A stretch of DNA of 64,000 nucleotides. Source: Porphyridium purpureum (taxonomy: Eukaryota). Of the stretch, positions 1 to 64,000 are shown one piece after another (the stretch's first letter is position 1; the number at the start of each line of letters is the position of its first letter). The stretch is taken from assembly GCA_008690995.1 (NCBI GenBank), contig VRMN01000008.1, positions 558,001 to 622,000 on the forward strand. Direction: 5' to 3'. The position numbers were made by a program, and so were the translations under genes. The notes beneath the pieces were generated by a model. That model did no database searches. It was given only the letters and a program-made list of their open reading frames with translations, and was not told the DNA's origin.

Positions 1-299
1 CAGGTGCGACGCCTTGATGAGCGATTACGTGGGTCGACAGCATCATTTGAGCAAGCTCGTGCCTCTGCGTTTCACGCCGTGGCTTACGACATGCAGTGTA
101 ATCGAAAATCAGATGGGCCTTGTTTCCGCATGCACCACATGTGCATGGTCTTCAAAGAAAAGTCTGCTGCCGATTTCTCGAACCTTGTCACAAGAAAAGG
201 TTGCGAGCTGCGTGTGACGGAAAGACACTTTGCCATTGTGGGTAGGCTTTGCGGCGACTCAGAGCGGAAAGCTGAGAGTCCAGCCAAGTCACAGGGGCC

Positions 300-1715
300 A
301 TGGAGCGCGCATTGGAGATGGTGGATGAACTCGCGGCCGACTTCGTGCACTTGTTGCGCGACGGCGTGCGCATTCCATCGGTTTCGAATGAGATCGAGAG
401 ACACGACGACGTGTGCGCGATGGGCGCGTTTGTGGCGCAGCTCGCACGCGACAGGGGTGCAGACTCGGTGTTGGTTGTGGATGATCTAGGCAAGCTGGAG
501 AACGGGAACCCGATCCCGCCCGTCGTGCTGGCGCAGTGGGGTTCCGATCCGGCAAAACACACATTGTGCGTGTACGGGCATTATGACGTGATGCCGGCAG
601 CGGTTGAGGATGGCTGGGAGCATCAAGCAGATCCATTTGAACTAGTCGAGAAGGATATGGATGGCATAGGTACGGTTTTGTTTGGACGCGGCAGCACTGA
701 CGACAAGGGTCCGTTACTTGGGTGGTTCTGCGCGTTGCAGGCGATGCAGGCAGCCGGCATGGCCCTCCCCGTCAATTTGAAGCTCGTGGCAGAGGGACGC
801 GAGGAAGCTGGAAGCGAAGGCATGGACAAGCTCGTATCGACCCATCCGTTTTTCAAGGAAAATGTGGATATGTTCTGCATTTCTGACAACTATTGGTTGG
901 GTGGCTTTCCTTGCATCACGTACGGCCTTCGTGGCTTCTGTGGAATGAATGTGACCGTGACGGGACCTGAACGCAACTTGCACAGTGGCATTTTTGGCGG
1001 CCTTGTTGTAGATCCGTACCTGCAAGTCATCCAGCTCCTGCAGTCACTCACGGATGCGCAAGGCGACATTGTGATTCCATCAGTGCTTGAGGATGTGCAA
1101 GAGGTAACGGACGAGGAGCGCGAGCTCTACGAGGCGATCCATTTTGACCCAGAAAGCTGGAGGCGCGAGTCGGGTCTTCCTCATATCAAGGGCGACTCCA
1201 AAGTGGACGTCCTGATGCGCAGATGGCGGTTTCCTTCGCTCACGATCCACGGCATTGAGGCGAGCTCGCCCATGAACGCGACCATCATTGCAAGCTCGGT
1301 CTCTGCGCGCTTTTCAGTGCGCCTTGTACCAGACATGGACCCTGCGGTAACATTTGAAAAGATCAAGGCGCATCTCGAGCAGCATTTCGCGTCGTTACCA
1401 GGCAAAAACAGGCTAGATGTCAGCATGACCTACGGCGCGCGGGCATTTGTGTCGGACTGGCACCACTACAACTTTGCCAGCGCTCACGCGGCCGTCAAGG
1501 ACGTGTACCACGTGGAGCCTGAAATGACGCGTGAAGGAGGCAGCATCCCAGTGAGCCTGGTCTTTCAGAACACGGGCCGGAATGTGTGCCTGCTTCCCAT
1601 TGGTGACTTTGACGGCAATGCTCACGGACCCAACGAAAATATTTCCAAGAAGAATTTTCTGCAGGGCATCAAGCTCTTTGTCGCGTACATGCATCATCTA
1701 GGCAAGGCGCAATGA
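300..1715 (+). CDS. M20 family cytosolic non-specific dipeptidase (CNDP2/Dug1-like)
   Basis: 471-aa ORF with the motifs YGHYDVMPA, FGRGSTDDKGP, EGREEAGS, DNYW, LHSG.FGG, RWRFPSLTIHG, REGGSIPV and AHGPNE. Confidence 0.92.
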   Translation: MERALEMVDELAADFVHLLRDGVRIPSVSNEIERHDDVCAMGAFVAQLARDRGADSVLVVDDLGKLENGNPIPPVVLAQWGSDPAKHTLCVYGHYDVMPAAVEDGWEHQADPFELVEKDMDGIGTVLFGRGSTDDKGPLLGWFCALQAMQAAGMALPVNLKLVAEGREEAGSEGMDKLVSTHPFFKENVDMFCISDNYWLGGFPCITYGLRGFCGMNVTVTGPERNLHSGIFGGLVVDPYLQVIQLLQSLTDAQGDIVIPSVLEDVQEVTDEERELYEAIHFDPESWRRESGLPHIKGDSKVDVLMRRWRFPSLTIHGIEASSPMNATIIASSVSARFSVRLVPDMDPAVTFEKIKAHLEQHFASLPGKNRLDVSMTYGARAFVSDWHHYNFASAHAAVKDVYHVEPEMTREGGSIPVSLVFQNTGRNVCLLPIGDFDGNAHGPNENISKKNFLQGIKLFVAYMHHLGKAQ

Positions 1716-1814
1716 CCAAAGCAGGGCCGTGCTGTCGCCCAGTCTCCCTGGTGGCGCGCTTCGTGGCCTCAGTGCGGACTATGCGCTGCCCGTTTTGGAA
1801 ATATTTTGCAACGC

Positions 1815-3953
1815 TCACTCGAGAGTCTCGAGTGTCGCCGAATTATCACTAGACGAATAAAGCAGATATGTTCCGTCCCGAGCAAACGAACCCGGCTCCA
1901 TGATTACAGATGACTGGTACTCCCACACACGCGACTGCGACGTGGTGTGCTTGCTCCAATGCCGACCCGGGCAGGATGCCACAATGAGACCATCCGGTTG
2001 AGGAAGCAACCACATAGCATGGTCCATCTGCCACGAAATTGGCTGGATCCGCAGTGGCAATGGGCACAAGTGTGATTGATGTAGCATCGACTGAATGCGC
2101 TTGGCGTTAAAGTCACGCGGTGCTTCGTCCGATGACAATTGAAGCCCAGGCGCCCGCCCTGCCTGACTTGGGCCATTGGTCTGCTGCGTCAGTTGGCTCA
2201 GAAACGGATTGGGTTGGCAGGGCATAGCCGCTGCGGTGGCATTTTTCTCCGCCGTGAGAGCATCGATGTCGATGCATGCATCTGTGGGGAAAATGCGTCC
2301 CAAGTAGGATGCGTGGGCGACATCATCCTCGTAGAGCACCACGCGACGCTCACCCAGCAATATCCGCGACGGGTTGGTTGTACACGAAAGGTCTGGGACG
2401 GTCTTTCGAAGACCGGCAACCATATATTCTGGGACAGGACACAACGGCATAATGCCAGACACACCCATATCGTTGCTTCCCGGCACAAGCACCAGACTCG
2501 TGCTCCGGGCGATCAAGGGGAAACGAGCGAACACCATCGTACCCAGTTTGCTGAACAGCATCTCCAGCATTTCAGCGTCATCCATGTTTCGGCCTAGTGG
2601 GAAGGAAAGAAAACTGCCCATGAGCACAATCACCGCGGGAACAACATTTGCCGCCGTAAGATTCTGCAGGAGCTTCTTCAGCTTGGAAAAGGTCTCCGGA
2701 GTGTCTAGGTGGCAGCCTCCAAGCACAAGCATGACCTGCGGGGATACATCCGGCTGCGCCGCTGCGCCACGATTGGTAACTTGGCCTATGCCTCCGAAGA
2801 GGTTCAGACCTTTCAAGCCCTCCATTGTTAGTTGGGGGTCCTCAAGAGGTGGCTGACAGATGGCGCGTACGTGAAACGCTTCGGAGACTTCCTTCATGCA
2901 TCCCTCCACGAGAACAAAGCTGCTTTCCGTGATCAGCGAACCGTCGGTCTGCGCCAAGTCCAAGTTGATGCTCACTGAGCCTGAATCATCCTCGAGCGCA
3001 TAGCTGTGTTCATCTCGCAAGGAGAGCATTCCAAACAAATATTTTGTGCCATTATCGCCGCATATGAGCCCCTGTATCTTTGTGAGTGCCAACTTGTCTG
3101 TACGGTGGGCGTGCCACACACGGCTGATCGATGTCTCGATGCGAGCAAACACAGGATGCCGCTGCACGCGCCCGAGAAGCAAATAGTACCTGGCTAGCCA
3201 CATACGCGTTTTCGCCTGGGCACGCTGGGCATGCAGCAGCGCTGCTTTCTCATGATGCGTGGAGACGACCGCGTCAATCCTCCCCGTGCGGTCTGAGCTG
3301 AACACTGCGATGGGCATGTCCTGAGAATCGACCACCTGCACCAAGTGCTTGCCTTTCCTTCGGTGCTTGTCCAGTGACCTTGCCTCTAAAACGAGCTCCT
3401 TGGTGATCCCATTTGTCTTGGCCACTCGAGCCTTGCCTATCTGCTGCATCGCATTTCCGATAGCTGTCGATTTCACTGCTTTCTCCTGTTGTTTGGACGC
3501 CTCCTTTCCTCTGCCACGACCATCAGTAGGGGCGATATGACCTACACCATCGGCTCCTTTCCTTCCCGCTCCGCTCGCATCTGCAGTCGGGAGATTGACT
3601 TTACCAGAGAACACATTTGCGCCCGACACAACATTTGCGTGCTCGGTGCCTAGCCACTGCACCAGCGCGCGCTTGGCCGTGGCGGACGTGAGCACGCCGC
3701 GAGACCCGACGCCAGTACCACCAGCCATCTGTTCCTTTGCCGCCTGCGCCAGCACCACCGCCACAAAGTCCTTGAGCTGCTTTCCTCCCAGCACGTCCTC
3801 GCTACCGCTTTCTCCTGGCGCTCGCCGATTCACCTGCGCGTACATCCAAGCCTCACTCATCAACTCCACTGCATCGCTCTGCACCACAAACCCGCGCATC
3901 TTGCAGCTGCGCAGCAACGCGCGCCGCAGCTGCGCCGCTTCACCAGACACCAT
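1815..3953 (-). CDS. DPB2: DNA polymerase epsilon subunit B
   Basis: 712 aa with LFGML...LEDDSGSV, ITESSFVLVEG, CHLD, VIVLMGSF, LVPGSND, TTNPSRI and QSHLCPLPL..QPISWQMDHAMWLLPQPD, typical of POLE2/Dpb2. Confidence 0.9.
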   Translation of the reverse strand: MVSGEAAQLRRALLRSCKMRGFVVQSDAVELMSEAWMYAQVNRRAPGESGSEDVLGGKQLKDFVAVVLAQAAKEQMAGGTGVGSRGVLTSATAKRALVQWLGTEHANVVSGANVFSGKVNLPTADASGAGRKGADGVGHIAPTDGRGRGKEASKQQEKAVKSTAIGNAMQQIGKARVAKTNGITKELVLEARSLDKHRRKGKHLVQVVDSQDMPIAVFSSDRTGRIDAVVSTHHEKAALLHAQRAQAKTRMWLARYYLLLGRVQRHPVFARIETSISRVWHAHRTDKLALTKIQGLICGDNGTKYLFGMLSLRDEHSYALEDDSGSVSINLDLAQTDGSLITESSFVLVEGCMKEVSEAFHVRAICQPPLEDPQLTMEGLKGLNLFGGIGQVTNRGAAAQPDVSPQVMLVLGGCHLDTPETFSKLKKLLQNLTAANVVPAVIVLMGSFLSFPLGRNMDDAEMLEMLFSKLGTMVFARFPLIARSTSLVLVPGSNDMGVSGIMPLCPVPEYMVAGLRKTVPDLSCTTNPSRILLGERRVVLYEDDVAHASYLGRIFPTDACIDIDALTAEKNATAAAMPCQPNPFLSQLTQQTNGPSQAGRAPGLQLSSDEAPRDFNAKRIQSMLHQSHLCPLPLRIQPISWQMDHAMWLLPQPDGLIVASCPGRHWSKHTTSQSRVWEYQSSVIMEPGSFARDGTYLLYSSSDNSATLETLE

Positions 3954-4107
3954 CGTTCCACACTCGGTCTTTGTCCTCTATCCTCTGCCCTCTGTCCTCT
4001 GCCCTCTGCCGTCTGCCTCGCTTGGTCCTCATCCCTCACACCTTTTCACTCGTGCCACAATGTCCTAGTAAAACTGCCCCATTTACTAAAAACACTCGCC
4101 ATTCCTT

Positions 4108-4134
4108 TTTGGCGCGAAATCGTGTCGCGCGAAA
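4108..4134. promoter_or_regulatory. E2F-type sites in the divergent DPB2/NSE3 promoter
   Basis: TTTGGCGC (4108-4115) overlapping GCGCGAAA (4112-4119), plus GCGCGAAA (4127-4134); these match the TTTSSCGC E2F consensus. Confidence 0.6.
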
Positions 4135-4326
4135 ATCGAAACCACAGAAAACACGCGCATCACTGTACACTACTAAAATAGGCTTGTTTTAACATAAAGG
4201 TGTACAGTGAAATCGTGTGGAAACGAGAGGCAAGACAGACAGAGCGATGACGGACGGACAAATGAGTGCGGCGTTTGGCTGGGAGGGCGAGAGAGAGAAG
4301 GGGAGGAGGGCAAGAGCGGGGATAGC

Positions 4327-5139
4327 ATGGAAGGTGAGGATGCAGCGGCTCGGAACTGGAGCTCGGTGTCTGTGGATAAGCAGAATGCCACGATTCGAGC
4401 GGTGTGTCGGTTGTTGATAGCAGAACATGAAAAGCACGGCGTGACGCGGAAGGAGGACGTGGTGAGACTCGTCGGTGAGACCATGCAGAAGGGTCGCGTG
4501 ATGCCGGAAGTGATGCGGCGGGTGCGCAAGCGCATGCATAGTGCGCTGGGGTTTGATGTCGTGGAGATAGCGATCAAGGCGCGCCCGCGCGCCGCAGGTG
4601 CGCATTCGCAGGCCGCTGCCGCGGGAACGGCGCAGCTGACGCAGACGCAGATTCTGTCGCAGGCAAACGAGTCTTTTGAGAATCAGCTAGGCAACAATCC
4701 GCGCACCGTGTTCGTGCTTACATCTTTGCTTCCCGAGAACGCGCGTGCGTGTGTATATAGCGGGTTTGATCTCGCCAAGCTCGGTCTGATCGGCGTTCTT
4801 GCGTGGACACTGATCATGCAGCCCACCGCATCCTTGTCAGCGACCGCGCTCTGGGCGCATCTCGATAAATTGGGCATCAAGCAGAAGCAAAAGCACCCGC
4901 AGCTCGGATACTCGCCCGAGTATATCATCGATCAGAGGCTTGTGTCGGCCATGTACTTGGAGCGATGGAAGGAAAATGACAAGGTTTGGTATGGGCTCGG
5001 CCCGCGAATACACGCCGAGTTTTCCACCGAGCGCATCATCAAGCTTATCGAGCGCATCATGGGCTCCAAAGTGGATGATTCGTTCAAGAACGATTTAAGA
5101 ATCAGGTTTTCCGCGGTCGAATCGCCGGAGGATGGATGA
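4327..5139 (+). CDS. NSE3: MAGE-domain protein, probable SMC5/6 subunit Nse3
   Basis: Winged-helix MAGE pattern: AVCRLLIA..VTRKED, LGFDVVE, KLGLIGVL, LWAHLDKLG, HPQLG, YLER, YGLGPR. Start placed at the first in-frame ATG. Confidence 0.75.
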   Translation: MEGEDAAARNWSSVSVDKQNATIRAVCRLLIAEHEKHGVTRKEDVVRLVGETMQKGRVMPEVMRRVRKRMHSALGFDVVEIAIKARPRAAGAHSQAAAAGTAQLTQTQILSQANESFENQLGNNPRTVFVLTSLLPENARACVYSGFDLAKLGLIGVLAWTLIMQPTASLSATALWAHLDKLGIKQKQKHPQLGYSPEYIIDQRLVSAMYLERWKENDKVWYGLGPRIHAEFSTERIIKLIERIMGSKVDDSFKNDLRIRFSAVESPEDG

Positions 5140-5840
5140 GCTGCGTATCGAATCGTTGATGCGAGGTGGGATCGGCTTCCCCGATGCGCTTCATTCTGAG
5201 TTGGATGCTCGATGCAGAGCGCTCCATAGTTAGCAACAAGCGTAACCGCAGAGAGCAAAGGTGGCAACATTTTTGTCGTTTTCCTTTCTGCGCGCGCGCA
5301 TTGGGCATGCGAGCTGAAGCGTCGAAGAATCTATTTTCGTATGCTCGTGGTGCGCAATCTGGTTCGTCCGGTCCAGCCAAAGTTCGACGCGCGGGAATAC
5401 GAGGCCTTCAAAATCAGCAACTTCTCAAATGAGTGTGAGTCTTTGACGTCCGATTGGGGACCAAGCCAAGTTTGAATGCAAAGAATTTTAAATGCCGCCT
5501 TGTGCTGCATGCTTGAAGGAGGCAACACAACACGACCCAGGAGAAAAATAAATATGATTAACTAGGAGCCTATTGGCTAGAAACATCGGCAAGGGAGAGA
5601 TGCGCCGTGCGAGCTTGTGTGCGGGCCGGCGTCCACGTTCGTAAACGCTCTTTGTGATCGCAGCTCTGTCCAGATGCTTCTCACGAGCGCACAGGCTCGA
5701 GCCGTGCTACTTTCATTGCCTCAAGTCCAAGTCCGAAGAACCATTCGTCAAGCACGAAAAAGAGGAAAAGGCGACAAGGCCTGCGCAAGCTCATCTGGTG
5801 CCTGAGCGTGCCCAGTCGTCACTGCCTCGCAGTAAGCCGC

Positions 5841-6914
5841 TCATGATAACCATTCGTGCCCCTTGCGAACAGATTCACGCAGCCCATCTTCAAATGGCGG
5901 GTAGATCACTCCGTTTTCTGTGACGATGGCCGTGATGAAGCTGGCTGGCGTCATGTCAAACGCAGGATTGAACACGCGCACGCCTTCTGGAGCCACGCTC
6001 GACTCGCCGCTTGGCCGCACAATCTCGTCAGCATCTCGTTCCTCAATTGGGATCTGCTCACCCGTTAGCACTTCCAGATCGACGGTAGACGACGGCGCGC
6101 AGACATAGAATGGCACATTGTGCGCGCGAGCCACTACTGCTGCACTGTACGTGCCAATCTTGTTCGCCGTGTCACCGTTGGCGGCAATGCGGTCGGCGCC
6201 TACAAGAACAGCGTCAATTTTGCCCTGTCGCATCAGCATCGCGGCCATATTGTCGCAGATCAACGTCATTGGAATCTGGCACGCCATGAGTTCCCACGCC
6301 GTGAGGCGCGCGCCCTGGAGTCGAGGGCGCGTCTCATCCACATAAACGTGGATACTTTTCTTCCGTACCTCGTGCGCGCTTCGGATGACGCCCAGCGCCG
6401 TGCCCCACCCCACCGTGGCCAGTGCACCGGTGTTGCAGTGATGCAGCACGTTGCAGGACTCGGGCAACAAGGCTGAGCCAAACGCCCCGATCGCCTGATT
6501 AATCTTGATATCTCGGTGCGCGATCACATGCGCCTCGTCCATCAGCTTCGCAGCGATCTTCTCGGGCGCGACATTGTCGTCGAGCGCGGCGCGCACAACC
6601 GCGGCGAGCCGATTCAACGCCCACGCCAAATTGACCGCGGTTGGGCGAGACGCGAACAGCTCCTCATACGCGCGCTGCATCTCACCTTGAAACTTCCCTG
6701 CGTCACCACGCACGGCCCTATCTGCTGCCAACGCATACGCATACGCCGCGGCGGCGCCAATCGCCGGCGCGCCGCGCACCACCATCAGCTTGATTGCGCG
6801 CGGAACCTCGTCGGGCTCGAACTCGACGTACTCCACACATTGCGGCAGCACACGCTGATCCAGCAGCCGCAGCCGCTTACCATCCGCGCTCAGCGCCACA
6901 CTCGCATACTCCAT
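5841..6914 (-). CDS. MRI1: Methylthioribose-1-phosphate isomerase (MtnA/Mri1)
   Basis: LLDQRVLP, VRGAPAIG, SRPTAVNL, HCNTGALAT.GWGTALG, ETRPRLQGARLTAWEL, GDTANKIGTY, NPAFD; start at ATG 6914. Confidence 0.95.
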   Translation of the reverse strand: MEYASVALSADGKRLRLLDQRVLPQCVEYVEFEPDEVPRAIKLMVVRGAPAIGAAAAYAYALAADRAVRGDAGKFQGEMQRAYEELFASRPTAVNLAWALNRLAAVVRAALDDNVAPEKIAAKLMDEAHVIAHRDIKINQAIGAFGSALLPESCNVLHHCNTGALATVGWGTALGVIRSAHEVRKKSIHVYVDETRPRLQGARLTAWELMACQIPMTLICDNMAAMLMRQGKIDAVLVGADRIAANGDTANKIGTYSAAVVARAHNVPFYVCAPSSTVDLEVLTGEQIPIEERDADEIVRPSGESSVAPEGVRVFNPAFDMTPASFITAIVTENGVIYPPFEDGLRESVRKGHEWLS

Positions 6915-7149
6915 CCCTCCCCAACCAATCCCCTTGCGCTCCTCCTCTCTCCCCATCGTAATCAATCCACTCTTCCCGCAAACTTACTCCATCTCAACCC
7001 TAGAGAACATGTAGTTCTACTCTAACCTTTCCTATGACAAGGCTATTTCGGATTTGCGATCTGAATCTTTTCTTTGGGTGGCGGTCGCGCGCGAGGGAGC
7101 CGCTCGACCGAGAACTTCTAAGAAAGCGTCTAGCTCAAAGTACAAGTGT

Positions 7150-7700
7150 CGTTAATCGTTGAACGCCCCACCAGGAGCAACACTGGTTGCGCCCGAGGCT
7201 TATCGGTTTTTACAACCGGTTGAGTTTTCCGGGCGCGCCGGCGCTCCTGAAGCTCAGTGGTGTACCGCAACCGTGTACCGCCGAGAGCACCAGTCTTATG
7301 AGCTGGGAGTCGTGGGTTCAAACATGGGCGGCGCTTATGCTTGGCGAGGCGGAGCAAGGCTCCGCGCAAAGATCTTTTGGAACGAAAACTTTTTGAGCGT
7401 GGCGCTGGCGTCGGCGGTGGAAGCTGGTACTCGCGAAGTAATCGTGTAATGTAACAACGCAGCATTCCTGACATCGCTGCAATCAACAAGCCTACTCAGC
7501 AGAGCAGCGGGGGGAAAAATCAAACAAACTGATCGACAGCGATTGCGTGACGGCGTGCCTGAAAACAATGCGCGTCAGTACAGGACCATATCCTCTTTCA
7601 AATCTTATGGCGGTAAGAGACGCCAAAGAGAAGGGGACTACCATTTACTATTCCTCGAAGTGCTCTGGGACGACGCGCACGCGAGCATCGTCGCACAAGG
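7150..7700 (+). pseudogene. Possible highly decayed Copia RT/RNase H fragment
   Basis: Weak motifs split across frames: RPRLIGFYNRLS (like TRPD.AF.VN.LS), AWRGGARLR...LSVALASAVEAG, and LIDSDCVTACL...LMAVRDAKEKG; no intact ORF. Confidence 0.3.
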
Positions 7701-7827
7701 ACTTCTCCATCGACAAGATTGCGCGGCACACGAGTTGAACGGAGGGCACACGCTTACGCCACTGAGCTGCACTTACGCTATCAGACTGGCCGCTGGCGTA
7801 CGGACTTATCTGGCATGACGCAGCCAT

Positions 7828-8829
7828 TTAGTAGCGGTTGGTGGTGGGGCGGACGGAGCTGGCGGCGGCCGGGAAACGAGAGGTCAGTTTCTCCTCATAG
7901 TTGCAGCCATTGTTGTGCCAGTCGTTCGCGACCCTGCGCGCATTGAAGCGCGCCGCCGCCTTGGCGCCTGCCGACATCTGGCGTGCGCGGAAGTTGGCCG
8001 ACTCCTTGGCGACTCGGGCGTTCTCGGCCATTCCCTTGACCGTGCCGTCCGCGCACGAGGTCGTGTAGACGCCGTACGGAATCGAGCGCTTCTTCATCTG
8101 CATCTGCACTGACTTCTGAATGTACTCCTCGGCCTTGTTTGCCGGCTGCGCATAGCGGTCGCACGAAAGCAACGTCTCCTGCTTGCCCATCACGTACGCG
8201 GCGGCGGTCTTGTTGTACTGCTGGAAGATCTTCTCCTCATAGTTGCAGATGTGGCCCACCGCCTTCATCGCGTACTTTCGGCCCTCGTAGTAGTCAAACG
8301 ACATCTCGCGCGCCGAGCGCTGAGCCTGACGGAACTGCTTTGCCAGCGACGCGGTGCGCGCGTTCTCGGCCATGCCCTTGGACGCGCCCTCGCTGCACTG
8401 CGTGGTGTACACGCCCGAGCCCGCGGCCGACGCCTTGGCCTGCATGGCGATGGATCGCGCCATGAAGTCGTCTGCCTTGCGGCCGTAGAAGCCGAGGCGG
8501 AGCCCGGACGGATCCTTGCTCCTCTTCAGCGTGCCGAGGAACTTGAACGCCGGCGACCTGAAGGTGTTGCCCAAGTTGAGCGCGCGCGTCTCGTTGGTCG
8601 GCGGGTTGGGCTGCACCTGCCTCTTCATGGGCTTGGTGTTGAGCAGCTTGTCCCACTTGCTCGTGGACGTGTTTGTCTGGTACTTCCTGTACGAGTTCTT
8701 ATCCTGAATGATAATGCGCATGCTCACCGCCGCCTTTGCCGCTCCGCCCACGCGCGTCTGCTCCTTCCTCGGTGCCGCGCATCCCATAAACCCAGACGAA
8801 ACCTGGGCGCCCACCACAAACGCCGCCAT
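7828..8829 (-). CDS. Phycoerythrin gamma-type chromophorylated phycobilisome rod linker (LR-gamma), plastid-targeted
   Basis: MAAFV...VSM transit peptide; two internal repeats GVYTTQCSEG...CNYEEK and GVYTTSCADG...CNYEEK with conserved Cys (probable bilin attachment sites); strong G/C3 codon bias. Confidence 0.85.
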   Translation of the reverse strand: MAAFVVGAQVSSGFMGCAAPRKEQTRVGGAAKAAVSMRIIIQDKNSYRKYQTNTSTSKWDKLLNTKPMKRQVQPNPPTNETRALNLGNTFRSPAFKFLGTLKRSKDPSGLRLGFYGRKADDFMARSIAMQAKASAAGSGVYTTQCSEGASKGMAENARTASLAKQFRQAQRSAREMSFDYYEGRKYAMKAVGHICNYEEKIFQQYNKTAAAYVMGKQETLLSCDRYAQPANKAEEYIQKSVQMQMKKRSIPYGVYTTSCADGTVKGMAENARVAKESANFRARQMSAGAKAAARFNARRVANDWHNNGCNYEEKLTSRFPAAASSVRPTTNRY

Positions 8830-9273
8830 CTTGACTTGCACGCCGAAACTCCAACCTCAACCTCGTCCTCCGCGCTCTACCTCTTCCGTCACACCGCCAG
8901 CCCCCTAGTCTGTATCCTTTCTCTCTGTCCGACCGCCCTTTCTGTGTCACCTCTGTGACTCGCTCTCACACAAGGCGCCGTCAGAATATCATCGTGCAAA
9001 CCCGGGCGACGAATCTGCTCGCGGCGCGCCTCCCGCCACGCCCGCGAGACGCGCGCACGCGAGATGATATCAAAACCACTCCATTTTACCACAACGCATC
9101 CGCAACACCATCCGTTCAACTATCCCGACTCGAACGCCAGCTGCCGGCTTCTCCTGTCCGGCTTTTCGACGTTCCTTCGGGGTTTCCGGCTTTTCTTCTA
9201 TCATCCACACCCGCGCATGCACGCACGAATCTCGGGGGTACTGTGACACCCAAAACCCCCAGCCAACACCAAC

Positions 9274-9587
9274 CTTGGAGAGGTGCTCCAAGGGATCGGC
9301 CGAGAAAGATCGATGCTACGCCCGAAAGGGGTGCGGGTGCGCACGGCGAAACGTGCAACACGTGGGCCACTAATATGGCGGACTCTTCGAGGCGCGCAGA
9401 CGATTCTGCGCCGGCTCCCTATCGCTCCGAATAAACGACGAACCTTTACCTCACCACGCTAAAGAGTCTCTTACCTTCGCTAGTTATCCGGCCGGGACCC
9501 GGCCGCTCCACAGAACGTACTTATGCCGCACCGCCGGCCAAGTGAACACGGGAGTCCGCGGTTCAGCGGGACCTCATCGTTCCCACG
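9274..9587 (-). repeat. 3' LTR of the Copia element
   Basis: Direct repeat of 14523-14836 (offset 5249); no mismatch found by eye. Confidence 0.95.
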
Positions 9588-9597
9588 CGCCTCCTCA
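9588..9597 (-). other. Polypurine tract of the Copia element
   Basis: Minus strand TGAGGAGGCG abuts the 3' LTR and resembles the Drosophila copia PPT TGAGGGGGCG. Confidence 0.8.
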
Positions 9598-9632
9598 CGC
9601 GCAAATCGCCGGACTCCAATCTGTCTCGAGGT

Positions 9633-12600
9633 TCAGACGACGCACCAACCATGGCGTTGCTTTTGGAACGAGTCGACTGCGAGATTCTTCGTCAAACCGT
9701 CTGCAAGATTGTCTTTGCTGTTCACGTGCACGAAGTCTGCCAGGCCGTCCTTGGACACTTCGTTCAGCCATTTCAGGCTGATTTTCTGCATCTTGTGAAG
9801 ATGCAACATCTTGTCGCTCCATCCCTTGTTGATCGCGTTTAGCGCGGTCTCATTGTCGACATACATGGCCACCTTTGGCCATGCATTGTGCCATTCTTCG
9901 ATAAACACGCCCAGCGGAAAGACACGATACTGCACTGCTGTATGTGCAGCGATCAGTTCCGCCTCGGCGGTTGAGGTCGCGGTCCGGCGTTGCCGCCCAC
10001 TTGACCAGTCCACAAGGTGTCTCGTATTCTTACCAACAAAGAAAGTGCACACGCCGCTAGTCGACCTCTCTGCGCTGAAGTCTGCGTCAGTATAACAAGA
10101 TACAGACACAGGCAAGGCCCTGCCGGCACCCGAAAGAGGTGGCACGCGAAACACCAACACCGCATCGGCACTGCCCTGCAGGTACCGCATGATGTCGTTC
10201 AGGCCCTTTTCGGCTTCTTCACCCCAGCGATCCGTGCAGCGCGCTACCGTACCAACTGCGAATGCCAGATCTGGCCTGGTTGTCCGAACCAGCCACAAAA
10301 TACGCCCCAAGGTGCGTCTCACGCTCTTGTCACAGACCTCGCCATCTCTGTCGGGCTCAGGCTTACAAGACATCGGAGTCTTTCGCGCCTGCCTCTCTTG
10401 ACCGTCTGCTAGCATATGCCGTGCATACTCTCGTGAACTCATCACCCAGGCACCGTCCATGTCTTTGTCGACATAGAACCCGATGCCCAGGAACCGCACA
10501 GGGTTTTCTTTTGTCGCTTCGCGCATGTATTCAACCGCGCGGGTGATGGAGAACTCCTTTTTCATCTCCGCAACCGCCTCCCGTATTGCCCCACTGTCAC
10601 CGAAAACCGCCCCATCATCAACGTATAGGACTGTCCATTCCGTCTTACCCAGACGCTTTCTCCAGTATACGTTCTTATCTGAGGCGGATTCTTTCCAACC
10701 CAGACCTTCAAGTCTTGACCGTGCGTGAGCTCCAAAGTCGCTTCCGCTGCGTGGCAAGCCATACAGCGCCATGGGCAGCCTGACGACGGGCCTCTCCATG
10801 GCTTCGAGCTTTGACGACAGACTGGACGGTATGCAACCTCTCAACCAGCGAGTAAGACCGGCTAATTCGACGAATGTCGGAGGACCCCCGAGGGGCGCGT
10901 GTACGTATGCGTTGTCCACGTCGAAGAACGCAGCGTCAGCGTGTTCTCCGTGCTCCAACAGCGCTGCGCTTAATGCGGCCCTGATGGCTACTAAACCAGG
11001 CGGCTTCTCCCAATCAAATGGGTTCACAACCAGGGTTCCGGTTGCGTCTCTAACCACGCACCCTTGACACACAAGTCGGCACTTGTGTTTCCACGCGCTG
11101 GGCCCTAGTTCGGCATTTTTGATTCCGAACACGGCCTTCAGCTTCACAAACTGTGCGTGCGGCGTTCGCGTCGCCGTTCTGCGCTCGACCGCTTTCTCCA
11201 GCGGAAGCGCGCCGACGCTTCTCAACGCGGTCAACTCGCGGACAAAAGCATCGCGACCGGCACTCGAGGCCATGGCACTCTTGGATTCGATCACCTGCGT
11301 TACCAGCAGCTCTTGAACTAAGGCCGTCGCTCCGGCAAGAGGCACGCTGACCTTCTCTGCCCGCGCCGACACCCCTTTTTCCGCAACTTCTACGAACTTC
11401 ACCCTCGCGCGCCGCAAGGCCCCGCTCCTCCCGCGCCTGTGTTCGCCAAGACCTTGGGCTTGTGAGCCGAGCAATCCGAGCGCCTGCGCTTTCGAGCGCA
11501 CGTCTTTCGCTGTTTTACCAGCCAAGGCGGCCTTACTCTCTTTGATAATTTGCGACCACTTTGGACCCAGTCGTGTGAAGCCGCCCGAAATAGCCGCAAT
11601 TTGCTCGCTGCTCCACGAGCCCTTTCGCGATCGACCGTCTACTGTCGCGAGCGGCCCCGTCGGAGGCGCTTCTGTTCCGTTTGCACGTACGCATTCTTTG
11701 AAACCTGTTTCAATCTCATTACTTTTCTCTCTTGGGTCGGCCGGCGTCTCGGTTTCCGAGGTCTCGCCGGTCTCGTCGCTCTTATCATTCCTACCGCTTC
11801 CAGGGTACTGCTGCCCCTCGTCGTCAGCAACTGGTTTAGGGTCCGGCGGGCGGGCGAATTCTTCTTCAACGGGCCTGAGCTGTTTTCTTACGACGGGATA
11901 CTTTTCTTTGAGCAGTTTCCATTCTTGTACCCATCGCGCCGCTGCCGGCCTCATATCTGAAACAGGGATCACCAGGCAATTCAGTCGTTGTTTGATGACT
12001 GCTGATTCTGGTATCCGAAAACCGACCACGATTGCGACAGAGCCCTTCGGTTCATTCTTGTCGGAAGCCTCGTCGTAAACTACGACGCCCCGGCCAAACG
12101 CAGGCAGCTCCAATTTCCATTTAGTATTGAATCGTTTCTCGTACGCGGTGGCACCGCCTCCGCGCCCAGCCCAAACGAGATTTCGAGCATCCGCCCAATA
12201 CCGAGCCGCGAAGCAGAACCATGACGATGGCAACCCGGACTGGATCAGAAGCGCCCTCACCGTCGCATTCATGTCCCTGTGAAGCCTCTCTTGACTGGCA
12301 TGCGTGTTTGAACGCCTCGCTATGCCCTTTTCGTGGGCAACCAGGTGGTCTCGGAGCATGTCTTCGAAAACACCTCCAAATTCTCCGCCGCCATCGCTTT
12401 TCACCAGCCGAGGCCAACCGCGGCCCCGCTGTATCTCTCGAAACGCGAACGAGGCCGTGTCGGCGAGTTTATTCCTCAGGCCCGTCACAGAGACCCAGCC
12501 CGTTCCGATGTCTTTGTGTACCAGAACCCATCTCGTCCCATCCACACCAACCGAGGAGGGGTCCACGAGATCAATGGAGACGGCCTCATTAAAGCCGATG

Positions 12601-14225
12601 ATTGCATTGGAGTCACTCTCTTTGCGACGCACCGCGCGCACTCTCTGTATTTTGCCCAGGGCACAAATCCCACAATCTTCCTTCGCAGGCATATGCAAAA
12701 GGTCGTGGTCTAGAACCCTCACCGGCTCTGTGGCTCTAATTGGCTCATTGGGCTTCTCATTGATTTTCTCCGCATCCGTGCTGAGTAGTTCCATGCCTCC
12801 CACGGACAAATGCGCCTTCTGCGCCCTCAGCCAGTCCAGGCCCACTATGAGCTCGTGACGCGCTCTGTGTACCACCGCGGACAACTTTGCATCCCGAGCC
12901 CCATGCATTCTCAACGTCAGGCGCGCGGTCCCTTCGGGCCTGCACATGGTACCATCCGCCAAGCGAACTCCTCCCACGGCAGCGCGCCGGTCCACCGCCA
13001 CACCAATTTTCTCACAGAAAGCGAGCGAAGCATATGTGTTCGTCGCGCCTGTATCAAACACTGCGTCGACTTGGTGACCATTCACCCACATTTTTCTCTT
13101 CACAAGCCTCTCGACTTTTGGTCTGGTGCTCGCAGTGAGTAGTTCCAGCTCAGCCGCCTGTGCGGCGAGCTCCGGGCAATCCTTTTTCCAATGCCCTATG
13201 CGTTTGCAGTTGGCGCATTGATCCTTTTTCAGACCATCTCTCCTCCCGCTGTCCCGAGCCTTCCACTTCTTTCGACCACTCTTTCTTTTACCGCCGCTGC
13301 CAGCACCTACGCTTTTCCCGCCGCGCTCAGCGGAGCCCAGCTCCATGGGAGCCGGTCCGTCCCCGTAGGGCGTCTGCCCTTTCTTGGCAGTCCGGGCGCG
13401 TTCCGGGTGCATGATGGCATCGATCTCCGAAGCTACGCGGATAACTTCTTCCAAGCTGGATGTGCCCTTAAGTTCGGTTTGCACCCTAATGTCCTTGTCA
13501 AGCCCTCGCTTGTACTTGTCGAACAATTCAGACTCTGTGGCGTCTTCAATGCGCAGACAGAGCGAGGAGAAAGTATTTGTATACTCTTCCACGCTCGTGC
13601 CATTCTGCTCCAACGCGAACAGCTCATCTCTAGCCCGAGCGCCTGGGTTCACCGGGGCGAACCGCATCTCGAGCGCGGCTAGAAATGCTTCAACCGTGAA
13701 CGGCTGCTCCCTCAGGCGAATCCACCACAACTGCGCGTCATCCGTCAGGAACCCAGCGAGGTTTCGAACGACCCTCTTTTCGGCTGCGTCGTCCCAAGAT
13801 TCGCCAACCGCCGCGACTTCGTCCTTGTACGGCTCAACCACTCGGTCGCGAGCCGCCGAAATCCACGTCAGGATCTTTACTAGGTCTCTTTTCCCGTCAT
13901 ACGCCGGCATACGTGCAGGTTCAAGCAACTTTCGCCGCTGATGAACCACCTGCCCCGCGCCCGCGGACGCCAAAGCCGATCGCGCTGCTCTTTCGTGCGC
14001 CAAATCGCTCTCCAGACCCTCAATGCGCTGCTGTGCCATGCGTAAGTCGGCGGATAATTCCGCTCTCACCCTGGCCATCAACATGTCAAACTCGGTCGGC
14101 GATGGACCAGCCTGTGCATTGCCTTGCGTACCTCCACCCTGCTGCAGAGGTTGTGCTTCCAACGATTGCTGTCTCGCTGCCATAATTGCGCGCAGACGTG
14201 ACTGCTCCTGCTCACGGTCGTCCAT
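9633..14225 (-). CDS. Gag-PR-IN-(Myb/SANT-like)-RT-RNase H polyprotein
   Basis: CCHC knuckle CANCKRIGHWKKDC; protease FDTGA; HHCC HDLLH..CGIC; DDE (SIDL, KSDGGGEF, QER); Copia RT (KCRLVCQG, DVDNAY, LYGL, YVDD); RNase H (YTDADF, STAEAE, VDNE, NLADGLTK). Confidence 0.95.
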   Translation of the reverse strand: MDDREQEQSRLRAIMAARQQSLEAQPLQQGGGTQGNAQAGPSPTEFDMLMARVRAELSADLRMAQQRIEGLESDLAHERAARSALASAGAGQVVHQRRKLLEPARMPAYDGKRDLVKILTWISAARDRVVEPYKDEVAAVGESWDDAAEKRVVRNLAGFLTDDAQLWWIRLREQPFTVEAFLAALEMRFAPVNPGARARDELFALEQNGTSVEEYTNTFSSLCLRIEDATESELFDKYKRGLDKDIRVQTELKGTSSLEEVIRVASEIDAIMHPERARTAKKGQTPYGDGPAPMELGSAERGGKSVGAGSGGKRKSGRKKWKARDSGRRDGLKKDQCANCKRIGHWKKDCPELAAQAAELELLTASTRPKVERLVKRKMWVNGHQVDAVFDTGATNTYASLAFCEKIGVAVDRRAAVGGVRLADGTMCRPEGTARLTLRMHGARDAKLSAVVHRARHELIVGLDWLRAQKAHLSVGGMELLSTDAEKINEKPNEPIRATEPVRVLDHDLLHMPAKEDCGICALGKIQRVRAVRRKESDSNAIIGFNEAVSIDLVDPSSVGVDGTRWVLVHKDIGTGWVSVTGLRNKLADTASFAFREIQRGRGWPRLVKSDGGGEFGGVFEDMLRDHLVAHEKGIARRSNTHASQERLHRDMNATVRALLIQSGLPSSWFCFAARYWADARNLVWAGRGGGATAYEKRFNTKWKLELPAFGRGVVVYDEASDKNEPKGSVAIVVGFRIPESAVIKQRLNCLVIPVSDMRPAAARWVQEWKLLKEKYPVVRKQLRPVEEEFARPPDPKPVADDEGQQYPGSGRNDKSDETGETSETETPADPREKSNEIETGFKECVRANGTEAPPTGPLATVDGRSRKGSWSSEQIAAISGGFTRLGPKWSQIIKESKAALAGKTAKDVRSKAQALGLLGSQAQGLGEHRRGRSGALRRARVKFVEVAEKGVSARAEKVSVPLAGATALVQELLVTQVIESKSAMASSAGRDAFVRELTALRSVGALPLEKAVERRTATRTPHAQFVKLKAVFGIKNAELGPSAWKHKCRLVCQGCVVRDATGTLVVNPFDWEKPPGLVAIRAALSAALLEHGEHADAAFFDVDNAYVHAPLGGPPTFVELAGLTRWLRGCIPSSLSSKLEAMERPVVRLPMALYGLPRSGSDFGAHARSRLEGLGWKESASDKNVYWRKRLGKTEWTVLYVDDGAVFGDSGAIREAVAEMKKEFSITRAVEYMREATKENPVRFLGIGFYVDKDMDGAWVMSSREYARHMLADGQERQARKTPMSCKPEPDRDGEVCDKSVRRTLGRILWLVRTTRPDLAFAVGTVARCTDRWGEEAEKGLNDIMRYLQGSADAVLVFRVPPLSGAGRALPVSVSCYTDADFSAERSTSGVCTFFVGKNTRHLVDWSSGRQRRTATSTAEAELIAAHTAVQYRVFPLGVFIEEWHNAWPKVAMYVDNETALNAINKGWSDKMLHLHKMQKISLKWLNEVSKDGLADFVHVNSKDNLADGLTKNLAVDSFQKQRHGWCVV

Positions 14226-14506
14226 GACCGACAGTCGTGATCACGAGGTCCGCCTCCTGGCGCGACGATCTCGTGATGGTCCCGGCGATGGACTGTTTCG
14301 CTTCTTGATTCTATCACTCACGAGCTCCGTATCGCGGTTGGGGTCGATGTCAAGCGAGACACAACGACCGCGTCCGAAGTTGACACCCGACGTTCCACAC
14401 GAGCCAACTCCCCGAAGCAAAGATGATACAAACCAAATAAACCCACGACCGATCAAGCGAACACGAAGTTAAGCATGTGATCAATATCCGCGCAGACGGC
14501 TTCCGC

Positions 14507-14522
14507 CGCTGGGCTCATAACC
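14507..14522 (-). other. Primer-binding site complementary to the anticodon arm of initiator tRNA-Met (half-tRNA priming)
   Basis: Minus strand GGTTATGAGCCCAGCG directly after the 5' LTR; same type as the copia/Ty5 PBS GGTTATG(G/A)GCCC. Confidence 0.85.
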
Positions 14523-14836
14523 CTTGGAGAGGTGCTCCAAGGGATCGGCCGAGAAAGATCGATGCTACGCCCGAAAGGGGTGCGGGTGCGCACGGCGAAA
14601 CGTGCAACACGTGGGCCACTAATATGGCGGACTCTTCGAGGCGCGCAGACGATTCTGCGCCGGCTCCCTATCGCTCCGAATAAACGACGAACCTTTACCT
14701 CACCACGCTAAAGAGTCTCTTACCTTCGCTAGTTATCCGGCCGGGACCCGGCCGCTCCACAGAACGTACTTATGCCGCACCGCCGGCCAAGTGAACACGG
14801 GAGTCCGCGGTTCAGCGGGACCTCATCGTTCCCACG
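14523..14836 (-). repeat. 5' LTR of the Copia element
   Basis: Direct repeat of 9274-9587; followed on the minus strand by the PBS. Confidence 0.95.
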
Positions 14837-15832
14837 CCAACCACTGTACCTCGAGGACTGTACACTATAGTGCAACTGTACTTCTGGCGGTGGTCTAGGG
14901 TTTCCGTCCTGCCTTGATGTTTGAAACAGCGGCCGTGGGTTTTTAACGTTGCTTTTTAACGTTGATGTTTAATTTGATTTTTAACGTTGCGTGAGCGGGA
15001 TCTGGAGGAAGGGCGGAGCTGGGTGGAAGAGCGTGCGCGGTGGGATGGACGCGGTGACCACATGGGTAAATTAATGTCTCGAGCGCATCGAGCGCATGCA
15101 AAGTCGATGCACGCACGTGCAATGTCGACGTCTGGGTGCTTTCCCAAAGAGCCACGCATGAGATGGATTTGACGGGTTAGAAAACATGCATTGCATCTCC
15201 CACATTCTTTCGTCGCCACGCGTTTGCTTGCCGACCAGCAGCGCGCTGCAGACTCTTGGGGTGAAGCGCGTGGCCGTGTGCGTACAAGTGTCTATCGGCG
15301 CGGTACGCTGCTTCATATTGCCAGCGTTCAACCGAGCCGGCCGGGTAACCTGGGCCGTGACTCAATCGCAGTCCATGCGGAGCGTTACCACCAAACGAAG
15401 CTAGCCAACGGCGCATTCCAGAACTCGCTCGAGGACGGCTCGGCTCGGCTCAGCGCCAGCAACAAGATCTTGGCACCGAGCAGATGCACGCACCCATGCG
15501 ACGAGCGAGGAGCGGTCAAGAATGAGTCGTGCCGCCATGCGAGTTTTGTCGCCCGCTGCGCAAAGGCTCTTCGGCCGGCGCAAGTGCGCTTCACGCCACC
15601 ACTTATATAGTGCTGCGTGCGTGCGAGTTCTAAGAGTCTGCGCCAAGGCGCAGGCTTCCTAGACCGCCCATCGAAGAGCCACTCGAAAGAGTGAGTGTTG
15701 ACCTGATGGCGCAATATCGACTGCGACATACCAACGGGCTACTGGCGAGCGCAGGATGCACATGAAGACCAGCGGAATCGAATCTGGTGGGCAGGTGTGG
15801 GTGGGAACACCGAAAGCGAGGGGCGGGATATC

Positions 15833-16753
15833 ATGGCCGTGCGAAAGCGCACACGACCGGAAGGCGGCCGCGGCGAAACGCAGGCTGCGGGTACGCCGCA
15901 AGAGAATGCAGCGAAAACACAAGAGCAGCAGGCGCGTCGCGTAAAGGCGCGCCAAGCGGCGGCGTCTGAACGGCAGCGACAGACGATGCTGCAAGTGCTG
16001 AATGTGTGCATGGTCGCGGTATTTGCATACCTGGCAACCTTGTATGCGCGTGCGATTCGATCAAACGAAGCTGACCAGCCGCTAACCGTGCTGTACGAAG
16101 ACTTTCTCCCACCGGACGCGTTCCAACAGCTGCAGACTTGCCTCGCCAATAGCTCACTGTTGCATGGCGAGAACGTGCTCAACAAGCGCAACTTTAAAGG
16201 CACGTATGGATTTGCCGTCAAGTTCAACAACGACGGTGTGCAGCAGTTTAAAGACGATCCGGCCATGGCATGCCTGGTACCTTACTTTGAGCGCGCGGTT
16301 CGCAACGATACCAATGCGTGGGTCGTGAATGTACTGGTGTGCGAGGAAACACAAGCCGAGGTCAGTGTGGGCATTCATGTTGACAACACGGTCGGTATTC
16401 ATGTTCCCGTGCTGCGGTTTCTCGCTCATGTCGTGGACGTTTTGTACGTGAGCATACCTCGCGACATGCAGGGCGGGTCGTTGGTTATTTGGAATTATGG
16501 GTCTGGTCCGAGCATCGTTGCGCCTACCATAGATAGCGCTGACCGCGAAATTGTGCCCCGAGAGAACCACCGCGTGTCATTTCGCGGCGATGCTTTCCAT
16601 ACGGTGCGCGGCTTTCAAATTCCAGAGGACGTGCCTAAGCAAGACCGCTTGCGCATCTCGCTGGTCATTGAGCAATACAAGATCCCATCGCTCTTTTATC
16701 GACGCACAGACACGTACCGCTTTCAGTTCAAGACCAACATGACCATGGTATGA
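15833..16753 (+). CDS. Membrane-anchored 2OG-Fe(II) oxygenase (prolyl-4-hydroxylase-like fold)
   Basis: N-terminal hydrophobic anchor VLNVCMVAVFAYLATLY; HxD (GIHVDN), GGSL, distal His (DAFHTV), RxS (RISLV). Confidence 0.75.
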   Translation: MAVRKRTRPEGGRGETQAAGTPQENAAKTQEQQARRVKARQAAASERQRQTMLQVLNVCMVAVFAYLATLYARAIRSNEADQPLTVLYEDFLPPDAFQQLQTCLANSSLLHGENVLNKRNFKGTYGFAVKFNNDGVQQFKDDPAMACLVPYFERAVRNDTNAWVVNVLVCEETQAEVSVGIHVDNTVGIHVPVLRFLAHVVDVLYVSIPRDMQGGSLVIWNYGSGPSIVAPTIDSADREIVPRENHRVSFRGDAFHTVRGFQIPEDVPKQDRLRISLVIEQYKIPSLFYRRTDTYRFQFKTNMTMV

Positions 16754-17643
16754 AGTGCCGAGTCCGGTGCTCAGACTTTCGGAGCGACATTCAAGACGTG
16801 ATGATGCGGGTATGACTCGGCGACAAAGTACGCAAGCATTCCGCTCGTGTCGAATCAAATTCTTTGCGCGCCTTTGGATTTGTACGTGACCCGTGATTGG
16901 CACGTGATATTTGTCAGCATGGTCAAAGAGCATGGACATTGTCGCACCCGACCGTGTTGTACAGCCGGCGACGCCGACGCTACAGTATGAAGCGATGAGG
17001 ATCTCAGCCGCATTTGAATGGGTGCGCGAGGCCGCGACTGTACAGATTTCATTTTTCGTGGGAAGGTGTCGCTGGTATTCTATTTTATTTTATTCCTTTT
17101 TGGAGAGGCAAGGTGTAAAGACAGAAAGACGAAGATCGGCGTACTTGACTGGTGCCGACGTTGATGTACAGTATGACTTGCTGAGGTCCTGAATGACTTT
17201 GCATCTAGATGGAAGAATGGTTGATAACGTGCTTTCCATCTTTGGGTCCTGATGCCAGACTCTCTTGTACTTGTGTTTGGCAGAAAGAAGTGCTACCGTG
17301 CTGGACGTTCGGCCAATTGCGTGATGTCCGATTTGTGTCAGGCGACATCTTTTCGTTACGCGCCCTGCTTCTTGAAAGAGAGTTTGGCAAAATACAACTT
17401 CACCTGAGCCAGTGGTGCGCATCTGTTGATGCGTCTCGTGAACTGGCCGCAAGGCGCTGCACAAACCCAAGTGAGGGATACGTCCTCGTCTTTGGCTGCG
17501 TTTCATACCTTCGCGTGAATCAGCACGAACGCCAGTATTCGTCCAAAGCGCCGAATTTCCAGAATGACAATAAACTGCTCCGACGCTTACCGACCACTTC
17601 CAGATCACCGTATCGCGATCCGTCCCACATCTTGGGTAGAGGG

Positions 17644-18858
17644 ATGTTCATTGTGCCGTCTTTGGGTTGTTGTGACGCAGTCCGCCGTCCAGGAGGATCC
17701 TCAAGCACGTGCAGTACAAGTGCGTCAGTTTCTGCAAGGCCCGGAAGGTCTATTCTGCGCGCGAGTATGTCGGCAGATGACACGGTGCTCGTCGAGGACA
17801 CAGTGCTCAGATCGCTGTGCGTACGCGTGCTATCCGCGAAAGGACATGCGAAAGAGGATGCCGAGCTGGTAGCCAACGTGCTTTTGTATGCGCAGCGCGT
17901 GGGGAATACGCAGGGATGTGCCAAATTGCTCGCGCAAGGCCCCGGTAGTCTGGCCAATGCTTGTTCAGGAGGCACGCCAAAGGTCGTGTTCGAGAGCGGG
18001 ATTGCTGCCAAAATAGACGGCCAACAGGCAACAGGGATGCGCGTAATGCAGATGGCCACTGATCTTGCGCTTCAGCGTGCGCTGTATGGCTCTGGAGTCG
18101 GGATTGTAGGCACGTTCAATACGTGCACCGGCACCGGCGCACTCTCGTATTATGTCGAGCAGATGGCCGCGAAAAAGATGATTGGCTTTGCCTTCTCTGG
18201 TTCGTCGCCTTTTGTGGCGCCTGCGGGCTCAAAAGAACCGCTCTTGGGCACAAATCCTATTGCATGCGCGATCCCTGTCATGGATGACAATGGGACGGGA
18301 GAGACAGCCCGTGCCATGCCCTACCTGCTTGACATGAGTACGTCTGCGATCAGTTTTTGGGGACTGAAGGCTGCTCAATTGGAGGCAGAAGCCGCGAGCC
18401 AGGCTGAGCCTGGAGCAGATACGACTGAATTCGTACAGCTGCCGGATGAATGTGCGCTCGACGAGGCCGGGCGAGTCACACGTGTGCCCACCGATGCAGT
18501 CTGCTTGCTGCCGTTCGGCGGTCACAAGGGTTCGGCCTTGTCGCTGATGGTCGAGTTTCTCACGGGTGCGCTTGTTGGCGGTGCGTTTGTGGACCGAGCG
18601 GACGCCAGCATGAATTTCGGGAACCTGGTCGTCGCGGTGAATCCGGACCTATTTGGCGATGGCGCGCGAGTGCTGCAAGAAAGCACTGAGCTGATGCAGC
18701 GGGTGCGCTCTTCACTGCCGCGTGATGGTGCTGATCGCGTTTGGTGTCCAGGCGACAAGAGCTTTATCAAACGCGAGGAATCGATCCGCGCGCACAAAGT
18801 CATGATTTCAAAGTCTCAACTCGACCAAATCAAAAAGCTCGTTCAAGAGGTCAAGTAG
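17644..18858 (+). CDS. Ldh_2-family (malate/L-lactate-type 2) oxidoreductase, probably organelle-targeted
   Basis: VAPAGSKEPLLGTNPIACAIP, LLDMSTS, LLPFGGHKGSALSLMVEFL, VWCPG; Ser/Arg-rich N-terminal extension starting MFIV. Confidence 0.85.
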   Translation: MFIVPSLGCCDAVRRPGGSSSTCSTSASVSARPGRSILRASMSADDTVLVEDTVLRSLCVRVLSAKGHAKEDAELVANVLLYAQRVGNTQGCAKLLAQGPGSLANACSGGTPKVVFESGIAAKIDGQQATGMRVMQMATDLALQRALYGSGVGIVGTFNTCTGTGALSYYVEQMAAKKMIGFAFSGSSPFVAPAGSKEPLLGTNPIACAIPVMDDNGTGETARAMPYLLDMSTSAISFWGLKAAQLEAEAASQAEPGADTTEFVQLPDECALDEAGRVTRVPTDAVCLLPFGGHKGSALSLMVEFLTGALVGGAFVDRADASMNFGNLVVAVNPDLFGDGARVLQESTELMQRVRSSLPRDGADRVWCPGDKSFIKREESIRAHKVMISKSQLDQIKKLVQEVK

Positions 18859-19083
18859 CGGCCCGCTGCAACCGGAAGCGTTCGTTGCCGAAAGAGAGAA
18901 GGAAGGGCTGAGCATTGTTCGACTACGGCTGTGGGGCGACAAATGGTCCAGTGTCGCGGTCTGCGTGCATATCGCTCATTTGGAGGGGAAGCATGCGTGC
19001 GAATTTTCCGAATTTTCTCCTATGCTCAACCGCGCGCATTCCTTTTCACATTTTTTTTTTTTTTAATTCATGTCATTCTGGCG

Positions 19084-22000
19084 CTACCGAGGCTGCCTAG
19101 CAACTCGGCGTGCAGGCTTCATGGACACGATCGAGGTCGCTCCCGGAGTCTTGCGCGAATGCCGACCAGAAGCTGCATCGTCCGGACCGAGTGAGGCCGA
19201 GTGGCCCGCAGAAAGTCCCCGATACCCACTCACTGAGGCACCTGAATGCATGATCCGCTTTGCGCCATGGGGAGCGACGGCGCTCAGGCTCTGCCTCCGT
19301 GTGGAGGTGGACGTGTTCGCCTGGTACCGTGAGACTCCGGACGACGCCGCTTGTACTTTCTCCTTCTCTCGGTCTGCTTCTGCATCGGGAGCAAAGTGGA
19401 CGGTTCGTCTTTCCTTCATAGGCTGCGCCGAGGAGTGGATTACAGCCTCATTGGTACGATCGCTCAGTGGCATAAGCCTGCGGAGCAGCTGTGGCTGTGT
19501 CTGCTGTGGCTGTGTCTGCTGTTGCGGCTGCGGTTGCTGTGCACCTGCTGCTGCAGGTATCATGACCGCGAATTGAGAGGTTGTTGTGCGAGATCTCGCC
19601 AACTCCAGATCCACTCGCAGCTGTCTATTCTTCTCTTGTAATTCCAAAACGACCACTTCCAAGAGCGTGTCCGGCGTGCTTCTCGCTTGGTGCTGATGCT
19701 CTCGAGATGTGGTGTTTTTCTCAAGATCCTCGACGCGGGTACGGAGCACTACCAGCTCCTGCAAATCTTTGTTATGCCGTTCGCGGACTTGATCGAGCTC
19801 CTCCTCGAGGCGCGCCCGTTCATCAGTCGCACAGTCTTTTGCCTGCAGCATTTCCTGGCGGAATTTTTCCTTTTCGCGCTCAGCATCTTCGACACGGAGC
19901 TGCAGAGCGCTACATGCTTCAGTCAGTTTGGCATGTCGTTCGCTCAAAGTCTTCTCACGCGCTTTGGCGGCCTGAATCTCACCCTGAGCATCGTTCAATA
20001 ATTTGGTTGCCTTGACAAGTTCTGCGGCATCATGAACTGCTGAGCTACTTCGCTTTGAAGCCTTGCCGAGCTCTACTTTGGAAACTCGACTCGCCAGCAT
20101 CAAGCTCGATACGCTTTCAGAACTATCCTGCTCGGCTGGACTTACATTAACAAACATTAGCGTCTTAGAGTCACCACTGAGGGAGTCTTGTAAGAGAAAC
20201 GTGAGCTTGGAGTTCCGGAACGGTACGTGCTGAGCTTTGTTCACAAGTGCCGAAAAAACATCTGCGAGCGCAGATAGCGACTTGTTGATGTGCTGCGCCT
20301 CTTTGAGCCTCTCGCCGCTGGCTTGAGAGCGCGACACACGCTCGGAACCGGCCAGGTCGACCATATTAAGCTTGCCAGTGGTGCGCGCCCCAGATACGCG
20401 ATTGATCGATTCTACCTCGACGCTCAGAATAAGATGGGAGCGAGATGACCGCTCATTCATCGCAGTCTTGGCACTGCTTCGATTTTGCGCCGCACCATTC
20501 ATGATGTCCCACACCTGCTCGACGCTGTAGACATCAAGCCACGTGAGGTTGGCCGCATACACGCCATCGGACCCGAGTTTAAGGTCTACCTTGTTTGCGT
20601 TGGCACTGAAATTGCCATCTGGATCTGAAATGAGGTCGCGAAGGTGCTCATTGTAAATTTCGAGCATCGACACCTTGATGCTCGTGTCGAAAACCTTGTC
20701 TCGTTCCTCGCTCCTTGCAAAGAGCTCATCCAGTGCACGGTAGTTCACGCCACGCTCGTCGCCGGTGCCGGACATGGTGTGCGTCTTGCCCGAGCCCGTT
20801 TGACCGTACGCGAAAATGCACACGTTATAGCCGTCCAGAACGCTCGTCACTAAATCTGATGTCGCGCGATACACGGTTTCTTGTCCGTCTTGAGGACCGA
20901 ACACGCGATCAAACTCGAACGATTTGCCGTTCAGCAAAATTTGCGTCTGTTCAGAAAGATCTGGATGTGCGAGGCTGCTGCCGCTGTTGTTGCTGGCCGC
21001 AGAAACCCCATCTGGCGAATAGATGCGCACGCAGTTGACTCCCTCTGACTCTTTGATGGGACGGACACGACAAAACACGCGAATATTGCCGCGCAAGTTT
21101 TGAAGTTCGTTAAAGATGCGGCGACGCTCAGTATGTTCTCGCTTCCATCGCTCATGTGCATGGCCGAGGTCCAACTTTAGGGCATTGCGTTCCGCCGTCA
21201 TCTCACATAGCGACTCACCCACCTGCTGGTACTGCGCGATGAGGCGCCTGTTTTCATCAAACACAGTTTGCAATTCGTGGTGTATGTCACGGAACGCGTG
21301 CAGCTGCTTGTGTAGAAGTTCTACTTTTGCGTGCAACATTTCAGATTGTTGTTGTTGTTGCTGCTGCACACTTGAGACCGGCTGGTCAGGCTTGGCGGAA
21401 TCACTCATGACAAGAGGATCTATTCCAACGTGGCATTTTGCTCTGGGCTGTGATAGAAGCATGCCTTGCTCCTCCGTACAAACACCTATTTCGCGGAGCG
21501 AAGGTTTGGTGATAAGCTGAGATTGTAAGTGCTCCACGAAAGCGCCGCTCTGCTCGAGCTGCGCATGTGCATGCACAAGTTGCTCTTCCACTTCTCGAAT
21601 GCGAACCATTGCGGCTGCGACCTCGTCCCTCTTGATCCAGAGCTCCGTCTCAAGCTCGCCTCTCTCGCGTTCGTTGGACCGCTTGAGCCCTGCCACCTGC
21701 TCGTCGAGCTCTGACATTCGCATCTCGCGCTCCTTGACCAGCGCACGCGTGACCACGAGCGCCTTTTCGAGCTTTTCCGTGTTCTCAATCAGCTTTTGTG
21801 TTTGTACTGCTTGCAGCAGGTGGTCAGTCTGATGGACAGTTGACTCTTGATGTCGCATGGCCATCTCTAGTCTTAATGGCTGTGCCGGCGTCTGGAATGG
21901 CGATGCCTTTGCCTTTGTATGAGATTGAAATCCAGTTTCACTCTCTGTTCTGCAGTCGTCAAGATGAAGCGGCTGATGCCGGGTCGGTGGGGTCGGTGTC

Positions 22001-23337
22001 ACAAGAAAGTCGGATCCTGAGGGCGCAGCAGTCAAACTGGCACCTCGCATCGCTGACAGTTGTGATACAGATTCGTTGTCAAGGCCTCGAGATGCTGAAT
22101 TCATTATCCGGTTTCGTCTCAGCGAGTCGTGGCGCATTGGCGTCGCGCGCCATACGTCTGTGACGAGCATTGGTTTTGCGTCTATTAATGACGAGATTGG
22201 CTCCGTTTTTCCCGGACTGCTGGAGGGAATCTCCAAGAATCTTGCCTCGCCGGCGTTCCAGCATATTCTTTTGGTCAGCTCGTCAACCGTGAAGAACTTG
22301 TACTCGAGGCGCGGCGTCGGATTGGCGTCAGATACCGGAATGCGGTCAATTTCCACTTCGAGCTGCCACTGCCCGCGCCATCCGCGGGTTTGCTCTTCGA
22401 CCCGGAACATTCGCAAGGCCTTGGTAGGATCAAATGCGCCTAGCTCGGGGGAGCTGCCGCTTACGTACATACACACATCTTCCTTGGTGAAGAACTGTAT
22501 CTGAAACTGAATTCGCACACGCTGGCGCACAAATTGTACCGAGCTGGGCTCGTCTGTGTTGCCTTGTTCAGGGTTGGTCGATCCAATATCCTCTTCCATA
22601 AGAACGGCGCAGGGCAGCTTGAAGTCTGCGCCAAACATGATGGATGACCGGCGCCTGGCGACCCCACGCCCAAGACCCACGCCACCTTTTGGGCGCAGCA
22701 CGGCCTCGTTGCGCGTCTCGACATTGAGCCATGTGCTACAAAAGAAGCACCATGTGCGGTTCAGAGTGGTATCCTCTACCATGACGCGCTCAAGCTTCCA
22801 CGCGTCGTACACGCCGTGCCCATCGTGCCGCATTTTGACTTTGCCCACATTACCCAGGTACTCCAGCTCGAGCGTGAATATGTCGACCTCGCCGCGCGCA
22901 AACGAGCCGCGCTGCGCCGGCGCAAGCTCAAGCTCTTCTGTTTGTCTTTGGTCGCCATATAATGTCATATACACCGCACCCTGCGTGCCACCGAATTCCA
23001 CATCACCGGTCAGTACGCTGATTCGATACACATGGCGCTTTTGACGCTGATGCGCATTCGAATGCCGCCTTTCATCGCTATGACTCAATGTCTGCAAATC
23101 CGCAAGCGGCCTGCGCTTCTCCCCATTCTGGTTCACAGACGCCACCGCAGAGCCATACATCGCCAACGCGTCCGATACCGCTGAGGAAGTCGCCAATGGG
23201 ACGTCCTGATTCTCATCGACTCCACCACCATCTCTTCTTCTTCTTCTACTGCCGCCGCCGCTGCTGCTGCTGCTGCAGTTCAGATTCTCATGGCTGCCAA
23301 CGCTGAAATCGAGTCGCGCAGACCCATCGTCCATCAT
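19084..23337 (-). CDS. Kinesin-14 with N-terminal PLAT/LH2 and CBM20 domains
   Basis: Kinesin-14 neck ERRRIFNELQNLRGNIRVFCRVRP; P-loop GQTGSGKT; NERSSRSH; DLAGSER; HVPFRNSKLT; PLAT about 22690-23034; CBM20 about 22147-22518; flanking coiled coils. Confidence 0.9.
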   Translation of the reverse strand: MMDDGSARLDFSVGSHENLNCSSSSSGGGSRRRRRDGGGVDENQDVPLATSSAVSDALAMYGSAVASVNQNGEKRRPLADLQTLSHSDERRHSNAHQRQKRHVYRISVLTGDVEFGGTQGAVYMTLYGDQRQTEELELAPAQRGSFARGEVDIFTLELEYLGNVGKVKMRHDGHGVYDAWKLERVMVEDTTLNRTWCFFCSTWLNVETRNEAVLRPKGGVGLGRGVARRRSSIMFGADFKLPCAVLMEEDIGSTNPEQGNTDEPSSVQFVRQRVRIQFQIQFFTKEDVCMYVSGSSPELGAFDPTKALRMFRVEEQTRGWRGQWQLEVEIDRIPVSDANPTPRLEYKFFTVDELTKRICWNAGEARFLEIPSSSPGKTEPISSLIDAKPMLVTDVWRATPMRHDSLRRNRIMNSASRGLDNESVSQLSAMRGASLTAAPSGSDFLVTPTPPTRHQPLHLDDCRTESETGFQSHTKAKASPFQTPAQPLRLEMAMRHQESTVHQTDHLLQAVQTQKLIENTEKLEKALVVTRALVKEREMRMSELDEQVAGLKRSNERERGELETELWIKRDEVAAAMVRIREVEEQLVHAHAQLEQSGAFVEHLQSQLITKPSLREIGVCTEEQGMLLSQPRAKCHVGIDPLVMSDSAKPDQPVSSVQQQQQQQSEMLHAKVELLHKQLHAFRDIHHELQTVFDENRRLIAQYQQVGESLCEMTAERNALKLDLGHAHERWKREHTERRRIFNELQNLRGNIRVFCRVRPIKESEGVNCVRIYSPDGVSAASNNSGSSLAHPDLSEQTQILLNGKSFEFDRVFGPQDGQETVYRATSDLVTSVLDGYNVCIFAYGQTGSGKTHTMSGTGDERGVNYRALDELFARSEERDKVFDTSIKVSMLEIYNEHLRDLISDPDGNFSANANKVDLKLGSDGVYAANLTWLDVYSVEQVWDIMNGAAQNRSSAKTAMNERSSRSHLILSVEVESINRVSGARTTGKLNMVDLAGSERVSRSQASGERLKEAQHINKSLSALADVFSALVNKAQHVPFRNSKLTFLLQDSLSGDSKTLMFVNVSPAEQDSSESVSSLMLASRVSKVELGKASKRSSSAVHDAAELVKATKLLNDAQGEIQAAKAREKTLSERHAKLTEACSALQLRVEDAEREKEKFRQEMLQAKDCATDERARLEEELDQVRERHNKDLQELVVLRTRVEDLEKNTTSREHQHQARSTPDTLLEVVVLELQEKNRQLRVDLELARSRTTTSQFAVMIPAAAGAQQPQPQQQTQPQQTQPQLLRRLMPLSDRTNEAVIHSSAQPMKERRTVHFAPDAEADREKEKVQAASSGVSRYQANTSTSTRRQSLSAVAPHGAKRIMHSGASVSGYRGLSAGHSASLGPDDAASGRHSRKTPGATSIVSMKPARRVARQPR

Positions 23338-23614
23338 CTTCACAAACGCACTGACCGCAACGACCGCGCCGCAACAATCAATCCCACACGCACCCACACG
23401 CCGCTCTTTCTCTTCCTTCCTCTCTCTCTCGCTCTTCTCCGTCTCGCACTCAGTGCTTCACCGCAGTGCCATCGACATCCTCAGAGCCCAGTGCCTCTCG
23501 TTTCAAAACACCCGTTCCCCAATCCACCTTCGAACTCACTTTTTTTTGAATTTTCAAAAAACACGCTTTCAGATAAAGTTTCCTCTGTCATGAACTGTAC
23601 CATATCGCTGTACT

Positions 23615-23812
23615 CGTGCCTCTCAATTGGAAACTGGAAACCGATAAACCGTTTTTGGCCGAGTGGCTTGATGCCATCTGCTTCTCTCAGCGCCATGTGG
23701 CATGACATGTGCGCGCGTCTGCCTACGGACAACTTGCAACGGGAGAGAGCAACGAGAGCGTCGGCGTGCCTGTGCGTGACGAGTTTGATGGGTCGTGCTC
23801 CGAAGAGGGAAA
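23615..23812 (-). pseudogene. Possible decayed Gypsy RNase H fragment
   Basis: SLFGARPIKLVTH..ALVAL..KLSVGR...GFQFPIE loosely resembles YLFGRPF.LVTDH.AL..L..GRLARW..F.F.IEH. Confidence 0.25.
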
Positions 23813-23878
23813 ATATCGAGTGTTCCATGAGTACTACTGTTATCCGCCAGCCCCGCGGATACCTAGTCTTCACTGGAT

Positions 23879-23953
23879 CCTTGCTGTGGCCTTTCTGTGG
23901 CCTTGCTGTGGCCTTGCTGTGGCCTTGCTGTGGCCTTGCTGTGGCCTTGCTGG
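23879..23953 (+). repeat. 11-bp minisatellite (CCTTGCTGTGG), about 6.7 copies
   Basis: Directly visible tandem units, one variant CCTTTCTGTGG. Confidence 0.95.
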
Positions 23954-24512
23954 AACCTTTCTGGTGCACTGTCATTTTTTCTCACAGTGCTACCCGGCGA
24001 GCTGGAGAACACGGGGCGACAGTCTATATAAAGGCGTGGAGACCCGCGAGCAGGCTCGGGGACAGAAAGGAAGAAGAGAGAGAGGTAGCGAAAGGGAGAG
24101 AAGAAGGAGAGGGAAAGTAAAAGGAAAAGGAGGTTCATAACAACTACGTGTGTTTGCTGCGAGCGTGTAGACGAGCGAGCGCCTCCAGCCTTAAGCTGTT
24201 GCTGTTTGCGGTACCCTTTGGGCATCGTGACGAAAGATAGATGATAGTACCGGCGAACTGCTCGCGTAGAGTAAAGGTAGCAATTGGTACGCAGAAGTCT
24301 CCTTTACGGACGGATTTGTTTGCTGTTTTGATTTGAAATCCCCTTAAGGAAGGGAGAGAGACGGAGTGACGAGGTCTACGGAGTGGAGTGAGCTGGCTTA
24401 TATAGGCTGAGCTGACAAAAGCCTACATATTCAATACAGGGTGGAAGCACGTTGTGAGTAGCAGCGCCGCGCTGGCACATTGCAAAAACGGCTCACTAAC
24501 GACTCATATGAC

Positions 24513-24790
24513 TGCTGTGTACTACACCCGCAGCCACTACAACCCCTCTCTCACCTACAGGCACCCGCCCGGATCGAACCCCGACACCAACGGCACACCA
24601 ACCTCTCCTCGCACTTCGGTACCTCCTTTACTTTTCGTTTAGCTCGGGCCGCACGGCGGCGTGGATTATATACTGCCGCAAAGCCCTGGATCTAACTCAG
24701 TGGTGGGTTTGGATGGGGTTTTGGAGGGTGGACTGTACTATGGAGTACAGGTGCTACATGTGTACAGTGCATGGGGTGTACAGCATAGCA
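24513..24790 (-). repeat. 3' LTR of the Gypsy element
   Basis: Direct repeat of 30913-31190 (offset 6400); TATATAA on the minus strand at 24666-24672. Confidence 0.95.
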
Positions 24791-24803
24791 CATCTCCCCC
24801 ACC
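24791..24803 (-). other. Polypurine tract of the Gypsy element
   Basis: Minus strand GGTGGGGGAGATG abuts the 3' LTR. Confidence 0.8.
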
Positions 24804-25379
24804 GCCTCAACCGCTTGTGCGCGCTCGGGGACCGGGAAGAGAGGAAAGGGAGGCTGGCTAGCCCGGAGGAAAACCACGCGGGAAACCGGGCAAAGGGGTC
24901 GCGGAAAACGACCGCCGGCCAGCCCCAAACAAGCAAAAAATATTGTGAACGACGGAAAACCCATGCGACCCGGGTGTACGCGGCGGCGTCTTTGTACCTC
25001 TTTTCCGTGAGTTTTCGGTTTTCTGGTGCCGACTCCAGACGAGCACATTCCGGTGATCCAAGGTTCCGAGATAGAGGTGCAGGCTCAAGCAACACTCAAG
25101 AGGAGTTGATTGAAGCCTTTTCCCGCGAGGGAGGGCGCTTGCGGAAACCTCGGCGATATGCAACATTTGCCGACCCACCATGAACAGAAATTCCTGATTT
25201 GCGGCCAAACGACGCGGCGAAAGTGCGCGAAATGCAATATTGTAACCTAGATGAGGCCCACGAAGCCAGTCATCACCAAAGCAGAGCTTCTCTCGCCCTG
25301 GAACCTCCAGACACTCGTTGCTCATCCGTTGACACCGCCTGCCTCTCAACACCATATCCTCACTGTACCCACCCTGTGA

Positions 25380-25535
25380 GCCGATACGCCGATACGCCGA
25401 TACGCCGATACGCCGATACGGATAAACGGATAAACGGATAAACGGATAAACGGATAAACGGATAAACGGATAAACGGATAAACGGATAAACGGATAAACG
25501 GATAAACGGATAAACGGATAAACGGATAAACGGAT
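25380..25535 (+). repeat. Compound octamer array (GCCGATAC)x5 + (GGATAAAC)x14 in the Gypsy 3' UTR
   Basis: Directly counted tandem units. Confidence 0.95.
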
Positions 25536-25632
25536 GAGCCTCCGCCTTTCTCACAGTCGAAGGTCGGGAAGGATAGAGAGGCAGCGCGAAAGGAGGCCGA
25601 GGCTCTTGCCACACGCCGGCGGCCCGGACCGA

Positions 25633-28600
25633 CTATAGAAAGCTCTCGCCCGACGTGGATCGCAATGCAGTGCCGCGGTGCAAGCTGCCGCGGTTGAACG
25701 CCCACACAAGGGCCGGCGGCAGGGCAGAGGAACTTTCCCACGTCCAGTCCTTCTTCCTTGCCCCCTTCCAAGCCACAAGATACTCGGCCCCGTCGCTCCG
25801 TTCGCGCCTGGCTTTCAGACCTGACACCTCAACGATGTCACCGTCGGCGTTTCCCAGGCTGGTCGAGCGCAATGTATCGTTGCTCAGTAGCGCTCGGTCC
25901 ACTCTCTTCAGCCGTCGGCGATGCACGAAGAATTCTTTGCCGTCATGCGTCTTGAGCCATGCGCGATGCTCGTCAGCACGCTCAACTTCAAAAGGGCCTA
26001 CCCAAGGGTCCGCCAGCTTTCGGCCCTCCCTGCCCAGCGGCGGCTTCCAAACGAACACACAGTCCCCCGGTTCAACGTCAACAATTCGACATGACGCGTT
26101 AAGCTCTCGACGTCGGGCGTCCCGGGTGGCATCATTTTCAACTACTGCGTTGTGCAAGGCCTCGAGCCTGTTGCGCAACAGAATCACAAAGGCGTCCTCC
26201 TTTCTTGCGCTGTCTTGTGGCGCTACTTCCCCTTCGGCGGCCGGGTTGAAGGGTCCCAGCCATGAATTGGCCTCTCGTCCGAACATGAGCTCGTAAGGCG
26301 TCCTCTGCGTCGTGCTGTGTCTAGTCTGGTTGAACGCGGCCACACAGGCAGGCAACCACAAATCCCAATCGTCCTCCGTGACCCACGAAGAAAGCATGTC
26401 GCAGAGTGTCCTGTTAAAGCGTTCGACCGCCCCGTTGGCTTGTGGGTTGTACGCTGTCGTAAACAGCTTTCTAACGCGCAGCATCTTGCATAACTGGCGT
26501 AGAACATCGGCTCGGAAACAGGGCCCGTTGTCGCTCAGAAGAGCTTCCGGTAGGCCAAAGATTGCAGCCCAACGATCCAAAAAAGCCTCGGCAATGGTCT
26601 CTGCCCGCTCGTCTCGCACACATATTGCTATGGTGAACCGAGTGAAAAGGTCGCTCACTACCAGGATTTTTGAATATCCAGTGCTTGTTCTCGGCGTTAC
26701 CGTTAAAACGTCCGCAGCAACGACCTCGAACCGCCGGGTAACGACCCGCTTTCCCATGCGGTGGCTTGTGACAGGGGTCGGTGAGCCCTTTCGCGCGGCG
26801 CAAGTTCTACATTGCTTTACGAACTCCAAGACGTCTTGCAGCCAGCCAGGCCACCAAAACTCCGCGTCGGATATACGTGCCGCCGTCTTGGACACTCCGA
26901 AATGCCCGCTGAAAGGTGCTGAGTGGTAGACATCTAAAATACTGCCCACTAGTCCATCAGGGACTACCTTGCGCGGTTTGTCTTTCAGCGCGGCCCACGC
27001 AAGTCCACTTTCGTCCAGATAGTACTCCGGATAGGAATATACTCGTGGGGACTTTTGCAATGCCGCGAGCTCTTTCGATAGCAGCTCGTCCTCCCTGTAC
27101 GCTGCCTTGAGCCTCTCCGGAGATGGGAGCTCGTAGCCCACGGCTTGACCAATCGCGTGCGGATCATCTTCATCTGTCGGTACTGCAGAATCCTCTGCGA
27201 CGGGATCTCGTCGCGCACGCGTGCGCACTGCGTTCAGTTCGAGACGTGACAGTGCGTCCGGCACTCGATTCAAGCGGCCTTTAACATGCTCGATGGTAAA
27301 CGAAAAGTCCTGAATTGTCAGTGCCCAGCGCGCCAGCCTTCCTCTTGGCTCTTTCATGGACAGGAGCCAACGGAGAGGTTCATGGTCAGTGCGAATGCGT
27401 ACGGTTGTGCCGAAAACATAGTGTCGTACCTTTTTGAGACACCAAACTACTGCAAGGCACTCCAGCTCGGTGACCGTATAATTTTGCTCCGCCGACGTCA
27501 AAGTCCGCGACAAAAAAGAGATTGGCGCAAGCTTCCCGTCCGGCATCTCCTGATACAACGCACCGCCCAGTCCTATCTGAGAGGCGTCGGTGTCGAGAAC
27601 CTTTGGCGCGTTCGGATCCGCCAACACCAGCATCACTTTGTCCGACGTGAGCACCTCTTTGAATCCGTCGAAAGCGCAGCGCGCGTCTTCCCCAAAGCGT
27701 GCCTGCCAGCCGGCGCACTCTAGATCTGTATTGCGGTGTGCCTTCTTTGCATTGACGTCCAAGCCATCCAGCGCTCTCCGGAGCGGCGCCGCGCGATCCG
27801 AGAACCTGGGTATGAAGTCCCTGAACCAATTCACAAGCCCTAAGAAACGCAGCAGCTCTGTTGGGCCCTTAGGGTAAGGCCACTTGAGAATGGCTGCCGT
27901 ACTTTTTCCCCCCGGCCGAATGCGGCCTTCTTCCACTTCATGTCCCAGGAAACTGAGCCTTGCCGTAGCGAATTTGCACTTTTGCAGGGAAAATGTCATG
28001 TTCTCTTCCTGGAACTTGCTTAGCACTACGTCTAGGACCTCCAAATGTTTTTCTATCGTTTTGGTCCCTGTCAACATATCGTCTAGGTACATCAGGATGT
28101 GTTTCCATCGAAGCGACCCAAGTATCGTGTTCACAAGTCTCTGGAAGGTAGCGGGCGAGTTTCGGAGGCCCTGTGCAAGGACTGTGTAGCGGAACAGTCC
28201 CTCCGCCGTTATCATACCGGTGAAGTCCCGCGAGGACTCCGCGAGGGGAACTTGGAAGAAACCGTCAGCCAGGTCCATCACAGAGAAGACTCCACACGGG
28301 AGGAAGCGTCCCATCCAATCTAAGCATTCGCGCACGTCAGGGATTGGGTATCTATCTGGAACGGTGTGGCTGTTCAATTGGCGGAAATCCGTAGTCAGCC
28401 GCCACTTACCGTTTGGCTTTCGAATGATAACGTTCGCGCTGGCATATGGGCCCGAGCAAGGCTCGAGGATGCCCAAAGATAATAAACGCTGGACTAGCGT
28501 GCTCTCGGCCTCTCTTTCAACTTCAGACAATCTACGCAGGCGGGCCGGGGTAAGACGTGCGCCTGGATCAATAGCAATGGAGTGCTCAGTAGACCGTGTG

Positions 28601-29430
28601 CGACCTGGACGGTCCCGGAACACCCTCCAGTGCTTGAGCAACACCGCCCGAAGACCACTTTGGTGAAGCACGTCTACGTGGCTGAGGTCTACATCCATAA
28701 TGCGAGCACGCGTCTCCTCTTCGTCCTCTTGCATTACGTTTGGACTCCCGAGCTTACTTGCGTCTCTTTGCTCTACCCCAACGCAATCAATTAAGTTCAG
28801 TGATTTTGCAGGCGCTCCCTCTAAGAGGCGAATCGTGGCGCCGTCTTTCATTTCGAGCTCGCCCTTGCCAAAGGAAAGCGCGTTAGCATTAGCAACCCAG
28901 AAATCCCATCCCAGGATAAGATCTTCGATAAGATCTTCGGCAACTAATGCGCGCACCTGGTACATTGACTGGCCAATTTGTAGCTGAAGCTCTGATGCTC
29001 CGACAATACCGAGGGAGCTTCCGCCTGCAGTTCGACACTCCTGCGCCACGTCCTGTATTACGGCTCCTAGAGAACTGACCCACTTTGCTCGCGCATATAC
29101 ACCGGCAATCCCTACAGCACCCGTGTCGGCAAGAGCATCTACGGCAGATCCCGAGACCTTGACAGGCGTGCGACCCGATCGCATGACACGTGCTTTGGCC
29201 AACACGCGCACGTACGGGACTCTGCCAGAAGCAGATTCCACCAGATGGTTTAAGACTTCCAAGGTTGGACTCGCTCGCAGGATTCGCTTCGGCCCTAGAG
29301 CTAGATCATCAATCACGGAACTTGTTCGAATTTCGGTGTTCTCTTCACCTACGCTGGGCTTGCGATATCCCAACGCTTCCATGGCCTCATCCACGGCCCT
29401 CCCATTCCACGCTACCACGCGTCCGCGTAG
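25633..29430 (-). CDS. Gypsy Pol (PR-RT-RNase H-IN-chromodomain), in frame with gag behind a UGA
   Basis: LADTGA; DLADGFFQV; YLDD; DTDAS...ELECLAV; H..GH..C..C; SDNG; ERFNRTL; GPF; chromodomain EYLVAWKG..DWTWE (about 25693-25836). Confidence 0.93.
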   Translation of the reverse strand, partial: LRGRVVAWNGRAVDEAMEALGYRKPSVGEENTEIRTSSVIDDLALGPKRILRASPTLEVLNHLVESASGRVPYVRVLAKARVMRSGRTPVKVSGSAVDALADTGAVGIAGVYARAKWVSSLGAVIQDVAQECRTAGGSSLGIVGASELQLQIGQSMYQVRALVAEDLIEDLILGWDFWVANANALSFGKGELEMKDGATIRLLEGAPAKSLNLIDCVGVEQRDASKLGSPNVMQEDEEETRARIMDVDLSHVDVLHQSGLRAVLLKHWRVFRDRPGRTRSTEHSIAIDPGARLTPARLRRLSEVEREAESTLVQRLLSLGILEPCSGPYASANVIIRKPNGKWRLTTDFRQLNSHTVPDRYPIPDVRECLDWMGRFLPCGVFSVMDLADGFFQVPLAESSRDFTGMITAEGLFRYTVLAQGLRNSPATFQRLVNTILGSLRWKHILMYLDDMLTGTKTIEKHLEVLDVVLSKFQEENMTFSLQKCKFATARLSFLGHEVEEGRIRPGGKSTAAILKWPYPKGPTELLRFLGLVNWFRDFIPRFSDRAAPLRRALDGLDVNAKKAHRNTDLECAGWQARFGEDARCAFDGFKEVLTSDKVMLVLADPNAPKVLDTDASQIGLGGALYQEMPDGKLAPISFLSRTLTSAEQNYTVTELECLAVVWCLKKVRHYVFGTTVRIRTDHEPLRWLLSMKEPRGRLARWALTIQDFSFTIEHVKGRLNRVPDALSRLELNAVRTRARRDPVAEDSAVPTDEDDPHAIGQAVGYELPSPERLKAAYREDELLSKELAALQKSPRVYSYPEYYLDESGLAWAALKDKPRKVVPDGLVGSILDVYHSAPFSGHFGVSKTAARISDAEFWWPGWLQDVLEFVKQCRTCAARKGSPTPVTSHRMGKRVVTRRFEVVAADVLTVTPRTSTGYSKILVVSDLFTRFTIAICVRDERAETIAEAFLDRWAAIFGLPEALLSDNGPCFRADVLRQLCKMLRVRKLFTTAYNPQANGAVERFNRTLCDMLSSWVTEDDWDLWLPACVAAFNQTRHSTTQRTPYELMFGREANSWLGPFNPAAEGEVAPQDSARKEDAFVILLRNRLEALHNAVVENDATRDARRRELNASCRIVDVEPGDCVFVWKPPLGREGRKLADPWVGPFEVERADEHRAWLKTHDGKEFFVHRRRLKRVDRALLSNDTLRSTSLGNADGDIVEVSGLKARRERSDGAEYLVAWKGARKKDWTWESSSALPPALVWAFNRGSLHRGTALRSTSGESFL

Positions 29431-30642
29431 TCACTCGCTCGCAGGCGCCGCCGAGGTAGCTCTGCGCACCGGTGCTGGCGCCAGGCAGTCTCCGGCATAG
29501 TGTCCTGTCCCTTGGCAGCGGCGACACACCACTCGATCCGAGTTGGCCATTAAACGGTTCCCCCCGATTCCGGGCACGCCCAAAACGGCTGCCACCCGGT
29601 CCGCCAGGAACTCCACTTCGATCAACTTTTGATCCTCTGTCTCCTTCGCCGGGTCAGGAGGTACACCCCCAAGATTTGGTTCGGAATCATGAAGTACATT
29701 GACCGCAGCCCCCGGTGGACGGAAAACCGGTCTCCCTTGGGCAAAGCTTCGTCCCTTCTCCAGTGTCGACCCGTAGTTTTTCTCCAACGGTAAAATCATT
29801 CCGAAGAATGTTTCTGTGGCAGCGTGGAGACGACCCATCTGTTGAATATCTCGAGGAAGTCCTCGAACAAAGTCGCTCTTCATCGACGCCTCGGATTTCC
29901 CAAGAGCAGCGCCGAGCTCGTACACGGCGCGGTGATAGTTTGCCACTGACTCGCCCTTCGTCCATTTCCTCTCGCAGTACTCTTGTTCCACAGATTCCAA
30001 AAGCTGAGGAGACCAGAAAACCGAACGCGCCCACGCCCAACGCTGCTGAGCCGAGTACTCCGTCGCAAGCTCGCCGTTCTTCTCGGCAGTGCGATAAACC
30101 TGCTCAGCCGAATCCGCAAAAGCTAGAACCACAAACTTTGCCGTGAGGTCGGCTGGAATGTGGCGACATGCTTCCACCCAGGTCAAATACGTGGTTTCGA
30201 ACCTGAGATCACGCGCGTGACGGATGCGACAGTCTTTCATCTCGAGAATGACCGACCTCTTCATTTCTTGCTCGAGTTTGATGAGCCGGAGCTCCTCAGT
30301 GGACATTGTCAACAGGCTCGAACCATCAGAGACCGCCAGTGCAGTCCCGATTCTGGACGCGCGGCTGGGCTCCCCCGGTGGCTCGGCACCATGTTCGGCG
30401 GATCTTGGCCGAGAACCGCGATCCTGCGCGTCCGCAATCGTCGGTTCGTCCAGCTGCGGTCCGAGACGCTGAAAGATCATCTCCATTCTCTGACGTATCT
30501 GGTCAATGCTTTCGCGCAGCTGCTCCTGGCCGGATGCGATCAGCTCTACACGTCCCTGGAGTGCCGCCACATCAGCCGTGACGCTCGCTACAGTTGGACG
30601 CCCGGCCATTTCCCCCAAGATATCCGACAGGCGTCCGGACAT
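29431..30642 (-). CDS. Gypsy Gag
   Basis: 403 aa; N-terminal coiled coil, GESVANY...FVRGLP capsid-like motif, CCHC knuckle CRRCQGTGHYAGDC. Confidence 0.88.
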   Translation of the reverse strand: MSGRLSDILGEMAGRPTVASVTADVAALQGRVELIASGQEQLRESIDQIRQRMEMIFQRLGPQLDEPTIADAQDRGSRPRSAEHGAEPPGEPSRASRIGTALAVSDGSSLLTMSTEELRLIKLEQEMKRSVILEMKDCRIRHARDLRFETTYLTWVEACRHIPADLTAKFVVLAFADSAEQVYRTAEKNGELATEYSAQQRWAWARSVFWSPQLLESVEQEYCERKWTKGESVANYHRAVYELGAALGKSEASMKSDFVRGLPRDIQQMGRLHAATETFFGMILPLEKNYGSTLEKGRSFAQGRPVFRPPGAAVNVLHDSEPNLGGVPPDPAKETEDQKLIEVEFLADRVAAVLGVPGIGGNRLMANSDRVVCRRCQGTGHYAGDCLAPAPVRRATSAAPASE

Positions 30643-30912
30643 AAATCAGATAATCAGTCAGTCCCTAGAAATCAAACGCAAAAGTGTGCAATGCGTGTGC
30701 TGAAGCCACCCGGCTTCCCACACAAGTTCAAAAAACCAAACAGAACTATCTTTTCAAAGCCACCCGACTTCAAACGAGACACCAGAGCCACCCGACCTGG
30801 CACCTCTCCCCCACGTCGCCCTGGTTCCGGGCCACCCGACCACCAACCAGACCGGCCCGCGCGCTCCCACAAGAAATTACTCAAGAATGGGGCAACGCTA
30901 ATTCTAGAATTA

Positions 30913-31190
30913 TGCTGTGTACTACACCCGCAGCCACTACAACCCCTCTCTCACCTACAGGCACCCGCCCGGATCGAACCCCGACACCAACGGCACACCA
31001 ACCTCTCCTCGCACTTCGGTACCTCCTTTACTTTTCGTTTAGCTCGGGCCGCACGGCGGCGTGGATTATATACTGCCGCAAAGCCCTGGATCTAACTCAG
31101 TGGTGGGTTTGGATGGGGTTTTGGAGGGTGGACTGTACTATGGAGTACAGGTGCTACATGTGTACAGTGCATGGGGTGTACAGCATAGCA
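30913..31190 (-). repeat. 5' LTR of the Gypsy element
   Basis: Direct repeat of 24513-24790. Confidence 0.95.
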
Positions 31191-33292
31191 TGACTAGAAA
31201 TTGTGCTCACTGTAAAAATCAACAAGACGCCAGCTCTGCTCACAACTTACGTTGTAAGCTTCTCCTTGGTCTCCGAAGGGTCTGTGTCTTGTGTGTCCAC
31301 CGGGACTCGTTGGTCCGACGTAAGTGAGTCTGGCGTTGACAGTGCACGAAAGTCAATCACATCCTTTAAAAGGGAACTTGGTACACGCCGCTGGTTCCGA
31401 AAGCTTTAAACTCCAGTGCTCTGCACACAGTGCTTGCAAAGGGCCCAAGCCTTACAGCGACACGATGCCTGGAGTGAAATGAGCGACCTAATCGTGTCGA
31501 AACGTGTGATAGTGGCGCGAAGCAGTTCCAGCGCAATACTTTGTCAATCCTGCATTTGGAGCGGACAGCACAGTATAATCTGGAAGGAACAGCTATTTTT
31601 GGAAACTAGCTTGAACACGCGCACCCGTGCACGTGTCGCGGGTCCAACGTCTTTGCACCGTGTCCCCCACCTGCAATGTCGTCCACACCTCGCGTCACGT
31701 ATAAAGGCGAGCACCTAAAGGCGAAGGAACTAGATTGACACGAGGACCGGAACAGGTAGAGTAAATGTTTTGTGTGTTAAAGAATATACATTCTGTGACT
31801 TCTGTTGTTCGGGAGAGAACAGATATCACCTCACGCTTCCCACCTCACTGGCACGCTTGTTGAGAGACTCGCAGACCAGGGGTGAGGCGGCGGATCATTT
31901 ACTCTCTGTTGGAAATCAAAACCGGTTACCTTTGACAAATCGCTCTGCAATGACTATGTGCTAGTGTGGTAGCACAGAGCAAGCCACAGCGGGCGGAAGC
32001 GTGTCTCCGCCCTGCAAGGGCATGAATATTAGCGAAACTGTAACGTAAACACGCGAAAGAGCGGCTTCAGCCTGTGTTTGGTTTGCTCGTGGTCGAGCGC
32101 GCGTCTCTGCGCTACGAGCCTTGAAGATGGGCGCTGAAGTTGGCGTTTCGGCATTGTGCGTACGTAGGCTGAGGCAGAAAGAGACAGCACGGCAGATCGA
32201 ATGAAAGGAAGCGGATGTTCCGTTGATTGGGGGCAACAAAGATGTCGGTACAACTTTATATTACAGCAAGCAGATGTGCGTGTGTGTCTGAGAGATGCGC
32301 CGCTGCCTGAGGAGTGAGTTTGGCGAGATCAAAGGTCTATGTACTAGCGGCTGTCATCTGAAGGGTTTATCGCAATCTAGTTCTGTCGGGTAAAGCGTGG
32401 TCGTGATTAGTTTGGCGACAGGCTGGCCAATAAAGACTTGGTTACAAGCGCAAGACTCCTCCTGTATATTTGGACGGTCCAGGATTAGCTGCAAGACGCC
32501 AGGCGCTCGGTGAGACGGTTTCATCCACAAAAGTGGGTCAAAGCCAAGACGCGCCCATGCAGCGCAGGAAGAGCGTCGCGATTGTCGAAGAACTTTAGCA
32601 TTCTCGGGCACTCGGCGTTTGTGCACACCCTCAATGAAGCCACACGAAGGCGTTCGCCAGCAAGAATACCGCGCGTGCTTTGACGTTGACGCCTTGTTGG
32701 ATCCCGCAAGACGTACAGTGATGCACGAAACCACAAATCAAGAAACGCTACTCAGAGAGAAAAAGGCGCAACCAAGTGGGTAAAGGGGGTTGGTAGCAAG
32801 GACACAAGGTAGCGGGTGCGAAGGAGGAGTTTCGTTGCGCTTTGTTGGAGAAAGGTGAAGACAGGGGCGACGCAGCAGAGCGACGCAGCAGAGCGACGCA
32901 GCACAGCGACACCCAGGCACTGCGTGGAACGGAGGCGGACACAGAGACACGCAGCACGGATTGGCAACGGCACGCGCCGGGTGATAGCGGGTGTGTCTCT
33001 GTGTGAGTTTGTGTGAGTGGGCGAGGCATGTGGCTGCGCTGATGGTTTGATTGGTGCGACAAGCGGGTTTGGTTCGTGTTTTGGTGCTGACGCGGGTCGC
33101 GCGGCGCTGCTGGTAGAAGGTGGGGTGTGGTGCGTGGCCGCGTGGGGAGCGGGGAGAGAGAGAGAGAGGCGCAGGAGAGGGCTGAGGATGAGTGAAAATG
33201 CGCGCGTGGCAACGGCGGGAGCGGCGCGCGCAGAGCGCTGGTGGCCGCGCTGGCGGCCGCATCGCCAAAGAGAAGAGAGGGAGGTGGCGCGG

Positions 33293-34468
33293 ATGGCCGA
33301 CGTCGAAGCGCAGATGGTCCGCGAGAGGCTCGCCGAGCCTGCAGCAGGGAACGCAGGAGACGGAGCAGAAGCAAATGATGGTGGTCAGGACGCGGAGATT
33401 GACGCGGCACCAGTGTCGCCGTCCACGTCGCGTGCACGGCGTCTGCGGGACAGAGCGCTCGCTGTCTTGCTTCCGGAGCGCGAAAGTGTGACTTGGCTGG
33501 ACGTCGTTTCCTTGGTTTACTTGTTCGCCTTCATCATAGCAAGCATTGTGGTTCTGGTACTCGAGTACCACAAGCCGTGCGATAAGCCATTGAAGGAATG
33601 GCTCATTGTAAATGTGTCGCTGTCTGTGGCTTACTTGGTCCTCAAGCGAATTGGTACTGACCCGCCGCAAAGCGAAAATGCTGGCGTCAAGGCGCTGTGT
33701 AAGATTTTGAGTATTTTGTATCGGTTGGTGGCGTGGACGTCGATTGTGTGGTTCTACGTCGGGTTCTTCTGGGTGATCGAAAGCAACACGTGCACCCAGA
33801 CTGCGCCAGGTATATTTAACTTGTCTGTTGTACTCATCGCGATCAACCTAGCGCTTGCCGTCGCGTCCCTATGCTTTGCGTGTTGTATCTGCACCCTCGT
33901 TATGCGTAGAGATTTCCGTGACACGTACACGGATGGCGGACAATCGGCAGGCGGTTCCATGTCCAAGGGCGAGATTGATGGCGTGCCGGAAGTCACTTTC
34001 CAGCCAGGCATGTATTCTGACGAGGACTGCCTTTGCGCCATTTGCCTGTGTGAGTATGAGCCAGACGAGAAGCTCCGCGTGCTGCCGTGCAATCACGTGT
34101 TTCATTCAACTTGTGTCGACACGTGGCTTGGCCGTAGTCGCCAATGCCCCGTTTGTAAGCAAGAGATCGTCACTGATTCTGCAAATGCTAGAGGTACCGA
34201 ACCGTCTGCCGATGCTTCATCCGCAATAGCATCATCTCATGCGGAGGAAGGCATCGACGTGGCGGCAGCCATGTCTGCTGGTGACTCTCTCATGGTGCCC
34301 GAGGCGAGTGAAAATGAGCGTACTCCAGAACAAGCTGACAACCATGCGCCCTTGGTTGACGAAGAGACGCGAGACTCGGGAGACGTAGCTCTGGCTGCTC
34401 GACACGAGGCAAGCGGCACAGAAGAAGAGAGCGCCGCGTCTCCCGTCGACCCCGTGGACAGGGTCTAA
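33293..34468 (+). CDS. Multi-pass membrane RING-H2 E3 ubiquitin ligase
   Basis: Four hydrophobic segments with CDKPLKEWL and W.....C..TAP motifs; RING-H2 CAICL...[16 protein letters not shown]...CPVC. An upstream in-frame ATG at 33188 is possible. Confidence 0.88.
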
Positions 34469-34703
34469 GGATGGTCGAGAACGGATATAATGTTCTGGCT
34501 TTCCTGCGTCTGCATCTTCTTCTTGTTCTTTTCTTTGCGTGCGTGTCGCATGGACCAAGGCAGCACCAGGTAGTTCAGGTACGAATTCGACGACGAACGC
34601 GCGGTCAGACAGACGAGACAAACAGGGCTGGCTGTGCACTTTGTAAATACAACATTTTCTTGTAAGCAGACTCACGCCGCCAGGGGACTTGTGGCCCTTT
34701 TCA

Positions 34704-36614
34704 CTAGTAAGACGGGTCCCACATCGCCGCCTGGATTTCCACAGCGCTCTGTGGGAACGGGCTCTGCGCAAGATTCTCTCGCGCGGCTTGCTGCGCCACC
34801 GCAAGAGCAATGTGAGCGCTGCACGCGCGGATGGTCTCAAGGTCCGGGTACATGCAGCCCTGATCAATGTTTGCCTGCGGCACCAGCTCGCCGAGCGTGC
34901 GCGCAGCTTCCAAAAACATGCTGTCGGGCACGTGCTTTGCGCGTGACAAAAGAATGCCCAGTGCAACACCCGGGAAGATCATCGCATTGTTTGCCTGGCC
35001 AGGCACAAACACACGACCCTTGTACTCGACGGGCTCAAACGGCGAGCCAGAGGAAAACACCGCGCGACCCTGCGTGTGCAAGTACGCCGCTTCGGCCGTG
35101 CACTCGGCCTTTGACGTCGGGTTGGACAGCGCCATGATAATGGGCCGCTCGTTCAGCTCCGCCATCTTCCGCAGCACGGCGGGCGAGAACGCCCCGCTGA
35201 TGGTGGACACGCCTACCAAGCACGTGGGGCGCAGCTTCTCCACGGCCGCCAGCAGCGCATTTTCGCCAGCCTTGAGCACGAGCGTTCCAGCCGGCTGCGT
35301 GTACTTCTTCTTCATGTCCGACAGATCCTCGCGCTCGGCCTGCACAAGGCCCTTGCTGTCGATAAACGAAATGCACCGTTTGGCCTGCTCGACGCTGTAC
35401 CCTTCCTTGACAAATTCCGCCACAATGAGGTCCGCAATGCCAATGCCCGCGGTCCCGGCCCCCATGAACAGGAACCGATGGTCGATCAACGACTTGGGCA
35501 CCTTGGGGACGCGCAACGCACCAAACACACCAGCAAGCGCCACCGACGCCGTTCCCTGGAAGTCGTCGTTAAAGGTGCAGCATTGGTTGCGATGGATCTC
35601 CAACAGTCGCATCGCGTTTGTGTTGCCAAAGTCTTCAAACTGGATCAGCACGTCCGGCCCAAAGTGGTACCGGAACGCGTCGATCGCCTCCTGCACAAAC
35701 GCGTCGTACTCGGCTCCCGTCACGCGAGGCTGCACAAGCCCAAGGTACAGCTCGTCGGAGCGAAGCTCCTCATTGTTGGTTCCCACGTCCAGCTGCACGG
35801 GCAACGTCTGCCTCGGGTCGACTCCTCCGCACGCGGTGTACAACAGCAGCTTTCCAATCGGGATGCCCATCCCGCTGCATCCCAAATCGCCGAGTCCGAG
35901 AATGCGCTGTCCGTCCGTCATCACAATCGCCTGCACGTCCCGTGTGGGCCAGTTGGCGACCACGTCTTTCAATGCGCCGCGATCCTTGTACGACAAGTAG
36001 AGCCCGCGCGGGTTGCGGAGGATGTGCGCGTGCTTCTGGCATGCCTCGCCCACGGTCGGCGTGTATATGATCGGAAGCGTCTCGCGCAGGTGCTCCTGGA
36101 CGAGTCGGAAGAACAGGCGCTCATTGCGCGACAGCAAGTTCATCAGAAACACGTACTGATCAAGCGGCCGTTCATAGTGGCGCAACGACTCCAGGCACCT
36201 GGCGAGCTGCAGCTCTTGGTTCAGGACCCGGGGTGGCAGCAGTCCTGTGAGTCCCAGCCGCTCGCGCTCGGCGATTGTCGTCGCGGTACCCTTGTACACG
36301 TGCGGGTCATGCATGTAATCCATGGCCTTCCTGTTTGCACTGTATGTCGCCCTCACGTCGTCGACGTGTACGGGCGAGCCCGCGCCGCCGCTGCTCTGCG
36401 CGGTGACTTGCGACGCGTGCGAGGAGGACAATCCACTGCTGTGCACTTGTCGTTTAAACATGCTCATTCCGGCCCACCTGCGCTTGGCGCCCAAGCTCCT
36501 CGCCACCAGAGCCGTCAGCCCCATGGCCATCAATGGCGCACCTGCCAGGCTCACGACGAGCGGCACCGCATGGCTCTGCACGACCAGCGGCGCCAGCAGG
36601 CTCGCTGCACCCAT
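34704..36614 (-). CDS. Malic enzyme (NADP-ME type) with N-terminal extension
   Basis: GLLPP, PIIYTPTVGEACQ, TDGQRILGLGDLG, IQFEDF, FNDDFQGTA, GAGTAGIG, ALSNPTSKAEC, GQANNAMIFPG. Confidence 0.95.
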   Translation of the reverse strand: MGAASLLAPLVVQSHAVPLVVSLAGAPLMAMGLTALVARSLGAKRRWAGMSMFKRQVHSSGLSSSHASQVTAQSSGGAGSPVHVDDVRATYSANRKAMDYMHDPHVYKGTATTIAERERLGLTGLLPPRVLNQELQLARCLESLRHYERPLDQYVFLMNLLSRNERLFFRLVQEHLRETLPIIYTPTVGEACQKHAHILRNPRGLYLSYKDRGALKDVVANWPTRDVQAIVMTDGQRILGLGDLGCSGMGIPIGKLLLYTACGGVDPRQTLPVQLDVGTNNEELRSDELYLGLVQPRVTGAEYDAFVQEAIDAFRYHFGPDVLIQFEDFGNTNAMRLLEIHRNQCCTFNDDFQGTASVALAGVFGALRVPKVPKSLIDHRFLFMGAGTAGIGIADLIVAEFVKEGYSVEQAKRCISFIDSKGLVQAEREDLSDMKKKYTQPAGTLVLKAGENALLAAVEKLRPTCLVGVSTISGAFSPAVLRKMAELNERPIIMALSNPTSKAECTAEAAYLHTQGRAVFSSGSPFEPVEYKGRVFVPGQANNAMIFPGVALGILLSRAKHVPDSMFLEAARTLGELVPQANIDQGCMYPDLETIRACSAHIALAVAQQAARENLAQSPFPQSAVEIQAAMWDPSY

Positions 36615-37381
36615 CTGCACGCGCCCCCCCTTTTCTTCGTGTGATGCTATTTCCCTCGCTTTTACCCGCGTGTTCTCAGCGCGCTCTGTGGTCCGTTCAA
36701 CTGTACTGTGTGCTTGCGTTCATCCAACCCGGCCTGAGGCGACGCGACGCAGTGCGTTGCAACCCCGACGCGCTCGCTCTTCTCCGCATTGACAGTTCCA
36801 CAACAATCCGTTCCACCCACATTCATCACTCATACTCACGCACTCATCCTCTTTATATCTCTCCACACACGTCCTCTCAGATTCCGGTGTCTCGGACCGT
36901 TGCCCGCCACCTCACCATGTTAATCCTCTCTGTTCGTTCTTTCCCTGTTCTTTGTTCTTTGTTCTTTGTGTTTTGTTCTTTGTTCGCAGCACTTGCACTG
37001 CCCGCTCGCTGCTACTGCTGCTACGAGCGCTACTGCTGCTGCACCAGGCGCGCACCTCCATGTCCAGACACCGCTGCACGCGCGTTTACACACGCGCGAC
37101 ACGCGTCGACGCAAGCGAGCTGGTGCTGCCTCACACCCCACCCCGCTCCAAGATTCGCGCGCGGGCGCGAGGGGGGGGGAAGGGGCTTCTCCGTTTACAC
37201 CGATTCATCGTGTACACGCGGCTCCGCACATGAAACGAACGAACGCGGCTTTTAGAGGGGGAGGGAAGGGAACCGTCGGCACTGTACTTTTTCATAGCCG
37301 CACGCGCGTGTCGCTCACAACCCTCGAGCGCACGTGCAACTGCGGCGCAAACACGCTCGTGCGAATCTTACATTCACATAC

Positions 37382-37594
37382 CGACTAAACGACTAAACGA
37401 CTAAACGACTAACACGACGAACGACGAACGACGAACCGACCAGGCGAAGGAACGAACGGACGACTTGGCGGGATAACGGCGCAACGGGTTAACGACTAAA
37501 CGACTTACCGACTGAACCGGGTCAGGCGTTGATGAGATACCTTCGGCTTAACGGCTTAACGGCTTAACGGGTTAATGGGTTAATGGGTTAACGG
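37382..37594 (+). repeat. Short octamer arrays (CGACTAAA)n, (GGCTTAAC)3 and (GGGTTAAT/C)3
   Basis: Visible tandem units at about 37382-37412 and 37545-37594 in the divergent intergenic region. Confidence 0.85.
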
Positions 37595-37999
37595 AGAATT
37601 GAAAATTGGTCTTGTTTGGGGAAGAAGGGGGATGAACAGTGGTTGAGCGAATGGGGTTGTGCGGTGAGAGAAGGGGGGTGTTGAAGTGGGTTGGGGCGGT
37701 TGCGCCGGGAGGAGGGCGCTGGAGGAAAGTAGCGGGCGTTTGGAGAAGGTCTGGCCCTGCGCATGGCGCTTGGCGCATCGCGCGTGGCTGCGTTGGGTGT
37801 TGTGGGCGCGGAAAGACAGCAAGTTGGAACAGCTGTACATTGGCTCGCTTTGGTGAGTTGATGGCCACGGTGTTTTCCGGGCTGGACGGATCACTCACAT
37901 CGCGGCGCTGCGACATTCATTTTACGGAGACGTGCGCGTGGTCTAGATGTGCGTGCGCAGCGGTCTGGACTAGAAGCGGCGCGGCGGTGGTAGAGAGGG

Positions 38000-38641
38000 A
38001 TGGACGCGGAAGTGTGGGACGAGCGCGCGGCGCGTGCATTTGAGGATGAGACAGAGGCGCGCATTGCGCAGGTGGAAAAGCGCCTGCAGGATTCGGGTAG
38101 AGCCATGTTTGGGTCCAGGAGAGACGAGATTCTGCGCGACGTAAGCCACGTGAGCGAACTGCAGACACGCTTTCTGGCAGAACAGCGCGACATTGAGGCC
38201 CGCTTTCAGGCATCGATGGCCGCCGCCGCAGCTGCTGAAGCAGGGGCAAATAAAGCAGCGTCAGGGACGCCTGATGACGCCACACGCGACGCGCATCCGC
38301 ACGCCCATGCACACGCGGCCGGGATCGGCGACCCGGCCAATGCCGCGCAGTCGAATGGCGCTTTGAGTCCACGCGCAAAGGCAGAGGCCGCGGCAAAGCA
38401 GGAAGAGCGGCTCGATCGCATTGCACAGGCAATGCGAGAAAAGGATAAGAGTAGCAAGTCGCTCATGGAACGGCTGAGCATAATCAGTACCGAGATCAGG
38501 AAAATGTGCGACAAGCTGGAGCAGACCAAGGACGACAATGAAGACGCAAACGACGAGGACGCGTCTGCTCACGTCCAATCGTCCGCAGTCGACGGCGCGG
38601 AAGAGGATGATGATATTTTCCACGACATGGGGGGTGGATAA
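38000..38641 (+). CDS. Small coiled-coil protein, weak CCDC28-like resemblance
   Basis: 213-aa ATG-started ORF; SGRAMFG...SHVSELQ..F and LMERLSIISTEI recall the CCDC28 pattern; family call is tentative. Confidence 0.6.
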   Translation: MDAEVWDERAARAFEDETEARIAQVEKRLQDSGRAMFGSRRDEILRDVSHVSELQTRFLAEQRDIEARFQASMAAAAAAEAGANKAASGTPDDATRDAHPHAHAHAAGIGDPANAAQSNGALSPRAKAEAAAKQEERLDRIAQAMREKDKSSKSLMERLSIISTEIRKMCDKLEQTKDDNEDANDEDASAHVQSSAVDGAEEDDDIFHDMGGG

Positions 38642-38742
38642 ACGCCCTTGGAGTTGGCAGATTCTGCTCCATTTAGTGTACAAAGCGGGATGCGCGCGAA
38701 CATATACACGCACAACCCCTCGCGAATCGTCGCCACTGAGCG

Positions 38743-40980
38743 TCACACGCCCTCAAGCGTGCTCAGTTTGCGGATTTCAAATACCAGCGTTGTTGTCGCG
38801 ACCATGATGCTCTTGAGAGACGGGTTCACTGCCTGTACAATACCTTCTACGCGTTTGTGGTAGCTCAGCAGCTGCGCGAGACAGCGCCGCAGCACGTCCA
38901 TTCCCATGTCGAGGTTTGGGAACTCGCGAAAAATCTCAGAGCGCATGTGCTCAATCACAAGCACATAATTATTAGTAAAGTTGCGCAGCACGAGCCGCAA
39001 TTTGGCCTCACTAATCTCTAGCTGCGAGCCCTTGTCGCGGTGCTTCTGCGCTAGACGAACAAGGCCCAGGACGTCTGGGAAATGATCCGATAACTGCTGC
39101 TCCACGTATGCAGCCGCGTGGCCCGCAACTGCGTCCTCGAACAGGCCGGCCTCCTCCATCGCCAGCGCCTCGGTCGTCCCCCTTCGCTCAGGCCCCGCAG
39201 GAGCATCAGCATCCGTCCTTGCGCGGCTGCTGGGCGAGCCTGACCCTTCTTCTTCGCGTGCCGAGGTGAGCGCCATATCTTGATGCCGCAGACCAGCTTC
39301 CTCCATAAATGAAAGCACCAGATCGTAATTGTTGATGAGGAACGCGTAGCGCAACTTGGGTTTCGGGTACAGCGCGGCGACGCGCTGAATCAGGCCCTGA
39401 TACTCGGCACGCAGACGCCGAAGTGTTTCACGAACCGTGTCGTCTGGACGCGGTGACGAGCTCATGCTGAGTACGCGCAGGACGCTGGCATTCATTTCGG
39501 CAAAGCGCCGAGACACGATTTTCGGACTCACGTCGTTTGGGTTTGAAAACAAGGATGCTGCGCTCGTGGACTGGAGCACCTTGACGTTTCCGTCGAGCAG
39601 CTCCTTCACTTTGGGCTTGAGTGCGATCGCGCCCTGCAAAAACAGCTCCTCCAGCTCTGGCAGTTTTCGGCGCTTCAATTCATGCGAAAAATTTTCGTTC
39701 ATCACCAAAAGAATCAGCAGACCAATGGGGTCGTGCGACGCGGCGACGTGCGTGCGCAGTGCATCCAGAATAATACCGACAATGGGTTCAAACAATGTGG
39801 CGAACAGAGCACCCGGCAGCTCGCCGAACAGGTGAACATCAAACACGGCTTCCGAACCACACGTGTCGAGCAGCATCTTGCACAACGATCGGTAGATTTC
39901 CTCGAATAGGAAACGCTGGTTCTTGGACGTCGCGACGGCCAAGATAACGGCCGGAGCCGCGAGGTTGGCGAGCGCGCGCTCGCGTTCGCCAAGACCGAAC
40001 AAGCTGCGGTGTTGGTGCTGCTGTTGCAGCATTTGTCCGATCGAGCCGAGCCAACCCTGACCCTGGTCCACCAGCAACTCGCCCTCGCGCCCTAGCTCGT
40101 CCTTGAGCTCAAGCAAGCCAGCCAAGTACTTGTTGAACAAGTGCGCGTACAGCACGGACATGGTGTCAATATAATCTGCGCGCACCTCAATGAACGATTC
40201 CGCGCTGTGGTCCTGCAAGAACTCGAACAAGTATTGCTGCTTGAGCAGCACGCTCTCCTTGATGATCTGAATGTTGGTGTTCGGGCGCTTGAGCATGGCG
40301 AGTTTGAGCAGCAGGTGGTCCCGCACGCGCGAGATGGCCTTGAGAAGCAGACGCTCGAGCTGCGGCCGCATTTCCCTGTATGCCGCAGATCGTTTGGTAT
40401 CTTCGAGCTCATAAAACGCCACTTTCTTGCTAAGCAGCTGAAGCGCGCTGGTGTACTTGTCGCTGCCGACGTGGCCGTCGACAATGCAGGCGACGAGCTC
40501 GATGGGCAGCATGATTTCGTCCAGGAATGCCGTGATGTGCGCCTCTGAGCGGCCCTTGAGCTGAGCGCTTCGGGAGCAAGCGACGGTCTCCATTTCGAGG
40601 CGCTTCATCTCGTCGATGAGCTGTGCGAGGCGATGCGAGTGCTGGAGCATCTGCGACTCGATTTGCAGCAGGCCGCTGTCGCACGCGCGCATGCTGTCAT
40701 TGAGCGCGTTGAGCGCGGCGCCCTGCTCGACAAAGCGCTCGATGGAGCCGGCCTCGATAGACCGAAGCTCTGCCTCTAGCTCGAACGCGAGCTTTGCGAG
40801 CTCGGCGTCTGCCAAGGCGTCGGCATCGCGCAGCACGTGCGCGACGCGCTCGGAGCGCAGTGCGGCTGCCATTTCGTCCAAGTCGAGCGCGAAGAGGTCA
40901 TCGTCCTGCTTTGTGTCGAGCGCCAGCGTGCTCCACAGCAGCTCGGTCTCCTCCAGAAACACCGCGCTCCCTGCCTCCAT
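38743..40980 (-). CDS. VPS52: GARP/EARP subunit Vps52
   Basis: CDSGL.QIE, LERL..KAISRVRD.LL.K...LKRPNTNIQII..SVLLK, YIDTMS, FEEIYRS, SRRFAEM, FLINNYDL, FPN; start at ATG 40980. Confidence 0.92.
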   Translation of the reverse strand: MEAGSAVFLEETELLWSTLALDTKQDDDLFALDLDEMAAALRSERVAHVLRDADALADAELAKLAFELEAELRSIEAGSIERFVEQGAALNALNDSMRACDSGLLQIESQMLQHSHRLAQLIDEMKRLEMETVACSRSAQLKGRSEAHITAFLDEIMLPIELVACIVDGHVGSDKYTSALQLLSKKVAFYELEDTKRSAAYREMRPQLERLLLKAISRVRDHLLLKLAMLKRPNTNIQIIKESVLLKQQYLFEFLQDHSAESFIEVRADYIDTMSVLYAHLFNKYLAGLLELKDELGREGELLVDQGQGWLGSIGQMLQQQHQHRSLFGLGERERALANLAAPAVILAVATSKNQRFLFEEIYRSLCKMLLDTCGSEAVFDVHLFGELPGALFATLFEPIVGIILDALRTHVAASHDPIGLLILLVMNENFSHELKRRKLPELEELFLQGAIALKPKVKELLDGNVKVLQSTSAASLFSNPNDVSPKIVSRRFAEMNASVLRVLSMSSSPRPDDTVRETLRRLRAEYQGLIQRVAALYPKPKLRYAFLINNYDLVLSFMEEAGLRHQDMALTSAREEEGSGSPSSRARTDADAPAGPERRGTTEALAMEEAGLFEDAVAGHAAAYVEQQLSDHFPDVLGLVRLAQKHRDKGSQLEISEAKLRLVLRNFTNNYVLVIEHMRSEIFREFPNLDMGMDVLRRCLAQLLSYHKRVEGIVQAVNPSLKSIMVATTTLVFEIRKLSTLEGV

Positions 40981-41317
40981 CTTCTCCCTGTTCCCTCTCT
41001 CCCTCATTCTCTCTCCATCCCGCACGAACCTCAGAAGTTCTCTTGAAACTGTATCCAACCGATAACCCGATAAACCGAATGTGCCGGTCGATGAAGCGCG
41101 TGAAACGAACCGAACCACCGCGCCCAAGTGGCGCCGCAAGCGGTTAGCCGCCAGCCGAACGCGACCGCGCGTGCGGCACAAGAGGCCAACCGGTCGACAC
41201 TGTACCCTTCCACAGACTGGAAGAGTTGTGATTTTCGGCATTTTCGGGGGCATGTTTGGAGGCGGCACGCGGAGTACAGTGATTGCGCCATTCGTTCCGC
41301 CATTCCCTCGCATTCAC

Positions 41318-41373
41318 GCGCGAAAAGTGGGCACGAGCGGAAGCGAAACGCGCGCGTGTTGCGGCTTTGGCGC
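41318..41373. promoter_or_regulatory. E2F-type sites upstream of RPA2
   Basis: GCGCGAAA (41318-41325) and TTTGGCGC (41366-41373). Confidence 0.5.
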
Positions 41374-41535
41374 CACGTGCTGGTGAGAAGGAAGAGAAGG
41401 AGATAGAGAGAGGGAGAGAGAGAAGGAGGCAGGGAGGCAGGGAGGCAGGGAGGCAGGGAGGCAGCGAGGCAGCGAGGCGGCAAGAGAGCGAGGCAGCAGC
41501 TCAGCTCAAAGGCAAGGCAGCGAGAGAGAAGGGAG

Positions 41536-42426
41536 ATGGCGGGGTACGGAGGTGGATATGGAGGTGGGTATGGAGGGGGAGGGGGATATATGGTGAATTA
41601 TGGGGATGCGGCAGGTGGGTATGGAGGTGGGTTTGGCACGCAGACGGCCGGGGGAATGGGAGCAGATGGGTTTGCGCAGGGCGGGCGGGCCATGGCGTGC
41701 GTGCCCGTGACTCTGCGGCAGCTGCTGCACGCGGAGAATCGGAACCAGGACGATAATTTCACCGTCGACGGACTGCCCGTGCAGTCCGTCACCACCGTCG
41801 CGTGGATTCTGCACGTGGAAAAGCTCGCCACGGAGATCAGGTTTGTGCTGTGTGACTTTACAGGCTCCATCACGGCAAACTTTAAGCTCGATCCCACCAT
41901 GCCGTCCAATGCGCAGCAGAGCTTGCAGGAGCGCACCTATGTGCGCGCCATCGGAAAACTGAACAGCATGGAGGGCGAGCGTTTCCTTACGCTCGACCAC
42001 GTGTGGGCCATAGAAGACCACAACGAGGTCACCTTTCATCGCGTCGAAATCGTGCACATGCACATGCGCCAGGCAAAGGAGCGCTCGGGCGGCGTCATGG
42101 CCGCGGCCGCGGCTGCGGGCATGCACGGCCACGCACAACCTGTACAGCCTGCGGCGCAGTTTGGTGCAAACGCCAGTGCCATGGGTGACCATCATGCAGC
42201 CTATGGCGCAAACGGTATGACGCCTGCGCAGCAGGCGCTGCTCAGCTCGATTACAAGTCTGCACGTGTCACACCCCAACGGCGTTCACCAGGACGATGCA
42301 TTTGCAGGCCTGCAAAGCCGCTTCTCGCGCGACGATCTCACGCAGGCACTCGATTTCTTGCAAATGGAGGGACACATTTACACAACCGTATCTGAAGCAC
42401 ACTTTTCACCATGCATGACTGGGTAG
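41536..42426 (+). CDS. RPA2: Replication protein A 32-kDa subunit
   Basis: Gly-rich N-terminus; VPVTLRQL, D.TG.I, YVRAIG, DHNEVTFH..E OB-fold; C-terminal winged helix ALDFLQMEGHIYTTV..HF. Confidence 0.92.
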   Translation: MAGYGGGYGGGYGGGGGYMVNYGDAAGGYGGGFGTQTAGGMGADGFAQGGRAMACVPVTLRQLLHAENRNQDDNFTVDGLPVQSVTTVAWILHVEKLATEIRFVLCDFTGSITANFKLDPTMPSNAQQSLQERTYVRAIGKLNSMEGERFLTLDHVWAIEDHNEVTFHRVEIVHMHMRQAKERSGGVMAAAAAAGMHGHAQPVQPAAQFGANASAMGDHHAAYGANGMTPAQQALLSSITSLHVSHPNGVHQDDAFAGLQSRFSRDDLTQALDFLQMEGHIYTTVSEAHFSPCMTG

Positions 42427-42743
42427 CTGAAAATCAGAGAAAAGCCGTGTTGCGGCGTCTCCATGGTAAGGCGTCGACGTGTCGGATGGTGAGGGTTCAA
42501 TCTGTGAATTTAATCATTTTCTGGGTGCGGGTCCGCTCAACATGCACCGAATGTCTTTCTCCTCCTCCGGTCTCGCAAATCATTTGAGACTTGCGCGTCC
42601 AAACTGCAGCATGAGTCCACGATGCGCACTATCAAGGGGGTTGTACATACCCGGAAAAGAGCCTGATCAAGCATCTGTGGGCGGTGTACCATCGGGTTCT
42701 GAATATCGATCACCGGCGCGCAGATTATCAGCGACACAAATTC

Positions 42744-45700
42744 TCAAGACAAGCTGCACCGAGGAAAGGATTTCTTTGCTTCCCCGGACTCTGGAGTTGA
42801 CCCTCGCAAAGTCGCAAGCGCAAGCCCTTGTGCACTGGATTCAGCTTGCTTTGAGTTCTTCCCCTCAGCATCTGACGGCTGGACATTCCCGTCCAGAGGA
42901 TCGTCCTCGGCTTTCTGTTGGCTTTCTCCCGCGTTTTGATGGTCCTGTGCGCCGTTCCTTTCTTCCAGTGCGGCAGCTGACTTGTCTTGCGCGCCATCCG
43001 CGTCAAAATCCGAAGCGTACCACCCAAAAAACGTTTTTGCCATGTCAAGCACATGATCCGCGGCTGTTGTTTCCACCTCGGCGAGCCACTCCCTTGCATC
43101 CTCCACAGCGCCTCTGATCTGTTCATAGTCCTTGTGTGAAGCACTCGGCAGCTTACCCTCAATGGCGCACTCCGCCAGACTGAATTCGGCCAGTTCATTC
43201 CGTGACGCTTGGAGCCATGCTCCTTGGTCATGACCAAAAAATTGCAGCCAAATCCTGCCTGTCTTTGGGTGTATCCACTGTCTGCTCTTCACGTTCGGTA
43301 GCACGACACCTGGCCACCATGGAAATCCACGCACCTTTCCCCATGCCACGCTACCCAGCTTGACCTTACCATCAAGAACCCTTGACACAGGTGCACACGT
43401 CCCTGCATTGGATGAATGGGACGGAGAATTGCGTGAGTGATTGCGGCTTGCTCCACCCTTTTCAGCAGCATCCCTCTCCACTATCTCGCCCTGGGAACTC
43501 TTCTCTAATGCGTGAGCCCCATCCTTCCCGTCACTCGAAGCGTCGAGCACAGCTTCCAGACGGCTTTCGATCTCGGAAGGAGCAAGCTTAGGGACAGGTG
43601 CTTCAATGAATGTCGGGACTATCCTACTGGTCGTCTCTTCAAACGGGCTTTGAGTGCTTGCTCTGCTCTGCAATGCGATGCGCGCGCTCTTGGGCGAATC
43701 CCTGCTTGGATTCTTGCCAATCACAAGTTTAGCATTCTTGTCGTTAGATCGCGCCAATTCGTCTCCACGCACAACTTCAGCATTTATCGCTTCAGGAATA
43801 GTTTCGGTCTCTTCCTCCTTTGGCCTCGACGGCGCTTTATCCGAGTCGCGCTCTTCGTCCGACGATGTCTCCCTTCCGTGTTCGTTATCAGAATCGGTGT
43901 CCTGTGTGCAGTTGTTGTGCTGAGAGAAGCGCATGAAAAGCGCGAGTTTGAGCTTCACCGGAATGCATTTCTCCGTACGATCGAGCGAGATGCAGTGACT
44001 CACCCGCTGCAAAGCCTTGAGCAAGCGCGTCAACAATCCGCGCTGCTTGGGGCTAAGCTCGCCTACGAAGGAAAGGTCGATGAGAAGCGTGAGCGCAGTG
44101 TCAAGCTCTCTTTCCATTTGCCTGTACTCGGACGGGTCACCTGTGAATCTACCAACTGCAATGTCCACGCAACCAACAAGGTACGCGAGCAGCTCGGATC
44201 GTGGCGCCTGAGCGAGTGCGTGCTCTGCGCGCTTTCCGTGCACTTGCAGACTCAGCAATTCGAGAATAAGATTTCGCCGAATCGTCCATGCGCCTGAAAC
44301 ATTTCTGAGCAGAAACGAAATCGTGTCCATTGCGACACCATTCACGACCAATGCATCTGCTTCCTCAAAGTGGACGGGAGGATACAACAGGTTGTGCACC
44401 GCGTGCAGCAGACTTTCGTGCTCAGTCCATCGCGGCAACGTACGCAGAAGAAGCGTCGCCACCCAGTGCGCAATGCCGGACACCAGAGCGTGATGCGTGC
44501 GCATCTGGTTCAAGGCTACGACCAAAAACACCAGCCAAAGGGCGTCCTGTACAAGATCGGTCATTACTGTATGGTCTTCAAGTGGACAATGTGCAATCAA
44601 GTATGCCAGACGCAGCGAAGATAGCACCATCCAGCGGCCCACGCGAATTCCACATCGCTCACTAAACGCTCGATTCCCGCCCGCCTCAGCGTGCACTGAG
44701 CTATCCATGACAAGAAGCTCGGAGAGGTATTCACGCGCACTTTCACCGACACCGATTGACATGCCAAGGAGCGCCGTCCAGACACTTTTCGACGAGCCAG
44801 AAGCGCCCTTCAGAAGATCAAATGTGTAAGAGGCGCTTCGATCTGGCACGACTCCCTTTCTGCCGCTTGGAAGCGGCGCGCACTGGCCGTGTGAGAAGAG
44901 AAGGCCCAATAAATAATAATATTTGCCCGCTGCCGTTTCTTGTTCGATATCCGAGTCATGGAATGCGCGCGTGGCATGCCAGAATGCACAGTCTGCTTCG
45001 TTGCTGGTCAAGGACATTTCGGCATACATGAAAAAAACAGACTTTGGTCGATCGCAAATATTGGACCAAGGGGTGGCCATTCCAGAGCGAACTGACCGGG
45101 CAGTACATGTCAGGTCCACCCACTGCTCCAGCAATTTGCGCACGAGGGTCTGCTTTGCAATATCTAATTCTTCTTCTCCGAGCTGCTCACTGGCCTGCGA
45201 ATTCAGAAGCACGTGGCGAGCGCCATCGTTCGGCTCCCAGCTTTCTCGGGACTCACGCAAGCCGTCTTGATCACTACCAGCGCCAATGCTCTTCAAAATA
45301 TTCTCAAAAGTCCCTCCTTGGTCTGCAGTAGAATCGGCGATCTGCCGGCGTAATTCAGCAATCTGCTGCTGCTTTTCTACTTTCACCTTGCGCTCCGCCA
45401 AAAATGCGTCCACATTTGACTCACGACGTACCATCTCGTTCCGCCGGCGCGCCACGACGCCACTAGGTACGCCGAGCGCTGCCACCCGTTCATCCATCCA
45501 AGAGTCAGCCGGAGCAGATGTGCTGTCCGTGCCCGTCAAAGTACCGTTTTCTTTCCGCTTTTCGATGCGTGTGAGAAGGTCACGTTCCTCTTCCGAGCCG
45601 AGCTCGCTGCTTGATGCCGAGCTTGACTGGCTTGGCTCCGGGCATGGCTCGGAGGTGCTGAGGACTACATCAGACACACGTCGTGATTTGCGTCCAGTTT

Positions 45701-46562
45701 GTGATGCCCACGCAGGTCGCTTCAGCTCATCGTCAGAATCGGTTCCGTTCGACTCGGCCTCTCGGACCCTTCTTCTTCTTCTTCCTGAACTGCTGTCATT
45801 CTCACCGGTACAACAGGCGGCCTTTGCAGGAGACTTGTTCGATGGTGACCTATTTGCGTGGTCTACGGGTTCGATTATTCGATCCTTGGAGCCGTAGCCA
45901 GTCGCACGATTTCTTGTGGCCTTAGCGAGTTCGAGCGGTGAACGCAGCTGGTCCTTTTCGGCCCTTTTCTCCGCACGTGTATGCGACGCAGTCGATTCCA
46001 ACCCACCGACGCGTCGACGTGCACATGCTGGCTCATCAGCAGTTTCTGCATCATCTGGAGCGTGGCTGACAATGGAGCTCCTCTTCGGGACTGGTACGAA
46101 CCAGGGGCGAGGTAGCCGTCTTTGTGAACGTAAACAACTCTTCTGCAAGACACCACCAGAGGGAAAAGGCGCCGCTTTCGGCGACATCGGAACTCGCTCT
46201 TCGGACTGCGTCAAATCCACAGTTTCACGGCTCATCTTCATCGGGTTGCGGCGCTTCTTTGCTGTGCCAGTTGCGACAGCAACCAGCTTGGCCTGCCCTC
46301 TCTCAGACGACGAAGAACTCGTCTGAGTCAGGTCTATTGGCGCCTCGTTAGCGGCACCACTCACCGTGTTTCTGTGCGCGCGAGCACGAGCACGTTTCGG
46401 CTTCCTCCTGATCGATTCTTGAACAAAAGTAACCCCGTCCGATTCCTCCTCGAGCCCGCTCGACTGCACCGCTGCTGCCAGCAAAAACGGAGGCGGTCGC
46501 AACGCGGCCGCGTCCGACTCTGAACTTGACCTGGAAGCTCGCAGTGTGTCTTCGTGCTTCAT
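42744..46562 (-). CDS. Large nuclear protein with C-terminal PWWP domain; helical core tentatively SLF2/Nse6 (FAM178)-like
   Basis: 1272 aa; disordered basic N-terminus with IDLT/VDLT SIM-like motifs; helical middle region; VAWGKVRGFPWWPG PWWP domain at about 43017-43361. Confidence 0.75.
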   Translation of the reverse strand: MKHEDTLRASRSSSESDAAALRPPPFLLAAAVQSSGLEEESDGVTFVQESIRRKPKRARARAHRNTVSGAANEAPIDLTQTSSSSSERGQAKLVAVATGTAKKRRNPMKMSRETVDLTQSEERVPMSPKAAPFPSGGVLQKSCLRSQRRLPRPWFVPVPKRSSIVSHAPDDAETADEPACARRRVGGLESTASHTRAEKRAEKDQLRSPLELAKATRNRATGYGSKDRIIEPVDHANRSPSNKSPAKAACCTGENDSSSGRRRRRVREAESNGTDSDDELKRPAWASQTGRKSRRVSDVVLSTSEPCPEPSQSSSASSSELGSEEERDLLTRIEKRKENGTLTGTDSTSAPADSWMDERVAALGVPSGVVARRRNEMVRRESNVDAFLAERKVKVEKQQQIAELRRQIADSTADQGGTFENILKSIGAGSDQDGLRESRESWEPNDGARHVLLNSQASEQLGEEELDIAKQTLVRKLLEQWVDLTCTARSVRSGMATPWSNICDRPKSVFFMYAEMSLTSNEADCAFWHATRAFHDSDIEQETAAGKYYYLLGLLFSHGQCAPLPSGRKGVVPDRSASYTFDLLKGASGSSKSVWTALLGMSIGVGESAREYLSELLVMDSSVHAEAGGNRAFSERCGIRVGRWMVLSSLRLAYLIAHCPLEDHTVMTDLVQDALWLVFLVVALNQMRTHHALVSGIAHWVATLLLRTLPRWTEHESLLHAVHNLLYPPVHFEEADALVVNGVAMDTISFLLRNVSGAWTIRRNLILELLSLQVHGKRAEHALAQAPRSELLAYLVGCVDIAVGRFTGDPSEYRQMERELDTALTLLIDLSFVGELSPKQRGLLTRLLKALQRVSHCISLDRTEKCIPVKLKLALFMRFSQHNNCTQDTDSDNEHGRETSSDEERDSDKAPSRPKEEETETIPEAINAEVVRGDELARSNDKNAKLVIGKNPSRDSPKSARIALQSRASTQSPFEETTSRIVPTFIEAPVPKLAPSEIESRLEAVLDASSDGKDGAHALEKSSQGEIVERDAAEKGGASRNHSRNSPSHSSNAGTCAPVSRVLDGKVKLGSVAWGKVRGFPWWPGVVLPNVKSRQWIHPKTGRIWLQFFGHDQGAWLQASRNELAEFSLAECAIEGKLPSASHKDYEQIRGAVEDAREWLAEVETTAADHVLDMAKTFFGWYASDFDADGAQDKSAAALEERNGAQDHQNAGESQQKAEDDPLDGNVQPSDAEGKNSKQAESSAQGLALATLRGSTPESGEAKKSFPRCSLS

Positions 46563-46713
46563 GTGTGCCGCCTGAGTCTACATGCGCAAAGTAGACTGCC
46601 GCAACGTCGTCCGGATTGTCTTCAACGTTTTGCACAAGCGCATTGATGGACGCACAGCCGAGCTGCAGCAAACGTGCGCGAGTAAGCGGGGTGGTCTCGT
46701 GAGCACACTCGCC

Positions 46714-47721
46714 ATGCTCACGGAAGTGGTCGCACGGGATGGAACTCGGCTCCACGTGGTGCACTTTGGCCGCGACGATGATGCTGTAGACGATGCGGGA
46801 TTTTTGGAAGGAGCCCCGAAGACGGCGCTGGTTGTGCACGGTTTGGGGGAGCACAGCGGACGGTACGCGCACATAGCGGCGCAGCTACGCACGCGCGGGT
46901 TTGATGTATGGAGTTACGACCATCGCGGACACGGCCGCTCGCAAGGCGCGCGCGGCGTTCTGGCTGAGAGCGAGGACTTGTTGCATGACTGCGCCGCGGT
47001 GATTGACGCCGTGCTGAAGGAGAAGAAGCTCGATGGCAGTGTGATGAGCGCGACCGATGGCGCGACATCACAGCATGTAGAGCAGCAGCAGCAGCAGCAA
47101 CCAGTGCTGCTATTGCTCGGTCACTCCATGGGCGGGGCGGTAGTCGGGCGGTTTGTTGCTGAGCACACATACCCGGTGGACAAGCGCGCCAAGTGGTACC
47201 GGCCAGTTACGTACTGCGTGTTGTCCAGCCCAGCGCTCGCTGCAGATCTTTCGCGTTACCAGAGGTTCATGAACGTGACAGTAGCCAGACTCGCCAAGGA
47301 TGTGACTGTGAGCAACGGGCTGGAGGCCGCGTGGCTATCGAACGATCCCAAGGTCGTGCAGGCCTTTCTCGACGACCCTCTCAACCACAATCGCATTTCT
47401 GGGCGCTTAGCTAACTTCATTTTCAAGGCCGGCGACGAGACGATTGAAGCCGCACCAACATGGAATGTGCCCACGCTTGTGATGTACTCGGTCCACGACA
47501 AATGCGTCGCGCCGCGCGGCAGTGCGGCGTTCGTCACCGCAGCGCCCCAGGTCGTGGTTACGGGACGCCCGTTTGAGGAGATGGGCCACGAACTTTTCAA
47601 TGAACCGGAGAAGGCAGGTGTGTTCGCATGCATGCTGGATTGGATATCTGCGCAATTTGTTCAGGTCGGGAAGGTTGCCATCGAAACGACAGCTGACGCG
47701 CTCGCCAAAGTTGCAGTTTAA
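46714..47721 (+). CDS. Alpha/beta hydrolase (lysophospholipase/monoacylglycerol lipase-like)
   Basis: VHGLGEHSGRY, YDHRGHGRS.G.RG, GHSMGG nucleophile elbow, catalytic Asp (HDKCV), HELFNE. Confidence 0.92.
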   Translation: MLTEVVARDGTRLHVVHFGRDDDAVDDAGFLEGAPKTALVVHGLGEHSGRYAHIAAQLRTRGFDVWSYDHRGHGRSQGARGVLAESEDLLHDCAAVIDAVLKEKKLDGSVMSATDGATSQHVEQQQQQQPVLLLLGHSMGGAVVGRFVAEHTYPVDKRAKWYRPVTYCVLSSPALAADLSRYQRFMNVTVARLAKDVTVSNGLEAAWLSNDPKVVQAFLDDPLNHNRISGRLANFIFKAGDETIEAAPTWNVPTLVMYSVHDKCVAPRGSAAFVTAAPQVVVTGRPFEEMGHELFNEPEKAGVFACMLDWISAQFVQVGKVAIETTADALAKVAV

Positions 47722-47830
47722 TCCATCAGCTCGGGGTGTCCGATTATTATGAAAATTATAAACGTGTCGGGAACCAACCAGGGCACGCAAACGATCCAAT
47801 GTTGCATTTTTCGTCACAACGTTACTCAAA

Positions 47831-50368
47831 CTAATCCTTCCACTTGTGGCCGCAGGGCTGGCACGTGAAGAACGAAGTCATGGGTTCATCCGCCGAACGC
47901 GTCTGCATTTGGTAATACGAAACTTCGCGCTTCTTGCATTTAGGACATGGAAATTCGTCCGTTGAGGCAGTCACGGTCGCGCCGCCTTGCGCGTCCTTGA
48001 TGAGCTTTTCCTGGGCAATCTCAGCCTCTTTTTTCTGCTCAGCCGTTTTCAGCTCGTCTGAAGACATGCTGATAAGCCTTTCGCACGTGATCTCCCCCGA
48101 CGCCAGTGCGGTCCGTAAAGGCACATTGCGAGCCAGGTTCGCCCGCAAGGAGATCTGCTTTTCCTTCTGATCCTCCTTATCTTGAATTTTCGTTCGAATC
48201 AGATTCAATAACTCCTGCACGATTTTGTGAGCCACGGCTGGGTCCGGCCGTTCATATGAATGTGACGCTTCACTATCCTCAAAGCCCAGCAAAATCTTCA
48301 TGAAGACCTTTTTTGCCTTATCGTCTCCCAAATTGATGCCAGCATCTGCAAGTGTGGTCTCAAAATCCGAGTGCCTTGACACTTCTCGTTTGCCTCCCGC
48401 GTCTGCAGTCAAAGGAGAGCCTTGTGAAACTGGCTCTGATTTCTTTTCCTTTGCGGGCGTGGAACTCTTCTTCCCCAGCTCGACAACAGCCTTTACCTTA
48501 TCTGGTTTGCTCGTCACCCTGGCCTCCCCTGCTTCTTTCTCGTTCTTGGTCGCTGACTTTGCCTCCTCAGCAGCCGAGGCCACAGATGCATTTGGAGTGG
48601 CCGCGTCGACTTTCGAATCCGATTCTTTGGTCACTTCTGCTTCTCGCTTTGGTCGCGGCGTTTCTGCGTGTTGCTGTCCTTCCGAGTCTGATCCTACTGG
48701 CGATCGCTTCAAGTCTGTTGCGTCAGCTCCTTTTGTTTCCGCCGCGATTACTTTCTTCCATGACCCGAGCAAGCCCTTCAAAAGAGCATATGAAGGGGCT
48801 TCAGCATCTTTCAGATGACCTTGCAAATCCTTCATGCGCTTAACCACTTTGGATTCGCGCAGGACGGCTGTCGAAACACTCTTCTTGTAGAGCTCCTGCA
48901 GCGTGTCTGCGATCACAGTCTCCTCGTCGTAAGCGGCCCGCGAGAACTTGTCAAACAGCCTTCGCTGCTTCTGCATGCTTTCCAACTCGACTTTGGCACG
49001 CTTCGCTTTCTCGCGCTTTTCAACGAACGATTCTGTCGCGGAGTGAAGTGTCGTGACCAACGCGCGAATTTGTTCGGCCGAAAACATTTCAGTGTCGTCT
49101 GCAGCTTCCTCGGGCGTTTCAAACACACGCCCGTCACTCGGGTCCACTATACTACCCTCAGCTGACTTTTGGGAGTTCAACTGCTTCTCCAGCATCTTGG
49201 TCCTCTCTTTCGCCTTGCGCAGCTCCTCCTTTGTTTTACGCAGTTCCTCGTTCAGCGCCAACATTTCCCGCGCAGTTGACGACGATGCGCCAGCGGTGAC
49301 CGCCGCCGCGACACGCGCACGTTTGGAAGGTTTCGGCATGAATTCGTTTTCCAAGTCCGACGGCTCGATTTCCTCTTCGTCCGCTTCGAGCTCGTCCACG
49401 AGCCGTTTGGCAGATTTTTTCGCTTGTGAAGGCGGGGACACGGTCGGACTGCTCTTCTTCTTGGCCTTCTTTGCAGAGGCCGACTTGCCGAGGGCTGCTG
49501 TGTCCTTGCTCACAGCGGGGTCGGCCTCCTCGGCCTCTTCCCTATCCTCATCGTCGTCCTCTGGCTGCTGCCACTCCGACGGGTCCAATCCAAAATACTC
49601 GTACGACGGGAAAAACTTCTTTGCAAACTCAACCACGCCATCCGTTTCATGTGATTTTAACTCGGTAAGCCACTGCTTTGCGTCGTCGGCAGCGCCACAG
49701 CAACGCTCGTACTCTTTGTGAGCCCGTGCTGGTACCATGCGTTCGATCGCGCTCTCCTCCGCATTGAACACAGACAGCTCATTGGGAGAATTTTTCAGCC
49801 ACGAGCCTTGATCTTCGCCGAAAAACATGACCCAAACCTTCTCTGTCTTGGGATGTTTCCACTCTTTGCTCTTGTTATTCGGAAGAACTGCAGCCGGCCA
49901 CCACGGGTATCCACGGACTTTGCCCCAGACCACGCTCCCCAGCTTTGGATCTTCATCACCAAATTCGTCCGCCAGCGCACGCTTCGGAACTTTTGGCGAC
50001 TTGTTTGACACTTTCCGGTTCATCTTGATAGCCGTGGACGGCGTGTCCCCTGACATGCTTGGCTTGGCCGAGTCCACCTCCATTTCGGGGCTACCCGTAC
50101 CTGCGTTGTCCACCGATGCATGTGCCTCGGCTTCCAAGCTCCCTGCCGCCGCGCCTGGATCGTCGACGTCCTTCATTTCCACATCGACGCTTTCATGCCC
50201 GCCTGCCGGTTTTGCCTGCGCCAGGTCCTTATCCGCTACTTGACCCTGAGCGTCCACTCCTTCATCACTCTTTCCGGTCTCCACCGCAGCCAAAGGCTTC
50301 GATTCTTCAGCAGCGTTCGGCACGGCGTCACCCACAGGCACCTCTTTGGCATCTTGGCTTGCATCCAT
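47831..50368 (-). CDS. TFIIS: Transcription elongation factor TFIIS with N-terminal PWWP domain
   Basis: C-terminal Zn ribbon CPKC...QMQTRSADEPMT.F.TC..CGHKWK; domain II SLRANL..N..LR...L.SMSSDEL; LW/TND-like region LQELYKK.VS..VLRESKV...LLGSWK; PWWP VVWGKVRGYPWWPA. Confidence 0.9.
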   Translation of the reverse strand: MDASQDAKEVPVGDAVPNAAEESKPLAAVETGKSDEGVDAQGQVADKDLAQAKPAGGHESVDVEMKDVDDPGAAAGSLEAEAHASVDNAGTGSPEMEVDSAKPSMSGDTPSTAIKMNRKVSNKSPKVPKRALADEFGDEDPKLGSVVWGKVRGYPWWPAAVLPNNKSKEWKHPKTEKVWVMFFGEDQGSWLKNSPNELSVFNAEESAIERMVPARAHKEYERCCGAADDAKQWLTELKSHETDGVVEFAKKFFPSYEYFGLDPSEWQQPEDDDEDREEAEEADPAVSKDTAALGKSASAKKAKKKSSPTVSPPSQAKKSAKRLVDELEADEEEIEPSDLENEFMPKPSKRARVAAAVTAGASSSTAREMLALNEELRKTKEELRKAKERTKMLEKQLNSQKSAEGSIVDPSDGRVFETPEEAADDTEMFSAEQIRALVTTLHSATESFVEKREKAKRAKVELESMQKQRRLFDKFSRAAYDEETVIADTLQELYKKSVSTAVLRESKVVKRMKDLQGHLKDAEAPSYALLKGLLGSWKKVIAAETKGADATDLKRSPVGSDSEGQQHAETPRPKREAEVTKESDSKVDAATPNASVASAAEEAKSATKNEKEAGEARVTSKPDKVKAVVELGKKSSTPAKEKKSEPVSQGSPLTADAGGKREVSRHSDFETTLADAGINLGDDKAKKVFMKILLGFEDSEASHSYERPDPAVAHKIVQELLNLIRTKIQDKEDQKEKQISLRANLARNVPLRTALASGEITCERLISMSSDELKTAEQKKEAEIAQEKLIKDAQGGATVTASTDEFPCPKCKKREVSYYQMQTRSADEPMTSFFTCQPCGHKWKD

Positions 50369-52042
50369 CACGGCCAACACCGAGAACGCTTCCGAATCCA
50401 AACCGTGTGCGTAAGCGAGCTTGCTTGCGGGTGCTATGCGTGCGTGTCTATATAGACGTGTGTGTTGCAACGTGAGTGCGTCGGTCCACCGCCTCTCCAC
50501 CCGCGACCGATCAATCGTTTGGTCTCCTCTCTCTCTCTTTCTCTCTCGCTCTTCCCTGCCGCGGCCCTCTTCTTGTGCGCGCGCGTTTTCCAGCCGGTCG
50601 GTGTTCTCTTTTAATAGATAAATAACGTTATTCATTGAAATTCTTCCATGCGACACGCGCGGCGCACGACTGCGGCAACCAGGACACGGGTTGCGCGGTC
50701 GTGTCCGCCGTGTGCGTGGCTGGACGACCGTGTCAGGGAATTTTGTGCGTCTGAACGCGGCAGTCTGTCCATCACGCTGTTTTGCCTCGATACTGCTTCT
50801 GGCTCGGGTTCGGGATTCAATTCGCGAGTCGCCCTGCGATCACATCCGCGGAGAAGCTGCGCCAGAGCGAGACCGTCCGGTCACATGTTATCTGATGCAT
50901 GCGATCTTGGATATTTTGCCAACTGAGAATGACGGATGGATCTCGAATAGCGGGGCCGAGGCCTTTTGCGGGACGATCAGGACCACGTCTCTTCGCGGCA
51001 CAAGGCAACAGTGTTAATGTGTCACTTTTTCCAGCCCTTGCCTTGAAAGTAGCGTGTCCACAGAAGCACCTCTTGTCTCAGTTTCGCCGATTTCCATGCC
51101 TCGATGAGGCTTTCCACGCCGTTCTAACCTACTTTGTGATTCTTTCCAAAGCGGTTCTCGGTCTTCGCACCACATTCCGAGTTGATGGATAGGTTAATCA
51201 TATGACAGATACATGGACACAAATGCGACGGATTTCTCGCCGCAGCCTTGAACTTTGGCACATTGACTTCACCCCGCGGGTCGCATGAAGCGATCTCACG
51301 CAATCAAGGTGCCGTCAGCCTAGCACCTGGACTGGATGCGTACGAGGAGACATACGTACGCACGATAAGTATGGTCAAAGCCCGCGGCGCTGACCGAGCC
51401 AACCCACCATCCTTTGCTCTCCGTCTCTGTGTATTTCTTTGTCTCTCCGCAGCGCACTCACACCACACGGTGATCAATTGCGCGCGGCGCTGCGGGCGTT
51501 TTCCAAGCCCGGCATTCTCACGCACGCACTCGCTCTACACGCTCACGCGCACGCGCAAGCTAACAAGTCCTACCGCATCCCGCCGCCACTGCCGGCGCAT
51601 AACAACTTTCAGTTGTTTCCCCTCGCAACTCGCGCTCGCACTCTCCACACACCAGGGAGCGCCCGCCAGCGAAGTGTACTTCCAGTACAGTGGTCACGTG
51701 GAGGTACAGGCGATATTTTATCCATTGCAAAGCAATGCCACATTCCACCTGTCCTTGCTGCTTCCAGCGCGGCATGTGGAACACGCCGCTGTACCATATC
51801 CCATCGCACCGGTACACCCCCCCTACTTGCACTGACCCAAACAACAAGCACCAAGTAACAAATCGCAAACACGCGCAGTTGTGGTAGCAAGCCAGCCAGC
51901 CAGCCAGCCAGTAAGCCAGGTGTGTGTGTGCTTTGTGTCGTCATCATGATGACGATCGAGCCGCCACACACACACACACACGCGCAAGGAACAAACACGT
52001 ATGCAAACGTGCGCTTTTTATGGGGCACGCACGCCACGCAGC

Positions 52043-52066
52043 GTTGTTGTTGTTGTTGTTGTTGTT
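52043..52066 (+). repeat. (GTT)n microsatellite
   Basis: About 8 visible trinucleotide units. Confidence 0.9.
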
Positions 52067-52790
52067 ATGGGGCAAAGGGGCCACGAACAAACAAACAGGG
52101 TCCTTGTTGGTCCGTATCCAACACATCATCGTCGACACGTACTAAACGCAATCACAAACGCACATACGAAGCCTCAGACGCATCGAGTACGCAAGTCGTC
52201 ACGACACCCATGCACACGAAAAGATATGATTCTATAGTTTTGTGATGGGACGTGTGGGTGAGGTGTGGGATTAGAGGACGAAGAAGAAGCCGGGGAAAGC
52301 TCCAGCCAAGGGTGGGTGTTCTGTCTTGTTTGGTTTGGTTACAAGTGTATTGAGCGTTTTGATCGCTTTGGTGTCTGATTAGATAGATCGCCACGATTGC
52401 CTTTGCACTTGGAAGAAGATTAGACAAGAAGGGTGGGGAGGAGGAGAAAATTCAATATAGCGAGTGTATACTCGGACATACATACACACAGACACGACAA
52501 GAGGCGGTCCAGGCGGAAGAAAGCGAGAAAAAGTTGGAAGAGCCAAAAAAGGAACGCGGCTGAAAGAGAGAAAGGAGGGAGAGGAAGATATACAGCGAGG
52601 CGGGAGTGGGGCGGGGAAGGAGGGAGGGGAAGGAGTGGTGAGTGGGAAAGGTGTGGTGAGGAAGACGAAAGGTGGAGTAAGTGTGAGTAAGTGTGAGTGA
52701 GTGAGAGTGAGAGGGAGAGTGTGGTGAGAGTGGACGGGGGGAGTCGGGGTTTGAGGAGAGTGTGGGGCGATTGGCCGGAGGGCGGGAGAG

Positions 52791-53591
52791 ATGATGGACG
52801 AGAAGGCAGACTCGGGCTCGGTGCAAAAGGCGGTGCCGGTGCTGTGCGCGCAGGGGTGCGGGTTCTACGGCAGCTCGACGACGCTCAACATGTGCAGCAA
52901 GTGCTTCCGCGACACGCAAAAGGTGAATCAGCAGGTCGCAGAGGCGCCGTCGCCGGGCGCGGCAGGCGCGGCCAAGGAGCTCGAGTCGTCCGTGGCGGCC
53001 GCGATGAGCATTGTGCAGAACGCCGCGGCAGAGGCAGAGAACGCGGCGGCCGCCGCCGCGGGAGCGGCGTCGGCGGCAAACGTGGGCTCCCCAGCCCCGA
53101 CCGCGCCTTCGAGCGCCGCGTTTGGCGCGCCGATGGTGCCGAGGTTGGAGAGCGTCGTGCTGTCGACCCTCAATACGCCGCTCAAGCCGCGCGGAGAATC
53201 GCTGGCGGAACCGAGCGCACCGCAAACACCAATGGCCAACCTGGCGGCCTCCGTGTCATCACAGGCCGCGGGCATTAGCTTATCGGCACCGTCAGAAGAC
53301 GACTTGGTTGCGGCGGCCGCCGCAGACAGCGGAGAGACGGTCGCCGTGGCGCCCACCACAGCGGTACCGGGCTCTCCCAAGCGAAAAATCCAGAAGAACA
53401 CCGGCCGGTGCTGGGAATGTCGGAAGAAGGTGGGGCTGCTTGGTTTCAAGTGCCGATGCGACTACACGTATTGTGGAGAGCACCGGTATACAGACAAGCA
53501 CGCGTGTGACTTTGACTACAAGACGCTGGCCAAGCAGAACTTGGAAAAGGCAAACCCGCAGGTGGTTGCCTCCAAGCTCGAGAAAATCTAA
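52791..53591 (+). CDS. A20/AN1 zinc-finger stress-associated protein (ZFAND5/6-like)
   Basis: LCAQGCGFYGS....MCSKCF (A20) and RCWECRKKVGLLGFKCRC..TYC..HRY...HACDFDYK (AN1). Confidence 0.95.
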   Translation: MMDEKADSGSVQKAVPVLCAQGCGFYGSSTTLNMCSKCFRDTQKVNQQVAEAPSPGAAGAAKELESSVAAAMSIVQNAAAEAENAAAAAAGAASAANVGSPAPTAPSSAAFGAPMVPRLESVVLSTLNTPLKPRGESLAEPSAPQTPMANLAASVSSQAAGISLSAPSEDDLVAAAAADSGETVAVAPTTAVPGSPKRKIQKNTGRCWECRKKVGLLGFKCRCDYTYCGEHRYTDKHACDFDYKTLAKQNLEKANPQVVASKLEKI

Positions 53592-54210
53592 GGTGAGCTC
53601 CGGGTGTACAATCTCGTGCCTCCCTTTGCTTGGCGCCGTGGACGCAGATCCACGGACTGCTGCTTGCTCTACGCCGCGAAAATTCAACAAGACATTCCGT
53701 CGCCAGAGCAGCCTTTTCCGGGGGGATTGGCGCGGCGACCCAGGTTTTTGGTCGCTTGACTTTCCTGGCCAGGCAGCCATCATTTTGTGGTTGAGTGTCT
53801 GTCTGCGTCAAGTCTGTTCGCACGTCTTGTGGTCTAAGAGGGGGAGTCACCGTAAAGGTTGCTGTGTATAAAGTGGCCTGGACCGGCCTTTGTGTGTGAC
53901 TATGGTATCATTTCTCTCTTCTAGACAACATGGGCATCGCCTGTCGATGCCCTCTGCTTTACCTTGATCTGTTTTTCCAAATGAACATTCGCATCCTCTT
54001 CCTTCCACAGCCAGACCTGCGGCTTTCCTTCAGTGTGGCGTCTCGCCACACCCCGGGCGCCCGCTCATCAACATGGCCAAAGAAGGGCCTCTTTAGCTTT
54101 TTGATTCGATCAAAACGTTTCATGTGTCTTTATTTTTCTTTCTCCTTGTCCTCTCTGCTCCTCCCCACGCACCGGCCGGAACACCTGGCACGATCTGCTC
54201 GGCGGCAAGC

Positions 54211-55161
54211 TCACGAGGACGGCGATGGAGCTGTGGCGGAGCTGCTTGATGCTGCTTCTGGGACCTGGTCCATGCCTTTGAGCAGAATCTTGTTATCAAT
54301 CAAGTTATGCATGGCAATGATGCTTCTAATCATGGATGATACGTACAGCACAAGCATCATATCGTTGGTCTTCACGGCAAAGCTGTTGACCAAACTCTCC
54401 ACATTGAAGGCCGGCAGAAGATTGAAGATGTCTTGCATATTGTACATGATATCTTGGTTGAGCGGCAGCTTACCCTGGCTCACTTGCACAAGGTAGGACT
54501 GCAGTTCGTGCAGCCGGCTCAGTAAACTGCGCATCGCGGCGAGCTTGCCGGCGAGTTCGCCTGTGAGCGTACTCACGCTCGAGTCCTGGATGTCTCGCAA
54601 AAGATGGCCGACTCCGACTTCCTCCGCCTCGACGGCCTCGATTTCGCTCGGCAAATGCGCAAAGATCTTGCGCACACTGCTATCCTCCTGCGACTGCTCA
54701 ACCGAGACATACGCCTCCGTGGGAAGTCCAAGATCCTTAGGCTTGACGTCGATAATGACAAGCACCGGGTCGTGGTGGTAGCTGCGCATGAGTTCGTGAA
54801 TCTCGTGGTCGCCTTGCCGTACCTTGGGGCCGGTGCTGTACCAACCGACAATCGTTTCCTTGGTGTTGACCTTGCGGAACATGGCCATCATGGCCTCGAG
54901 GTAAGTGTGATCCAAGAACCATACATCAGGCGCGCGCTCGTCTTCCTCAAACGGCAGGGCAAACGAGTTGGTACAAGAAACCTTACCGCGCGCCGTGTGG
55001 CCCAGCAAGACACCCACCGCGCGCTTCTTCGTGTCCTTGCACACACGATTATAATGATCTACGACACCCAGCAGCACGATCGGATGCACGGCCACCGAAT
55101 TCGGGACACCCGTTTTACCGGCGCCCATCCCACCCGCCGGCGCTCCACTCGCTTGCTCCAT
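54211..55161 (-). CDS. RPN8: 26S proteasome lid subunit Rpn8 (PSMD7)
   Basis: VHPIVLLGVVDHYNR, NSFALPFEED, WFLDH, VGWYSTGP, AEEVGVGHLLRDI, KTNDMML; start at ATG 55161. Confidence 0.95.
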   Translation of the reverse strand: MEQASGAPAGGMGAGKTGVPNSVAVHPIVLLGVVDHYNRVCKDTKKRAVGVLLGHTARGKVSCTNSFALPFEEDERAPDVWFLDHTYLEAMMAMFRKVNTKETIVGWYSTGPKVRQGDHEIHELMRSYHHDPVLVIIDVKPKDLGLPTEAYVSVEQSQEDSSVRKIFAHLPSEIEAVEAEEVGVGHLLRDIQDSSVSTLTGELAGKLAAMRSLLSRLHELQSYLVQVSQGKLPLNQDIMYNMQDIFNLLPAFNVESLVNSFAVKTNDMMLVLYVSSMIRSIIAMHNLIDNKILLKGMDQVPEAASSSSATAPSPSS

Positions 55162-57140
55162 TGCCCCACACCAGCCCAACGCACCTTCCAATCCTTTCTC
55201 GCTTCTTGCGTCGGCGTTCCCACCGTCTGTTTCAAAATACACCTCCAAGCGTTTCAACGCGGCGGTTGGCCCTGGGAAAGAAAAGAACCCGAGGATCTGA
55301 GAAGTACTGGCGCAAGCCACGGCCTGATCCGTCTCCGCCGCGAACTTTCCGAAGCAACAACCTCGACCCGCTTTCCCGTCTTTTGCGCTCTTCGACTGCT
55401 GCTCCCTTCCCTTACCGCGCTCCATTCTCGCTCAACATCGCCAGCACGTTCACTGTACCTTAAAGTACTGTTAGTAATGCAGCATTACTTTATCATCTGC
55501 ATGGTCATGGATAAAGTACAGTCTACTGGACCGCGACCGTGCAGCAGCGGAGCCGGCTGGAGCTGCGCAAGAGCCGTGACATGGTGAAGAGGTCGAACTC
55601 GAATGCGCACCAGCCACGATGTGCGCGGGTGGATACGCTGGCTTTGCTCTGGCACTGTTGAGTCTTTCGAGCCTTTTTGTTTTTGTCTGAGAACTCAGTA
55701 GATAGTCAGCGACGCCCAGAATGTGCAAACATGGAGTTTCACCAGGCACCGCACTACGTGAAGGAGACGATGGTAGGGAGATTTTTTAGCAAAGAAATAA
55801 GTCAATGTTCCATTGTTCTCTTTTCTTTTACTGTCATGCCGTTCTTTCTTTTTCTGGACTGGCCCTTGAAGCCTTCAGAGAACAAACGAAAGGACCCTGG
55901 TCTGCTTGTGCCATACTGCTTCGCACTTCTGACATGGTTTTCTCGTGGCGATCTCATCAGGCACGGCGTTCTCATGCAAAATTTCCACGACGTTCTGCTT
56001 TCATTCAGCCAACGCGCAGCTATTTTCATGTGTGCATGCGAGCATCGGCAATGTCCGACTTTTAGGTCTGCGAGCAGCTTTTCCATACGCCGAGACCGGC
56101 ACTTTGTGCAGGCACGAGTAGACGGACATCCGCATTTCAGCTCAGCAGTATCCGTATGCCTTTTGGCTGTACTCCTTTGGGCTCGCAGCATTTTTTTTTT
56201 TTTTTTTCTGTCTTCTCTTTTTCAGACGAGAGAGAAAGGGACAGAAAAGCAAAAGGCCAATCAGGACCACTTTCGAGTTGCCCAGAATTTCCTGTGTTTG
56301 AATTCTTGCGCTCCTCGATTGTCCTTCACCATGGAAATTTATATGTACTATCCGAAGGAAAGCCGAAGGGCGAGACGGCCTTGCGTGTCCATCGCGTCCG
56401 CGGTGACATGCAGAAAGCCAATATCAAACCGGCGTTCAGAATATGCCTGCAACACAACCGATATTCTGCGACTTTCTGCCACCAAACAAGCTGCACCGAT
56501 GACTGTCCAGGACGCAGGCACTTTCAAATAGGGAAATAAATGCTGACAAAATCTCCGCGGGTTCGGTCAGCTCGCTGGACTCCGTCTGTGTAGTACTCAC
56601 TTCGACAAAGTGAGCAGGTTCGCCAAATGAGACCACATTCGTATACTCCACATCGATCATCGAGTCGAAGGACTTTTACGCATTGATAAAAAGCCATCAC
56701 CTTGAGGCGACACGAGCTCCGCGGCCTGCTCAAAACATTCGTGCACTCTTTCGTTTAGCGCGCCTACGCCATCCCGACTTTAAACGACAATGGACCAGCC
56801 CAGCAAGGGCTCATTGCTTCCGAATGCTCGCGGCGATGATACTTCAGCTTCAATCGCGACATTCATTCTGCACAGAGAACTCGGACCCATCCAGAGTCTC
56901 AACCGGCGAATGTGCTGCGTACGCAGCACACATCCACATGGCCAGCCCGCTCAGCGCACCAAACTTTATCGCCATGCGCCCAATGCCAGTTGTGGCACGG
57001 ACACAAACCGCAGACCGTGCCGCGCCTCTGGCCTCCGCCGCGTTGAAGCCCGCACCAAAACTCAAGATATGTTCCGGTTAACCGACTTGTTCTCCGCTTG
57101 ACACATACGATGCCGCATCTCCCAACTGCCAAATCCACCA

Positions 57141-57310
57141 AATCATGACAGAATATCATCATTTATCATAAAGCATGACATAAAGTCATTATTCAATATT
57201 AATCATGAAATAATATCATCATTGAGAACCAATCATGAAATATTATCATCTTTCAATGCTAATGATGCTTTTATTACATCTTTAAATTTAAAGGATGATA
57301 TATGGCTTAA
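57141..57310. repeat. AT-rich degenerate 30-bp tandem array
   Basis: Units start at 57141, 57171, 57201, 57231, 57261 and 57291; the first four each contain ATGA-N7-TCAT. Confidence 0.8.
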
Positions 57311-57332
57311 AAGATGACATGCGCGTTTTGTG

Positions 57333-57343
57333 TTTGGCGCGAA
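57333..57343. promoter_or_regulatory. E2F-type site upstream of MSI1
   Basis: TTTGGCGCGAA about 215 bp before the ATG. Confidence 0.45.
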
Positions 57344-57517
57344 GCGGCGCGTGAAGGGAACAAGGGAGACGTGGTTTGGAAGTGTGGCGACGGAGAGGGA
57401 AACAGAGAGAGAAAGGAGAAAAGTGTCGACGGAACACGGACGCTCGCGATCCCCGTCTGTCCGCGTATCTACGCGTGTACGTGCAGGCAGAGCTTGAAGG
57501 TGCGGCATTGGTGGTGA

Positions 57518-58900
<1,383 letters not shown>

Positions 58901-59217
58901 AAAAGTTGCAACAAACAATGGCGGCATTAAATATTTGTCTTGAAAGGCGCGCAGTCCTGTTTCTTTTCCAGTGAACGCATAACGCGCTTCACCAGTGCCA
59001 CCGTCTCATTTCCGCCACCCCACGAGCCGAGATGCTACCAAAGAAAAATTCGTCTGGCGCAATTTGATGGTTCGCGACCAAAGGTGCTTGTTTTTAAAGA
59101 CATCTGCTGGAGCAGGTTTCCCTCAAAACGGGCGGGGGCCGTCACTCACATTTAACTTTGGCTTTTGTCTCTCACCACTCGCTTTTGAAACCTTCCTCTC
59201 TCTCCTATTATTCTAAC

Positions 59218-61311
59218 TTAGTACAAAAGTTCCTCAATGCGGTTTTCTAACAAGTCGGCGAGGGCTTTGAGGAATTCGGCTGCCTGGGCGCCATAAATGA
59301 TCCTGTGGTCGCACGTAATGTTGACCTTCATCGCCTTTTCCACATTAACGAGCCCGTTCGCACCTACCCCGACAACGGGCTTGCTGCCCGCCACGGCTAG
59401 GATCGAGCCCGCGCCCGGCGGCAACACCGCATCGAAGGAATCCACGCCAAACATGCCCAAATTACTAATGTAGAATGTTCCTGAGCTGTACTCGTCTGGA
59501 CTCAGCTTCTTCTCCATCGTGCGCTTCACCAGGCCTTTCCACGTGCGTGACAGAGAGTACAGATCCGGCTCGTTCGCCTTCTTGAGCACGGGCGTGATGA
59601 GACCACCATCTGGCGTCGCGACGGCCATCGCCACATTGATGTCCGGATTGTACACGATCGCGTCCTTTGCATACGTAGCGTTAAGAATCGGATATTTCTC
59701 AAGCACCATCGCCACCGCTTTGGCCAGTAGCGCGGACACAGTCACGCCCTTGGGCTTCAATTTGGCGTACATGGCGTCCAGAGCCGTCGTCTTGATTTCG
59801 TACGACACGCGGAAGATGGGCACAGTCAAGCTGGCCTCCATATTCTTCACGACGGCCTTTTGGAGTCCATTCATAGCCACAGCGCCGGCCGGCATCTCGG
59901 CCGCTGCGCGCGGCGCCGCTGCGGGTGCAGATCCTGCCGACGCTGGTGCTGCTACTGGTGCTCCTGCCGGCTTCTTGGCCGCCGCGGGCGCCTTCCCTGC
60001 GGCGCGCAACACGTCGTCTGCCGTGATGCGGCCAAAATTTCCAGAGCCCTGCACCTTGCTGAGGTCAATCCCTTCGGTCTTTGCAAGCTTCTTGGCCTCT
60101 GGCGTCGCAACCACTTTGCCGTCAGCGCGCGGCGCTGCGGCCACGGCGGTCGGCGGCGACCGAGCTGTCGTATCGATAGACGCTGCCTTTTCTACGTCTT
60201 CTGCCACGATGCGCCCGTTGGGCCCAGAGCCTGCCACATACGCCAGGTCCACATTCTTTTCCTTTGCGATGCGCTTCGCATATGGAGATGCTATGATGCG
60301 TCCCGTATTCACGACTGCGACAGCTGCTTTCGCCGCGCTTGTCGCCGCCGGTGCTGGTGCTACCGGTGCGGCCGGTACGACCGCTGCTGGGGCAGCTGCG
60401 GTAACCGCACCGCCGCCTGAGCCCTGCGATGAAGCCCATGCTTTCACTGCGGCAATATCATCGCGCGACCTTGCGATATACGCAACTGGTTCGCCGACGG
60501 GTGCCATGCCCCCCTCCTCCACGGTGATGGCTGCCAGAAAGCCACCCTCAAAGGTCTCGACGTCCATGTCGGCCTTGTCGCTCTCCACCACCATTACCAT
60601 GTCACCAGACTCGAGCTCGTCGCCTTCGCTCTTGAGCCACTGAACGATTTTGCCTTCCGTCATGGTGGAGCTTAGTGCCGGCATAAACACTTCGGCAAAG
60701 TCTGGCTTGGGAAGCGAGCTCGCTGCAGCAGCAGCCGGCGGCGCGGCCTGAGTCTTCTCAGGAAGCGGATGCTCCGACGTGGTCACTGCAGTGGTTCCAT
60801 CGTGCCGCGAGTCCGAGCCTGACGCAATGCAGTCAATGCCCATTTGCTTGATCTTCTCAATGTCGGCCTGGCTCTGCGCGATCAACGCGACGGTCGACCC
60901 GACGGGAGCCGTGCCGCCCTCTGGCACCAAAATATCGGCGATCCATCCGTCCTCAAAGCACTCGACGTCCATATCTGCCTTGTCGCTCTCCACGACCATG
61001 ACGATATCGCCCGACTCGACCTTATCCCCTGGCGCCTTGAGCCACTGCACGATCTTGCCCTCCGTCATGGTCGAGCTCAGCGCGGGCATGAACACCTCGC
61101 GCGCTCGAATTTCCAGCAGCATCGCCTCGTCCACAATCTGCATGCTCACCGCACTCCTTCCGCTGCGGCACGCGCCACGACGCCCGCATCCCGGCGCCGC
61201 CACCACGACCCGCGCAAGCAGCCCTGGAGCCCACGCAGAGCAGCGCAGCGCCGCATTTCCGTGCGCGCCGACTTCGCGCACCGCCGTGCACGGAGCCCAC
61301 ACAAACGCCAT
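59218..61311 (-). CDS. Plastid pyruvate dehydrogenase E2 (dihydrolipoamide acetyltransferase)
   Basis: MAFV...VSM transit peptide; two lipoyl domains (FMPALSSTMTEGKIV...VESDKADMDVE); two PSBDs; catalytic TCDHRIIYGA of cyanobacterial/plastid type. Confidence 0.95.
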   Translation of the reverse strand: MAFVWAPCTAVREVGAHGNAALRCSAWAPGLLARVVVAAPGCGRRGACRSGRSAVSMQIVDEAMLLEIRAREVFMPALSSTMTEGKIVQWLKAPGDKVESGDIVMVVESDKADMDVECFEDGWIADILVPEGGTAPVGSTVALIAQSQADIEKIKQMGIDCIASGSDSRHDGTTAVTTSEHPLPEKTQAAPPAAAAASSLPKPDFAEVFMPALSSTMTEGKIVQWLKSEGDELESGDMVMVVESDKADMDVETFEGGFLAAITVEEGGMAPVGEPVAYIARSRDDIAAVKAWASSQGSGGGAVTAAAPAAVVPAAPVAPAPAATSAAKAAVAVVNTGRIIASPYAKRIAKEKNVDLAYVAGSGPNGRIVAEDVEKAASIDTTARSPPTAVAAAPRADGKVVATPEAKKLAKTEGIDLSKVQGSGNFGRITADDVLRAAGKAPAAAKKPAGAPVAAPASAGSAPAAAPRAAAEMPAGAVAMNGLQKAVVKNMEASLTVPIFRVSYEIKTTALDAMYAKLKPKGVTVSALLAKAVAMVLEKYPILNATYAKDAIVYNPDINVAMAVATPDGGLITPVLKKANEPDLYSLSRTWKGLVKRTMEKKLSPDEYSSGTFYISNLGMFGVDSFDAVLPPGAGSILAVAGSKPVVGVGANGLVNVEKAMKVNITCDHRIIYGAQAAEFLKALADLLENRIEELLY

Positions 61312-62002
61312 CCGCCCACGAAACCCCAAGTGACCCGCCAGATCCCGTGCCTAACCCTACACCCCCACCGCCGACCCCCCCAACGATCCGTGACCGCCCA
61401 CCCCTCCCTCTTCCCCTCTCTCTCCCTTCTCTTTCTCCTTCTCTCCCGTTAACCTCCGACACAAAAACATTTCACGCCAGTCGACCTGCGCGATGTCGCG
61501 TTCCTATTAAAAACACCCTGTGTTACTAGGAATCCATCGGACTCCCGGTCTCGCTTTCCTGAGACCTGCGCGTACGGTGACACGGGACGCCGCGAGATTC
61601 CGGCTAGTGCAGTCGCTCATTTCAGTTTGAGCGCGGTTCGTCCTCATTGGAGGAGACACACAAAGACCCACAGAGACCCACAAGCACGCAAACACATGTT
61701 GATCGCGCAAACCGTGTTCCGGCGTTCCGGGAATCGCGCCGCGCTGATGAAAGTGCTTCTTCCCATCAAAACAAGGATTGCGTTGCACCCACGTTGAAAA
61801 CGTGTGGCCTGTTGACTGTCTGGCGCTGTTGCCGTGCCGACGGCAACAGTGGTTTCTCGCGCTGCGTCGTGCAGCACGCGCGCGTGGTGGATGATGGCCC
61901 GCAGACACGAGCTTCCGGCGCCAGCCAGGCTGGCTACCCAGCGTTCGCAGCCAACACGCTCGCCTGTCTCTGCGACCGCGTGGAGTTACCGGTTTAAACA
62001 GT

Positions 62003-62030
62003 AGCCGTTTAGCCGTTTAGCCGTTAAGCG
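62003..62030. repeat. Octamer array (AGCCGTTT/A)x3
   Basis: agccgtttagccgtttagccgttaagc. Confidence 0.8.
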
Positions 62031-62143
62031 CGTAGCTTACCAAATCGGTCGGCGCGGCGGAAGTGGGTCGAGAAGACGTGCAGAACGCGCTGCGCGACGA
62101 GCCGGAACGCGCGTCGTGGACACAGGTGCGGTGCGCAGGCAGG

Positions 62144-62773
62144 ATGGGCACCTGGCTGGCAGCTCTGGCAGCGGTCGTCGTCGCGGTCGTGGTGGTGGTA
62201 GCGGCTGTTTCGTTGAGATCGAGTTTAACGGTCCGCGCGAATGACAGCGCTCGCGATGCACCCCTTGTCGCGCGAAGCGGTCGCGGTGACGCAAAGAAGA
62301 GGAAGAAAAAGAGCGCGAAGGGAATGGCGGAGACTGTGAGCGCGGATGACGTGGGCGTATCAGACAGCAAGCATGTGGAGTCAGACGCCCCAGATGGCAG
62401 GCTGCGCGCAGAGAAACTCGAGTCAGGGCGTGCCAAGGACGATGCGAACGAAGATATGCTGGTATCCGATGATGGCGAAGCGCCGGAACCGGCTCCGAAC
62501 CCGCTGAAAATTCCGTATGGAGGAAGAGTGCTGGATATTCCAGAGCTTCAACGGCAGCATCGCGAGGAAGGATGGCAAGAGGTTCCTCGCGCATGGCCAC
62601 GTGAAGGAAAGCCGGCAGCGCCGACTCCTTCTGCTGCATCTAGCACAACATTGCCAGCTGTGGCATCCAGCAGTAGTACTCAGTCCGCTTCGTCCGCGGC
62701 GAAGCAGCGCCGGCGCGCCAGACAAAAAGAACGCGCTGAAATTGTGCGCGAATTCGAGCGAAATGACCTGTGA
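62144..62773 (+). CDS. Hypothetical single-pass membrane protein
   Basis: N-terminal hydrophobic stretch WLAALAAVVVAVVVVVAAV followed by a basic cluster and low-complexity tail; no family recognised. Confidence 0.65.
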   Translation: MGTWLAALAAVVVAVVVVVAAVSLRSSLTVRANDSARDAPLVARSGRGDAKKRKKKSAKGMAETVSADDVGVSDSKHVESDAPDGRLRAEKLESGRAKDDANEDMLVSDDGEAPEPAPNPLKIPYGGRVLDIPELQRQHREEGWQEVPRAWPREGKPAAPTPSAASSTTLPAVASSSSTQSASSAAKQRRRARQKERAEIVREFERNDL

Positions 62774-63381
62774 CATCAGCGCCAGCTTGGAGAATCATCT
62801 TTCAAAAAATCCAGAGGTACATACTGCATCCATATGACAAATTGCCATGTGGATTTCACGGCACAAAGCTCAACTCGGGCAGTCCCGTCTACATCAGAAC
62901 TACCGACGATCAGCACAGGCAAGCGCACAGCATGCCCTCTTTTGTCTCAGAAACGTTGCGCGGGTGTTACTTTGTAGAGAAGTTCAACATCCACACCATT
63001 CCGACAGCCGCGCAGTTCTGACCTCCTTTGTCACATGATGACGACACGACCCACACGATGAATACAAAAACATATACACACGGTGCGCTTCAAGACTGCG
63101 CGCGCGAGATTCATCCGTTGCCCCGCTCGCTGTGCCGGCAATGGAAACGTGCGAGACCAGAACGCATTGAGCGTTCCGCGCAGCACCTTCGAAGCCTTGC
63201 CACTACCTGGCGCTCCACGGAAGGACAAAGGCAGAAGAAAAAGGACCGCCCGTTTCACGCAGCTCGAAATTTTCGTCCGAGGTGCAACGACTTGAAGACG
63301 CGGAGGAAAACGGCGCGGGCAGAGAACTAGAATTTGAGGAACAGAGTGTTGCGCAAAGGCTTGCCACGTGTCGCAGGCGCC

Positions 63382-64000
63382 ATGGAGAATGACCGGGAGC
63401 GGCAGAACCTGATCATGAGTCTGACGTCCAAGCTTGCGGCGGCGTCGTTCCATATGTCGCAGGCGGAAAAGGCGCAGCATTCGCTGGACACCGCGATCGC
63501 GTTGATTCGCGGCACGTTGCTGGGACTGGACCAATATCTGCATGACTTGAATCACCATCATCAGCAGCTGAGCGTGAGCGTGCGCGAGTGCCGTCATTAC
63601 CTCATGTCGTTGCAGAACAACGCGGGCGCCCCGGCGCAGGTGCCGAACGGTGTCTCGAATTTGACGTCAGACGAGCCCGCTGTGGTGGATCCGGCGCTCA
63701 CTGCTGCGATTACCGCCGCATCAGGTCCGCCCGGTAATGCCCGTCAAGAAGCTCCCAAGATGCCTCCATTGAAAGATCGAGTGAACGCGGCGTACGAGGC
63801 CACGGGCGCGCCGGAACGTGCACGTGACGAGTTGTCTGGCAAAGCGGGGGAAAAGCATGACCGTGACAGCAGTCAGGATCTTCTTTGGGCCTCCAAGCGA
63901 GCGTCTCCGAGCAAGGACGTAAAGTTGGGCTCCGCCAAAAGCCTGGGCTCAATCATCAAACCGAGTGCTGCCCGTGACCATGCGGCTGCGGCCCCGCAGA
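63382..64000 (+). CDS. Hypothetical protein, truncated by the window end
   Basis: Open from ATG 63382 (MENDRERQNLIMSL...) to the end of the window without a stop; helical N-terminal part. Confidence 0.6.
   Translation, partial: MENDRERQNLIMSLTSKLAAASFHMSQAEKAQHSLDTAIALIRGTLLGLDQYLHDLNHHHQQLSVSVRECRHYLMSLQNNAGAPAQVPNGVSNLTSDEPAVVDPALTAAITAASGPPGNARQEAPKMPPLKDRVNAAYEATGAPERARDELSGKAGEKHDRDSSQDLLWASKRASPSKDVKLGSAKSLGSIIKPSAARDHAAAAPQ

Follow-up and report, generated by a model that had tools for sequence, protein, structure and literature searches.

To our knowledge, integration-site choice by LTR retrotransposons and retroviruses, where its route is known, depends on protein contacts, examples being Ty5 with Sir4, Ty1 with Pol III, Tf1 with Sap1, HIV with LEDGF and MLV with BET. 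The tethers of Ty1/Copia elements, namely the Ty5 targeting domain that binds Sir4 and the Ty1 integrase that binds AC40, bind to proteins of the host through short linear peptides. Telomere-specific TRAS and SART elements have a Myb-like region. In the accessible part of PMC12477314, the chromodomain and its histone mark provide a further example of a protein contact, and Gao et al. (2008), cited there, is the source for the statement that the chromodomain directs integration to heterochromatin. The well-known accessory domains of LTR elements named in the accessible part of PMC6338049 are the chromodomain and a DnaQ-like exonuclease. For the non-LTR element R2, the accessible part of PMC12203849 describes an element-encoded Myb motif and zinc fingers that bind DNA beside the insertion site and set site specificity. 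In the full-text literature outside the subscription journals, we found no paper on a Myb domain in an LTR-retrotransposon polyprotein, and the word 'Myb' is absent from the main text of the broad surveys PMC6317226 and PMC2774666.

The whole stretch of Porphyridium purpureum DNA analysed here, a 64-kb window, contains a Copia element whose polyprotein carries a segment that, judged by homology and predicted structure, is a real Myb-type domain. We propose that this single-repeat, basic domain with a Tbf1/TRF1-like predicted fold is probably a DNA-binding tether that biases insertion of the element, a reading to which we give about an even chance. Like the Ty5 and Ty1 tethers, the domain belongs to the same superfamily, sits in the same polyprotein region (the integrase C-terminal tail before the reverse transcriptase, RT) and is proposed to bias integration in the same way; unlike those short peptides, it is predicted to be folded, spans about 50 residues and has a DNA-binding signature. 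Like the chromodomain of chromoviruses, it is a small accessory recognition module placed after the integrase of an LTR retrotransposon. Its predicted fold, however, is Myb and not chromo; its Ty1/Copia slot lies between integrase and RT, whereas the Ty3/gypsy integrase comes last in Pol; and it is predicted to read DNA, whereas the chromodomain reads histone marks. The comparison with R2 concerns modules. In the clade described below, a single slot holds a Myb domain, a Cys-rich module or the two together; the likeness of the two Myb regions is that of a shared superfamily, not a sequence comparison. R2 relies on target-primed reverse transcription and a restriction-like endonuclease, whereas the Porphyridium element uses a DDE-type integrase on double-stranded cDNA.

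The features of the element are collected in Table 1. Loose ends of RNA reads at 14523 and 14837 mark the edges of the 5' LTR, and a purine-rich tract (the reverse complement of 9588-9600) directly flanks the 3' LTR. The LTRs and the 5-bp target-site duplication are as expected for Ty1/Copia elements (Pseudoviridae). The polyprotein differs by one residue from NCBI entry KAA8496418.1 of Porphyridium purpureum. Its domains comprise Retrotrans_gag (residues 159-243), zf-CCHC (336-352), an aspartyl protease (379-467) and the integrase-like region, followed by RVT_2 (1137-1229). This Pol order, PR-IN-RT-RNaseH with an RVT_2-type RT, is that of Ty1/Copia and was read with the help of relatives, in which RVT_2 exceeds its cut-off in the aligned sequences (P0006, 32.1 bits; P0027, 61.6 bits; P0029, 68.1 bits). 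In P0005, the stretch aligned with the RNase H region matches RNase_H weakly (E 0.0084). The integrase core of the window protein was not detected directly, with rva_4 appearing only at E 0.12 and no relevant PDB match. Its integrase identity is instead deduced from the relative P0006, which is 65% identical over this region and matches the IS481 DDE transposase model (E 4.7e-7), and from weak rve (PF00665) matches in the relatives P0025 and P0027. A search of the Copia polyprotein for the Chromo domain that would mark a chromovirus gave no match at E<=1.

Table 1. Coordinates of the Copia element, the segments of its polyprotein and the adjacent motif (window positions)
Feature	Position	Strand	Evidence or remark
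Target-site duplication CCAAC, left copy	9269..9273	.	same 5 bases as right copy
3' LTR	9274..9587	-	314 bp; loose ends of RNA reads break at 9274
Gag-PR-IN-[Myb]-RT-RNaseH polyprotein	9633..14225	-	one uninterrupted ORF, 1530 aa, no stops
RNase H region (residues about 1291-1530)	9636..10355	-	160/236 residues identical to P0005
Reverse transcriptase (residues about 976-1290)	10356..11300	-	RVT_2 19.1 bits, below 31.6 cut-off in window copy
Conserved basic tail (residues 917-945), GLLG..AQGLGEHRRGRSGALRRARVK	11391..11477	-	48-84% identical in P0005, P0006, P0023, P0024
Basic N-terminal arm and predicted three-helix Myb domain (residues 863-916)	11478..11639	-	PF00249, TBF1 profile match, AlphaFold, TRF1 fold match
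Variable acidic linker (residues 801-862)	11640..11825	-	10-26% identity to other subfamilies; AlphaFold pLDDT <50
Integrase-like region, divergent (residues about 520-800)	11826..12668	-	identity to P0006, 116/178 residues
5' LTR (element orientation)	14523..14836	-	314 bp; 100% identical to 3' LTR
Target-site duplication CCAAC, right copy	14837..14841	.	read from sequence
AAACCCTA, telobox-like 8-mer	14896..14903	-	55 bp outside 5' LTR; lead only

The element is intact and transcribed, with sense-strand RNA over the element family. Raw RNA reads of run X23 cover 30 of its 30 bins, and the first mates are mostly on the plus strand, which in usual stranded libraries makes the RNA sense to the minus-strand element. 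Four near-identical copies are annotated, together with about 34 annotated relatives by member counts. A 28-nt LTR end, sought as an exact match in metagenome contigs, was not found there.

An earlier note on this DNA had placed a Myb-like peptide between integrase and RT, and the translated ORF and the domain order agree with that placement. The peptide SRKGSWSSEQIAAISGGFTRLGPKWSQIIKESKAALAGKTAKDVRSKAQALG, residues 866-917 of the polyprotein, is the minus-strand translation of 11475-11630; the plus strand gives an unrelated peptide. On a 107-aa piece of the window protein, PF00249 was the sole DNA-binding family matched (E 9.4e-4, 19.7 bits), and the score of the window copy, 19.7-20.4 bits, lies under the Pfam gathering cut-off of 24.4. 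The same family matches at the same place in paralogs (P0006, 24.3 bits, E 3.3e-5; P0027, 23.0 bits); among the eight block sequences compared it is found in six at E<=0.1, with a best value of 7.9e-7, and is absent in two. A family profile compared with the PDB (31 sequences at E<=1) matched TBF1 of S. cerevisiae (E 1.4e-6) and, over all three helices, Tbf1 of S. pombe (6e-4). A phmmer search of 1.84 billion representatives returned 13 matches at E<=1e-3, namely five Porphyridium Copia pieces and eight proteins that read as multi-repeat Myb proteins (E 3.9e-6 to 9e-4), and the three nearest protein-atlas clusters contain Myb families (scores 0.92, 0.90 and 0.90). NCBIfam gave nothing at E<=10 on the Myb block. 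Outside the elements themselves, the closest matches were one protein of a lichen fungus and unnamed proteins from metagenomes, with no Porphyridium protein among them. Because our searches found no donor gene, capture of the module, as inferred in the earlier note, is put no higher than a possibility.

The tryptophans bear out the description of two matching residues with the expected spacing and a third that is missing, for Trp 871 and Trp 890 lie 19 residues apart and Ala 913 occupies the third position. The second Trp is invariant in all eight members, the first is Cys in P0008, and the third position is Ala throughout. The solved S. pombe Tbf1 also has Ala there; by this sequence comparison the substitution is a known variant and does not disqualify the segment from Myb membership.

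AlphaFold predicted three helices (residues about 873-886, 890-896 and 906-916) identically in two runs, with 6- and 9-row alignments and core pLDDT values of 83-87 and 79-88. The predicted structures form a three-helix bundle in which helices 2 and 3 make a helix-turn-helix, the arrangement that defines Myb/SANT domains. In an all-against-all fold search of 48,161 chains, hTRF1 ranked first (Z 7.6, rmsd 2.2, 51/52 residues aligned); next came TRF1core, TBF1 and S. pombe Tbf1 (Z 7.0-7.3). No chain reached Z>=8, and a Z of 7-8 is, by the tool's own warning, the typical best for models without a clear Foldseek match. The Foldseek list itself consists mostly of Myb/SANT/TRF entries, including c-Myb with an rmsd of 1.6 over 49 columns (range 1.6-1.8); its E-values are weak, the best being 0.073, with no match at E<=0.001. 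The three-helix Myb fold that had been named as a test of the segment is thus predicted twice and matches TRF1, Tbf1 and c-Myb structures.

Closer comparison with the Myb domains of Tbf1 and TRF1 (PDB 8x6d, 8ynu, 1w0t) shows that the Porphyridium domain shares with them its single repeat, the basic arm ahead of helix 1 and the lengthened loop that joins helix 2 to helix 3; Ala in place of the third Trp is shared with S. pombe Tbf1. Unlike these cellular telomere or promoter factors, the Porphyridium domain lies inside a retrotransposon polyprotein in which no dimerisation (TRFH-like) domain is evident. Its helix 3 lacks the LKDK.RN signature, and it has its own GLLG..GL..HRRG tail. The canonical telobox helix-3 consensus is of the LKDKWRN or LKDKARN type, and domains of this subclass bind TTAGGG-type or AAACCCTA-type double-stranded repeats. 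In the HMMER alignment to the PDB, helix 3 has VRSKAQAL opposite LKDKARNM or, over a slightly longer stretch, lRskAqalGL opposite LKDKARNMKL; the Ala and hydrophobic positions match and the K-D-K pattern is absent. Across the members, helix 3 contains SKAQAL, LHAQAI, SHAAAM, SHASAI or ARAHNM. Of these, SKAQAL and SHAAAM recall the SHAQK(Y/F)F motif that SHAQKYF-class Myb domains carry in this helix, and the SHAQKYF-family structure 6nvz matches the family profile weakly (E 0.067). The label 'TRF-type' given to the segment earlier is backed to some extent by its best profile and fold matches and by the shared Ala, but not by helix 3, which lacks the telobox signature.

Conservation was gauged by protein-level identities of regions and by the few differences within the family. 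Across subfamilies whose RT identity is 36-67%, the Myb block and the basic tail are kept about as closely as RT itself. Relative to the window protein, identities over the Myb block, tail, RT and linker are 69, 84, 67 and 21% for P0005; 58, 71, 61 and 26% for P0006; 31, 48, 44 and 15% for P0023; and 33, 55, 45 and 10% for P0024. P0027, which has the Myb domain without the tail, shows 37% in the Myb block, 36% in RT and 18% in the linker. The whole tail, with the pattern GLLG..GL..HRRG and invariant G, L and R columns, is kept in the other four subfamilies; neither AlphaFold run predicts its structure with confidence (pLDDT 47-58). The copies P0018 and P0019 differ from the window protein at 15 and 16 positions, none of them within residues 863-945, and five of the 15 differences of P0018 fall at linker residues 827-856. 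Similarly, all four nucleotide differences between a 1443-nt contig and the element lie in the linker, at 11659-11735. The segment is accordingly kept among diverged family members, a point the earlier note had singled out for checking, and the adjacent linker is not.

The conserved block is also consistently charged. The arm and Myb domain of the window protein, the arm reading GRSRKGSW, carry a net charge of +7, the tail carries +3 to +6 in seven of eight members, and helix 3 is net-positive, with Arg in 8/8 members, Lys in 7/8 and a basic residue or His in 8/8.

A quick RT-RNaseH tree places Myb-bearing elements and elements with a Cys-rich module in one clade (SH-aLRT support 99); the Myb label needs two changes on this tree. 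Two Logan-derived elements of this clade have a conserved CxxC..CxxC..H..C..CxC module in the Myb slot, and another combines a Cys-rich module with a weak Myb match. The Myb-like stretch of P0022 is weak (E 0.018-0.055; block profile E 0.59). Sister lineages have a Cys-rich module or a coiled-coil-like stretch in place of the Myb domain. The Myb-bearing subfamilies are the P0004, P0005, P0006, P0023/24 and P0027 groups; the relatives in the P0021/P0029 group lack the domain.

About 60 residues separate the integrase-like region from the domain, and about 30 more lie between the domain and RT. The domain probably stays on the integrase C-terminus after protease cleavage, although it could end up in the mature RT or be released free. 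We infer that it binds DNA, not histones or RNA. The N-terminal basic arm and helix 3 would then contact DNA as in TRF1 and Tbf1, and the RRG-rich basic tail may add non-specific or minor-groove contacts or act as a nuclear localisation signal. A domain bound in this way would dock the integrase-cDNA complex at particular sites in the DNA, and integration would follow at a distance of some tens of base pairs from the motif. Analogy with the systems above, together with a motif at a single insertion site, suggests that the domain may influence integration-site choice.

That motif, the 8-mer AAACCCTA, was spotted by eye before counting, and its proximity is an observation on one insertion site (n=1). 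Counted over both strands, it occurs once in the window, where 0.41 occurrences are expected, and at least one occurrence appeared in 37 of 100 shuffles. The hexamer CCCTAA has 6 occurrences in the window, where 10.3 would be expected, with none near the insertion outside the element, and telomere targeting was rejected for this interstitial copy. In the accessible part of PMC3622300 the telomere type of Porphyridium purpureum is left unresolved, which gives no basis for tying the element to telomeric DNA. Targeting to tRNA genes was likewise rejected, the window containing none. The window also holds a chromovirus-like Ty3/gypsy element at 24513-31190, in which Chromo (PF00385) matches at E 6.1e-5 and 23.3 bits, below its cut-off of 25.1.

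A tether to target DNA is one of several uses to which such a domain could be put. Its basic character and its conservation fit any DNA-binding role, including one in which it binds the LTR ends or LTR promoter of its own element and serves intasome assembly or self-regulation instead of targeting, much as transposon ends are bound by helix-turn-helix or Myb-like parts of DDE transposase systems. The fold search also returned the bipartite DNA-binding domain of Tc3 transposase (rank 30, Z 5.2), and in PIF/Harbinger transposons a separate Myb-like protein binds the transposon ends. Canonical retroviral-type integrases, however, recognise LTR ends without a Myb-like domain, and exchange of the module for a Cys-rich or coiled-coil-like one in sister lineages fits an accessory role more readily than a core one. 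Moreover, AAACCCTA is absent from the LTRs, though it may not be the true binding motif. We consider such binding to its own LTRs unlikely. It is also improbable, to a similar degree, that the segment is SANT-like and works by protein interaction, touching histone tails or a chromatin protein and tethering the element without reading DNA, in the manner of chromodomains or of Ty5 and Sir4. The fold by itself cannot tell Myb from SANT, and SANT domains of MTA1, CoREST, NCoR and RSC8 appear among the matches (fold Z 4.6-5.8; RSC8 profile E 0.0021). Histone-binding SANT domains nevertheless tend to have acidic surfaces, and the strongly basic character of all eight blocks (pI 9.7-11.8) makes histone binding seem less likely than DNA binding, the charge of helix 3 being in keeping with this. 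The basic arm, which precedes helix 1 in seven of eight members, and the best profile and fold matches, which are DNA-bound telomeric Myb domains, argue in the same direction.

The conserved block might instead serve another step, such as nuclear import through the basic tail, nucleic-acid chaperoning or RNA binding, or act as an N-terminal accessory to RT, in which case site choice would be unaffected. Arg and Lys abound in the tail (HRRGRSGALRRARVK), which equals or surpasses the Myb core in conservation, the block lies only about 30 residues ahead of the RT-conserved region, and a nuclear localisation signal is present at the C-terminus of Ty1 integrase. Such a signal needs no three-helix fold, yet the second Trp and the Arg and Ala of helix 3 are invariant across subfamilies, and P0027 has the Myb domain but not the tail, which leaves this reading, too, with a small share of the probability. 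Least credible by far is a chance resemblance, in which a helical piece of linker happens to contain two Trp residues and has no domain function. Single-sequence scores do fall under curated thresholds, and the Foldseek E-values all exceed 0.07. Pfam matches at one and the same place in several subfamilies, the PDB profile match, the pair of AlphaFold models, both fold searches and the protein atlas nonetheless point independently to Myb, and RT-level conservation stands directly beside a linker that is barely conserved.

The DNA-binding tether preferred here can be extended into a bolder model, which we offer as doubtful. The element would be a natural fusion of an integrase and a DNA reader, belonging to a clade in which the slot between integrase and RT is filled interchangeably by a Tbf1-like Myb domain, by a Cys-rich module resembling a zinc finger, or by the two together. 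The Myb domain would read a short promoter-type motif such as AAACCCTA and set new copies down a few tens of base pairs away, in the intergenic promoter DNA of a compact genome, as an integrase-based counterpart of the zinc-finger and Myb targeting of R2.

If a Myb DNA-binding domain does operate within a Copia Pol, this would depart from targeting by protein contact: the means of reading DNA would come with the element itself, as in the non-LTR element R2. The element would also offer a natural model of the fusion between integrase and DNA-binding domain that people have tried to engineer. The exchange of Myb and Cys-rich modules within one clade would provide a ready comparative test of targeting determined by the module. 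For the alga itself, it would show how a mobile element may stay active in a gene-dense genome of the 20-Mb class and yet spare its coding sequence.

On the minus strand, window positions 11475-11630 translate as SRKGSWSSEQIAAISGGFTRLGPKWSQIIKESKAALAGKTAKDVRSKAQALG; the plus-strand translation of the same interval contains nothing related. The peptide reported in the earlier note is therefore real and minus-strand encoded. It belongs to an open frame of 1530 aa at 9633..14225 on the minus strand, in which it spans residues 866-917, and two identical direct repeats bracket this frame. RNA-read loose ends break exactly at 9274, 14523, and 14837. An annotated Porphyridium purpureum protein differs from the window protein by one residue, and the 90% cluster of the window protein has four members, among which P0004, P0018, and P0019 differ from it at 1, 15, and 16 residues, respectively. 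Sequence searches did not directly detect an integrase in the window copy, which is too divergent. Its integrase part nevertheless shares 65% identity with the related protein P0006, whose own integrase part matches the IS481 DDE transposase model, and PF00665 (rve) gives weak matches in relatives. Given the frame, the LTRs, the CCAAC duplication, and this integrase likeness through P0006 and other relatives, the element is a young LTR retrotransposon of the Ty1/Copia type whose structure is intact.

Features of the Copia element, its polyprotein and the flanking frames
Feature	Position	Strand	Basis
Flanking ORF, 337 aa	window 7828-8841	minus	
Target duplication CCAAC	window 9269-9273 and 14837-14841		read from sequence
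LTR, 314 bp	window 9274-9587		edges read from sequence
LTR (5' LTR), 314 bp	window 14523-14836		edges read from sequence
Flanking ORF, 318 aa	window 15797-16753	plus	
Retrotrans_gag	residues 159-243		Pfam
CCHC knuckle	residues 336-352		Pfam
Aspartyl protease	residues 379-467		Pfam
PF00249 Myb_DNA-binding	residues 868-914		Pfam, E 0.036 on whole protein
RVT_2	residues 1137-1229		Pfam, weak, 19.1 bits, below 31.6 cut-off

The Myb domain sits in the Pol of an intact element that is transcribed. Raw RNA-seq reads of two 2026 runs, which bear the same species label as a DNA run containing 96% of the stretch's words, were mapped to the element. In run X23, 643 reads map to the stretch; of these, 553 reach ≥99% identity, and 30/30 bins are covered. 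These are mainly first-mate-on-plus reads, which in usual stranded libraries denote minus-strand RNA, sense to the element. The Myb bin is covered to a depth of about 5; the reads cannot be attributed to any single copy. X23 sense depth is 25-43x over the 3' 1.2 kb (9494-10675) vs 4-16x over 10873-14221, a 3-10 times higher value possibly due to 3' bias, a shorter transcript, or contributing truncated copies.

Assignment of the domain draws upon several searches. On a 107-aa piece of the window protein PF00249 scores 19.7 bits (E 9.4e-4), below its 24.4-bit cut-off; at the same place it scores 16.8 bits in P0005, 24.3 bits (E 3.3e-5) in P0006, and 23.0 bits in P0027, all related proteins, and it is found at E≤0.1 in 6/8 aligned block sequences (best 7.9e-7). 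A phmmer search of a 111-aa piece against 1.84 billion representatives returned 13 matches at E≤1e-3, five of them Porphyridium Copia pieces and the other eight apparently common Myb proteins with several repeats (E from 3.9e-6 to 9e-4). A single-sequence query of the PDB gave nine matches at E≤10 (best 0.002); eight come from Myb, TBF1, or Trf1 and the ninth is unrelated. The eight-block profile gave 31 at E≤1. Its strongest matches were S. cerevisiae TBF1 (1.4e-6), v-Myb (2.9e-4), and S. pombe Tbf1 (6e-4), and the S. pombe Tbf1 alignment spans all three helices. A protein atlas likewise ranked Myb clusters first (0.92, 0.90, 0.90). The third Trp, absent as the earlier note had observed, is replaced by Ala in 8/8 blocks; since the aligned residue of S. 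pombe Tbf1 is also Ala, this departure is a known variant of the Myb fold.

The anticipated three-helix Myb fold is indeed predicted: run on alignments of 6 and 9 rows, AlphaFold gave the same helices both times, with core pLDDT of 83-87 and 79-88, respectively, and values below 60 in the flanks and tail of the block. Foldseek against the PDB listed almost entirely Myb, SANT, and TRF domains, with weak E-values (best 0.073; none at E≤0.001). A Foldseek-independent search of 48,161 chains placed hTRF1 first (Z 7.6, rmsd 2.2, 51/52 residues), followed by TRF1core (7.3), TBF1 (7.1), and S. pombe Tbf1 (7.0); no chain reached Z 8, and Z values of this size are common for small models. Each number is weak alone, but because independent sequence and fold lines agree, the predicted domain call is solid, and a Myb likeness arising by chance is very improbable. 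The block domain appears to be a member of the Myb/SANT superfamily, nearest in type to Tbf1/TRF1, although it lacks their helix-3 signature.

At a 90% identity threshold, no fewer than nine clusters carry the block, every one from P. purpureum: P0004 (four members), P0005, P0006, P0007, P0008 (two), P0023 (three), P0024 (two), P0027 (17), and P0050 (three).

Identities of related proteins to the window protein by region
Protein	Myb (863-914)	Tail (915-945)	RT	Linker (801-862)
P0005	36/52	26/31	211/315	7/34
P0006	30/52	22/31	193/314	6/23
P0023	16/52	15/31	137/312	6/41
P0024	17/52	17/31	141/312	4/42
P0027	19/52	not kept	106/294	8/44

By these identities, conservation of the block is close to that of the enzyme domains, whereas the acidic linker preceding it drifts. 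The segment suspected of being a captured module is thus conserved among family members, with Myb identities near the RT level and low linker identities. Of the 15 differences in P0018, five lie between residues 827 and 856, and 863-945 has none; a 1443-nt contig of sequencing run X15 carries four differences, all at 11659-11735, which correspond to four of P0018's linker substitutions. Invariant positions in 8/8 blocks include the second Trp, an Arg of helix 3, the Ala in the third-Trp position, and the Gly-Leu after helix 3. All eight blocks are basic (pI 9.7-11.8), with a net charge of +1 to +2 in helix 3 and, in 7/8, of +3 to +6 in the tail. At the protein level, sequence comparison points firmly to purifying constraint on the block. 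By prediction the block is a single Myb domain of Tbf1/TRF1-like type, basic and folded in appearance, preceded by a basic N-terminal arm and followed by a conserved tail that is also basic.

The slot between integrase and RT varies among relatives. The closest RT-RNaseH relatives number 33 proteins at E≤1e-3, 14 of which were scanned with Pfam, and the block profile was run over the whole protein set. It finds the full block in P0023 and P0024 (E about 1e-25) and the Myb part only in P0027 (1.2e-7). The Logan-derived P0020 and P0025 carry in this slot a conserved Cys-rich module, CxxC..CxxC..H..C..CxC, spelled CxxC-x8-10-CxxC-x9-H-x5-C-x4-CxC-PR (P0020 ~320-375; P0025 and P0022 ~950-995). No Pfam family matches it at E≤10 other than at chance level, and it may be a novel accessory module that binds zinc. 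In P0022, from Porphyridium, it precedes a weak Myb-like stretch (E 0.018-0.055); P0021 and P0029 show coiled-coil-like weak matches alone. A quick RT-RNaseH tree places elements of the Myb, Cys-rich, and mixed kinds together in a single clade (SH-aLRT 99), groups P0027 with P0021/P0029 in a separate clade (support 100), and requires two changes of the Myb label. P0045 (Symbiodinium sp., 1491 aa), a distant Copia-type polyprotein, has a SAP motif near its C-terminus (1408-1439; PF02037, E 1e-6, 28.6 bits, over the 23.9 cut-off), by its sequence a further small DNA-binding module in a Copia Pol.

The element occupies a ~1.4-kb spacer between divergently oriented ORFs, neither of which matches a Pfam family at E≤0.01. 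Counting both strands of the 64-kb window, AAACCCTA has a single copy (expected 0.41), at 14896-14903 and 55 bp beyond the 5' LTR; it was spotted by eye before counting, after the Tbf1/TRF1 matches prompted a look for telomere-type motifs (n=1). Because this is one site, its proximity serves as a hypothesis, a candidate positional lead rather than evidence for specificity. For CCCTAA nothing notable appears in the window, and PMC3622300 leaves the Porphyridium telomere repeat unresolved. TTTTTAACGTTG occurs three times within ~55 bp of the spacer (14937-14990), ~100-150 bp outside the 5' LTR. The reconstructed empty site (9269-9273 / 14837-14843 with flanks), a single one, reads CAGCCAACA-CCAAC-CACTG, and the target carries a short CCAAC(A)CCAACC repeat. 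RNA reads (3 in X22, 4/5 in X23) link the right flank (14837-14849) straight to sequence ending ...CCCCAGCCAACA, which is similar to the left flank (9256-9268) minus the element, with different letters at 14837, 14838, and 14841. This junction may come from an unoccupied allele that has diverged, or from a paralogous site, in that strain; the insertion would then be polymorphic.

Charge, nearest relatives that are all DNA-bound Myb domains, and conserved helix-3 basic residues suggest that the Myb domain would bind double-stranded DNA. It would stay on the integrase C-terminus after processing and tether the integration complex to particular sites, a whole chain to which we give about an even chance. 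The same DNA-binding features might instead serve the element's own LTR DNA, which we consider unlikely. It is comparably doubtful that the domain is a SANT-like module contacting protein or histone, SANT domains figuring among the fold matches, and there is similarly little probability that the basic, constrained block serves another life-cycle role, whether nuclear import, RNA binding, or as an RT accessory part.

Integrase-linked tethering peptides act as targeting modules in Ty5 and Ty1. A tethering Myb domain would resemble these, and the integrase-linked chromodomains of LTR elements, in its working without being a member of either system. The window holds a second intact-looking LTR retrotransposon, a Ty3/gypsy element (24513-31190, minus strand) with 278-nt LTRs of 100% identity (24513-24790 and 30913-31190), a 403-aa gag-like ORF (29431-30642), and a 1261-aa Pol (25633-29418, order PR-RT-RNaseH-IN) ending with a weak chromodomain match (PF00385, E 6.1e-5, 23.3 bits, below the 25.1 cut-off); as both elements lie there, chromodomain-type and Myb-type accessory modules share one 64-kb window. 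Among well-known accessory domains of LTR elements, PMC6338049, a review of such domains, names the chromodomain and a DnaQ-like exonuclease alone. Searches of openly available full-text literature and of two broad surveys turned up no LTR-retrotransposon polyprotein described as containing a Myb domain. In R2, according to PMC12203849, an N-terminal zinc-finger and Myb DNA-binding domain recognises the rDNA target. The proposed Copia system would be similar to this Myb-based target recognition in its working, though not a member of it, and the slot of these related Copia elements, with zinc-finger-like and Myb modules singly or combined, recalls R2 as described there.

Follow-up and report, generated by a model that had tools for sequence, protein, structure and literature searches.

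Plant kinesins of the KCH type, such as OsKCH2, combine an N-terminal cargo domain with an internal motor placed between two coiled coils (accessible portion of PMC5852081). Land-plant malectin kinesin-14s (KIN-14R type) carry a carbohydrate-binding-type module before the motor, and the CBM20 fold occurs outside amylolytic enzymes in STBD1/genethonin-1, which the available part of the source describes as a glycogen receptor for autophagy, as well as in laforin and GDE5. The Cyanidioschyzon merolae protein CMT097C (BAM83113.1) is listed in Table 2 of PMC1434745 as a 1160-aa internal-motor kinesin-14 with a coiled coil and an LH2 domain; the PLAT part, as LH2, was therefore already noted in C. 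merolae in 2006, and the main text of that paper makes no mention of starch or a CBM. Judging from the listings of literature searches with incomplete coverage of red algal cytoskeleton and genome papers, no listed paper describes a CBM20 kinesin, and a PLAT-CBM20 kinesin is not mentioned in the accessible portions of PMC7169423, PMC9714639, and PMC8888420.

The window analyzed here, a stretch of 64,000 nucleotides from Porphyridium purpureum (contig VRMN01000008.1), contains on its minus strand, as do all features described below, a single ORF (19084–23337) encoding 1417 aa without an internal stop. Along this frame, PLAT and CBM20 domains are followed by a coiled coil, an intact kinesin-14 motor, and a second coiled coil. 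An earlier sequence-only reading had described an uninterrupted ORF of ~1417 aa, which was recovered at exactly these positions, and its domain coordinates agree with the computed ones to within a few codons. A contig from run X2 covers the frame from its start codon into the motor and one from run X1 spans 19070–22796, both without a listed difference or gap apart from a short 5′-proximal repeat skipped in X2; both runs are presumed, as a guess only, to be RNA. No splice was seen in the sequencing-run contigs over the ORF, and contigs of several studies bridge its domains without a joint, which argues against a separate gene for the N-terminal domains. In the raw-read RNA run X24, with approximately one-fifth of reads examined, depth was 1–4 over PLAT/CBM20 versus 17–48 nearer the 3′ end. 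Strain differences within the ORF (five silent and seven changing, too few to read selection) all fall outside binding-site residues.

The N-terminal PLAT/LH2 domain (aa 102–217; 22687–23034) matched the Pfam PLAT profile at aa 104–209 with 62.2 bits (cut-off 23; E 9.8e-17), its closest solved relatives being the polycystin-1 and lipoxygenase PLAT domains. The predicted model superposed on 2fnq with a VIA Z of 16.2 (rmsd 2.2, 113 aligned), and Z values against lipoxygenase, lipase, and Rab6IP1 PLAT domains ranged from 14.6 to 16.2. Profile and fold thus both place the domain in the PLAT/LH2 family, as had been proposed. PLAT domains bind lipid, Ca2+, or partner proteins. Directly after PLAT lies a basic linker (aa 219–232; 22642–22683) with an Arg-Arg-x-Ser motif, a candidate kinase site matching the consensus of basophilic kinases. 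Of 35 aligned linkers, 31 contain RRxS/T; the four without it are Cyanidium/Cyanidioschyzon-type rows, in which the linker is much shorter.

The CBM20 domain (aa 273–397; 22147–22521), whose fold the sequence-only reading had left to be checked, matched Pfam CBM_20 at aa 274–376 with 33.1 bits (cut-off 23.3; E 5e-08). ESM Atlas features of the region gave 0.96, with CBM_20 only in 29 of 30 hits. Compared with seven CBM20-bearing chains, including STBD1 and laforin, the predicted model reached VIA Z 10.0–11.2 (rmsd 2.1–4.0, 93–112 aligned) against a background of Z ≤7 for unrelated rows, consistent with the β-sandwich fold of starch-binding domains; STBD1/genethonin-1, laforin, and GDE5 fell at 10.4–10.7, although, unlike the query, none of these is a motor. 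Folding from the single sequence gave a pLDDT of 34. For a model of both domains, the pTM of 0.79 suggests that PLAT and CBM20 sit together as a single unit.

Since the query CBM20 alone had no match among PDB sequences at E 10, the Galdieria ortholog served as the bridge to 1ac0 for locating its glucan sites. Site 1 (Trp543, Lys578, and Trp590 in Aspergillus niger numbering) reads Phe, Lys, Trp and is incomplete. The replacement of the LGxW tryptophan by phenylalanine, noted before, is real: F302 (22432–22434) has no differing letter among the run rows listed, and Phe at this position is confined to the query among 39 red sequences. The site-1 lysine is retained as K347, again as read earlier, and the second tryptophan as W360, while the Asn that follows is also replaced (A365), a point absent from that reading. 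On the side of site 2, W324 is the Trp563 equivalent, and equivalents of Tyr527 and Tyr556 are absent at the aligned positions; judging from the alignment, the family-specific W320 may be a substitute aromatic. The Trp563 equivalent is found in 39 of 39 red rows, as is a second aromatic four residues earlier, within a conserved Trp-rich motif (WRGxW).

Retention of site 1 varies across the red algae. All 7 Cyanidiophyceae rows have the full set (Trp, Lys, Trp, Asn), although these rows stem from about three genera and lack independence, and Trp/Lys/Trp is found in two of four Rhodosorus rows, including the main Rhodosorus paralog. In 27 further red rows, florideophytes where named, the lysine is present in one and replaced by Arg in nine, and the second tryptophan, which falls in a loop of poor alignment, is present in two and replaced by Phe or Tyr in 10. 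Identity among 25 other reds is 62% in the first half of CBM20, 70% in the motor, and 25% in the stalk, as compared to only 38% in the CBM20 half carrying the site-1 lysine and second tryptophan.

The motor domain (aa 753–1092; 20062–21081) keeps an intact P-loop (aa 845), switch I (aa 961), and switch II (aa 994), matched Pfam Kinesin at aa 757–1088 with 347 bits, and is overlapped by a Microtub_bd match at aa 732–903, in keeping with the complete kinesin-14 motor read earlier. Directly before it lies a coiled-coil neck (aa 735–760) ending in G-N-I-R-V, which terminates an upstream coiled coil, CC1 (aa about 509–610 and 654–730; 21082–21813). A downstream coiled coil, CC2 (aa about 1102–1253; 19579–20034), precedes a low-complexity Gln/Ser/Arg-rich C-terminal tail (19087–19578). 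The motor is therefore internal, with coiled coils on both sides as previously claimed, these being called by a crude home-made heptad score rather than a calibrated predictor. Among solved structures, the family profile matches KIFC3, KCBP, Kar3, and Ncd best, and the named relatives in the motor search are KIN-14 and KIFC3. Motifs, neck, and closest relatives thus identify a kinesin-14, for which minus-end direction is likely, judging from neck and family. The layout is reminiscent of KCH, except that PLAT and CBM20 stand where KCH has an actin-binding CH domain; the query has no Pfam match to a calponin-homology domain or to malectin (PF11721).

The search for this architecture across Rhodophyta, proposed in the sequence-only reading, recovered it in a red algal clade. 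Among the 120 best motor relatives listed, CBM20 is present in 39 and CBM20 with PLAT in 25, the query being counted in both; the 24 other proteins with the same three domains include transcriptome-derived entries from Agarophyton, Eucheuma, Gracilaria, and Rhodosorus. In a 70-row quick tree, all named red algal members fall in a 37-row clade (SH-aLRT 99), of which 36 rows have CBM20 and 32 have PLAT, the five without PLAT starting inside or after the cassette. In a more careful tree, 11 rows of the red algal clade were supported at 100/99. The clade includes Galdieria, Cyanidium, Cyanidioschyzon, Rhodosorus, and florideophytes, and this conservation strengthens the case for a functional fusion. 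CMT097C belongs to the same clade, has the same domain order, and is an ortholog of the query; it differs in its complete site 1, short linker without RRxS, and shorter stalk. PLAT or CBM20 is absent from two glaucophyte-type and two Rhodelphis-type kinesin-14s among the hits, which are surfaced rows and not a genome survey. Of 1482 candidates in a word-based search seeded with the N-terminal 316 aa, the query alone was a match; since the motor search recovered the family, this search was judged to be of low sensitivity. With the same 316 aa, no free-standing PLAT-CBM20 protein appeared among the best 150 of 2088 representative hits; CBM20 occurred in four of these 150 (the query, P0111, P0118, and P0148), all kinesins, and multi-PLAT proteins swamped the search.

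The careful tree weakly grouped the red clade as sister to KCH (87/81), a placement also made in PMC1434745 and one that the 70-row quick tree did not resolve. Malectin kinesin-14s make up many of the best non-red matches listed, but they have the PF11721 module, no PLAT, and a separate clade (100/100 with Chara and KIN-14S). Cryptophyte proteins (Hanusia phi, Baffinella frigidus, and others) likewise have CBM20 before a kinesin-14 motor, but differ from the reds in lacking PLAT and WRGxW and in having Gln for the site-1 lysine in 10 of 11; they form a separate clade, whose union with the reds was rejected only marginally (p-AU 0.049). Three kinesin-14s among the 120 listed contain an AMPK-type glycogen module. 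Besides the reds, two other clades include kinesin-14s with a glucan module.

With one ORF, its domain order, intact motor motifs, both folds, and red algal conservation established, the reading we favor, at a probability of roughly 45%, is that the protein belongs to a conserved kinesin-14 subfamily and is a likely minus-end motor that tethers cytosolic α-glucan, glycogen or starch, near membranes. The N-terminal PLAT-CBM20 unit would be the likely cargo adaptor, with dimerization through CC1 and, by likeness to OsKCH2, movement toward microtubule minus ends. From what is known of the CBM20 family, CBM20 could hold α-glucan through the weakened site 1 and the retained site-2-side Trp pair while PLAT contacts membrane, and phosphorylation of the RRxS linker may act as a switch. 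The likely job would be to position or partition storage glucan, or glucan-coated organelles, in cells without dynein. In the accessible portion of PMC9920598, CBM20s missing one site-1 residue still increased adsorption of a fusion enzyme to starch granules. Of the floridean-starch granule motor first proposed, the domain calls, single gene, and red algal origin hold; its starch-granule part is weakened, with site 1 altered here, eroded in the rows whose names are those of florideophyte seaweeds, and best kept in Cyanidiophyceae, of which Galdieria and Cyanidium store glycogen and not granular starch. Also counting against the favored reading, the conserved half of CBM20 could be kept for packing on PLAT, and cryptophyte CBM20-kinesins appear by eye to have no obvious N-terminal signal peptide, though cryptophyte starch sits in the periplastid space.

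An explanation that we consider rather unlikely, though a serious contender, is that CBM20 has been repurposed, such that it and PLAT together make a head that binds membrane or protein. The motor would then have organelle or vesicle cargo (the plastid, nucleus, vacuoles, or lipid droplets) in the manner of KCH, and glucan binding would be ancestral or limited to Cyanidiophyceae. The erosion of site 1 in 26 of 27 other reds and its alteration in the query, in a domain that is nonetheless kept with a highly identical first half, would be expected, and the suggested joint PLAT-CBM20 module and weak sister grouping with KCH point the same way. Red algal SEX4 proteins, too, have CBM20 copies without binding residues (accessible portion of PMC8703398). 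However, site 1 is complete in the Cyanidiophyceae and kept in the main Rhodosorus paralog, and the exposed-type Trp pair persists in every red row.

Improbable on present evidence is a role in organelle division. Here the ligand of CBM20 would be the polyglucan of the rings that divide plastids and mitochondria from the cytosolic side of their outer membranes; PLAT would bind the membrane, and the motor, controlled by mitotic kinases, would connect the division sites with spindle microtubules. The RRxS linker, a match to a basophilic kinase motif in 31 of 35 rows, fits such control but is missing from C. merolae, the species best studied for rings. The ring kinesin TOP may well be CMR497C. 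In the available portions of the sources, the rings consist of polymerized glucose, synthesized on the outer membrane by the glycogenin-like PDR1/MDR1 (PMC6424925), and TOP is a C-terminal kinesin located at the rings and an Aurora substrate (PMC5398205, PMC6925296); a C-terminal motor fits CMR497C better than the internal-motor CMT097C (PMC1434745 Table 2), for which no expression or localization data bearing on a division-ring role were found in the literature.

Slightly less probable still, the protein would be a stationary anchor or bundler of microtubules that transports no glucan; its CBM20 would sense glucan stores and adjust motor activity, much as the AMPK glycogen module does. Many kinesin-14s are non-processive cross-linkers, and the three kinesin-14s with an AMPK-type module offer a precedent, whereas the CC1-motor-CC2 layout gives OsKCH2 processive transport (accessible portion of PMC5852081), although CC2 alone is no guarantee of this. 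A fusion created by assembly or gene calling, or two genes read as one, would suit the low X24 depth over PLAT/CBM20 and the guessed nature of X1 and X2, but is largely refuted, to the point of being set aside, by one open frame of 4254 bases, the bridging contigs, and the same architecture in 24 other proteins of the 120 listed, transcriptome-derived entries included.

Red algae have starch in the cytosol, no dynein, and very few motors with which to place and share out granules and organelles. C. merolae has five kinesins and no myosin or dynein, and CMT097C is kept among them (PMC1434745); a glucan-module motor kept across red algae is a single gene to test in this species, in which gene knockouts are feasible according to the accessible part of bioRxiv 10.1101/2021.05.23.445365. 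A broader and more tentative form of the favored glucan-tethering reading is that, since before the Cyanidiophyceae split, red algae have had a motor that directly grips storage polysaccharide and hauls glycogen, floridean starch, or polyglucan rings along microtubules, with cryptophytes and a third lineage building glucan-module kinesin-14s separately. If so, this would be a cytoskeletal motor with a carbohydrate polymer as cargo, and in seaweeds a new tryptophan pair would have taken over binding from site 1. Should binding prove true, a motor would be directly coupled to polysaccharide; should it prove false, the family would be a clear case of CBM20 turned to a new use.

The 1417-aa protein of Porphyridium purpureum is encoded, as the sequence-only reading had described, by a single uninterrupted ORF of 1417 codons on the minus strand (19084–23337), and its assignment as a fusion of PLAT, CBM20 and a kinesin-14 motor was confirmed by Pfam matches above the curated cut-offs to PLAT (aa 104–209), CBM_20 (aa 274–376) and the kinesin motor (aa 757–1088). 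The motor retains an intact P-loop, switch I, switch II and kinesin-14 neck, and the two coiled coils claimed to flank it were seen, one on each side, with a crude heptad score. Both N-terminal folds were likewise predicted in a model of the first 316 aa (pLDDT 81, pTM 0.79; 35-row alignment), in which residues 8–124 resemble lipoxygenase and lipase PLAT domains (Z 14.6–16.2) and residues 175–304 resemble seven CBM20-bearing chains (Z 10.0–11.2; other carbohydrate modules ≤7). Foldseek was concordant for PLAT and listed CGTases. The high pTM despite a disordered 40-residue linker suggests that PLAT and CBM20 may be placed as one unit. In 31 of 35 aligned rows an Arg-Arg-x-Ser/Thr motif, often in several copies, comes after PLAT; the only rows without it are four of Cyanidium/Cyanidioschyzon type, where the linker is short. 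This motif fits the basophilic kinase consensus and may switch cargo binding.

Among the best 120 of 7856 motor matches, 39 carry CBM20 and 25 carry CBM20 with PLAT; named members among those listed are Galdieria, Cyanidium, Cyanidioschyzon, Rhodosorus, Agarophyton, Gracilaria, Gracilariopsis and Eucheuma. The architecture is already in databases, since the automatic annotation of JGI record P0172 reads “Kinesin motor domain/Starch binding domain/PLAT/LH2 domain”. In trees from chosen subsets of these matches, the red algal rows form a single clade (99 in a quick 70-row tree; 100/99 in a careful 36-row tree), with the P. purpureum branch outside both Cyanidiophyceae and the florideophyte-containing groups. 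The architecture was traced across Rhodophyta: in the 37 red rows of the 70-row tree, CBM20 was scored in 36 and PLAT in 32 by Pfam or family-built profiles, the latter being circular for rows used in building them. The five rows lacking PLAT, including Chondrus, begin inside or after the PLAT-CBM20 cassette, so they are probably truncated gene predictions. In a second paralog of Rhodosorus marinus (P0158, P0160), PLAT and CBM20 were missed by Pfam and scored by family profiles. The careful tree weakly places the red clade as sister to plant KCH kinesins, kinesin-14s with a CH domain (87/81), as PMC1434745 does too. In Table 2 of that paper, the entry for the C. merolae ortholog CMT097C reads “CC, LH2” and names no starch module.

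In PMC9920598, CBM20 site 1 comprises Trp543, Lys578 and Trp590 and site 2 mainly Trp563 (A. niger numbering). These residues were mapped through the Galdieria domain onto the solved CBM20 1ac0, then onto 39 red and 11 cryptophyte-type rows. Site 1 and its Asn are complete in all seven Cyanidiophyceae rows. The two Rhodosorus paralogs differ, one having Trp/Lys/Trp and the other (P0158, P0160) Trp/Arg/Phe; the P. purpureum protein has Phe/Lys/Trp, matching the LGxW Trp-to-Phe change noted earlier, and Ala for the Asn. In 27 other reds, the first Trp is kept 26 times, the Lys once and the second Trp twice. The Trp563 equivalent is conserved in all 39 red rows, as is an aromatic residue four positions earlier (Trp in 34, Phe in 5); both lie within a WRGxW-type motif that was not found in the 11 cryptophyte-type rows. 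Across 25 other reds (family alignment A1), the motor is 70% identical and the stalk 25%; the figures are 46% for PLAT and 62% and 38% for the first and second halves of CBM20. Judged from these identities and residue counts, CBM20 is constrained in all red lineages, with the canonical starch site intact mainly in Cyanidiophyceae. The latter store glycogen or semi-amylopectin. The proposed floridean-starch granule motor retains its domain calls and a constrained CBM20; the chief result against it is the wear of the canonical site in seaweeds with granular floridean starch. Loss at site 1 should not be over-read, because CBM20s without one of its residues still improved starch adsorption (PMC9920598). 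That CBM20 has been repurposed to serve membrane or protein cargo is possible, if rather unlikely.

A second CBM20-kinesin-14 group, without PLAT (P0244, P0214, P0292–P0299 and P0375), is cryptophyte, because it includes Hanusia phi and Baffinella frigidus. Its CBM20 is N-terminal, 10 of the 11 rows have Gln at the position of the site-1 Lys, and no obvious signal peptide was seen in these proteins. The group lies apart from the red clade; forcing the two together lowers the log-likelihood by 18.6 units (p-AU 0.049), so union is rejected only marginally, and this for a group named after the tree had been seen. A third clade (98/99) consists of three metagenomic kinesin-14s (P0216, P0225, P0231) whose N-terminus carries an AMPK-type glycogen-recognition module, PF16561. 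Glucan modules are thus paired with kinesin-14 repeatedly, perhaps through separate origins, and this recurrence favours a real glucan role.

The favoured reading (probability roughly 0.45) is a dimeric minus-end motor that would tether cytosolic alpha-glucan near a membrane. PMC5852081 describes OsKCH2 as processive and minus-end-directed, its cargo domain at the N-terminus and its motor placed centrally, with CC1 on one side and CC2 on the other; the P. purpureum protein shares this layout, but has PLAT-CBM20 where OsKCH2 has CH. By analogy, the motor dimer would walk to microtubule minus ends; its PLAT-CBM20 head would hold the glucan. Binding of CBM20 to polyglucan division rings, which are described in PMC6424925, is improbable. 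TOP, the C. merolae organelle-division kinesin, may be CMR497C, to which the wording in PMC5398205 points, rather than CMT097C. Beside the OsKCH2-like layout, a static microtubule anchor whose CBM20 senses glucan is slightly less probable still.

An artefactual PLAT-CBM20-kinesin fusion is very improbable: reads of the RNA run X24 span the ORF from end to end, sparsely towards its 5′ side (depth 1–4 versus 17–48 near the 3′ end) and with no joint within it, in agreement with the single gene originally proposed. The ORF stretch is present in 20 of 24 listed sequencing runs (8 studies). A 2701-base contig from run X2 covers the start codon and continues as far as inside the motor, with neither difference nor gap listed, and a 3727-base contig from run X1 spans 19070–22796, the RNA nature of both being only a guess. 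No variant of the Phe302 codon is among those listed for the runs. At 19000–21000, in the motor region, a considerable fraction of X24 pairs place their first mate on the minus strand (depth up to 29); antisense transcription, read-through from a converging neighbour or imperfect strandedness may explain this.

Genes around the ORF in the window are, by Pfam, housekeeping and unrelated, together with retroelements; no starch-metabolism genes were seen there. A 305-base TG...CA element resembling a solo LTR (23838–24142), flanked by 5-base direct repeats, sits 500 bases upstream of the start codon, probably in the kinesin 5′ UTR or promoter. It is a multi-copy, polymorphic insertion, since empty sites occur in X24 (5 reads), X1 and run X6 and about 2000 X24 reads leave the window at its edge. 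An apparently complete Ty3/gypsy-type LTR retrotransposon with a chromodomain (24513–31190; pol ORF 25633–29382, upstream ORF 29431–30642) inserted recently, as its 278-base terminal repeats (24513–24790 and 30913–31190) are identical. A 1530-aa minus-strand ORF (9633–14225) has an odd retroelement layout: it opens with gag of the Ty3 type, a zinc knuckle and a protease, but the only reverse transcriptase match after them is a weak one of copia type (E 0.001, below cut-off), and Pfam gave no match to integrase. Two PWWP-domain genes lie close together at 42744–50635 on the minus strand; in the second, PWWP is joined to the central and zinc-ribbon domains of TFIIS.

A literature search, its coverage excluding the likeliest prior sources, found no description of a PLAT-CBM20 cargo head on a kinesin-14 among the papers listed. 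The protein is a kinesin-14 variant, the LH2 half of whose cargo head was noted in 2006 and whose architecture stands in automatic annotation; the P. purpureum gene extends the family to another lineage and shows the pairing with PLAT, and with it come the distribution of binding residues across lineages, the motif in the linker, and the parallels in cryptophytes and in CBM48-type fusions.

Follow-up and report, generated by a model that had tools for sequence, protein, structure and literature searches.

Probable UGA readthrough between in-frame gag and pol of a Ty3/Gypsy retrotransposon from a red-alga-like host

The window, by which is meant the whole 64-kb stretch of DNA analysed here, contains one copy of a complete Ty3/Gypsy element, which lies on the minus strand at positions 24513-31190 and measures 6,678 bp. 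The element is an intact and recently copied LTR retrotransposon of chromovirus-like type, and is young and probably active. Its features, in the order in which they are read, are as follows.

31191..31194, minus strand: target-site duplication GTCA, upstream copy, by direct reading
30913..31190, minus strand: 5' LTR of 278 nt, TG..CA, with a TATATAA box inside, 100% identical to the 3' LTR
29434..30642, minus strand: gag ORF of 403 aa, named by its position and C-terminal CCHC knuckle, with no Pfam capsid match
29412..29555, minus strand: GT..AG stretch of 144 nt, the intron in gene model P0156, which removes the knuckle and the TGA and keeps the frame
29488..29529, minus strand: CCHC zinc knuckle CRRCQGTGHYAGDC, gag residues 372-385, recognised by sequence (zf-CCHC E 0.015, below cut-off)
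29431..29433, minus strand: lone in-frame TGA dividing gag from pol, unchanged in contigs of the public runs X9, X10, X11, X12 and X14
29414..29431, minus strand: predicted 7-bp hairpin ACUACGC-GGAC-GCGUGGU, -9.8 kcal/mol, starting at the A of the UGA
25636..29430, minus strand: pol frame of 1,265 codons, which closes with TAG at 25633-25635
29428..29430, minus strand: CTA codon directly after the TGA, context UGA-CUA-C, the same context as in the metagenomic relative L029
29382..29384, minus strand: first in-frame ATG of the pol frame, codon 17, in GCCATGG, the start of pol in public gene models
28900..29166, minus strand: aspartic protease with DTG, pol residues 89-177 (Asp_protease_2 PF13650, E 7.8e-7)
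27934..28425, minus strand: reverse transcriptase domain (RVT_1 PF00078, E 3.5e-29)
27304..27618, minus strand: RNase H domain (RT_RNaseH PF17917, E 1.8e-37)
26443..26964, minus strand: integrase zinc-binding and core domains (Integrase_H2C2 PF17921 and rve PF00665)
25717..25812, minus strand: chromodomain-like C-terminal stretch, borderline (Chromo PF00385, 23.3 bits, where the cut-off is 25.1)
25380..25535, minus strand: a pair of perfect tandem arrays with an 8-nt unit, lying between pol and the 3' LTR
24513..24790, minus strand: 3' LTR of 278 nt, TG..CA, 100% identical to the 5' LTR
24509..24512, minus strand: target-site duplication GTCA, downstream copy, by direct reading

The pol domains follow the order protease, reverse transcriptase (RT), RNase H and integrase, with all Pfam matches above cut-off except that of the chromodomain, and the motif YLVAWKG..WTWE is visible in the C-terminal tail. 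The gag product carries an exact CX2CX4HX4C knuckle 18 residues ahead of the stop, and its comparison with Pfam gave no significant family, capsid-type gag families included. In a BLASTP comparison with the gag part of the related protein P0014 no gag similarity was found, the protease alone being aligned, and the AlphaFold model of gag, made from the single sequence without an alignment, had a pLDDT of 38, too low for use. The search for gag homologues at 221-706 aa gave no match, a result that is uninformative as gag had been clustered under a pol-model representative. An Rfam scan of the element returned 0 matches at E up to 1, a tRNA scan of the window returned 0 genes, and a scan of IMG/VR with the pol alignment gave 40 pattern matches, with 0 confirmed.

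At the border between the two genes the minus strand reads GCG AGC GAG TGA CTA CGC GGA CGC GTG GTA. The gag and pol genes share one frame and are divided by the TGA alone, after which 1,265 codons are open, and the minus-strand reading and the translation thus agree with the description given in an earlier, sequence-only reading of this DNA, in which gag and pol were in frame and split by UGA-CUA only. The same reading had the frame open through pol to 25633, where the TAG at 25635-25633 is indeed found, and had an in-frame ATG about 50 nt downstream, which was measured at 47 nt past the stop and lies 86 codons ahead of the DTG. In the window, four host ORFs with Pfam support close with TGA, which shows the codon to be an ordinary stop in this DNA, without reassignment. 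Selenocysteine insertion at the UGA was considered and rejected, as the Rfam scan gave no SECIS match and both context and position fit termination of gag. The stop also lies within a 23-nt GT..AG sequence (GTGAC...GGTAG), which was rejected as an intron, being very short and not a multiple of three.

Several near-identical copies of the element inherit the TGA, and it is not a decay mutation private to this copy; the earlier reading had likewise argued against decay, from the identical LTRs. Three variants of the gag protein, P0151, P0152 and P0154, are found on 4, 2 and 1 contigs respectively, each exactly 403 aa long and with ...APASE at its end, and the pol models P0001 (4 accessions), P0153, P0168 and P0172 start at MEALGY, the first ATG past the stop. 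Pol is fully open in all copies seen. Eight public runs were examined, three of which had no contig bridging the border; the contigs of X9, X10, X11, X12 and X14 (organism labels B, D and E) do bridge it, with the stop unaltered and no joint. A sense codon at this position in other copies, which would have spoken against a functional stop, was not encountered in a collection of 5.8 billion proteins: among those of 917-2,921 aa no protein reads across the border with a sense codon, and the 2 clusters matched in the same search were both pol models beginning at the ATG. The copies with the stop are >99% alike, and their agreement shows inheritance and not long-term selection. The stop is kept in all near-identical copies seen, and among the 31 classifiable relatives described below one distant relative shares it. 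Run X11 also contains a contig of high abundance that carries a non-templated A tail and covers 27980..29525 on the minus strand at a depth of 605, against 4.1 in the neighbouring contig, with 20 T on the plus strand before 27980. On its 5' side the contig reaches to about 29525, which is upstream of the stop, and its A tail lies inside the RT.

The sequence-only reading held that a readthrough layout is uncommon, and this is borne out by a survey of 80 metagenomic relatives. Among the 31 that were classifiable, gag and pol are in a -1 overlapping frame in 24, in a single ORF in 5, in a +1 overlap in 1 and divided by an in-frame stop in 1. Close relatives of the element differ in this respect, P0014 being a single ORF and L002 having a -1 frame. 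The sole relative with an in-frame stop, L029, has a pol that is 28% identical to that of the window element and carries TGA-CTA-C: a gag with a CCHC knuckle is followed by TGA CTA CCA and, 25 codons on and in the same frame, by a DTG protease, with a lone Met between stop and DTG, the catalytic Asp following 10 residues later. In a control covering the 80 loci and the window, six single in-frame stops were found that separate an ORF of ≥100 aa from one of ≥400 aa. Only two of these are at a gag/pol border, namely those of the window and L029, where the sequence is TGACTAC-N11-GTAGCG in each case. The other four, three of them in recognisable RT/RNase H stretches, are inside pol; none of these stops has C as its next base, and none is preceded by a knuckle in the 150 aa upstream.

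In both elements the 12 codons past the stop come before the first in-frame ATG, and 5/12 residues are common in register (LRGRVVAWNGRA / LPKSEVAINGAC), a likeness reached by 262 of 856,636 background 12-mers. As this likeness between the window element and L029 lies upstream of the first in-frame ATG, it suggests that the 12 post-stop codons are translated. At the level of RNA the two borders share UGA-CUA-C, 11 nt and GUAGCG, and at the level of peptide L-x4-V-A-x-N-G. It seems improbable that this cassette would represent an ancient, structure-free chromovirus readthrough signal reaching well beyond the UGA-CUA tetra- to hexanucleotide, perhaps common to the Tj1 group, with the X11 RNA as a separate product of the region.

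Programmed readthrough of the UGA is probably the best explanation of the border, as judged from layout and context only. Most ribosomes would end at the UGA and give Gag alone, and a few would decode it with a near-cognate tRNA, which in other eukaryotes places Trp, Cys or Arg at UGA. The ribosomes that continued would then translate protease, RT, RNase H and integrase, so that some Gag-Pol fusion would be produced, in low proportion to Gag. A short local context, with GAG before the UGA and CUA-C after it, and not a downstream structure, would probably act as the signal. Among the points against readthrough are the public annotation, in which pol begins at the in-frame ATG with its strong GCCATGG context, and the lack of any significant structure at the customary distance downstream.

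The layout resembles that of the gammaretrovirus MuLV, in which an in-frame stop also lies between gag and pol and a low-ratio Gag-Pol fusion is made by readthrough. In MuLV the signal is UAG-G together with a pseudoknot about 8 nt downstream, whereas the stop here is UGA-CUA and no outstanding structure occurs at pseudoknot spacing: windows that begin 3-12 nt past the stop lie at percentiles 0.14-0.57, without a MuLV-type structure about 8 nt past the stop, and longer downstream windows are unremarkable (137 nt, z = -1.27; percentiles 0.06-0.57). The short hairpin that the sequence-only reading had proposed after the stop does exist as a predicted stem, and its energy is in the top 1% of 24-nt windows in the coding RNA of the element, but its first base is the third base of the stop codon. 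From the geometry of the ribosome, a structure that starts within the stop codon would be unwound when the UGA sits in the A site. As the hairpin begins there, and nothing comparable was found in L029, it is probably not a stimulator.

Closer parallels are found among chromoviruses, for which this type of junction is known. The elements Tosmo1-3, Tcry1 and Tj1 conserve GAA TGA CT(A/G) at the gag/pol border (PMC10085805), and this conservation in fission-yeast Ty3/Gypsy elements supports the earlier statement that UGA-CUA is a known leaky context. The window element is like them in having one frame, a lone TGA followed by CT(A/G) and a Glu codon before it (PMC10085805), and in being an LTR retrotransposon with a chromodomain-type integrase tail, although the match is borderline here (PMC10085805; PMC4600332); it differs in its red-alga-like host and in having GAG, not GAA, before the stop. 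For Tj1 the two LTRs are described as identical and pol as beginning without an AUG, and its stop is needed for transposition (PMC10085805; PMC4600332), which is abolished when the stop is removed (PMC4600332); for Tj1 self-priming no counterpart was noted here. More generally, UGA followed by C, CU or CUA is reported to work without large structure in alphaviruses, some plant viruses and cellular genes (PMC10085805, citing Li and Rice, 1993; Stiebler, 2014; Loughran, 2014), but these UGA-CUA(G) contexts are RNA-virus or cellular, and the base after CUA is C here and not G.

Tca2 (pCal) of Candida albicans also has a lone in-frame UGA, and its Pol is translated from gag-pol RNA (PMC2194720), although Tca2 belongs to the Ty1/Copia superfamily and the window element to Ty3/Gypsy. 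The flanks of the Tca2 UGA failed to drive readthrough in a reporter in S. cerevisiae, as reported in PMC2194720, and an in-frame UGA alone is therefore not proof of canonical readthrough.

The novelty that the sequence-only reading implied for the junction does not stand, as the type is already in print for chromoviruses (PMC10085805; PMC4600332), and the addition is the red-alga-like host; a search of the literature at title/abstract level gave no gag-pol junction of this kind in red algae or Porphyridium. With this element a red-alga-like host joins the organisms whose Ty3/Gypsy elements divide gag and pol by an in-frame UGA-CUA, and a rare layout is seen to recur, with the same context, in the distant relative L029. 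General knowledge of how retroelements express Pol is unchanged. For recoding research, the locus offers a compact and apparently structure-free UGA-CUA-C site in a culturable microalga, and may serve as a convenient natural readthrough reporter.

Pol might instead be made apart from Gag, by initiation at the AUG at 29384-29382 on a full-length or internally started RNA, with the UGA just ending gag, which we consider unlikely. Initiation in the GCCAUGG context, 86 codons before the DTG, would still give a complete protease, and all public pol models begin at this in-frame ATG. The closest diverged relative, P0003, is 52% identical and known from a pol-only protein, the first Met of which aligns within about 3 residues of Met17 of the element, a pattern that would also fit a conserved internal start. 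A minor promoter is reported within the gag-pol junction of Tca2 (PMC2194720), and the abundant, RNA-like X11 contig has its 5' side near 29525, upstream of the stop; however, its A tail at 27980 is inside the RT, so the X11 RNA cannot encode Pol. Between 29525 and the in-frame AUG there are moreover three out-of-frame AUGs (about 29500, 29406 and 29390), and since one of these has a strong context, scanning would rarely reach the fourth. The resemblance of the 12 stop-to-AUG codons to those of L029 also argues against separate initiation, as does the position of the lone Met of L029, 10 residues ahead of the catalytic Asp. Finally, in most retroelements a Gag-mediated route brings Pol into particles, and a free Pol would be without this usual entry.

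It is very unlikely that the TGA is a nonsense mutation of a defective lineage, either copied with Pol supplied in trans or immobile. The copies are nearly identical, such that one mutated master could have founded all of them, and in-frame stops of the decay type do occur in relatives, at 4 loci. The stop of the window element, however, is exactly at the gag/pol border, 18 residues past the knuckle and in the leakiest known context, and the layout is repeated in L029, with a border TGA and CT context also described in fission-yeast elements (PMC10085805). Pol is open in every copy seen, the search of the protein collection gave no helper copy with a sense codon, and the element has two identical LTRs and an intact target duplication.

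Least probable is an in-frame intron of 144 nt, spliced from part of the transcripts so that the knuckle and TGA are removed and Gag is fused to Pol: gene model P0156 (1,621 aa) does join ...GIGGN to PWNGRAV... across exactly this GT..AG stretch, a multiple of three, but it is the only one among the models listed to do so, the others calling gag and pol apart; its donor, GTTTAA, bears little resemblance to the usual GTRAGT; and, as regards the spliced pol mRNA that the sequence-only reading had raised, no spliced contig or joint was present in the 8 runs examined, with X9, X11, X12 and X14 unspliced across the stretch, although contigs drop rare forms. The same annotation places a 38-aa gap in the RT of P0001, P0168 and P0172, and as this gap destroys the domain, the annotated introns here look like artefacts. 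Readthrough at the border would explain why the public models of this family are inconsistent, with gag and pol called apart, pol begun at an internal ATG, or an intron invented.

The junction lies in a complete Ty3/Gypsy LTR retrotransposon of 6,678 bp, the LTRs of which start with TG and end with CA, with a GTCA duplication on both flanks. Its features are as follows.

Features of the element (window coordinates)
24513-31190, minus strand: complete element
Two LTR copies of 278 nt each: 100% identical
30642-29434, minus strand: gag ORF of 403 codons
29433-29431, minus strand: TGA stop between the 403-codon ORF and the pol frame
Pol frame, minus strand: 1,265 open codons after the TGA in the same frame as gag, closed by TAG at 25635-25633

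An exact CX2CX4HX4C zinc knuckle lies 18 residues from the end of the 403-codon ORF, and the pol frame carries Pfam protease, reverse transcriptase (RT), RNase H and integrase zinc and core domains, with a chromodomain-like tail scoring slightly under the Pfam cut-off. The minus strand around the stop reads GCG AGC GAG TGA CTA CGC GGA CGC GTG GTA. The sequence-only reading, that gag and pol share one frame split by TGA-CTA with pol open to 25633, holds in full, and the in-frame ATG it placed about 50 nt past the stop was found 47 nt downstream. Host ORFs in the window are long and intron-free, and G+C is about 56%. Since four of the host ORFs, all with Pfam support, terminate in TGA, this is a normal stop in the host.

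Judging from the sequence, readthrough of the UGA is the likeliest mechanism at this junction, and a fairly probable one. Related elements have already been described with this layout, and even with the local motif. In the fission-yeast Ty3/Gypsy chromoviruses Tosmo1-3, Tcry1 and Tj1, an in-frame TGA divides gag from pol within a strictly conserved 8-bp GAA TGA CT(A/G), which the authors read as programmed readthrough (PMC10085805), and Tj1 is active, with transposition abolished once the stop is removed (PMC4600332). For the Copia element Tca2, a gag-UGA-pol RNA gives rise to Pol, and the Tca2 flanks alone drive no readthrough in S. cerevisiae (PMC2194720). The present element shares its layout and the TGA-CTA context with the fission-yeast chromoviruses, with GAG in place of GAA before the stop. 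Going by titles and abstracts, no published report of this junction in red algae or Porphyridium was found. Further cases of such junctions are reportedly those of Gao et al. 2003 and Leng et al. 1998. Only two points were unexpected, namely an extended motif common to the element and the metagenome locus L029, and an abundant truncated RNA.

The stop is not private to this copy. Cluster look-ups returned three gag variants of exactly 403 aa, all ending ...APASE (P0151, four contigs; P0152, two accessions; P0154, one accession), and one truncated gag model (P0155), whilst the pol models P0001 (four accessions), P0153, P0168 and P0172 all start at the ATG shortly after the stop. When contigs of eight public sequencing runs were compared over 25640-30910, those of five (X9, X10, X11, X12 and X14, under three organism labels) bridged the junction with stop and CTA unchanged. 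The copies sharing the stop are >99% alike, and this shows that the stop was already present while the element family multiplied; it is not evidence of long-term selection.

A gag-X-pol(1-790) query against 1.84 billion protein representatives recovered, besides the element's own pol model, P0003 (52% identical, pol-only, from one Logan contig) and P0014 (44% identical), which represents a family in the same alga with gag and pol in a single ORF of 1,608 aa. In that family (proteins P0014, P0160, P0165, P0167; outside the window) some copies are split into 432 aa and 1,188 aa where the frame changes about 20 residues past the knuckle, again at the gag/pol border; two sources have the 432-aa form. 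Metagenome contigs, when scanned, yielded 80 loci of 25–53% identity, the borders of which were sorted by script: 49 were unclassifiable (upstream sequence too short, or pol interrupted), 24 showed a -1 shift from the gag frame into pol (20 of them with the knuckle), five were single ORFs, and one each had a +1 overlap and an in-frame stop (L029). Some "-1" loci are near-copies of single-ORF loci in the tree and hence may be decayed copies. In one locus with gag in the -1 frame (L007:1126-1134), GAG TGA CTA CCA is the stop opening the pol frame, 61 nt before the gag end, and may be due to chance.

The L029 border reads ...CFGCGTRGHVRSEC...NAKGG TGA CTA CCA..., with the DTG protease motif 25 codons further on. 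As a control, all single in-frame stops with flanking ORFs of at least 100 and at least 400 aa were collected from the 80 loci and the window, giving six. Four lie within pol, three of them in recognisable RT/RNase H stretches; all four lack a knuckle in the 150 aa upstream, no C follows any of them, and they look like decay. The two border stops, of the window and L029, both show TGACTAC-N11-GTAGCG, and 5 of the 12 residues past the stop are identical in register, a score reached by only 262 of 856,636 background 12-mers. Both elements have these codons ahead of their first in-frame Met, and the similarity there speaks for translation of the stretch. The window element, in a quick maximum-likelihood tree, pairs with P0003 (SH-aLRT 99), followed by P0014/P0061 and then L002 (-1 frame); because L029 falls outside this clade, on a long branch, the two junctions may be either homologous or convergent.

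A rival reading is separate initiation of Pol at GCCAUGG, 47 nt past the stop. Public annotation begins pol at this site, near which P0003 has its first aligned Met. An X11 contig of 1,566 nt (27980-29525), without difference from the element and at a depth of 605 against 4.1 in the adjoining contig, has a 20-nt non-templated A tail past 27980, on the element's strand and inside RT, where the genome has only four A. The contig suggests an abundant RNA, polyadenylated prematurely, that starts about 90 nt upstream of the gag stop. Since it ends inside RT and three out-of-frame AUGs come before the in-frame one, it is not the separately initiated pol mRNA that the sequence-only reading had proposed looking for. 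Separate initiation has a small probability. That a defective lineage carries the TGA as a nonsense mutation is unlikely given its position at the border, its sequence context, pol open in all copies and the parallel stop of L029; a sense codon in other intact copies would have spoken for it, and a search of the protein collection, over lengths of 917–2,921 aa, found no copy with one. Splicing of a 144-nt GT..AG intron (29555-29412) that removes knuckle and stop is highly improbable, for although public model P0156 drops exactly those 144 nt, it is the sole model with that joint, the same annotation deletes 38 RT residues in other copies (27903-28016; P0001, P0168, P0172), and no splice joint was reported in contigs of any of the eight runs over 25640-30910. 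P0172 is also joined to the gag of a different element, and this fusion and the in-frame GT..AG "introns" are likely annotation artefacts.

With UGA readthrough as the preferred reading, the short hairpin proposed right after the stop does form in prediction (stem ACUACGC/GCGUGGU, loop GGAC, -9.8 kcal/mol, top 1% of 24-nt windows in the element's coding RNA), but its stem begins already at the stop codon's third base rather than past it. With UGA in the A site, a stem overlapping the stop has to be open, and readthrough stimulators known elsewhere start about 8 nt downstream. Windows beginning 3–12 nt past the stop fold ordinarily (percentiles 0.14–0.57), a 137-nt fold gave z = -1.27, no Rfam family matched in the element, and nothing similar folds in L029 (-3.2 kcal/mol, 17th percentile). 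The hairpin is real, but because it starts inside the stop, with ordinary downstream windows, no Rfam match and no L029 counterpart, it is probably incidental and probably no stimulator.

About 840 nt of non-pol sequence separate the pol stop from the 3' LTR, including two perfect 8-nt tandem arrays at 25380-25535 (GCCGATAC x5.1 and ACGGATAA x14.8) and a 165-codon ORF (24858-25355) with no Pfam match. Directly 3' of the 5' LTR, a perfect 14-nt palindrome, TAATTCTAGAATTA (30899-30912, minus strand), occupies the expected place of the tRNA primer-binding site, and no TGG-type site was found near it. Both LTRs contain GGTTCGATCCG (30966-30976, 24566-24576), which resembles a tRNA T-arm or B-box; ARAGORN found no tRNA genes in the window. 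A second retroelement-like ORF of 1,530 aa (9633-14225, minus strand), unrelated to the Gypsy element and with a faint RVT_2 hit (E 0.001) as its sole reverse-transcriptase match, holds, all within a single frame, Retrotrans_gag and Ty3 capsid together with a CCHC knuckle and an aspartic protease.
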